Assembly: GCA_002269645.1 (NCBI GenBank)
Contig: NIVC01001549.1
Coordinates: 205,411-269,410, forward strand
DNA from: Macrostomum lignano
Lineage: Eukaryota
Direction: 5' to 3'
Length of the DNA stretch: 64,000 nt
This document shows, in pieces, positions 1 through 64,000 of this stretch. Position 1 is the stretch's first letter. Each line of letters begins with the position of its first letter. The translations under genes and the position numbers were made by a program. Under the pieces are notes generated by a model. That model saw only the letters and a list, made by a program, of their open reading frames with translations. It did not search any database and was not told the origin of the DNA.

Positions 1-157
1 AAGAAAAGTCATAGAAGAAACCATGCGAGTTAAAGCAGCCATATTACAACTATAATAAGTGATAGTTAGGCAAAATATTTTGGGAAAATTAAGTGACTCC
101 GTACATAATCTTTTGCACTTGTAGTAACGAAGGTTATTAGAGAAAAAAATTCAGATC

Positions 158-1834
158 TTAGCGATGGTTCTTCGACCAGCGTACATGCGGAGCATCGTCG
201 CTTTCCTCTGACAGATCTCTCTGGTGACTGTGGCTCTCTTTTTGTCTTCCATGTCGTGCTCTACGAGTGGCAGCAATGCAATCAGCGCATTCAAACGTCT
301 GTGCGTGCAACGACAAGGTCACATAGGGACATTGGAAAAGCATTTCCTGACGGCTCTGCGTTGGCTGCAGTCTGTTGCCTTCGCGGCACCAATGGCGTGG
401 GCGAGAGGCTGCCGTCCTCCGATCTGAAATAGACGTTACCTGATCCCTCTTTTGCGACTTTTGAAATGCCGGTCTGTCTGAGTTATTCTGTAGACGATGC
501 AGAATACTCGGTTGGACCAAACGAATCTCATCGTCTTCCTCACGGCACGTCTCATCGTCAGGCTCATCTTGATAAAATTTACCAATTTCATAGGGCATTT
601 TGCTCCTGTCTTGCCTTTCGTATCGCCTAATTCTTTCGGGCCACCCTAAGTCACTCGATGCATTATTTCCAGAATAAATTTTGTCCATTCGACGCTCTGG
701 ATGACGCAAGGTTTGCTCCAACTGCGGCTGTTCTTTTGCAGGAAATTCCAGAGTTCTCTTAGGTTTCTGTTTTGGTAGCTCTTGCCTCTGAGGCTGATGA
801 CTTTGTGGCTGCAGGACCGCAGACTGTTGAGGCTTCTGGCCTGACTGTCGAGTATTTACTGGTTTTCGTCGATCGTCAACGTAGATTTCGTTTTGGTTGG
901 ATACATTTTGCTCGTAGTCCCAGTTGGTGAAGTCGTTCCGTCGTTCATCCCTGTTGCTACGGCGAGACTGAGACTGCCGTTGCTGCTGCTGAGATTGTGG
1001 CAAATAATGCAGAGATGGTGAAAGCGGCATTGACGTCCGAGGAGACATTTCAGATTGCAGTGGCAAATTGTAGTCAGCGTTGCATTTTGGCTCTTTTTGC
1101 GGTCTCTGCAGCTGACGATGCTGCTTCCGGTTGGATGTGTTCTTGTTTTGTCTAGCGATTCTAGCAAACTTTTTGGCGTAATACTTTGGATCAAAATTAG
1201 TTTGGTCATCGCTCATTTCCACTGAAGAATTATCCGACGCGGTGAGAGGAGAGAGAGCCACCTGGTAGGCAACTTTTGAGCTCTGCTGCTTTCCTCCGCT
1301 TCTTTCACATGGGTCTTTTGACATTAACTGCCGCATGTGAGGGCTGCACAGCTGCATGAAGCGGCCTTTCATCGATCCTCTTTGCTGGGGCTGAGCTGGC
1401 TTGCTTTGCTTATTTTGTAACAGCAAAGAATTTGAAGGCAGTCTGCCTGTCCTGCCGCTTAACAGGCTGCGATACTGCTCTTGGAAGAAATCTTCGGAAC
1501 CGCTAGAAACATTGCTGGCGTTGTCCTTGCCGATTGGACTACGCGGATTTCTGGGTCCGATGCTGCCCAGATTTATAAGTTCACCGCTTTCTTGACTGCT
1601 AAAGTCGCGGTCTCTACTGGCGCTTCTTTCAGAATAGGACAACGCCTCCTGTATTTCGTTTAGTCTACTCGGGTTCTGATCGTAATTGTTGCTAAAAGAC
1701 TGCCCAGAAAGACGCGGGCGTCGCGTCTGGCACAATCGGCTGTCCAATTGGCTGCAGCCCTGCTGGCTGCCGTTTTGGCGTCGTCTTCTTCGGCCTCCAG
1801 CGGCGCGACACGAAGGTAGCACTTTTGTTGGCAT
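158..1834 (-). CDS. Hypothetical 558-aa low-complexity, probably disordered Q/S/R/P-rich protein
   Basis: Uninterrupted 558-codon ATG-started ORF in non-repetitive sequence. No recognisable domain; one Cys/His cluster (CPYVTLSLHAQTFECADC) near the C-terminus. Introns at the 3' end cannot be excluded. Confidence 0.6.
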   Translation of the reverse strand: MPTKVLPSCRAAGGRRRRRQNGSQQGCSQLDSRLCQTRRPRLSGQSFSNNYDQNPSRLNEIQEALSYSERSASRDRDFSSQESGELINLGSIGPRNPRSPIGKDNASNVSSGSEDFFQEQYRSLLSGRTGRLPSNSLLLQNKQSKPAQPQQRGSMKGRFMQLCSPHMRQLMSKDPCERSGGKQQSSKVAYQVALSPLTASDNSSVEMSDDQTNFDPKYYAKKFARIARQNKNTSNRKQHRQLQRPQKEPKCNADYNLPLQSEMSPRTSMPLSPSLHYLPQSQQQQRQSQSRRSNRDERRNDFTNWDYEQNVSNQNEIYVDDRRKPVNTRQSGQKPQQSAVLQPQSHQPQRQELPKQKPKRTLEFPAKEQPQLEQTLRHPERRMDKIYSGNNASSDLGWPERIRRYERQDRSKMPYEIGKFYQDEPDDETCREEDDEIRLVQPSILHRLQNNSDRPAFQKSQKRDQVTSISDRRTAASRPRHWCREGNRLQPTQSRQEMLFQCPYVTLSLHAQTFECADCIAATRRARHGRQKESHSHQRDLSEESDDAPHVRWSKNHR

Positions 1835-2348
1835 TGTTCACATTGAATTTCAAAGTTCGTGCTTAAGGCGAACTCTATAGTTTACTATGAGTTCTTCATC
1901 GGTGAGGCTTTTAAATTATTCACCATAGACTACTGATGGTTGTCTTCTAAATCTTATTATCATGAAAGTACGAATCTAAGGCTTCAAAAAAGGATGTCAA
2001 CTTCGTCCGTAATAGGAATCGGAATATCAGAGCGGCTGTTTCGCTATCGGACTCAACTAGTGAACTGATGGGTGTCCTCGTAAAATAGGAAGTCCCTCCA
2101 AAAAGTCATGGCTTCAATTCATTTGCTGATACCTCCGCGAAAACGCATGATTTATGTTTTTTGCATAAAAACGATTACATCTTGTAGTTTTTGGGTGCAG
2201 TTAAATTATTTTTTTCTGAATAGAAAACATCAAACTGTAGGGTAATTTTGGGGCTTAGTAAGAGTGTTTTATACATATTACAGAGTTGATTATAATACGG
2301 AGAATAGGTTAGTCGATAATCGATAGTAAGATGTGAAGGTAAATAAAA

Positions 2349-2354
2349 TTTATT
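2349..2354 (-). terminator. Candidate polyadenylation signal (AATAAA) of the ANK-cGLR gene
   Basis: AATAAA on the minus strand about 125 nt downstream of the stop at 2479; the region is AT-rich, so it may be chance. Confidence 0.35.
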
Positions 2355-2478
2355 AAAGTGTTTGAACTAAAGAGCGGTAATTTAAATTTTCTGCTGGCAA
2401 TACCTATCATAGTCGCTTTATGTCTGCCAATGGATTTCATCAATTATTAAAGATGGAGCATGGCAAAAAACAACTATT

Positions 2479-4001
2479 TCAGCCGCTGTTGAGACAGTTC
2501 CTGAAATTTTGCAAAATTTTTTTTAAAAGAAAGTACGTTTTTAAACGTAAACCAATGATAAAAACATGCCTACTCACATCCAGTCTCTTTTTTATTTCCT
2601 CCTGCACGATGTTTGGAACCCAGTGACGAACTGGCTTCCGAAGTAGGCGCAACAGTAGCTCCTGATCAGGGCAATACCGGGCACTGATTGCAATTTCCTG
2701 CAGGTCTGCGCCATTGCGATCAGCAACTGCTTGAATCCACAGGTAAGTGCGCTCGTCGCTAGGGACAAACTCGAGGCGCAAACCATGCAGCAAGGCGTCA
2801 AAGTTAACAAAATAATACGTATTCATGTTTGACAGCTGCAATGGAAAGCATTCGGAGAAAAATCTGGGCAGAAAGTCAAGCAAAGGCTGCCGGCTGAACT
2901 TGAAGCAAAACTTCCAAGCCGAATCACTGTTCGACAGGTGGTTCCGGACGAGATCTTCTGTGGCGTTATTTGCTGTCATTCTTGCGGACCAATCGATTCC
3001 AAGGCTCACAGGAAACTGCCCAAAGTCAGTCAGAATTTTCACTGCAGCCTCTCGTTGTCCCAACTTGAGACAGTTGAGCGCTCTGAGAGTCTCCCTAGCG
3101 GAGCGAGCGCAGTCTGGCAGTCGATCAGTTAACTCAGCAACTGTCTGCTGCGAATAAGCCTCGCTTTTCGCTGCGCTCAGTAAGTACAAGCAACGCCTTA
3201 CCACACCGTAGATCTCGTGGTATTTTAGCTCTTTAGACTGGGACATCGACCCAGGAAGATGTGGCAGAATTTGAAACGGGTGAAAGTAAAACACACCAGT
3301 CTCACCAAGTGGCTTCAAACTGTTCTTGTATTCTTCTAGATATTGCGGCAGGTTCCTGATCACCGTTTGCACGGCCTCCATTACAGTCTGCAAGGCTTGA
3401 ATAACATCTTGCGGACTTTGTAAACTTAATCCTTTCAAATACAAGCTAGCATCGCACAGAAAGAAATGATTCATTATTCTCCCGTTTAAATTATTTTCCG
3501 TACAGTTTTCTTTGATACTGTCGTATAGAACTTCCAAGGAGCGCTTAATAAGGTTTATTAGATTCTTCGGATATTTCCAAGCTTCCACAGGGGTTTCTTC
3601 GACCAATCGAAATGTCAAGGTTTTAGCGTGATAAGACTTCAAGCCTTGAATGTTTAATTTATCTTTGTTACCAATAACCTTCTTGACGAGATACTTGAGC
3701 GAGACAAAGACCTGTCCCTGCAAAGTAGTCAGACTTCTCAGCAGTCGCTTCTCCAGAAAAGTTGTGCTCACCCTGAGCTGCTGGCCAGCCATGCCGGCTG
3801 GGGCTGCGTGGACGATATGACACGGAGAGTCAACCAACTCGTCCTGGAGTGACTTCAGCACGGACTCGAGGATATTCGAGCGCCGCAATCGTTCCGGTAA
3901 AAAAATCGCGATTGGAGGATAGCAGCAGAGGCGACAGGCGTCAACATTGTCCACGGCGGGCTTGAGCTCAGACCCGTTGATCGGTTTGGCTGGATTCGAC
4001 G
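2479..4001 (-). CDS. Exon 3: Mab-21/cGAS-like core and C-lobe plus about 250-aa helical extension
   Basis: LRVSTTFLEKRLLRSLTTLQGQVFVSLKYLVK..GLKSYHAKTLTFRLVEETPVEAW..IMNHFF matches the Mab-21/cGAS pattern (RxSFSxxEKxL..LK..SYHxKT..W..HFF). The third acidic residue lies in VDNVDA. Confidence 0.85.
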
Positions 4002-7000
4002 CTGTGGAGAAATAAATGGCAAATTCAAATGAAAATAACTTTCGGATACATATAGAATTTGTGAAGCATCCGTTTAAATAAATATTCATGTGCTTGTTTT
4101 ACTAGTCGAACATTTTCTGCATTATAAAACATTTAACAAAAGTACATCTACGCCATTCAACTCATAATTTACTTTTTGCCTTAATTGAACACGGCAAAAG
4201 ATCGCCCACTGATAACTAATTTCAAAGGTGTGTGTGTACGGGTATTGGCTCCGCGATTTAGATCAGCAAACGAGAAGTGAACGCTCGGAAAACGATGCTG
4301 GTCGATCGTAACTTCGAACCTCGATCTACAACATGGAGTCTTGCACCTTTGAACTAGAAGTAACGCTCCTGTTTTTTTCTGTCCCAGTTTTAATGGCAAC
4401 TGTCCTTTGTGAACTTTTGATTGGTAAAAACTTATTAGCTGAGTTTATATCCTCCTGCTCTTTTGTCTGTAAAGAGTTTACCTAGTTTAGTAAAACATAG
4501 CAATTAGCCCTATCAAGTAACCAGGGTACACACAAGGCCACAACCCTTTTGGGAATGTTTTTAAGGTTTTCTTTAGTAGGCCAGGTGCTCCCATAGACTT
4601 CGAAATGGCATAAAGTGAAATTAACTCTTACCAAATCCGGAAACGACAATATGACCATCTGCGTACTCCACTTTATCCGACTCGGGTATTTCCGGGCAGC
4701 GACACGCACCTTTCAAGTGATACAGTCTGCCCGGAATCAGCTGCATCATATCGATGTCTGATTCGCTATCTGTACTGCCGTCAAGTACGGACAAATTGTT
4801 CCCCCAGCCTTCCGAGTAACTACCAACAATGTAATATCCATCGTACGAGTTCATATCGCGAACAATCTGCTGTAGTACATCCGCAACAGCCGTTTGAAGT
4901 GCAACCCTGGAGTCTACAAAGCCTGACAGACGGAGGGCTGAGTGCAGTTCCTCGCTCTGCTGTGAGACGTCTTGCTGGCTGCAAAATTATTATTGTATTG
5001 AAGTTTTCTGTACGTATAATCGAAGTCGCTGTTCGATATAGCGACTTTTGTTTACAGATTCATCCGTGTTTTTATTCATTTGCTAATACCAGCTTCGTCG
5101 CTATTCAAACCGTACGTCAAAACCTGTTTTCCTAATATGATAAATTAATCAGTATTTCCCCTGGTTTCGTTGCTTTCTAAATATCATTCATATTGATTCT
5201 CCCAAAATCTCTAGCTGCACACCTACAGGTAATAGAAGAACTAAATATACCTTTTTTCCAGACGCTCTACCTTTACAGTAGATAAACTACAGAGGTAAAA
5301 ACTATGACTATTATACATGTAGAATCAACCAATTTTCTGTGGACAGACAGAGGCATTCAGAAATAAAAAAAACATAGATGCTTACCCATCTGATTTTTCC
5401 ACAGAATTCGTACTATCTTTAGCTTGGTCCGAAGAATCAGATTTCGACAAGATCTCTTCCACATTCGCTAGCGCCTTTTTTAGCAATGCGATTACTTTAT
5501 AGTGCCGATTTTGCGAAGCAATGAAAACCGGTGTCGCTTTGTAGCTTGTCTGAATCGTTGGGTCTGCCTGTGCTTTAAGAAGCGCATCAACCACACTCCC
5601 GTGACCTTTCTGCGAGGCAATAAAGAGCGGCGTTTCTCCTGTAATTAGCTGTTAATTCACGCTTGCTTGAGCTGTTAAAAGCAGTTGCACAACGTTGCGA
5701 TGGCCGAATTGTGACGCGACGTAGAGCGGCGATGCGCCTGTTTCAGAGCAGGCGTCGATGTCTGCACCTGCTTTTAGTAGCAAGCGCACAATTTGGTAGT
5801 GTCCATTTTGTGATGCAATATAGGCCGGTGTCTCTCCGATTTTTGATTGAAGATTAACGTCGGCTCGAGCTTGGATAAGAGACTCGACAACTCTTAGGTG
5901 ACCGTTTTGTGCAGCGATATACAACGGCGTTGCACCGGACTTCGCCTGGAGACTAACATTTGCACCGGATCTAATAAGCAGGTCTACAACAATGCAATGA
6001 CCTTCTTGCGATGCCGTGTAGATGGGTGACAGGCCGCTTCTTGATTGCAAGTTGACTTCGGCTTCGTTCTCGATTAGGCCTTTAACTATTTTATAATGAG
6101 CGTGTTGTGCTGCCACAAGCAACGGTGTCTGACCGAGCTGGTCTTGGGCATTAACCTGAGCTGCGGCTCTAATAAGAGAGCGGACTACCCTTAGATGTCC
6201 ATTTTGCGACGCAATAAATATTGGCGTTGCGCCTGAATTTGTTTGAATGTGAATATCCGCGTTTGCTGCGATTAGCAGATCAACCACAAGGTTGTAACCT
6301 TTCTCGGCTGCGATGTATATTGCTGAAGCTCCATTGTTTCTCTGCAAATTAAGATCAGCCTGCCGCTCGATGAGCAGCCGAACGACCTCCGGGTGGTTTA
6401 ACTGAGAAGCTATAAACAGTGGTGTCACCCCGTGACTTTCCTGAACGTCGCAGGTGGCTTGCGCTTTCAGTAGTACCTTCACCACTTCACCGTGGCCCAT
6501 GAGAGATGCAATAAACAGTGGTGATTCACCGGAACTTCTTTGAAGGTTTATATCGGCTTGAGCATTGATGAGCAATTCGACTGTGTTAGCATGACCCTTC
6601 TGTGAAGCGATGTAAATTGGTGTTGCGCCCAAATTTTCTTGCATGTTTACATCAGCTTGAGCTTTGATTAGCTCATCTACAACTCTGATGTAGCCATTCT
6701 GGGAAGCCGTGTACAGTGGCGATGATCCAAATGAGATTTTCTTCGCGTCAACATTAGCGCGTGCCAAAATCAGACGCCTGACAATATCGTGATGGCCACT
6801 TTGGGATGCAATCCAAATTGGAGTGATGCCATTGGTAGTTGCTAAATTCACATCCGCATTGGCTTTAATCAGAGCCTGCACAATAAAACAGCGGCCCTGC
6901 TCTGATGCAATATAAACTGGTGTTGATCCGGAAACGGTTCGAATATTTACATCAGCTTGATAGTCGATCAGCAAATTTACAACGGCAAGGTGACCCTCCT

Positions 7001-7337
7001 TGGACGCTAAGTAGAGAGGAGAAATGCCAAAGCTGTTTTGCAGATTGACGCTGGCACCGAAGTCAATCAGGACTCGAGCCGCATCAGTGCGTCCCTCTCG
7101 ACTGGCTAAATGTAGAGTGGAGGTGCACATTCTGTCTCCAGTGGGCAGCACCAGTCGGTCAATGTCGGTCCTAGATTTCAATGCCGTTTCCAAGTCGCGT
7201 AAATTTCCATGCTTGATAGCCTGCAGTAAAAATTCTTCAACAGCAGAATCTTTCCAGTCTTGTTTAGTAGAATCGCCAATAGCTTGCATCAAAGCTGATA
7301 GTGCTAGCTTTAAAAGTACACCAACAGCTAGCTGCAT
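2479..7337 (-). CDS. Ankyrin-repeat / Mab-21 (cGAS-like receptor, cGLR) nucleotidyltransferase fusion gene; exons 7337-5386, 4978-4632, 4001-2479; about 1273 codons with one in-frame TAA at 5652-5654
   Basis: Donor GATGG|GTAAGC (5385) joins acceptor ttttgcag|C (4978) in phase 2 (GG+C=Gly). Donor TTTG|GTAAGA (4631) joins ttctccacag|CG (4001) in phase 1 (G+CG=Ala). Exon lengths 1952+347+1523=3822 nt, divisible by 3. Motifs GSYSEG..SDID, VDNVDA, EKRLL, LKSYHAKT and HFF are present. Confidence 0.8.
4632..4978 (-). CDS. Exon 2: nucleotidyltransferase catalytic loop of the cGLR
   Basis: Encodes QQDVSQQSEELHSALRLSGFVDSRVALQTAVADVLQQIVRDMNSYDGYYIVGSYSEGWG..DSESDIDMM, i.e. the GS..EG + DxD motif. Canonical AG and GT boundaries; an in-frame stop lies just upstream of the acceptor. 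Confidence 0.85.
5386..7337 (-). CDS. Exon 1: ankyrin repeat array (about 17 repeats plus N-cap), interrupted by in-frame TAA at 5652-5654
   Basis: 33-aa repeats TPL(Y/F)IASQxGHxxVVxxLIxAxADVNLQ. Fifteen repeats precede the TAA and two more (ETPLFIASQKGH, ATPVFIASQNRH) follow in the same frame as ORF 5382-5594. Confidence 0.9.
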
Positions 7338-8050
7338 GATTATGTCAAAACATTAGCAATGGTGAAACCAGTATAATTTGTTGGTAATTTTTTCTGGCCT
7401 TTTTACAAATAAAGTTTGTCTGATCTTGTTTTACGAGTATTAAAAATTCCTGTCTTGCAATAAGAGACACTCCTAAGGCTTCAGCAAGTGCTTTTCAGTT
7501 CCTACAGTGTACGCAAAGGCGCAAGGCTGTACAGTGGGGTAGGGAAATAGTGCGTACAAAATGCTTCCATTTTTCCTGAGCGGACTATCTTTTTCAGACC
7601 TCAATCGTACAATGCACGCGTACTAGACGTCTTTTTAAATACTATTTAATATTTTTGGATGAACTTGCTGAAGGCTCGTTTGTACCGTGGTCATGAGGGG
7701 CTGAAAATTGCGTCGCTGTTAAAGTTCGTGGCGCTGCAATGTACAGTGGACGTACCAGGTAAATATGCGTTCAGAGAAGCAATCAATAATCATTCAATAG
7801 CTTTTCTGCACGGGCGTGCGACAATTAGACTTAATAAAAGTGCTGAATTAGCACATTTGAAAAGACACCTTATCGTAGTTTTAAGAAAGTCGAAAAGCAA
7901 TATTAGAGCAATATAAAAAAGTTTACTACGTTTCCCGATGGCTACTCATGCTAGTAGTATTATCCGAATTTTATCTTCCTAAAGATTCAAGCTGCCGCCA
8001 TAAAATCTGCTTGGGAATAATAAAAAAAACGGCTGATTACACTTGCCCGA

Positions 8051-8315
8051 ATGTGCAACCGACAGCTCAGCCGCAGCTATTGCGCGGCGCATCTGAAGGC
8101 TGCGTACGGCTGTTCAGTCCAAGGACTGGGGAGTCGCCTGTCACCACACACACCTTCAATTACCCCAGCTAATGCTGGCACCCATTTTACAGTTGAGTAA
8201 ACTGAAGCAATTGAGAGTTAAGTTTCTTACTAAAGGACACAAATTGTTCCGAGTGGGTCGAGAATCGAACCCCGACCTTACAGTCATGACTCTATAACCA
8301 CCAGGCTAAAACTAC
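8051..8315 (-). mobile_element. tRNA-derived SINE, copy 1
   Basis: Near-identical to 20918-21179 and the reverse complement of 41945-42210; tRNA-like head with A/B-box remnants at the high-coordinate end. Confidence 0.75.
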
Positions 8316-9888
8316 TTTGGGAATAAATTTCAGAAGGACACTTAACTTGAAAAGAAGCGCTGTGCAACTCATTAGCTTGAAAACCATCGGCATAGGCCAA
8401 TTTTCGGAAACTTTCAAGTCAAAGCTGGAAATACCTGTAGAAAATAGACGATTATGTTGAAAGTTTTTAAAGTGCTAATAAATTATTGAAGTCAAGGCAG
8501 CGAAAATTGCCTACCAAAAGTCTACACTACCTCCAAACCCAGTTGTAACAGCCATCCTTACGTCTCAGGAAGAAATAAATTCTCAATTTTAGTAACGCGG
8601 GTTCAAATTTTGGCCACCCACCGGCAAGCGGACTAAGTTTATTGCTAGCAAGGCATGCAGTCAGCTATGAACTTTTCTTAGCGACAGTTTTATGACTGGG
8701 TGAGCTAACCCCCCCCCCCCTGTGGAATTGCTTTGCTAATACTTAATGCAGGAGATAGCGAGGAGTTATTTCTTGCTAGAATTTATTTCTACAGTTTCAT
8801 AAAGTAAATCGTAAACAGTTCTAGCAAAATAAATCAAGATGTATACTTAGGCTGTTGTTTAATTACTTCCAATGCGTAATCTGCATAGTATGCAAAAGTG
8901 CACGCATAGCACTCGCTATCATGCTTACATGTAGGTGTCTCGATTCCAAATAATGCAATTTTTCACGGATCTCGGAATTGCCATTTCGACTCTGACAAAA
9001 GATTTACGATTCGCATTCCGCATTGAAATGATTTATGGCGGCAGAGGAGTCTGCTTCTCTGTACATGGACAAGCAACCCTCCAGCTTGTGCTTTCTAGTC
9101 TTTGCAAATCTGTAGGCTTATAGGAACTATACTAGACAGTTTCCAAAGATTATGAAATATCTGGAACGTCTTTGAATTATGATATCGGAACACATGTATT
9201 TGCACGGAAGCTAAGTCAAACTATAATATACAATTAGTTACGTACATTGTACTTATCCTGAAATAATAATATTTTCGGCAATAGGCATGGATAGCACACG
9301 CTGCAGTAGTGTCAGAGACAAGAGACAATACCAATCGAGAATTATTAATAAATCCAATGAAGATTGTGACAAAATGATTTAATGGGAAGAAATGGTTACA
9401 TATATAAAAAGCAGAAGCAGTTCTTACTAAAAGAAGAAGCCGCAAAGAAAGAGCCGGTAGCTACTAGCTTTGCTACACAAGATAGAACAAGCTCGACGGA
9501 GTTGAACCGTAAGAGCCTCAATACAAAAAACATAATTGAGTACACATAATAGTGAGGGAAATTTGATTTTGTGAAGTCAACCTTGAAAATTAAAGCTGCG
9601 TCGCGATCAATACTGGAAATTTTCTGGGCCTTATGAAGCCCTAATATACGGTCGACTCAAGCAGAGTTTTCTCCAAACCGGCCTCAAACGAAATTTGTAC
9701 AGTGTTAGAGTGTAGCGGCATTTTACTTTAGTAGTCAATGGCCCAGTACGTAATATTATTATAGAAATAGGCAGCATTTTCGAATGGCTTGCTTAGTTGC
9801 TTATCAATAGAATTGTGATAATGATAGCTCGTACTAACTAGTAACAATGCCCATAGTGCGTCACTGCTCGTTACCAAAATCGTTCAAA

Positions 9889-12800
9889 TTAAGTTTCTCC
9901 AGCTCCACTTGACTGCGTCAAAGCGAACATTGGAGCCTGCGCAATGAGCAGCTCAACGGCGTCCTCGCGCCCCAGTTCCCGCAGCACGTCAACCAGAGCT
10001 CCGACATTGGTGCCGCCCGGCCCGCCGACTCGTCGCCACTCGTCCAGCAGGACAGCCGTGCGGCTGCGCAGCCACTCGTTGCCGCTGTGCACCGCGGGCA
10101 CGGAGTGGGTCAGGCCGAGCCGCACTGCCAGCAGGCACCAGTCCTTGCCGAGCGGATCCGGCGGGTCAAACATGCGGCAGAGGCGCTGCAGAGTCGGGGC
10201 TCTAAGCGACGACAGTGGAAGCTGGGGGCCCAGGGTTAGATGCGACAGTAGCTCTCGGCTGCCAAAGCAGATCAGATTTTCCAGGTCCTCTTCTTCTTCC
10301 TCCTCGTCTTGTGTCTCATCGCACGTTGAACCGCTGGCGGGAAACGCGATCGGGATAGTTGGCGGCGGAAAGCTGATCAAGCTGCCCGACTCACTGGACT
10401 CCCCTGTTGTGCTTTGGTGCTTCTGCATTGCTCGAAACACGGCACTCTGCGGCACGGCCAGTTTAAGTCTCCTTGGAAACTGACGCAGCTCTTTCGGGCT
10501 GAGCAAAGCCAGATCGAACTCTAGGCCGGGGCACATGTCGTCAATTGTCTGCTCCAACAGGCCGGCGATGTCTTGGCAGATACCAAACAGAAGCTGGGCC
10601 CGGGCCGGCGGACCCCTGGCTCTAAGTCGGATCAGCTGATCCGATTCTTCGAGTTGCAGCATGCACTCGACGCAGCCTTCCAGAGACAGTTTTGAGCCGT
10701 GGAACCATTGGAAGAGATCGATGCGCAGCGGCTCCAAAGGCGGTGGTCTGCAGGCGGCTGCTTGAATACTCCGACGCAGACGGCACTGAACTCGAGGGAA
10801 AATATGCACTAGCTGGGAGGCGGCCATCGATGCCTTCAGTTGCCAGCCGCCATACACTGAGTTCTCGTGCTGAGCTGTCGGCTCCCATGGACTTCGGCCG
10901 CTCTCCAAGAAGTTCAAACAGGGAAACTCGTACTGAACATCTTCGTCACTGTCAGAATCTTCGGCGCCACCATCGAGGTCAGCTCGAGTGCAGAGATCCA
11001 GTGCAGACAGCAGTCGAACCAGCTGATCAGCAGCAGTTTCACCCGTCATGAACTGAACGTCATTCACTGAGAATGTACCTGTGACGCGAGCCTGCGCAAT
11101 GTTGTCATACGACAAAAGATAGCCTAGTACATCGGAACAGAGCCACTGCGGACTGAGCACAATCATGTCCTGCTCTACTTCTGATTCTAGGTAGACGACA
11201 TCGCCGGTGTATTGCAGCTCCTGGATGAGATCTTTCAGATGATCATCTGAGCATAATGGGTTGACTTTGCCCCTTACGGCTTCAATAAACTGCTGCCAGG
11301 TGAAAACTGGGAATTCTGTGGCTCCAGCCCATTCTGGTAGTCGGCTCGCCACAGTGTCGAGAAGACCATTGCCTCGAGGCAGGTGCCGCAAAATTTCCGT
11401 TCGCCAATCAGCCAGTCTCTGTCGAAGCGACTTCATTTCAGCAGACATTGCCTCGCTGGTGTCAACCGCGAAGACCTCGTGGCAAACTTCGAGCCTGTAC
11501 TGAGCCAATTCCTGCACCTCGAGAAGCAATCGGTCAGCGTCTGCACTCTCAAGGAGACCACGCGGTCCGTCGCCACGAAAGACAGTCGCCGCATCTGCGT
11601 GCGTTCCAATTAGCAGCACTCGGGCGAGGGTCTTTGGCTTGCCGCAGTATCCTAGAGGTTCCCTTGGTGGCAATCGGGCCAGCAAAAAGTGCAGCCAGAA
11701 CAGGACCCTCTGACGCATCGTCTCGTAGCATTCCGCTAAGCTGAACAGAATGGCGTGTACGCACGAAGTGTCGCCAATAAAATGATCGTAAAACAGATAG
11801 TAGGGCTCGTAACCAGAGAATTCCCACACGCTGAAGTCCCCAGCGCCAGTGATGTTCAAGTTTTGAACAGCTATGCCGCGTGTGTAGGCCTCGTGTTGGG
11901 CGTCAAAGCTAATTTCTGATGGTGCAGAGGACCGCTGCAACAGCGAGAAGCACTGCCGTCGGTCCAACTCGTCGTCACAGTCGCCAACAATTACTTGACC
12001 AGTGGAGGCGCCGCTTCCCCCACCGCCGCCGCTGCCGCCGGCAAGAAACGTCCGACGCAAAAAGCCGGTGATTCGGTTCGAGCGCAAACTGTCAATTAGA
12101 GCAGTCTTTCCGCTGCCGCTGTGACCGAACACCTTCAGCTTGATTCTGGGCAGGCTGCGCTGAGTAGGCACCAGCTGCTCAACGCAGACCGCTCGTCGCT
12201 CAGGTCGCATCCGGCCCAGTAAACTGGCCGTCATTGTGTGACCCTGCGCGAGTGACATAACCTCGGGTAGAAGGCCCTCTTGACTCGCCAGCTGCGGATT
12301 AGCGCCGGCGAGAAGAAGACAGCGAACAACTTCAAGATGACCAGCTCTGGCCGTTTGATGCAGTGGCGTGAGTCCTTGGACGTTGACAGCGTCAACTCGA
12401 CAACCGTAGGCACACAGCGCTTGGACAACTGGCAGCTGCCCTAAACGACTCGCTGCATGCAATGGAGAGTCGCGTTCCGACGAGTCGAGCTGATCAAGCG
12501 GTGCTCCAGCGCTTATTAGTAGCATAGCCATAGCCTGGTGCTGTCGTTGAATAGCATGTCGCAGCGGACCCCAGCCCTCGCTGTCCGGAATATCCGGTCG
12601 AGCCCCGGCACGAAGGAGGACGCGCGCGACTTCGATGCCCAAGGATTCGCTGACGATCTCGGAGGCCGCTATCACTAGCGGCGTGCGCTGGTGCCGCCTG
12701 TCGCGCGAATTCGGACTGGCGCGTCGACTGCCGAGTAGAAGTAGGCGCAGAATAGTCAGGTGACCCCCGCGACAGGCCAGGTGTAGCGGCGTCTCACCAG

Positions 12801-13227
12801 CTCGATTCTGGCCCTCCGGGCACACCGATCTATCCAGGAAAAAAGCCGCCACCTCGTCGTTGCCGACGTGGCTAGCCAGGTGAAGACCATTTTCGCAATC
12901 GGTGTTCAACTGGTGCAGGTCGGCGCCTCGCTGCTCCAACACCATCAGAGCCTCGACGGAACCGCTATCCGCCGCAACGTGCACGACCGTTCGACCACTG
13001 CTGTCGCGACAGTTCAGGTCGACAGTAGGCGGCAGCGTCAGCAATGCGTCGCGAACTTGGCTGGGATCGCCGCTTGCGGCAGCTTCAAACAGGCCGGCCA
13101 GCGGGAAGGACGCATCACCGCCTGCCGCTTCGCCTTCGCCGATATTCAAAGAAGCGTCGTTGGCATCGTTCGCCAAGGAGTTGACGCCGTCCGCAATGCT
13201 TGAGCCGTCAATTTCTAGTAGACTCAT
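9889..13227 (-). CDS. DAPK1: Death-associated protein kinase 1-like ROCO protein (ankyrin repeats, ROC GTPase, COR, death domain); no kinase domain in this ORF
   Basis: 1112-aa intronless ORF with about 8 ANK repeats, P-loop RIKLKVFGHSGSGKT, YTRGI, DAPK-type WEFSGYEPYY, COR region (VLSPQWLCSDVLG) and death domain DPPDPLGKDWCLLAVRLGL, as in DAPK1. Confidence 0.88.
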   Translation of the reverse strand: MSLLEIDGSSIADGVNSLANDANDASLNIGEGEAAGGDASFPLAGLFEAAASGDPSQVRDALLTLPPTVDLNCRDSSGRTVVHVAADSGSVEALMVLEQRGADLHQLNTDCENGLHLASHVGNDEVAAFFLDRSVCPEGQNRAGETPLHLACRGGHLTILRLLLLGSRRASPNSRDRRHQRTPLVIAASEIVSESLGIEVARVLLRAGARPDIPDSEGWGPLRHAIQRQHQAMAMLLISAGAPLDQLDSSERDSPLHAASRLGQLPVVQALCAYGCRVDAVNVQGLTPLHQTARAGHLEVVRCLLLAGANPQLASQEGLLPEVMSLAQGHTMTASLLGRMRPERRAVCVEQLVPTQRSLPRIKLKVFGHSGSGKTALIDSLRSNRITGFLRRTFLAGGSGGGGGSGASTGQVIVGDCDDELDRRQCFSLLQRSSAPSEISFDAQHEAYTRGIAVQNLNITGAGDFSVWEFSGYEPYYLFYDHFIGDTSCVHAILFSLAECYETMRQRVLFWLHFLLARLPPREPLGYCGKPKTLARVLLIGTHADAATVFRGDGPRGLLESADADRLLLEVQELAQYRLEVCHEVFAVDTSEAMSAEMKSLRQRLADWRTEILRHLPRGNGLLDTVASRLPEWAGATEFPVFTWQQFIEAVRGKVNPLCSDDHLKDLIQELQYTGDVVYLESEVEQDMIVLSPQWLCSDVLGYLLSYDNIAQARVTGTFSVNDVQFMTGETAADQLVRLLSALDLCTRADLDGGAEDSDSDEDVQYEFPCLNFLESGRSPWEPTAQHENSVYGGWQLKASMAASQLVHIFPRVQCRLRRSIQAAACRPPPLEPLRIDLFQWFHGSKLSLEGCVECMLQLEESDQLIRLRARGPPARAQLLFGICQDIAGLLEQTIDDMCPGLEFDLALLSPKELRQFPRRLKLAVPQSAVFRAMQKHQSTTGESSESGSLISFPPPTIPIAFPASGSTCDETQDEEEEEEDLENLICFGSRELLSHLTLGPQLPLSSLRAPTLQRLCRMFDPPDPLGKDWCLLAVRLGLTHSVPAVHSGNEWLRSRTAVLLDEWRRVGGPGGTNVGALVDVLRELGREDAVELLIAQAPMFALTQSSGAGET

Positions 13228-13366
13228 TACTTAGCTCTTAATTTGCATAATTTGAGCAGGCAGCGGTTGTAGTAGTGCGAGTTGCGGTAAGTGTCAGTTG
13301 ATTAGAATTTCTATAGCTGCTCAATTTGATCAGGCCTCGGACCGAAAGCTGATTTGTTCGATCTTA

Positions 13367-13930
13367 TTACATAGCCATCGGCGATTGGGCTGGGGCGGGG
13401 TTCGGGGTCAGACAGCTTCTAGTTCCAGCAGCGGGATCCGGGGTTGTTCGGGATAATATATGCAGAGTGTGTGGCAAATGCTGGGGCTTTGCTGGGAACG
13501 GAAGGATGGCATTGGGAGGGATTGGGGCACGCCACCGCGATAGAGAGAGAGAGAGAGAGAAGATGAGGAGAGAGGCGGGAGGGGGCGCTGCATTTTCAGT
13601 GGGTGGAAAAACGAATGCGCAGAGCTGACTGCAGGCACTGCGCGAGACTTGCGGCCATGAGCGATGGGACAGAAAAAAAAAGAGAGGCAGAGAGAGACCG
13701 TTGGATGGGGGAGAGGAGGGAGACTCCGAGACAGCCGACAGACGGTTTATCTGAGCGGAGGAGAGGGGGGGCCGGCCGCGGATTGTTAGGGCAGGCAGGC
13801 ATTGCGTGTAGCAATAGCGACGCGAGGTGGAAGGGACGAAGGTAAAGTCCTCTCTGAGTGGCCGTAGGGACGACTGCTCGAGACCTCGTCCGAGGGTTGG
13901 AGGGCCCGGTTGCGCAAATTCCTCGGACAT
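13367..13930 (-). other. Candidate upstream ORF or upstream exon of the DAPK-like gene
   Basis: Strong acceptor-like context cctaattccttcctcgcag|gaactcATG at 13936. The 187-codon ORF ends 140 nt before the DAPK ATG; its 3' half is low complexity. Confidence 0.25.
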
Positions 13931-14652
13931 GAGTTCCTGCGAGGAAGGAATTAGGAATAGTGAGAGAGTCGGGGAAAAAACACAGCTTTAGAGAGTGTTG
14001 AGGGAGTAGTCTCAAAATAGGTCCTCGGAGGCCCAGGGCAGAGGGGGCATTTGAGCGCTTGATGAGTGCGTTAAGTTCGAACGGCAGTGCTGCTGCTGCT
14101 GCTGTTGGCAGACGAAAAAATTGAACGCGGGTGGGAGGGGGGGGTAGCGGATCAGCAGGGAGTTGACTGAGATGCTGAATACAAATGCTACATCATGCTA
14201 TAGTACAGTTCTGCTTGTCTCGCGAAGACAAATAGGCAAAATCTGGAGTCAAGAGAGCAGCAAGCAAGCTATATGATCTAGAGTGAAATTTTATTGCTAG
14301 CGCTACGGTGTCTCACTGAAAGGATTTCGCAAGCGCAAACAGCGTCGCTATAACTACTCTGTAAAAAATAGTATCGTCTTTCCTTTCTAACCTCAAAAAG
14401 AAGGATAAAACCCCGAACTTCAAAAATAAGGATGTCTTGCAGTAAATATGCTCTAAACAGCCAGTTAGCCGTCAAGACGCCACAAGTACATACAGAGGCG
14501 GCAAAATGCAGCACAGAGTACTGACTGCACTCAAACGTGTGGTCACGTCAGTCACCTGCATCCCCACTGCAGCAGTGAGCGGCCGTGAAGTTCTAAACTA
14601 GCAATCTGGATTGGAAACTCATGAAGGACTTGGCCATCACCAGGGAGCTTTA

Positions 14653-15570
14653 GCACCAAGGGGCGCCAAGCACCAAGGGGCGCCAAGCACCACGGGGCGC
14701 AAAGCACCACGGGGCGCCAAGCACCACGGGGCGCAAGCACCAAGGGGCGCCAAGCACCACGGGCGCAAAGCACCACGGGGCGCCAAGCACCAAGGGGCGC
14801 CAAGCACCAAGGGGCGCCAAGCACCAAGGGGCGCCAAGCACCAAGGGGCGCCAAGCACCAAGGGGCGCCAAGCACCAAGGGGCGCCAAGCACCACGGGGC
14901 GCAAAGCACCACGGGGCGCAAAGCACCACGGGGCGCAAGCACCAAGGGGCGCCAAGCACCACGGGGCGCAAAGCACCACGGGGCGCCAAGCACCAAGGGG
15001 CGCCAAGCACCAAGGGGCGCCAAGCACCAAGGGGCGCCAAGCACCAAGGGGCGCCAAGCACCAAGGGGCGCCAAGCACCAAGGGGCGCCAAGCACCAAGG
15101 GGCGCCAAGCACCAAGGGGCGCCAAGCACCAAGGGGCGCCAAGCACCAAGGGGCGCCAAGCACCAAGGGGCGCCAAGCACCAAGGGGCGCCAAGCACCAA
15201 GGGGCGCCAAGCACCAAGGGGCGCCAAGCACCAAGGGGCGCCAAGCACCAAGGGGCGCCAAGCACCAAGGGGCGCCAAGCACCAAGGGGCGCCAAGCACC
15301 AAGGGGCGCCAAGCACCAAGGGGCGCCAAGCACCAAGGGGCGCCAAGCACCAAGGGGCGCCAAGCACCAAGGGGCACCAAGCACCAAGGGGCGCCAAGCA
15401 CCAAGGGGCGCCAAGCACCAAGGGGCGCCAAGCACCAAGGGGCGCCAAGCACCAAGGGGCGCTAAGCACCAAGGGGCGCTAAGCACCAAGGGGCGCCAGG
15501 CACCAAGGGGCGCCAAGCACCAAGGGGCGCCAAGCACCACGGGGCGCCAAGCACCAGGGGCGCCAAGCAC
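14653..15570. repeat. GC-rich 17-bp minisatellite (GCCAAGCACCAAGGGGC)n, about 54 units
   Basis: Direct reading of the tandem unit; explains the overlapping pseudo-ORFs at 14552-15579. Confidence 0.95.
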
Positions 15571-16299
15571 TAATTTCAAATTTCAGATACTAAAACTAAT
15601 TCCCTAATTTTGTTTTGAATTTTATCAACAGAATATTTTCCTCATTTAATAGCAATTTGATCTGACTTCTTTCCAGACACTGTTTCTAGCACTTCTTGGC
15701 CTATGCGAGATGTTTATCGCAAATAATGGCTTTCGCTCCCACAATCCGTTTGCCGAGTGAACTAAAATAGCCTGCCTTGGGAAAAGAGAGGAGAGAGGGA
15801 GAAAGTCGAAGTCAAGTGCGCTTCGTGGAAAAGGTGCAGCAGTCTTCCATCGGGGGTTATGACTAAACTATAAGACTCGTATATATACTGCATGCAGACC
15901 CACCCAGTCAGTCACTTCAGTCAGCTTTTCGAATCGAGCCCTGGGAGATTTCGACTGGCTGAAGGGCTAGACTTTTATCAGCTACGCCGCATCTGTGTGG
16001 TCCAGCCCTCAGTCTACGCTCGTAACAGAGAAAGTTCAAGTCGACCCAGGAATGCGAGATGCTGCGATGATGGGGGGGGGGGTTCGTTCACGTGGCGCAA
16101 GTGTATTGGGGTGTGGAGGGCAGGGCAAACTTGCCGTCAAAGTTGCGTGAAATTTCACAAAAGTCACAGCTGCTAGTAGATGATGCTGACAAAAAATGTC
16201 AGGCCCATGCCGCTGACCCCTGTTAGTTTTGTTAGAGGCAGGGGGCACACCCTGGCGCACTTTAAGCGTCATTGTCACACATCAGAGAGAGGCAATACT

Positions 16300-16550
16300 G
16301 CCCATCCCGCCGACACCCCTGAGCAAGCGCACGGATACGTACGCAGCCATACGCACAGGCACACACTCACACAGGAGTGTACAGCGGCCCTAACTTTATT
16401 TATCGTTCGGCATGTACACTTCACTGCGCCTTGGGGTTGGACGAGCAGAGCCAAGCCGAGATTCCAATTTAGCCCCAAATTAGTGTGACTGCACTTGGAA
16501 TCGAGCCTGGACCCCTGGTACATCAGAGCGCCACGCTGACCCCTGACCCC
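16300..16550 (-). mobile_element. Possible second tRNA-derived SINE remnant
   Basis: Minus strand reads ggggtcagcgtggcgctctgatgtaccaggggtccaggctcgattcc (B-box-like GGCTCGATTCC); only one copy seen and boundaries are uncertain. Confidence 0.25.
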
Positions 16551-17817
16551 TATGTGTGAACAGATTTTATAAGAAGACTTCATCAAATCATCATCTTCAT
16601 CTTCATTCTGAGATTAAATCATTGACTATCTCAACGATGCTGAAATACTGTTGTCATTTGATATTTTCCGTAAAAAGTGCATAAAAATGAATGGAATACA
16701 TATTGTTAAAATTATCCATCTGCACAAATAAATACTTTCAATGGGATGATATGAGAGAAAGCAGATGGATATTTCTTGCAAATCTTACAAATCGTGAAAT
16801 ACGATGTCATTTAAGCGCTAATTTTCCTCAATTCAAAAAAGTACAGAACGTCCTTTAAATGAAGTTGTCTCACCGGTCCTTTGGGAATAATTTTTTTTCG
16901 CAAGCGGTGTTCCTTCGTTAGCTAAGAGCAGCGTTATTCCACATTCAAATGGAAATTCGATTTTTGTAAGAAGTGGCATGGAAGCTGGGAATTTTGCATG
17001 ACAAAGCTTCTTGATGACTGCTTACTGGATGGTCGGTGCTAAAACCACTAATACCAATACTTAATATTCATACTGGTAGAATTCAGCGCTTTTCACGTAC
17101 ATACTACTATTACTAATTCTCAGTAGCAACTGAAGCACTTGAATGAAAAACACAGCAGAGATATACGGTCTGTCTGGTGTCAGGTGTCTGACTAATTAAA
17201 ATCAATCAGGTATTGGGAAGTTTAGCTGTAACTGAGCAGCAAACTCATTTTCATTCTAACTGTTTCTTTCATGTCACTTCCGTAATTGAAAGAGGCTGAG
17301 CCTGGGCATCGAATGGGGCCGGAAAGAGACAGTAAGTCTCCGCTAATGCTCTGCAGCTTCATCAAAAATTCATACACCATGCAGACGCTGTGTGGCCAGG
17401 AACAGGCAGAAGATTCCTAATTGAAAGAAGATGATGATATGCGGTCGTGGCAAGTCTCCAAAGCAATATGCGCACATGAGATAAAAAGGTTCCACCATTG
17501 GAGTGAAGATTCACTGCTGCTACAAGCAGCTCTTTGCGATGGCTTTCTATAGACAAAAAATAGGCTGATGCCTAACGAAGCAAGGCCCTACTGACACGAC
17601 TTGACGTGAGCAGCCCGTAATTCATTCCAGCTCAGGGCTTGATGCCCCCTATTGTACTCGCAGCCGCGCCTCATCTGGAATCTGTGTGTCTGGGCTGCCC
17701 TGGATTCACTCCATCCCTTCCATGCCGTGTGAGCTAAATGTAGAAATTCTGAGACCTCTGATTGCCCAGCTGATGGAGCTTGTGAGGCTTAATTTTGGCT
17801 GATAAATTCGGTTTCTA

Positions 17818-18412
<595 letters not shown>

Positions 18413-19154
18413 ATATTCTCAATTTCCAATTAACGCAACAATTGGCAATCAATGGAAGTATTAAGCTGCCAATAATCCAGCCATTTCTGGCACCGGGCGC
18501 TGACCAGCCGCCCAGTGAGTGCACTATAAACATCTGGCCTGTTTGAACTCACTGTTTATACTAAGGCCCCAGCAGGCCTCAGTTGACATTGCCAGAATTC
18601 TGCAGTCGTGCTGGCAGGCCTTCATCATCTGTTGCCCATAGCGGCAGTCCAGCTTCCATTCCATAACAGTTGACGAAGAAAATATTTTATCCTGCATAAT
18701 TCATCGCCAACCACAGAGCGGTTTTAACGTCTCGCGACACCCCGTGTCTTTTTCCTGCAACCCTCCCCTTTTTTCTTGAGGTTTTCTGTCAGCCTCGCAC
18801 CCGGCGTCTTTCGCACGCGCAAGGCAATAACTTCTTGTTGGCAAAGGTTTGTTTTAACTGGTAAACTAGCTTGCGCCGTTCGTTTCTTTGTTGCGGCGGT
18901 TGCTTTTTCTAAAGCAGTTCATATTTGTTTGCCCTCGAGAGTAGCTGGGGCTCAGGGCGCGACTTCTTTTAGTTGAATATTCAACAGGTAACTGGGTCGC
19001 AACAACTGGTAGTGCCCGGTTTCATTATCGTCAACTGCTAAGAGGGAAATCAAGCATTGATTGGGGAGTCGCCTATTTTGGTGACAAAGGGGAGATGGAT
19101 AACTCACCATTATTTCAAGCTGATGTGTCTGAGTTTCCATGAGCTAAAGATTGT

Positions 19155-19790
19155 GCTTGACGCCATTTTTGGTTTTGATTGTGTTTGACGCCATTTTTGG
19201 TTTTGATTGTGTTTGACGCCATTTTCGGTTTTGATTGTGTTTGACGCCATTTTCGGTTTTGATTGTATTTGACGCCCTTTTCGGTTTTGATTGTGTTTGA
19301 CGCCATTTTCGGTTTTGATTGTGTTTGACGCCATTTTTGGTTTTGATTGTGTTTGACGCCATTTTTGGTTTTGATTGTGTTTGACGCCATTTTTGGTTTT
19401 GATTGTGTTTGACGCCATTTTTGGTTTTGATTGTGTTTGACGCCATTTTTTGGTTTTGATTGCGTTTGACGCTATTTTTGGTTTTGATTGTGTTTGACGC
19501 CATTTTTTATTGTGTTTGACGCCATTTTTGGTTTTCATTGTGTTTGACGCCATTTTCGGTTTTGATTGTGTTTGACGCCATTTTTGGTTTTGATGGCGTT
19601 TGACGCCATTTTTGGTTTTGATTGTGTTTGACGCCATTTTCGGTTTTGATTGTGTTTGACGCCATTTTTGGTTTTCATTGTGTTTGACGCCATTTTCGGT
19701 TTTGATTGTGTTTGACGCAATTTTTGATTGTGCTTGGCGCCGTTTGATGGTTTTGATTGTGTTTGGCGCCGTACGATGTTTCTTATTGTG
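19155..19790. repeat. 28-bp minisatellite (GTGTTTGACGCCATTTTTGGTTTTGATT)n
   Basis: Direct reading; degenerates toward the right end. Confidence 0.93.
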
Positions 19791-20186
19791 TTTGGCGCTT
19801 CTTGGATGGCACAGATTGCCTTTGATGCCAGCTGGATGGCCTCTTTGCTGGGATTTCAGAAGCTCACAAGAAGTCAGAATTATTTAACATTGTTATTCCT
19901 TGCTTTTTTATTTCTGGACAAAAAAATAACGTAAAAACATTTGCTGCACCTCTTTAGAAATTCCATCAACAAGCGTCTTATTGAGGTGTAAGTTAATCCT
20001 CTTGACATCCAATTCACCTGAAGTTATAAAAATAGCCTCATGGGCGACACTCCGCAGCCAATCAAAGCAGTCCACCAATCGCCTGCAAGCTTGTAGATTT
20101 CTTTTCGAGGCAGGCATGAGCGACATCTTGATATCAGTCGGTCAGTCGGTGGTCGCCGCTCAGATCTGCCATCTGAGAGAATCCGC

Positions 20187-40009
<19,823 letters not shown>

Positions 40010-40954
40010 CAGCTCCAGGAGCGCTGGCTCTGGGAGCAGAGTCAACGGTGGATACCAGCTCATTGATTGAGATGTCCAGTCTTGTTAGACCTAGAGGCCA
40101 GAATTCCTCCGACGTACTCGTGCATACAATTGGCACAGAAGACGCCTCCTGCAGTATCCCAACAGATGCTGGTCCGGACTTTTAATTCGATTTACAGCGC
40201 CACTACTGCACCACTTTAACTAGCATATATTTTATAGGCTTTATAGCACCCACGTTTCGAAGTGGGGCATCACTTTCTAAGAAGCTTTGGTCCCCGGACG
40301 TCTAGAGCCCCGATTTGCCGATACTGTTACAAAAGGTTTTTACACAGCTGAATAAACCATAGCTTTAGTTATTTAACTTAAAACTCAGGATAGTTGATGG
40401 AATCGAGTTAGCCAAAAACAATTGGAGCTTAAGCCTACCAAGTAGGCTCATATGTACTGTAAAGTGCTAAAACTTTAAAATTATAGTGTAGCTGTGCATG
40501 TGATACGGGAGATTAAATTCGATCCAAGGACTGCTCTTTTCTTTGATGCATCAGTGTCTGCCGACTAAAATTGCTTCACATATTACTGTCGATCGCAACC
40601 GCGCAAACCTTGTGCATTTCCAAATTAAATCGTATACCAAATTACATAAGGACAAAATAAAAAATCCAACGACGATGCGACTTTCATACAATTGGCCAAG
40701 TTTAGTGACCTAGCGATTCATATACCGGTAGAAAAATATGCGTGTTTTTCTTTTTTTACTCTCAAAATACCAATCAAGTCACAAAATAAGTAAGAGAAGG
40801 TCCGAAGGAAGAGCTGCACGTTATGTAAAACTTAAGGACACTGGGAAAATCTTTTTATTCCACATTTCTCAAATCTTAAAAGAAATCAAGACGTCCCACA
40901 GATTTTTTTGTGATGGAGACGGCCTTGGAAAATGTCATCTTTTTGATAAATGTA

Positions 40955-41150
40955 AAATGAGAGGGAGAAGGGGAGAAGAGAGAGAGGAGGGTGAGAAAGG
41001 GGAAAGGGAGAGAGGGAGAGAGGGGAGAGGGAGAGAGGGAAGAGGGAGGGAGGGGAGAGGGAGAGAGGGGAGAGGGAGAGAGGGACAGAGGGGAGAGAGA
41101 GGGAGAGAGGGGAGAAAGGGATGGAGAGTGAAAGGGAAAGGGAAAGGGAA
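40955..41150. repeat. Polypurine (GA/GGA-rich) low-complexity tract
   Basis: Direct reading. Confidence 0.85.
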
Positions 41151-41944
41151 GACTGCTACAACGATCTGTCTCAAAAACACATATTCCATGTATTGATTGA
41201 ATACGAGCGTATTGGTTTCACGAACGGAATTCTGTATGCATTTGTCTCTCATTATAAAACCTACCTTTGTGTGCCTCCTTTCTCTGCATTCGTAATTATA
41301 CGTCGTACTTAGCTTAACAAGTGTTAAAGCAGACTGAATTCAAAGTTTAAAGACAGCACTGTCTGTAAATGCTTCTTTTTCAACAGTCCGCTACGCTTGA
41401 GAGGCGGAAAGTTACTAAGAGAAGTAACTACTATAGAACCAATTGTGTACAGCGGCTACTGCTGCAGTCACGGTGAGAGCAAAAATGCCTGTACACTAAC
41501 CATGGCTGGACTTAACAAGCAACTGTACTTTGATCGTCTGCCACGAGACGGGCAGGCAGAGCTAAATAAATTATATTTCAGACGTATTGTACAATTGTAC
41601 GCGTGCGTGAGCTATAGCGACGGCAGTTAATATTTACAGGAAAAAACATATTTTGCAAGCGAGCGCTGGCTAAAAAGACAGCATTAGCTGCAGACTGAAA
41701 TGCTTTCATATAGTTTTAAAGTGGAGCAACTCACTCAATTAGGAGCGCGTATGTAACAGACTAAACCTCGAATTCCGCTACTTCTTAAACTGTTTTTTAG
41801 CGTTAAGTAGCTAACGATTGAGCATTTGTAACAGGCAGAGAGGTAAGTGCGCTGCGAGTAAATGTGCTAATTTAATAAAATACTGCTTTAAACAGGATGC
41901 AAGATCGAAAGTCTACTACTGGCTTCCTCACTTATAAGAGAAGA

Positions 41945-42210
41945 GGGTGGTTGTAGCCTAGTGGTTAGAGCGTCAGACTCACGATTTGAAGGTCATGGGT
42001 TCGATTCTCGTTCCCACTGGAACAGTTTGTGTCCTTGAGCAAGCCTTTGCCTTGAGCATTGCTTCACTTCACACAGCTGTAAAATAGGTACCAGCATTAG
42101 CTGGGGTAATTGAGGGTGTGTGGCGATCCCCCCAGTCCTTGGAATGAACAGCCGTACGCAGCCTTCAGATGCGCCGCGCCATAGCTGCGGCTGAGCTGTT
42201 GGTTGCACAA
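41945..42210 (+). mobile_element. tRNA-derived SINE, copy 3 (best preserved head)
   Basis: A box TAGCCTAGTGG and B box GGTTCGATTCT, followed by GTGTCCTTGAGCAAG..CAGCTGTAAAATAGGTACCAGC, which resembles conserved SINE central domains (CORE/Deu-Nin type). Confidence 0.8.
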
Positions 42211-42683
42211 AAAGTTTTTAAATAGCTCGTATACGCTCATAGGAGCATATTGTAATAACTTCCTCTTACCAGATAAGTCCAAAGCTTAACAGTTCAGTTC
42301 TAAACACTTGTAAGTTTTGTCTGTAAGGTTTCAGCTTCAACTGATTAGGTTGAGGTAAAGTTTTCCATATTTGCTGCTGCCTCATGATGTGCAATAGACA
42401 AAACTTCAGCCGCTAAATCTAATTGAATGTTATGGATAGATAGATAGAAATACCGCTCCTAATTTTCAGACCTTCTAGTTTGTTTACAGTACGACTGAAC
42501 TGTCAAGCATTGAACTTATCCGATGAGAGGTTAAGAAAAAAGTGTACGCTCGTACCCTACAGATACTAGATACTCCTGGCTTGAGGAGCATACTCCCAAT
42601 CATAGCACTCGTACTTGCCAAGTACACCTACCAACGTACATAAACATCAGTGTACTTTATGACCGGTTTCAGTTGCAGACAAA

Positions 42684-44700
42684 ATGGATCGCACCCCAGT
42701 GTGCTGCACTGCCTACACAAGTCCTAACGACCTATGGCTGCAAATCCGTTGGGATGGCGGTCAGCAGCTCAAGTCATTGATGGTAGCCGCTACGAAATGG
42801 GCCGCTGCTGATCAGACTGCAAATGTCCCATTGAGCACTTTGAGCTCAAACAAAGACTGGGTTCTGGTTCGTCCGAACAATTGGAATCTGTGGTTTCGCG
42901 CCAGACTACTGGGTCCAGTGGCTAGCGACAAGAGCTGCTGTCAGGTGCAGCTGGTGGACTTTGGAAACCGGCTATACTTGCCGCAGAGCCCCGACCGCCT
43001 GCTGCCGATGCCCGAATTCTTCGGAGAACAGAAGCTGCCGAGCTGCGCGGTGCCGTGCCGACTGGCGAGAATTTCACAGCGCAGCGACTGGTCCAAGCGA
43101 GACGCTAAACGGCTCGAGGAGCTGCTCACCATGACTACAGAGGATCGGATTCTAGATGCCGAATTCGATTGGGAAAAGTCAAGTGCGAACGCGCCGACGC
43201 CTGTGGAGCTCTACCAGCGCGGTAGCGAGTTGTCAATCAACGACGCGTTTGGTAATAGAACCGGCAGTCTGATTGCCAAGCTGAGAAGCGGCCAGGCAGT
43301 GAATTTCTTGCCAGCTAATCCGACCACGCTGAGGTCAATGCCACTAGTGCAGCAGAATCAACCAATAAATGATTTCGACAACTCGTGGGACCAGCCTTTC
43401 AATGGCATGGTCAGCCATGTGACGGACAAGGGCATCGTGTTCGTACAGAAGGACGAAAAACTACTGTCTGGTCTTCAGAGTCAGCTCGAGCTGCTGAGCG
43501 ACAGCGAAGATCTAGTTCGATTTTCGGCGAGCTCGTTGCCAGATAAGGATGAGATTTTCGCTGTTTTCCAGGTAAGTAGTGCATGGCTACATGCATAAGC
43601 TATAGCGGTATTAGCCTATCAACTTGTATGCTTTTCACCAAAGCCACCGATTTTACCTACTTATTTTTATACTTTTCAATGTCCATGGCATCAACGAAAA
43701 AATGAAAACACTTAATCTTGCAACACTGCCCCACGCTTCGCAGGAGCCGCCACTCCGTCACTACAGAGGACGAGTTTTAGAACTCCTTGGGGGTCAGCGA
43801 GTCAAGCTGCTTATCATTGACTTCGGCTTCGAGCTGATAGTCGATTGGAATCAGTGCGCCAAACTACCAGGTAGAATTCGTTACAAACCGCAGTGCTGCC
43901 CGTTTCTACCTGTGCGTCAGGGTCAGGTTAAATCCGGAGACCCAGGCATGGATCGCCTAAGTTCGCTTTGGAAGGAAGTCAACAAGAACACTTCTCCAGT
44001 CAGGGTGACGGTTACTCCTACTGAAGTTCCGGACATGGACCCAGTCGAGGTGCAAACTGCAAGAATTGACGTCCATCTGAACAACGGCGGTAGAGAGGAC
44101 ATCGTGGACTTTCTGCTTAGCACTGGAGCTTCGAAATGCGCTGACACGAAAACTGTTGATCTGAGCACATGCAAGTATCGAAACTGCAGAGAGGAGCTCA
44201 ACTGGGACGTGGACAATATCGTCTGTGGCACGTGCACCCACGTAGAAACCGAGAATTCAGTCGAGCAGTTCGTATTCTTCCAACCGAACACTATGCAAGC
44301 AGTCGCCGAACAACTAAAGCTAAAACTGACAATTTCCACCGACAAGCTGGAAAAATATGACGCAACCAGCTTCAAACAATTGCCAACGCCAGTTCTTGTA
44401 CAGAAAGACGAAGACGGTGCCAATTTTCAACGCGCCACGGTGGACAATGTTGACAAGACAACGTGCGACGTAACCTACGTAGATATGGGCAAACGGCAGC
44501 AAGGTGTTCCAATTGGCAGACTCTATAAACTGCCTAGCGATCTGCTAACACTACCAACAATCTGTGTCAAGTGCCAATTGATAAATAAAGCTACCGGCTC
44601 CGAAACCGATGAAGTCAAAATTGGCGACGTGAAAATCTTTACTATTGTTGGCGTGGCCGATGGCGCCTACAAGATTGCCATCGTGGGGACTGGACATTGA
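42684..44700 (+). CDS. Multi-Tudor domain protein (three extended Tudor domains, TDRD-like); exons 42684-43571 and 43744-44700, about 614 aa
   Basis: Phase-0 intron CAG|GTAAGT..cttcgcag|GAG rejoins a split Tudor (EIFAVFQ|EPPLRHYRGRV..IIDFG). The other Tudors are WFRARL..QLVDFGN and FQRATV..TYVDMGK, each followed by an LPxxxxxCxL-type motif. Confidence 0.85.
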
Positions 44701-45867
44701 ACCTACCTTCGATATCATATCTAGATACTCAACATGCGAACATAAAAACTGCTGTTTATCCTACTTCAAGTACGAGCATACAGTAACTCAAAACTATATC
44801 TCGTACAGATGACCAGAAAGTTATTCATCTGCACTTTTAATTACAATAATTAGCAGCGAAATATCCATTACTACTCTTTATATTCCACAGCGCCTATTTT
44901 TTTATGTAAGCTACGCGCAAAAATAATTAAAATAAACACGTAACTTCTCAGTAACTTCTCGTATTTGTAACCAATAGGTTACATTCAAGCACACAGGGTA
45001 TTACGTATAATGTATCAACTTGCATGTGTATTTTATAAGTACAAATTGAAGCGACAAAAACTGACTTCGAGAAGAAGCTGCACAATCATCATTAGCATCA
45101 GTCCAACAATGTAAATGCTGATACCGCTAGGTCCATGGCAGACAGCTTGAAGCACTTAACAGGTTTCTGTGTCGATTTTGCTTCTCGAGTGGATGACTGA
45201 CACCTGAAAAGTATTGTGAGCAACTTTTTTCGTTTGCTGTTTTTACAGGAAAAAATGTATACTGCTATTAATTAAGCTGTGGCGATCAGGTGGGCGAGTG
45301 CAGTGGTAATAGTACATTCAGCCCCTCAGATTACTAAAGATAAAAGGCATCATGCGCCAAACAGCATCACAACTTAGTAAACTAAAATGTAAGATCCAGG
45401 CAAAACAGCGTGGGTGTGCTTGTTTTAAATGACGCTGCCCCAATCGCACAGGTAGTAGTTAAAAGTCCCACTTCCGACTACTTATTTAGTAATATCAGAA
45501 GAGGGTCTTTAGAGACATATTTGAGACCTGAATCATGAATTATGTACGCCCGGCCTTACAACCGGAATCACAGGCGATGCTCTTAAGTGACCGGTCAAGA
45601 TTACAGGCGATTGTAATTAAATAAGTTTTCACTCTGGTGTCATTTGGCGTCGGATTGTTAAAATTGCCTTTATAGTTATCATCATTGGGGCAATGCATTA
45701 TAATAGGTACGAGTATTTATAAAAAACTTCAAAAGAAAGAACCTAAACTAAATAAAAACTCGTATATTGAAAAACTGTATCTTAAGATTACTACCCTCGT
45801 ATAAGATCACCAGTGACCTGAGTATCTAAGAAGCTGAATATATGAGATGCTGGCCCAGCAACTAAAG

Positions 45868-46050
45868 ATCTGGGAAACTGACCCAGCCATTAAGGATCTG
45901 GGAGGCTACCCAGCCATTAAGGATCTGGGAAGCTGACCCAGCAACTGAGTATCTGGGAAGCTGACCCAGCAATTGAGGATCTGGGACGGTGGCTCAGCAA
46001 TTCAGGATCTGGGAAGCTGACCTAGCAATTGTGGATCTGGGAGGCTGGCC
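45868..46050. repeat. Degenerate about 28-bp tandem repeat (GATCTGGGAAGCTGACCCAGCAATTGAG-like)
   Basis: About six diverged copies. Confidence 0.75.
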
Positions 46051-46685
46051 TATTATCTGAGAGAGAGGAGAGCATTCAACTACATAATAATGAGTACTAA
46101 AAACGAATACTTAACACTGCTTAGTAAACAATTATATAGTCAGTAGGCTCAGACAATATTGGACAGTTGATTTCATAACTGAATTAGCTGGCAATCATAT
46201 TAGTCAATTGAGAAATATTTTCCCTAAACACTAAAACGATTGCCAAACAGCCTGTACGAGCGACGCCAGCTATCTGACACCTTCCCGTGGAAATGCAAAA
46301 AATAGAACTGCTTGCAATCCACAGTTAAGTAAAGAAGGGCCCGCCGCTCAAGGAGCAAGTGCAATAGTAGCTCCCACACTGTCCCTGGCCATTGCAGTGT
46401 CTGCGTATCGCTCGGTGAATCTGCTAAAGCGTTACGCATGTTAAAATAGCAAACCAGAGTCTCAAATTAGCGCGCCATTGTCATCATTGCCTGATTTAGT
46501 AACTGTTCAAATTGTACAAATATACAAGGCTTGTTCTGTTCAGTTTGACTAGGCCTAGGCTTTCTGTCACAATATTGGGATTCTATTTTTAGCCACAGCA
46601 AGTTTGGGACTTTTTAAGTCACAATGGAAAGCATTCTGAATACCACGCAATTTCCAACAACTTACTCAATCGGATTAAAAGCCAC

Positions 46686-47807
46686 TCAGATAAACTTGGA
46701 TCTCATCAATTTAATTGGCAGTCGAAGTTTCAATTGTCGCATCACCCGAACAAACTGATAAGGAAACGGCGCTTTAATAACTGACACTGATGCAGAATCG
46801 CTAGGGGATTTGCTCGGATCCACTGGCACAGCAACGCGTTGGCAGTGCAAGAACAATGGCAAATCTCTAGCCCTAGCTGGCCGAATACCCAGTCTAGTTA
46901 GTGTGCTCTCCGGCAATCGTTGGGGCATCAGCCGATCTCGCATGCTCGAATACTTGTGATCACCGAGCACTGGCGTGTTCAAACCATAGCCCAGATGCAC
47001 CCGGATCTGATGCTTGCAACCTGTTAATGGTTGGACTTCAACCAGAGCGCATCGTTCGAATTTGTCAACAACTCGATACCGGGTGATAGCTTCTTTAGCT
47101 CCCGACCTGCTCGAAGCTGTCGGCACTCGAGCTCTAGTCAGCACCGTCAAGTTGGCTTCATCAAGAGCCGACTGAGTCGGGCGTAAGGCCGCTCGCCAAT
47201 CACAGTCTCTATGCTTAGCCGAAGCTGTCAATGGGATGTCAACGATGCCCTCCAACGGACTGGGCACATCGCGAGTTATACAATAATAGTACTTTTCTAT
47301 ACGGCGTTCTTTAAAGCAGAGCTTTAAATGTCGAGCCTGCTGCTCGGTGCGAGCTAACAGTACAATGCCAGTTGAAGTTCGATCGATTCGATGCACCGGG
47401 TGCAGGTGAGGACAAGACAGTCGAGCCGCAAGGCCTGGCAGGTGATCGATTAAGTTAATTGATCCGCGAGCAACTGTGCCACCCTGACAGCACACATTGT
47501 AGGGCTTGTTAATTGCTACAATGCCGTATTTATCCCAGACAATGTTCTTATAAAGAAATTCGACAATTTCATCAGGCTTTAGGCTGGCGAATGACCAGGT
47601 ACGCTTGTTGGGTAGAACAGACCCGTCTTCTTTGTCTATGGGATTGTTAATAGGCATTTTATCGCCTTGTTTCACTTGAGCAGACGACTCAGATTTAGCC
47701 ATTTTTTCACTGTTATTAATCATCTCAGTACGAATTTTCAAAGCATAGTCAAATGCAGTGGCACTAGATGCATAGCATCGGGTGAAGGCTGGCAGTAGTG
47801 GCATCAT
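46686..47807 (-). CDS. RPUSD4: RluA-family RNA pseudouridine synthase, mitochondrial RPUSD4-like
   Basis: AINKPY, HRIDRTSTG (catalytic Asp), KYYYCIT, TGCKHQIRVHLGYGLNTPVLGDHKYS and LFLH motifs; N-terminus resembles a mitochondrial presequence; intronless. Confidence 0.85.
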   Translation of the reverse strand: MMPLLPAFTRCYASSATAFDYALKIRTEMINNSEKMAKSESSAQVKQGDKMPINNPIDKEDGSVLPNKRTWSFASLKPDEIVEFLYKNIVWDKYGIVAINKPYNVCCQGGTVARGSINLIDHLPGLAARLSCPHLHPVHRIDRTSTGIVLLARTEQQARHLKLCFKERRIEKYYYCITRDVPSPLEGIVDIPLTASAKHRDCDWRAALRPTQSALDEANLTVLTRARVPTASSRSGAKEAITRYRVVDKFERCALVEVQPLTGCKHQIRVHLGYGLNTPVLGDHKYSSMRDRLMPQRLPESTLTRLGIRPARARDLPLFLHCQRVAVPVDPSKSPSDSASVSVIKAPFPYQFVRVMRQLKLRLPIKLMRSKFI

Positions 47808-50800
47808 GTAAAATCATGAAATAGAACATTAAAAGACAGCAAATCATATAAGTATGGATTGTTTGTTAAATAATAAAATAATTTCCTATCTTAAACTGAA
47901 AAAATAAGCTACATTATTAAATTAACATCATACTTTCCCTGGGGCATTAGCAGCTATGAGTCAAGAGTGTTCTCAGCTAAGAATGCATGAATCTTGTGTT
48001 AGAATTTCAGGAGCCAATAGTTACAATCTAGGAATTTCTTCTAAAGTGAAGCTAAGAAAGACAGGTGCTAAAAGTAAAAGTGTTGCACAATGTGGACATT
48101 CTATAATGAGTGAGTCAAACAAACCAAGACTGCAAGATATACAAAAAAGCTCCTTTGGTGTATTTTTATAACAAGATAGAAAAAGTAAAAACGTCTATTT
48201 TGAAATTTAGCAGGAGCTTAGCTTTGACATGAAACTTGCACAAAAGTAGTCACAGGTACATGATGAAATAAAGAGCAACATGAAGAGCATCTATTATAAA
48301 GTGAAGGTCTAATAATTATGCATTTATTTAAATTCAATGGCATACATAAGCACTATGAGCTATAACACTAATAAGGTGATATATTGTTGCACATACAAAT
48401 GCAACTTCCTAAATTTAATCTAGCCAATGTGACAGTTGGCCATAAAATCATATACCTTTATCTAGAAGGTACTTTTGCAATAGCTTTGCACTGTATAAGC
48501 ATATGCAATTCAAATCTTTTCTCCCTGCCTTCAAATATCTTTTTTCCTTAAGGAATGTATCCCTTAAAAATTATTGATGCTTGGTACCTGCCTTGGCTTT
48601 GGCAAAGCAAGACAAGCTAATGATAAATGAACAAACTAAAAACTAAATTTGGTTGCAACTTATTTGTAATTAAGAACTAGCAATTCTAAGGAGCCCTACT
48701 AAACAATTATCTATATAGCAACAATAGCAGCTAATAGTTTGGAAGCCTATTGAATAATATATATATAAGTCATATTGCCTAATAACTAAGCAAGTTCATT
48801 TAACTTCTATGCCTAATGGACAATGACCTCACATAAGCTCTCCTCAGAAGTTCCCTATAGCCATATCCTAAGAACAGAGCCACACAGCTTTAAAGCATAA
48901 ACCCAATATAGCTATGGTTGAATGCTAGCTTTGTAGTCTAGTGGGCCTTAACTTCAATAGCCAATATAGCCACTACAACTATAACTACTGTCCATGCATG
49001 GATTTGGGGACTTAATCAACAAAGAGTTACAATGCCATATGCATGCTGCAGTTAGGTGGTAGTGGCTAAAGTTAGGATAAATGTTTTCACTTTCAATACA
49101 AGATAAGATCTTTAAGTCCCTAGGGTCAAAGATTTAAACAACATTTTTGATATTGTAAAAACATTGTAGTTTAAATAGGGCATTTGCCATTATCAAAGAA
49201 GTAATAAGGCAATATACCTAGAAATTTGCTATATTTTTGTATGCTAGGTGCTACAAATGCATATCAAAGGAATCAAAGAAATAACAAATGTCACTACTTT
49301 CTTACCTAGTCACTAGTTTATTTAGACTTCTCATCTGCTATTTAGCTCTCTTTGTTTACATTGTCTCAAACAATATAGTTCAAACCTCTCTTTCTCTCTT
49401 TCCTTTTCCTTTTTCTGATTGGTCAGTTTCTCATTCTTTTATAAGCCTCTTATTCTCTCACCTGTTGCATATTCTACCCTCCTTACTTTATGTCAGCCAA
49501 CCTTTTTAGTTAAGCCTTCAAGTCCATTTGGCCTAGAGGCTCTTCCAAATATGTCAAGCCATTTATTGGCTAGCTTATTTGACTAAACATGCCTATAACA
49601 AGCTCCCAAAGTGGCCAACAAATTGCTAGGCCTAGCAGCAAGTTCAATTGATATCTTCATATGGTATGGAATTCAGAGTTATGGCCTCGAAAGTCATAGT
49701 TTTAAGAGTTGGATAGTTGAGTTGAAACATTGTTAAGCAAAATTTGGTAGTATGATATGCATATTTAAGTCTTTGTCTACTCTCACAAGACCTAGTCTAG
49801 CTAGTTTCAGCTTTTTATTGTTTGTTTTTTGTGACTGGTAAAGAGCAAGAGGACAATGTATTAGTTATAATAAATGCCAATATGGCCATAAGCCCCCTCA
49901 CTGCCAAGGATATTATTAAGGCAATGGAATAGACTACCTATACACCAGATATAAAATAGCTTGTATAGTTAGCAATTAAGCACAATTGCTTAGTACCATA
50001 TCTTAAAATCAATATTTCACAAATATGTATAGTCCTATTGGAACCTTCCAAGAGACAATCCTATCTAGTGAAGACTACAATGACTAGTTTAAACTTGATA
50101 TTAAGGGCTACATTGTTGAAGTTGCTAAAGCTCCTAAGCAAGCAAATGACTTGACACTGTAACTACAATTGACATTTCAGTCTAGCAAAGTGGTCAATGC
50201 TAAACTAAATGAGCAAGTTTTCTAAGCAGCATTCTACAACAATCTAGATATACAGCCATGCTGGTCAAGGGACATGCTTGTTGCTAGATTTTATAGACCC
50301 ACTTTATTGAGATGGCATAGATAGATACGTTTTTATGCAATATTTACATTTGGCTTATTTTTTATATAACATAAAAAAACTTACCAAATTTAAAATGTAT
50401 ATACTTCAATATTTCTTTTCAAATTATGCCAAGAAAGTATATTTCAAGAAAATATACCTTTGTTCATTATTATTATTATTTTTATAGTTTCTTAAAGCCT
50501 GATTTACCAAAGTATCCTAATTTTATTATATGAAGCTCAAATAAATATATGATTTGCAAAAGTGACTATAGAGTAATTTTTGGCATTTAACATTTCTTGG
50601 CATCAACCTTGACTACAGGCTTACTCTAAAACCCCATTGTGAGGCTGTTATCACCAAATGCAGAGCACTTATTATGCTATGGTGCTATGGTACAAACAGA
50701 GAGAGTGGGCCACCTCTACATCTCCAATCCAGCCTAAACTAGCAAATAAAGCAAAAAGAACATTAAGCAACAACAAAGGAAATGAACAACAAACAAAAAA

Positions 50801-51924
50801 ACTTGCCAAGAAGAGTCAGAGCGGCATCCAAGCTAAATCCACATAGTAAATTGTTGCATAGGTCCCACACTGTGGATAACCTATAGATGCCAATTTCAGC
50901 CAGGAACCCACATTGGGCCTGCAGACCCTAACCTAGTAGACCTCAAAAGGCTCTTAATCTTGTACCAAGCAACAATTGCTTTTCTGTGCTCTTGTCAATA
51001 GTTTGATTTTTTTTATATACCCATGAAAAAATCATGCATCCCGTGTCTAAACCCAATTCAAATATTTCTTCTACTTTCACTATTTATAGTAGCATCTAGA
51101 GAAGAAAGCCATTATAAATGATTACTAAAATGACAAAAATAAAAGTTTAAAAGAATGTCACCATTTGGGCTAGAACAGTGCATAGGCTCACTCTTATCTA
51201 TTATCAGGCTCTCAATTAGCTATACTCACAAATATCTATTAAACAAAATAAATAGCTTTTACTACCTTTATACTACATTTTTTCTTCCAAATTTTTTTAT
51301 ACAAAATAACTATTATTGCAAACCTTCAAATAATGCTCATTTTAATAATTATAAATATGTATATTGCGGCTAAGCCCCCCCCCCCAAGGGCTGACCTATA
51401 ACCTTACATTTTTAAGGTCAATGCATATTAACAACAACAAAGTCATTTTATTAGAGCTATTAGAGTTGCATTAGATGATACCAATGGTTGGCATTGGCAC
51501 TAATGCTATGAAATTGCTTTGAGACCATACTACAAAGCAAAGCTCTATTATATAGGCATTAGCAATTATGACTAAAACAGAATTAAGGTCTACTATTTTT
51601 ACTTTAGGAACCAAGCAACAAAAATATGATTCAAGCAAAGCCATTGATTCTAGGTTTTTTGTTTCATAGGCATACAATGACATGTCAAAATTAAAAATGG
51701 CATAATGATTTTTTGCCATTATGTTATTGTCAAATTACCAATGCTAAATCCCTGATTCCAAATTTCAGTTTTAACCATAAACTTTTAAATTTGTTCAAAT
51801 ATTACCTTGTTTGTTGTGATAGCTGCATTTTATCAATTTATTTGTTATGCCAATGGCATATTGAAATTGAAAATGACATAATGATTTTGATACTATTATG
51901 CGAAATGGCAATGAAAAACCTAGC

Positions 51925-52916
51925 ATTGATCAATATATATATATATAGACGCAAAAAGTTAGATAGCTTTTGCGCGCACGCGCTCGCAGAACAGTCGGGA
52001 GGGGCAGGCCATGGCGGACTGGGGATCAAGTCCGATAGCCTGCAAGTCAGCCAACAGAGTGGTAATTAGCGTCACAGTTCTTCCTTGGCCGCGGCGCAGC
52101 CGCTCGGTCGGTTGGTGCAGGAGGACCAGCGCAAGCGGGTTTCGCTCGCCGCGACCGTGGCTCCTCAGACAGTGGCCCAGCAGCATCTGGCGGCGCCGGC
52201 GCAGGGTGACGCTCAGGGCTGGGACGCCGGCGCGAACCATCAGGTCTCTGGACGGCAGCCTCTCCGGGTAGTGCACGCCCAGGGCGTGGCGCAGCAGGGA
52301 CCTGTATAGCGCGTCCAGGGCTTTCTCTCGCGTGGCGGTCATCGGCACTGCTTCCATGCCGTACAGAAGGATAGGCTCAACGGCAGCGCGGAAGAGGCGC
52401 ACCTTCAGGCTGTCTCTTGCAGCAGAGTTGAAGACGTTCCTGAGAAGGTGCGCCGCACGCCAGGCCTGATTCCTTCTGTCGGAGACGATGGAGTCGGGAC
52501 TCATCACCAGGGAGCCGAGGTACCGAAAGTCCTCGCACACCGCGATGGCGTCTCCGTTGGGCAGATCTAGTGCCGGGGCGGTATCAGTGCCCACGTGCAG
52601 CACTTCTGTCTTCAGTGCGTTGATCATCAGTCCAACCCGAGCGCCCTCCTCGCAGAGTCTTAAGAGAGCGCGTTGGGCAGCAGCTGGATCGCGACAGAGG
52701 AGTGCGATGTCGTCGGCATACGCAAGAGCCGGCAGCGGGACTGGCACAAGCTCTGGCGTCCTTCAGGGCGACACGCTGGCTCCTCTGCTTTTCATCATGG
52801 TCGTGGACTACGTGCTGCGCCGGTCTCTCCATGATGACGACGGCTATGTGCTAGTCCCACGTCGAAGCTCCCGACACCCTGCAGTCCCGCTGCCGGCTCT
52901 TGCGTATTGATCAATA
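51925..52916 (-). mobile_element. 5'-truncated, 5'-inverted non-LTR retrotransposon (RTE-like RT 3' half) with (TA)n tail and 11-bp TSD
   Basis: Minus ORF 52747-51959 carries LAYADDIALL and the RT C-terminus. Plus segment 52744-52907 encodes the preceding GVLQGDTLAPLLFIMVVDYVLR. TSD ATTGATCAATA at 51925-51935 and 52906-52916. Confidence 0.88.
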
Positions 52917-53806
52917 CGCTCATACTAAGCAAAAGCGTATCAATATATTTTGTAAAAATTTCAATTTCAATTTCAAAGATAAAAATAAATATATTTTGCA
53001 TTGATAAAAATTTCTTGTCTAGCTAGATATGAATCTAGAATCATATTTATAGAATTGGCTATCTAGCAATATCATTCATTAAACTCACTATAGGGCATAG
53101 GCCTATGTAAATTTTAGCTATTGACAAGAAACTTTCCAAAAATAAATATTTTCATATTATGCCAGCATTTTAGAAAGGTTTTTTTCATTAAAATTCCACT
53201 CATCATTAATCATTAATTGAGATAGCATAATTTATGTTGGGGCAAAAGGTTGTCCACCAGCCATTTTAAAATAGAAAGCACTTTATTTGCAATATTTGTT
53301 GCTTAGCAACAAAATATTTCTAATTCCAAACCACTTTTCTTAAAGCCCCTGGATTCATAACTAATTTTGGCCATAGAGTAGAGTAGGACATAAGCAATCC
53401 ATTGTTACATATGAAAAAAGACCTTAGTCTAGCTATGGCAATGGGATTTGTATACTATTGCTGCTACAAAGCAAAGCTGCAATGTCCAAATTGCAATCTA
53501 ATTCCTGAACTGATTTATCATTTGGCAATATATTCATGTATTCATGAATGATATAAAACTATTACTAATAGTACTGGCACTTATCCAAAACAAAGGTATG
53601 AATAAATAGTTGTTTTTAATTTATTTTGTGTCTAAGTAATAAATTTTACTAATGGTATGATGCAATTGCCATACCAAAAAACATTCATTGTAAATGAATC
53701 AATAGGGCAGGATTGCTAGCTAAATAATGATGCATTTATTTGACTGCTGCCACACTGGCTAAATGGTAACAAACTTATTCAACCAGTGCCAGCTAAATAA
53801 GCATTG

Positions 53807-54592
53807 GGCTCATTCCATATAAGATGGACATATTTGGAAAATAGAAAAAAGTCAATATTTTTGCTTGCCATTGCCTAATTAGCCTATTTTTTTACCAAAT
53901 GTTTATATTGTGCAATATATACAATCTAAGAATAAAGGAATGGTAAAATGTTGGATTAGTATGTTATCAATTGGCAAAAAGTCATTTTTGTAAAAATTTG
54001 GACATTTTTCGAAGCAAAAGACATCATTAAGATTTTGTACCTTTTAAAAACAAATAGAAAGCTTTTGAAGGTTGAAACAAACTATAGATAAAAGTATAGT
54101 ACTTGCATCATCAGATAAAAGCATTGGTGACCAAATAATCTATTATATTTTTAATGTATTAGTACCTCAAAGTTACTGAATTGACAGAAAAAAATATGTT
54201 ACGACCATAATGTTACGACCATAAGGCTGCCTTTTCTTTTGTATCTTTGTTGCCTTTTGAGTTTATATATTCTAATAAAAGAGTATGATTTCTAAAGATG
54301 TTCTTAGTCAAATTTTAAAAATGTATTGCAAAATATCAAAAATGAAAAATGTTATAAGACTTTTACCTTTTAGTTTCTATATGTCAAAAATCCTGTCGTT
54401 ACGACCATAAGTGTCATTTAAGGTTTAATAGCATCTATACTAATGATGATATCTATATGAAACTCTATAAATATATTCTAGACAAAATAATATTTCATTT
54501 AAAATATTGGTTTAGTATATTCTATTATTAGATTTCATTTTATAAGTAAAAATAACCTGTCATGTTACGACCATGCTTATATGGAATGAGCC
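53807..54592. mobile_element. 786-bp non-autonomous TIR element with 17-bp TIRs and 4-bp TSD
   Basis: GGCTCATTCCATATAAG at 53807 and its reverse complement ending at 54592; ATTG on both flanks; four internal GTTACGACCAT motifs. Confidence 0.75.
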
Positions 54593-56379
54593 ATTGCCTT
54601 TTCCTAACGATTTCTAACAATTTGAAGGCAGCCTCCTAGCAGTGTTGATAGACTTAATAGTTGGTTAATGGTCTTACTCTTAGCAAGAACTAATTAAAAC
54701 AAAAAGCCAAAATATAAGTCAAAGTGCTTAACTTCCTCTCCCTCTAACCAACTCATCCTTTTGGGCCATAGACATTCTTAATAAGCATCAGAGCTACATT
54801 GGACACTATAGTCCAGAAAACTATGAATACACACTATAGCCAAATAAAATCTCCCATAATTTTTTTTTGGTATGCCACTATAGGCCTATGCCAAACTTTT
54901 TCCAACTCAAAATTGTAATCCCAGAAAAAACAAGCCTCATTACAAGCCTTGTTTCTGGTGTTACAATGTACCAATTGACCTTTTTTTGCTCTTTTGTTTC
55001 ACTTTTTTGGTTTTTTGCTGATAGGCCTACTCTTTGTAGCAAAACATCAATACATGCCAAGATTTCTTTCATTCTTTCAAAATAATTACTTTCCATTTTT
55101 ATTTACTATTTTTTAAATTTGATTCCGTGGCAGTATGCCACTTTTTCACTATTCATTTTTATATACCAGTGTAGCCAAATAAAATGCCAGATTTAAAAAA
55201 AAATTGTACACTAAGTGTATACCAAAAGCTATGAGTCTGGATTGCAAAGCCCCTCTTCTAGACTATGGATTAGACAACATGTGTGGGATTTTTATCTTTT
55301 TAAAAAATATGTACTTTTTATTTTGCAATTTAGTCTGAAGTGTACTTTTCAGTTAGCCAACTCTCTTTGTCTACCACACTCTTCCCTATTAACAATCCTA
55401 ACCATAAATTTACCACAGATATTTCAGCTAGGCCCTAACCTATTTGCTAGGCCTATGTTAGTATAAATATAAGTTTAATTCACAGCCTAGGCCTTTCACT
55501 TCTTTTTGCCCTAGGCAGTTGTTATTTGTCTAGTGACCGTGACCAGACGTCGGATGAATAGCGATGTGGTTATTTGTCTGGTTACTAGATAATGGCCATG
55601 CTTTCTCCAAGGACCACTAGGCCTAGAAGACTTCTAGTGGTCCTTGGCTTTCCCATTTATCTAGTTAATACCAGATGAATAGGATTTTTGTTATTTGACT
55701 AGTTAAATTGATAATGCTAGTTGAAAATATCTATTTTATTGGAACTATAAAGGTAAATATTCCTAGACTTCAAAGACTTCTTACTCGTATCTTGATTATT
55801 ATGTTGTTACACTAATTGTCTAATGTATATCATTGTCTTTTATACCAAATTATGCTAAATTGAATACACTGCTTTTTTATACGTATACCTTAGTCGGGAA
55901 GGTAGCATAGTGTGTGCCAGAACTATTTTGATGGCTTTTGACCACTGTGCGCCATGCGCCGTGAAGAAAATATTTTGTGCGCCGCAGCACGCCATGATAA
56001 GGTAAGTCTAAGCCAAGGTAAGGTAAGGTAAGGTAAGGTAATTAATAATTCACTGGTAAACAAATTTGAATTTATGGTAGACAAATTTGAATTTCATTTA
56101 CGTATTTTACAAGCTGTTGAAACCCGCGGATTTTGAACCCGGGGAATTTCAATCCCTGGAACTATTTTTGCATGTACTCGTATTCTAAAATCTGAGGTCA
56201 AACTCAAACAAAAACTCGTTAATATATAGTTAGGTTAGAATTAAACATAAAATAGAGTACATTCGTGAAAAATTAGGATTTGAGGCAAACATTTATATTG
56301 TTGGCTGGGGTGCTGCGAACAGGCAAACTCTGGCCTCTGCCTCTCCTTATGTCCCTTGGATCCTTAAAAACTTCGACCT

Positions 56380-57448
56380 TCTCTTCTGTTTCCTCTCCTC
56401 TCTCTCGTCTCTGTCTCTTCTCTCTCTCCTCTATCCCCTATTCTCTCGTCTATTCTCTCTCCCTTCTATTCTTTTATCCCTCCTCTCCTCCCTCCTCTCT
56501 ACTCTCTACTCTCTCCTCTCTCTCCTCTCATCTCTTCTCTTCTTTCCGCTCTCCTCTCTCCTCTCTTTTATCGTCTCTTCCCTCACCTCTCTTCTCTCTC
56601 GTCTTTGCTCTCTTATCTATCTCTTCTTTCTCCTCTTTTATCTTTTCTCTCTTCTCATTCTTTCTGCATGTTTTCTCCTCTCTCTTTCCCTCTCTCTCTC
56701 TCCTCTCTCTCCCTCTCTCTCCTCTTATCTCTCTGCTCTCTCCTGTCCTATATCTCTTTCTCCTCTAATCTCTCCCCTGTTTCCTCTCGTCTCTCGTCCT
56801 TTCTCCTCTTTCCCCTGTCTTCTTGGTTCTCTCCCCTCCCCTCCTCTCTCCTCACTCACTTCTCTCTCCCTTTGTCTCACCTCTCATCTCTTATTTCTAT
56901 CCTTTTTCTCCCCCTCTCCCATCTCTTATCTGTTCACTCTTGTCTCTGGTCTGTCATCTCTCCTCTCTCATCTGCCATCTTTACTCTCTTATACTCGTAT
57001 GTTCTCTCACCTCTCTTATCTGTACTCTTCGATCTTTCCCCTCTTTTGACTCCTCTCTTTCCTTTCTCCTTTTTCCCTTCTTTTCTCTTCCCTCTTCTAT
57101 TCTCTCCCTCTCTTGTCTTCTCTCTTCTCTCTTCACTCTCCTCTCTCCTCTCATATATCGCGTTCACTCTCATCTTTGCTCTCTACCCCCACTCTCTTCT
57201 GTCATCTTTACTCTCCACTCTCCTGTGTACTCTTCTCTTTCCCCTCTACTGAATCCTCTCTTCTTACTCCTCTTCTCTTCCCTCTTCTATACTCTCTCCC
57301 CTCTATTCTCTTCTCTTGTCTCTTTGCACTCTGCCCTCTCTTCCTTCATCTCTCATCTCTACTCTCTCATCTCCACAATCTCATCTCTTTCCTCTCTCCT
57401 CTTCTTCCCTTTACTTTATCATCTCTCCTTTCTCCTCTCTTCTTTCTC

Positions 57449-57494
<46 letters not shown>

Positions 57495-57825
57495 TCTTAT
57501 TTCCTCTCTTCTCACTCCTCTCTCCCTCTCTCTCCCTTCCTATCTCCTCTCTGTTCTCTATTCTCTATTCTCTTCTCACTCTTCTCTACTCTCCTCTCTC
57601 ATCGATCCTCTGTCTCATCTCTCCCCTCTTCCTCTTCTTACCTCTACTCTTTCCTCTCCCTCCTGTCTCCCCTCCTCTCGCTTCCTCCTCCCATATTCTC
57701 TGCTCTCTCCTCGTTCTCACCCCACTCGTCTCTCCTGTTATCTTATCTTTTCTCTTACCCCCCTCTCGCCCTTCCTCTCTTTCTAATAGTATATTCCTTT
57801 TCTTTTTCACTCTCATCTGGCCAGC
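56380..57825. repeat. CT-rich polypyrimidine low-complexity tract
   Basis: Direct reading; source of the Ser/Leu-rich pseudo-ORFs. Confidence 0.9.
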
Positions 57826-58539
57826 AGCCATGTGCCCATGACTCCATGAGCTGGATTCTTTATCTGGCCTTTGAGTTAAAAATCTACCGATCCCTGCTTC
57901 GAAAGCCAGTTTGTGGGATGTAGTACTATCATGGTTATCATTTCTCATGCTTTAATCACGTCACCTTTCTGGCCAATTAGCAGCCCTGAGAGGAATTTGT
58001 GTATCTCCAGCTCCACCACCACAGTCTGCACTCTGCAGCAGTCTAACAACCAAGAAAATACGCATTTCTTAGGAGTCATTTAAATTTTAAAGTTACCCTA
58101 TGCGAAACTTTATGTTAAAAGCTTCATGGTGTAACTAATTTAGTAGGATTGCATTGTAATAAGTTATTCATTAATTTTTCGCTATTTTTACAAACCATCC
58201 CGCATCGCCTTGATTTGCCTGTTTGCCATCCACTGTTAAACTGCTGCAGACTTGTCTATACAGAGTACAGTGGATTGAATCTCTCGCTGAAACTGTCTCT
58301 CCTCTCCACGCCTCTCCACTTGCGGGGGTGCAGAGAAGGCTATTAAAAGTTATTCCAAAACACTGTACGTTGCCATGTACATTCAGCCCTATCGCCTAAC
58401 CCTTCGTCTGGGCTGGGGGAATGAGTGAGTGAGTGGCACAAACAACAGAAAAAGCAGACAAACTTCACATGCTTACAGTTTCCGCCCTGATTGAGATACA
58501 GAGTTGAGACTTTACATGTAGGCAGAGAATGAGTCAATA

Positions 58540-59051
58540 AAGAATTGTGTCAAATTTGAAGTCAATCGCTTCACGTGGAGCAAAACTATGGCAGCCGAAA
58601 GTTAGGCATTTTAAAACCTATTCACACCCTTTGCCCAGATCGGGAAAGAGAGGCAGGCGGGCAGAGGTTGGGGTGGCTGCTCACTGAAAAAAAACAGCCT
58701 AACTTTAAAAGTGCACAGCGGCTTTCAGGATTAACTTTGAGATTTGAAATTTTACACAATTGTGTCAAAATAGTTGAAAATTGCCTGTGTCAAATTTGAA
58801 GAGAATTGGTAGAAGTGGAGCGGCGCTATGGAGGATTAAGTAAAAAAATCGCGCATTTTGAGCAGTTTTTTGTACTTTTATCTAGGAAGACTTGAGTCTA
58901 GGAAATTTTAAGGTAGCCTAAGACATTCTCCGTAGTAAGTTTAGGATGGGTGTAAAGTTTGGTGTCATTTGGTTGAGTGGTTTGGGAGTCCATAGCGATC
59001 AAAATTGTCCACACACAGACACACAGAGTTTTGATTTTTATAGTTAGAGAT
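58540..59051 (+). mobile_element. Possible Lep1/Helitron-like non-autonomous element end
   Basis: Repeated TGTGTCAAATTTGAAG motif and terminus ..GTGTAAAGTTTGG..CACACACAGACACACAGAGTTTTGATTTTTATAGTTAGAGAT, which resembles Lep1-type ends. Resemblance recalled from memory only. Confidence 0.35.
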
Positions 59052-59314
59052 ATAGTGATTTATGTAATTTTAGTACTCTTTGATAGCATAACATTTTATT
59101 TTACGAATTATGGAATTAGGCCTGACACTATATATTTTGCAAAGTATAGGCCCCCTAACAAAGTGTAACTATATATTTTTTCAGCGCCATGCACCATGTG
59201 CGCTGCCAGAGCATTTCCAATTTTTCCTTGTACCCCGTGTGCACCATGTGTGCCAAAAAAGGGCCAATTTGTGCTGGAAAATTCACCAAAAACTGCCACC
59301 TTCCCAGCTATGGT

Positions 59315-59506
59315 CAGTGGCGCAACCAGGGGGGGGCGGGGGGGGGGGGGGCGGTTGCCCCCCTTAGGCGGGGGACCAAAAAAAAATCAAAGGGGAGACC
59401 AAGCAAATTTTTGCTAAAAACAGAGCCACCCGTCCGCCGCCCCCCCCCTCCTAGGACTTTACCCTCAGAATCCGCCCCCCTTTAAAAATTTCTGGTTGCG
59501 CTACTG
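59315..59506. mobile_element. 192-bp hAT-type MITE
   Basis: TIR CAGT(G/A)GCGCAACCAG (15 bp, 1 mismatch); 8-bp TSD GCTATGGT at 59307-59314 and 59507-59514. Confidence 0.85.
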
Positions 59507-61089
59507 GCTATGGTATGTATACTAATATATAATAAAATATTAATCAATATACATGATTTATGAAAAGGTCTTAAAAATCTAGAATATTCATCACGAAATA
59601 AATAGCAATTTATACAGTTAGCAATTTAACTGGACAAATAGTAAAAATGCTATTTGTCTAGTCACCAGATAAATAACAACTGCCTTTGCCCTACTGGCTA
59701 CTCTAAAGATAGAAAAAATGCTTCAAAAAACAGTTTTATTGTTTTAATACCTTGGAATATTTCCAAACATGCTAAAATCAGCTTCTCAAGTGGAGAAAGT
59801 GTGAAAAAACATTGAAAAAATAGTTTAACAAACAATTTAAGAGAAGAATGCCAATACCAAATAAGTGATTCAGCATTCAGCAGGAACTTCATGCATCAAT
59901 CGATCAATGAAGAAGAATATTGTCAAGTTCTAATCTAGAGGACAACATTTTTAGGCCATAGTCTAAAGCTATACGTATAAAGCTTCTAATGGGCCAAGGC
60001 CTAGCCTAGCTGGGAGCCTGGGGCTAGCCCTAGGCTACCTAGCTCACTAGCTGTAATTTGAACAGGCCTAAGATATAATAGGACTTAGCGAAGTTAGCGA
60101 CTCAACTTCGAAGATTTCGGATCCTGAGAACTCCAAGTGAATGTCTCTAATAAAGCTTTAAGTAATGTCTTAAGAAAAGTAGTGTTATTTATTCTTCGAT
60201 ATGACCCGACCCCGCCGACCTGTTACGCCTTTAGTAGGCCACCTCATATAACAACAAAAAACGTGTTGAATCTAGTTCAAACTTGTGCTAAAACTTATTT
60301 TTTAAACAAATATTGTTTTTTAAAACTTTTTTGTTTTTCAATTTTGGTTTACTTTTGATTTTAAAAACTAAAAAAAACTTATAAATATATAAAATTTGCA
60401 GGCATCCAAAACTTGTTCATGATTTTTAATAAAGAATTTGAATTTAATAAAATTTTAAAGAACTGGGAAGGCCCGGCCGGTCCTGACGACGGGTACTAAC
60501 TACTGAATTCACCGGCACTTGGGTTCACCGGATTTTTAACTTTATTTTTAAGGCTTAAAAATATACATAATCGATAGCGCAAGTAAAACTAGAGATGCGC
60601 CTAGATTTTTGGCTCTGCGCGTTGCCCCTGGACATCAGGAGGGCGATTTTTGTTATTTTTTGGGGGGTGAAACCGGCGGTGAACCCAATAAATCCTTCCA
60701 GAGAGCTGAAAACCTGTCATGCAATATTTCAAAGCAAAATATAGGCAGATTTCGACGTGCGCATAAAATTTCAGCGTTGCGCGTTGCTCCTGAACTGCAG
60801 GAGAACGTTTTTTTGTTAAATTCCGGTGTTGAATGACTGCCGCTGAACTCCGCGTGAACGAAATTAAGTGCGTTTCCCGAGTCCTTTTTTAGGGATACTG
60901 TTTCTTTCCAAGTTAAAGAGACGAATCTGCTTCATACCAACGTCTTAATCGCTAAAATCACAGTAACACAATAAATTCGGTACCACTTTCCCTTTTTACT
61001 CGCGTTTATTAACGATGCGTACACTGTTTTCGAAGCGCAAGGTCCTCTACCTGCGAATGCTGCTTTTTGTCGGCGTTTGAGTTGAGTTG

Positions 61090-61385
61090 ATGTTCAAGAA
61101 GCGACAGCTCTAGGACCAGATGGACAAGATGTCTATGCCACGTTTCCTACTGCGGAAGTGAAAAAGTACGAGGATTTGATCAAGAAGTTTGATGTCTACT
61201 GCCAGCCTCTCTCCAACGAGACATTTGAAAGCTATCAGCTGCGCACCAGAATGCAAGGAGAAGCGGAGGACTTCGACCAGTTCATGGGTTCTCTACGCCA
61301 GCTCGTGAAGCGCTGCAACTACAGCAAACCTGACAACGACGAGATCAAGAACAGCATCTTCGATATCTTCGATAGCTTACAGCCT
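61090..61385 (+). mobile_element. Ty3/Gypsy gag remnant
   Basis: YEDLIKKFDVYCQPLSNETFESYQLRTRMQGEAEDFDQFMGSLRQLVKRCNY matches the Gypsy gag pattern (F..Y..P..N..FER..F..R.Q..GE..D.F...LR.L...C.Y). Confidence 0.7.
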
Positions 61386-62739
61386 GTCCTTCTGGCTGTT
61401 GGGGTGAAGCGCGAGAAGCGCGGGCCCGCTCACGATACGCCCGAAGGTTCTTGGCCTGGTCCAGCGCGCGCTGGATCAGGCCGGACCTCCGGGTGCTCCT
61501 GGCGGGTCTGCGATTGCGATTTCCGGTTTCAGCAGCGCGAACTGCCCTACCAGGCATAGGATCGGCCGTTTGCCTCGGCTTCTTTGCCGGAGGAGCCTAG
61601 GCCCCAGTTCCGGTTTCGGAAGCCTTGGCATTCTTGGCTTCATCAGCTTTCCGCTCCTCGCAACGGAGGATGGTCAGCTGAGTCAGACCAAAGAGCCTCT
61701 TCACGGCAATCGATTCTCGAACAGAATCGGTTCGGATTTCCAAGAAAAAAAGCAGTATAACTATTTAACTTTGTTGAATGTTTGACTGCCTTAACAGCCT
61801 CAATTCGCACTATTTTTCACTTTCTTCTTGGCTATTGCCATTTAATAATCACAATTTTAAAGCACTAATATCCTCTAGTTTAGGAGACAAAAAGTTATAC
61901 TTTACAAATTGGTTCTGGTTCTAGAACCAGAACAAGCAATATGAAGAGCCTTCAATATGGATTGTGGACTTAGGCCGGCAAGTGCTCAGCCAGTCATTAG
62001 AGAGCCCTAGGATCACCGTAGCCCCCTTCTCCTTGCGGGAAGTGGCGTGTGTAGGAGCCCGTTGACCTCAAGTCAGGGTGCAGCTTTAGCAATATTTGCC
62101 TAAGCTGATCTCCGGACTTAATGGCACTGCCGGCCGGGATCCAGACGCGAAAGCGCTGGCGAAGACGAGCTTGCCGAGCTTCTTGGGCCAGTTCAGCTTT
62201 GGCAGAAGCTCGCGTAGACTGCGGCTGCTCTCCTCCGAGCTGCACCAGATGAAGATGCAGCCGTCGTCTTGGCGGACTTGACCACGCTCACAGGGCGGCC
62301 CGCCAGGAGCTGGTCGATGAGCGCGCAGCATCGATGGTGCGCCAGGCACTGTCGAGCTCGTCGGCCGTGAGGTCTTGCTCTTCCCGAAGACGATGACCGC
62401 CGGTTGGAGCTTGACCTTTGAGGCGTAATTAGTGCGCGCGGTTTCCCAGCCTCACCAGCGGGGGTTGTATCCTTGGGGCAGGGTTGCTGTGGCTCCTTTC
62501 GGGCCAACAGCAGCCTCGTCCTCCCTAGGTTCCCCCTCCGCCGGTAGTCGGCCCGCAGTCGCCGTCGCCGCTCGTTGCGGCGTTGGTTGCGGCGCGCGTC
62601 GGGCTTCAGCGGAGGGCCGGTTGCGCGTGCGGGCATGTCACGGCCGAGCCGGCGGCAAGCCCATCTGCCCCCAGTGGCGGCGGCGCTCGTGCCAGAGTCA
62701 CCGGCCGGAGTTGCCGGGCCCGGCTTCAGCGGGGTTGAA

Positions 62740-63365
62740 AGAGGCGGATGACGCCATAGCTGAAAGCGGGAAGGATGAGATGAGGCACGGTGCTGATGAG
62801 ATGAGACGCTTCGCTTCGCTGAAGGCCATCTCGCATTTTGCGTCCCAGTTCCATGGCGTGTCCTTGCGCAGGAGCGCTGTTAGCGGCTCGGCGACGTGAG
62901 ACAGGTTCTTGATGTAGAACTGGAGAACTTTGCAAAGCCAAGGAATGAGGCTAACTTTGCCGTATTGGTGGGTGCCTTAAGTCCCGATACGGACTCGGTG
63001 TGCGACTGGAGAGGTTGAAATTCCCGCTGCGCTGACGCGGTGTCCAACGAACTCGATCTCCGACGCCTTGAAGGTTGCACTTTCTTGAGGTTGACGGTAC
63101 TCGATGCTGCAGCAGCTTGTCCAGTACCTGAAGTACGCGACTTTCGTGCTCAGCTTCAGTACCGGCGTGAACGGCGATGTCGTCTTGATAGTGAACGACG
63201 CCTCTGATGCCTTGGAGGATCTTGCGACGAGCTTCTGGAAGCGCCGCCGGATCGCAGCTGATGCCGAACGGCATGCGTCTGAAACGGTAGAGGCCGAATT
63301 CGGTGTAGAAGCAGGTCAGATTCTTTGGCGTCATCGTGCAGAGGCAGCTGTAGATACGACTGGTT
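62740..63365 (-). pseudogene. Ty3/Gypsy pol remnant (RT and connection region), frameshifted
   Basis: GLYRFRRMPFGIS..VVHYQDDIAVH, then after frameshifts KAPTNTAKLASFLG and AEPLTALLRKDTPWNW..AFSEAKRLISSAPCL. Confidence 0.8.
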
Positions 63366-63686
63366 GAGGTTGATTCGCGTGAGAAAAACTTCGAATTGTA
63401 AACCTCAAATATATTACTAATTAAAAATTTTAAAACACGTTTCCATTTCTTTTGAATTAGAATAGCAGGTATGTTCAGAGCTAAAATAATTCTGGTTTAA
63501 CAATTTTATGCCTTACTTTATTTCATTTACAACTCTCGCTGCACTACTCATAGTTAAAGTAGTAAAGATGTATCAATGTTGTTGCAACAACATTGCCAAT
63601 TTTGACAATGGCACGACAAAAAATTTCTTGTGACAACATTGATGTCAACATATCAGCAACACGAGGAATATCCGTAAAAAGGAATA

Positions 63687-64000
63687 CATTCTGTCAGTCT
63701 TCAGTTTCTAGATAGCCCAATAACAGGCTAAACTGATGGAAACACAAAAACACAATTTATTGTGCGTACTGTGCTTCTGGCATAAAGCTACTCCTAATGA
63801 GCATATTGGTCTCTTTAACTTAGAAAGAAGCAATATCCCGGAGAAAGAAATGCATTCTGTCAGTCTTCAGTTTCTAGATAGCCCAATAACAGCGCTAAAC
63901 TGATGGAAACACAAAAAACACAATTTATTGTGCGTACTGTGCTTCTGGGCATAAAGCTACTCCTAATGAGCATATTGGTCTCTTTAACTTAGAAAGAAGC
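63687..64000. repeat. Tandem direct duplication with a period of about 166 bp, running off the window end
   Basis: cattctgtcagtcttcagtttctagatagccc..ttagaaagaagc starts at 63687 and again at 63853. Confidence 0.85.

Follow-up and report, generated by a model that had tools for sequence, protein, structure and literature searches.

Analysis of a 64,000-nucleotide stretch of the Macrostomum lignano genome (the window; contig NIVC01001549.1 of assembly GCA_002269645.1) revealed that its minus strand carries the gene BOX15_Mlig023862, which exists in several near-identical copies and is interrupted here by a nonsense codon at position 562 of 1249. Our overall explanation, to which we assign a probability of about 0.8, is that the window holds a stop-bearing copy of a gene whose intact protein acts as a cGAS-like receptor (cGLR). 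In its complete form the protein starts with an N-terminal cap and 17 ankyrin repeats, which a linker connects to a nucleotidyltransferase (NTase) of the cGAS/Mab-21 fold; a C-terminal domain of ~230 residues follows.

The initial annotation had joined four open reading frames (5652-7337, 5382-5594, 4621-4854 and 2479-4089) into a single three-exon gene. All four were found on the minus strand at these coordinates, and the two introns proposed to connect them, at 4979-5385 (phase 2) and 4002-4631 (phase 1), were corroborated by their GT..AG ends, by the placement of indels relative to a duplicate locus and by the match to a deposited protein, PAA94479.1. The fragments do share one frame via these introns, but an in-frame TAA (5654..5652) separates the first from the second. 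Moreover, a third intron (2577..2501) had been missed, and the gene therefore has four exons and stops at a TAG (2476..2474) instead of at the end of the last reading frame (2479). The features of the gene are as follows.

5386..7337, minus strand: exon 1, codons 1-650 plus 2 nt with the ATG at 7337..7335, supported by Pfam Ank_2 and the repeat register; it encodes the cap (residues 1-68), the 17 ankyrin repeats (residues 69-630, 7133..5448) and the start of the Ser/Asp-rich linker
5652..5654, minus strand: premature stop TAA, codon 562, at the end of ankyrin repeat 15; CAA at the duplicate locus
4979..5385, minus strand: intron 1, GTAAG..TTGCAG, phase 2, 407 nt; reproduces PAA94479.1
4632..4978, minus strand: exon 2, which completes the linker and encodes the N-terminal NTase helices, G703-S704 (4824..4819) and D725-x-D727 (4758..4750)
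4002..4631, minus strand: intron 2, GTAAGA..CCACAG, phase 1, 630 nt
2578..4001, minus strand: exon 3, D784 (3951..3949), the remaining NTase core, the Mab-21_C-like helical lobe and most of the C-terminal domain
3619..3639, minus strand: KSYHAKT motif of exon 3, inside the Mab-21_C-like helical lobe
2501..2577, minus strand: intron 3, GTGAGT..TTTCAG, phase 0, 77 nt; required for the exact PAA94479.1 match
2474..2500, minus strand: exon 4, 27 nt, the last 8 codons plus the TAG
2349..2354, minus strand: putative polyadenylation-type hexamer AATAAA, ~120 nt past the stop, proposed from the sequence

The duplicate locus (L002), located via a duplicate of the window's neighbouring DAPK-like gene, lies on NIVC01000010.1 and carries, as in the window, the 1249-residue gene together with its DAPK-like neighbour. 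Its four-exon reconstruction equals GenBank entry PAA94479.1 (UniProt A0A267HAB2, 'hypothetical protein BOX15_Mlig023862g1', M. lignano, NIVC01000010.1) residue for residue and, as the annotation of this entry is RNA-seq derived, the exact match confirms the splice sites. The protein homology search did not have PAA94479.1 among its matches, though the entry was in the searched collection; the top library match, P0041, was rejected as the window gene, being a different paralogue with a merged tandem model and 50% identity. No further copies were detected inside the window by tblastn. Window and duplicate share 97-98% nucleotide identity with exon differences of ~1.3%, and indels in their alignment are confined to the proposed introns and the flanks, with 0 in the exons. 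Intron 1 contains 6 indel columns (0 in its flanking exons), intron 2 differs by 9.5% substitutions and 40 indel columns, and intron 3 by 5 substitutions and 2 indel columns, as compared with 0 in the last exon. Paralogues align directly over junction 2 (GHIVVSGF/ASNPAKP), the tail obtained upon splicing of intron 3, RLDELSQQRLK, resembles that of P0005 (RLQELR), and the N-terminus MQ..LMQA.G is common to paralogues P0017 and P0039, with the same start codon in PAA94479.1.

While the reading frame of the duplicate is intact from start to stop, that of the window copy is interrupted by a C-to-T difference at window position 5654, which converts CAA into TAA. A small intron removing this stop was considered and rejected, since the sole GT..AG pair around it would excise 22 nt and shift the frame. 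Besides the stop, the two proteins show 27 amino-acid differences; dN/dS between the copies is 0.47, and derived amino-acid changes are similar in number on both lineages. The stop itself comes down to one base of one PacBio-based contig, and further decay of the copy was not detected, a state as compatible with an error as with a very recent event. We consider it most likely that the window copy is either a duplicate that was disabled recently or a null allele; the genome has undergone large recent duplications, and 180 Mb of the assembly lie in blocks duplicated at ≥95% identity. The strongest competing explanation, clearly less probable, is that the TAA is an artefact of base calling or consensus building, or stems from a heterozygous site that was collapsed, in which case the window copy would be an intact, functional ankyrin-cGLR gene like PAA94479.1. 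Such an error would be in line with the finding of a single disabling change among 3750 coding bases, the frame being free of shifts and none of the six splice sites damaged, and with the CAA (Gln) at codon 562 shared by the duplicate locus and the older gene models P0036 and P0038. However, the change is a substitution, whereas long-read consensus errors are mainly indels and rarely substitutions, the contig's own annotation stops the product at the TAA, and a real C-to-T change would be unremarkable between loci that differ by ~1.3% in their exons anyway.

At the protein level, the proposed architecture, in which an ankyrin solenoid precedes a Mab-21/cGAS-like nucleotidyltransferase, was borne out by structural search, profile comparison and conserved catalytic positions. 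The earlier estimate of about 17 ankyrin repeats proved accurate, as seventeen were counted in a strict 33/34-residue register, and Pfam assigned Ank_2 (E 1e-129) and Ank (E 9e-104) to the spliced protein. The repeats are followed by a short, acidic, serine-rich (Ser/Asp) linker. An AlphaFold2 model of residues 652-1242 (pLDDT 77.8, pTM 0.75) was compared with the PDB using Foldseek, and the top 50 matches were all cGAS, Cv-cGLR1 or MB21D2 (probability 1.0, E 2e-6 to 5e-5). In addition, a PDB search with the family profile matched the SYHxKT region to cGAS chains (E 2.4e-4), and in an hhalign comparison with bivalve cGLRs (probability 99%, E 7.6e-18) D784 fell on their D-x-A motif. Thus, the enzyme lobe is predicted to have the bilobed cGAS/Mab-21 nucleotidyltransferase fold. 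The Pfam check suggested by the initial annotation was less clear-cut: PF03281, the Mab-21 catalytic lobe, gave no match to the single sequence at E up to 0.1 and Mab-21_C (PF20266) reached 17.7 bits, below its cut-off of 24.1, while several paralogues have a precomputed PF20266 match. As a profile of the catalytic half retrieved no cGAS or cGLR chain from the PDB, the support for this half consists of its fold, motif position and family conservation.

The spliced protein contains the motifs GSYSEGWG, SDIDMM, PAVDNVDA and KSYHAKT. The catalytic motifs had thus been recognized correctly except for the third acidic residue, which had been taken to be the second Asp of VDNVDA; the conserved position is D784, the Asp of PAV-D. 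In the model, G703-S704 follows strand 1 and D725-x-D727 opens strand 2, a strand-loop-strand placement, and D784 lies in a later strand. These positions are 93-99% kept over ~113 family domains (G703 in 112/114, S704 in 112/113, D725 in 107/113, D727 in 105/113 and D784 in 124/133) and invariant in alignment A2, and both their predicted placement and their conservation indicate that the G-S / D-x-D / D active site is intact. The C-terminal domain (residues 1017-1249, starting at window position 3252) appears specific to the family or lineage; modelled separately (pLDDT 80.8), it gave no significant fold match in the PDB and BFVD. Its best PDB match, the N-terminal domain of TRIF (E 0.37), was not interpreted.

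The computed pI was ~6.0 for the NTase core and reached 6.5 when the C-terminal domain was included, whereas nucleic-acid-sensing cGLRs (cGAS, Dm-cGLR1 and Cv-cGLR1) show values above 8.5 and have a ligand groove of positive charge (Li et al. 2023, PMC9980059). This acidic enzyme core argues against canonical nucleic-acid sensing, and the lobe, judged by its composition, probably does not engage DNA or RNA as cGAS does. As the most likely mechanism for the intact protein, we propose that the ankyrin solenoid, perhaps together with the C-terminal domain, binds a non-nucleic-acid partner or restrains the enzyme, and that release or binding would then switch on the synthesis of a nucleotide second messenger. 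The initial annotation had likewise proposed a protein-sensing or autoinhibitory role for the ankyrin array, an idea that the acidic core and the lack of flatworm enzymes in the dsDNA/dsRNA-active set fit but do not prove. If true, non-nucleic-acid sensing would activate a cGLR in a way that has yet to be demonstrated.

It appears improbable that the family is non-enzymatic altogether and employs the Mab-21 fold as a scaffold or adaptor, with the ankyrin and C-terminal domains recruiting partners. A role of this kind has been proposed for Mab21L1 and shrimp Mab21 proteins acting outside nucleic-acid sensing, and Mab21 proteins are described as signalling through IKK-epsilon outside the canonical paradigm (PMC12928593). 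The acidic core would suit such a role, as would the lack of a flatworm enzyme among the active cGLRs of a 140-enzyme screen; however, many cGLRs are inactive in vitro simply for want of a known ligand, and the non-enzymatic Mab21L1/2/3 group is described as having no predicted functional active site (both Li et al. 2023, PMC9980059). The retention of G-S, D-x-D and the third Asp across so many diverged domains is hard to explain without catalysis, and we therefore retain the reading of the intact protein as a cGAS-like receptor.

For the window copy as assembled, the nonsense codon in repeat 15 means that only a 561-residue, ankyrin-only product can be expected, which is also the only product in the contig's gene table, while the enzyme exons downstream of the stop would remain untranslated. 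The receptor had been described as hidden, and this holds only because of the stop: the window copy is broken, and its intact twin has been deposited as PAA94479.1. Least probable of the explanations weighed is that the interrupted copy is still used, either as a stand-alone 15-repeat ankyrin regulator or competitor of its twin or through low-level read-through giving the enzyme; its 561-residue frame retains the start codon and the cap, the 15 repeats are intact and the gene table lists the product, and the CAG-CTA after the stop fits the leaky-termination context CAR-YYA known from plant viruses and reporter studies, but translation of either form is hypothetical, three introns downstream of a stop normally expose an mRNA to nonsense-mediated decay, and the same codons follow CAA at the duplicate locus, so that this context is older than the mutation and was not selected for read-through. 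We continue to regard the window copy as most likely a recently disabled duplicate or null allele.

Whether the architecture had been described in this lineage had been left unconfirmed earlier; the part of the supplement of Li et al. 2023 available (PMC9980059) lists M. lignano cGLRs with Ank_2 domains in Table S2, and the window gene itself was not found in that part. According to the same study, five M. lignano ankyrin-cGLRs were cloned as NTase-only constructs for the screen and none is among the active enzymes described there, which stem from insects, anemones, molluscs, hydras and corals. We identified at least 85 sequence clusters of the family at 50% identity in M. lignano, many with 3 to 18 ankyrin repeats. 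Flatworms are reported to have otherwise lost cGLRs, and this strongly expanded family is the main exception; its catalytic residues are kept, its core is acidic, and activity with dsDNA or dsRNA has not been reported. A more far-reaching proposal, which we advance only tentatively, is that M. lignano has a large lineage-specific family in which an acidic cGAS-like enzyme, placed between an ankyrin solenoid and a C-terminal domain, senses protein or other non-nucleic-acid ligands, the stop-bearing copy being a snapshot of the rapid birth-and-death turnover that characterizes families of immune receptors. The stop, the deposited twin and the cataloguing of the family in 2023 together make the window gene largely ordinary; it is not to be counted as a discovery, and at this locus it is the correction that matters most. 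No usable literature was found on STING or another downstream receptor in M. lignano. Transgenesis is available in this animal and RNAi is established, which would make the intact paralogues tractable for asking how accessory-domain cGLRs switch on.

Among known systems, PAA94479.1 stands closest to the window copy, with which it shares the duplicated block, the DAPK-like neighbour, four exons and 1249 codons; it has CAA (Gln) at codon 562 and is annotated at full length, whereas the window copy has TAA and only its first 561 residues are annotated. The M. lignano ankyrin-cGLRs of Li et al. 2023 (for example PAA86972.1, PAA45980.1 and PAA68676.1; Tables S2 and S3, PMC9980059) belong to the same lineage-specific family with Ank_2 upstream; they are 32-39% identical to the window NTase core and have the motifs GS(F/Y)(S/A)(E/D)GWG..SD(I/V)D, RVSTT, LQGQ and LK(S/T)YH(A/V)KT in common with it. 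Bivalve cGLRs (Crassostrea, Mizuhopecten; Cv-cGLR1, 8gjw) have a similar active-site signature, GS-x-EG..SD-x-D-x-M, and the 99% hhalign match to them begins at the third Asp and runs through the helical lobe. In contrast, they carry neither the ankyrin array nor the flatworm C-terminal domain, matched only profile positions ~110-330 in the library search, and include with Cv-cGLR1 a nucleic-acid sensor (Li et al. 2023, PMC9980059). Human and mouse cGAS resemble the M. lignano protein in the predicted bilobed Mab-21 NTase fold (Foldseek probability 1.0, TM ~0.5 on cGAS length), the layout of G-S and the acidic triad, and the SYH-x-KT helix, which aligns in sequence. However, identity is ~14%, the catalytic half has no detectable sequence match, the core is acidic rather than basic, and the M. 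lignano protein has a long insert between G-S and D-x-D, 17 ankyrin repeats before the enzyme and a domain of ~230 residues after it. Human MB21D2 (7lt1; Foldseek rank 44), an orphan protein of the cGLR fold with no known ligand, differs in being single-domain, with neither ankyrin repeats nor a C-terminal extension. Finally, the accessory-module cGLR of the 2023 paper (Fig. 4C) likewise combines the core with an appended protein-interaction module in a different phylum, a likeness of layout that probably reflects an independent fusion.

The four open reading frames joined by the initial annotation (5652-7337, 5382-5594, 4621-4854 and 2479-4089) are present on the minus strand, and both introns it proposed, 5385..4979 (GTAAG..TTGCAG, phase 2) and 4631..4002 (GTAAGA..CCACAG, phase 1), have canonical ends. 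Joining 7337..5386, 4978..4632 and the stretch from 4001 onwards yields a shared frame, but this frame is interrupted by a TAA at 5654..5652, so that ORFs 5652-7337 and 5382-5594 do not form the one open stretch they had been taken for. The premature stop takes the place of codon 562, where the fifteenth ankyrin repeat ends, and no intron can excise it. Instead of three exons there are four, as the window sequence holds a third intron at 2577..2501 (minus strand, 77 nt, GTGAGT..TTTCAG) that the 3' ORF enters; eight further codons lead to a TAG at 2476..2474, which gives four exons and 1249 codons. Of the first description, both introns, the motifs and the domain layout stand; the in-frame stop and the third intron had been missed. 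In the annotation of contig NIVC01001549.1, a 561-residue ankyrin product alone is recorded, with no call over the enzyme exons. Directly downstream of the gene lies a Gln/Ser/Arg-rich ORF of 558 residues (158..1834, minus strand) with no Pfam match.

A protein on contig NIVC01000010.1 in the 90%-identity cluster of the upstream neighbour led to a duplicate locus, L002, whose gene order is that of the window; downstream of its DAPK-like gene, an ankyrin-rich product of 1249 residues is annotated. The two loci share 97-98% nucleotide identity; substitutions amount to 1.2-1.4% in the exons, with no indels, versus 1.7-9.5% in the three introns, with 48 indel columns. Applied to L002, the four-exon model gave a 1249-residue protein identical letter by letter to PAA94479.1 / A0A267HAB2, named "hypothetical protein BOX15_Mlig023862g1" in GenBank. 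Because of this exact match, and because the GenBank annotation of the assembly derives from RNA-seq via StringTie/TACO and TransDecoder (PMC5730564), all three splice junctions have transcript-based support, at least for the twin, including the two originally proposed, whose sites are the same in L002. In the DV1 genome, 180 Mb of non-repetitive blocks are duplicated at 95% identity or more (PMC5730564).

Features of the window beside the ankyrin and enzyme regions
9889..13227 (L002 10001..13339), minus strand: DAPK-like gene, ankyrin repeats and Death domain, 1112 residues, upstream neighbour
3252..2477, minus strand: C-terminal domain of the gene product (residues 1017-1249), confidently predicted as helical/β, pLDDT 80.8
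14652..38562: over 15 distinct mini- and microsatellite arrays, densely packed
33168..33989, plus strand: immunoglobulin-domain ORF, its start overlapping a 21-nt repeat array
42684..44700, plus strand: two adjacent Tudor-domain ORFs
46689..47807, minus strand: RNA pseudouridine synthase ORF
51962..52747, minus strand: reverse-transcriptase fragment, under the Pfam cut-off

The DAPK-like gene adjoins the ankyrin-cGLR (cGAS-like receptor) gene in window and L002 alike, and longer models in its protein cluster are named Ser/Thr protein kinase. Most long multi-frame ORFs and the strong strand skews in 14652..38562 stem from the satellite arrays, among them a 17-mer x54, a 20-mer x111, a 16-mer x85 and TCTA, ACTG and ATCT runs of ~600 bp; such a dense field is typical for the repeat-rich M. 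lignano genome.

At codon 562 the window reads TAA and L002 CAA (Gln). P0036 and P0038, two older models of this gene, likewise have Gln there; both fuse the gene to its DAPK-like neighbour, and polycistronic, trans-spliced precursors occur in M. lignano. At other diagnostic positions these models are mosaics of window and L002 states, which implies three or more different copies or haplotypes, of which the window's alone has the stop. Differences that tell the two loci apart flank the stop at, for example, window 5969 and 5954 on its upstream side and 5387 on its downstream side. Between window and L002, 19 codon differences are synonymous and 28 non-synonymous (dN/dS 0.47), and derived amino-acid changes, polarised with P0036 and P0038, fall about equally on the two lineages. 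The window copy is free of frameshifts, and all its splice sites are intact. Most simply, it is read as a redundant copy in which a nonsense mutation arose very recently, and it is probably non-functional. Alternatively, the TAA is possibly a single-base error. The stop and its following codons, TAA-CAG-CTA (5654..5646, minus strand), also match the CAR-YYA leaky-termination context, a match to which we attach little weight; the CAG-CTA codons are older than the nonsense mutation. The original interpretation is partly supported: this is an ankyrin-cGLR gene, but what the window contains is a duplicate, broken by a stop, of a gene already in GenBank.

The estimate of about 17 ankyrin repeats was borne out, with seventeen repeats in strict 33/34-residue register over residues 69-630, preceded by a cap and followed by a Ser/Asp-rich linker. 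Homologues of the enzyme region (residues 652-1249, ~600 residues) are almost exclusively from M. lignano, namely 34 proteins of 34-63% identity, many with ankyrin repeats; the word-seeded protein search that gave this set missed PAA94479.1 (~97% identical and present in the collection), and near-identical relatives may be absent from it. An AlphaFold2 model from twelve family sequences (pLDDT 77.8, pTM 0.75) has a predicted cGAS-like fold: in line with the suggested comparison, its best 50 PDB matches are cGAS (human, mouse, pig), oyster Cv-cGLR1 and human MB21D2, each at probability 1.0. At the sequence level, evidence is stronger for the helical lobe than for the catalytic half. The family profile matched cGAS in the PDB over the SYHxKT helix (E 2.4e-4) and aligned with bivalve cGLRs over the stretch that runs from the third catalytic Asp across the helical lobe (probability 99%), a profile of the catalytic half alone found no sequence match in the PDB, and the single sequence, for which a Pfam check had been proposed, fell below the threshold of Pfam's Mab-21 models.

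The G-S, D-x-D and third Asp recognised earlier are present, but in VDNVDA the third Asp corresponds to the first of the two Asp residues rather than to the later one. These candidate active-site residues (G703-S704, D725-x-D727 and D784) occupy the expected places in predicted strands, are invariant in nine diverged members, four of them M. lignano clones of Li et al., and recur in 93-99% of about 113 family domains. The enzyme core has a computed pI of about 6.0 and is acidic. Inside the core we also observed H-x4-C-x-C-x14-H (residues 738-760, window 4719..4651, minus strand), which may be a metal-binding insert; among family domains H738 is kept in 100/108, C743 in 89/106, C745 in 78/107 and H760 in 84/97, and C792, C827 and H828 are likewise common. 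The C-terminal domain contains the invariant motifs LPDCARSARE, DSAWKFCF and NFDALL, neither PDB nor BFVD contained a significant match to its modelled fold, and it appears to be lineage-specific.

In a HMMER scan of the complete set of 1.84 billion representative proteins, 1022 matches reached E <=0.001 and 85 of these E <=1e-30. Of the eight sampled matches at E <=1e-28, seven are named proteins of M. lignano; P0109, the remaining one, is known from MetaClust only. Three sampled at E ~1e-13 to 1e-17, one from the bivalve Mercenaria mercenaria and two from ENA assemblies, aligned over the segment from third Asp to helical lobe alone. At least three ankyrin motifs precede the enzyme in 41 of 113 family proteins, and many of the others are fragments.

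The intact protein would be a putative enzyme making a nucleotide signal, in which the ankyrin solenoid, the C-terminal domain or both may take on ligand recognition or autoinhibition in place of a basic groove. Nucleic-acid sensors among the active cGLRs have a pI above 8.5, and many cGLRs were inactive, presumably as the right ligand was missing (PMC9980059). We consider the locus itself of low and the family of moderate interest.

The family has already been catalogued in M. lignano. In the survey of Li et al. 2023 (PMC9980059), single-domain proteins make up 87% of cGLRs and some carry TPR or ankyrin modules, some coral cGLRs are fused to ankyrin repeats and death domains, Mab21-like proteins alone occur in nematodes and most platyhelminths, and the active cGLRs described are of insect, anemone, mollusc, hydra and coral origin. 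Its supplement includes the M. lignano Ank_2 proteins PAA67649, PAA58690, PAA68676, PAA86972, PAA45980 and PAA68216 (Table S2) and five cloned M. lignano enzymes as NTase-only constructs (Table S3); PAA94479 does not appear in the part of the supplement text that was searched, and a literature search returned no later paper on ankyrin-cGLRs. The five clones show the motifs of the window gene's family. Bivalve cGLRs are without its C-terminal domain. The H-x4-C-x-C-x14-H pattern loosely resembles the zinc ribbon of cGAS, although its position differs.
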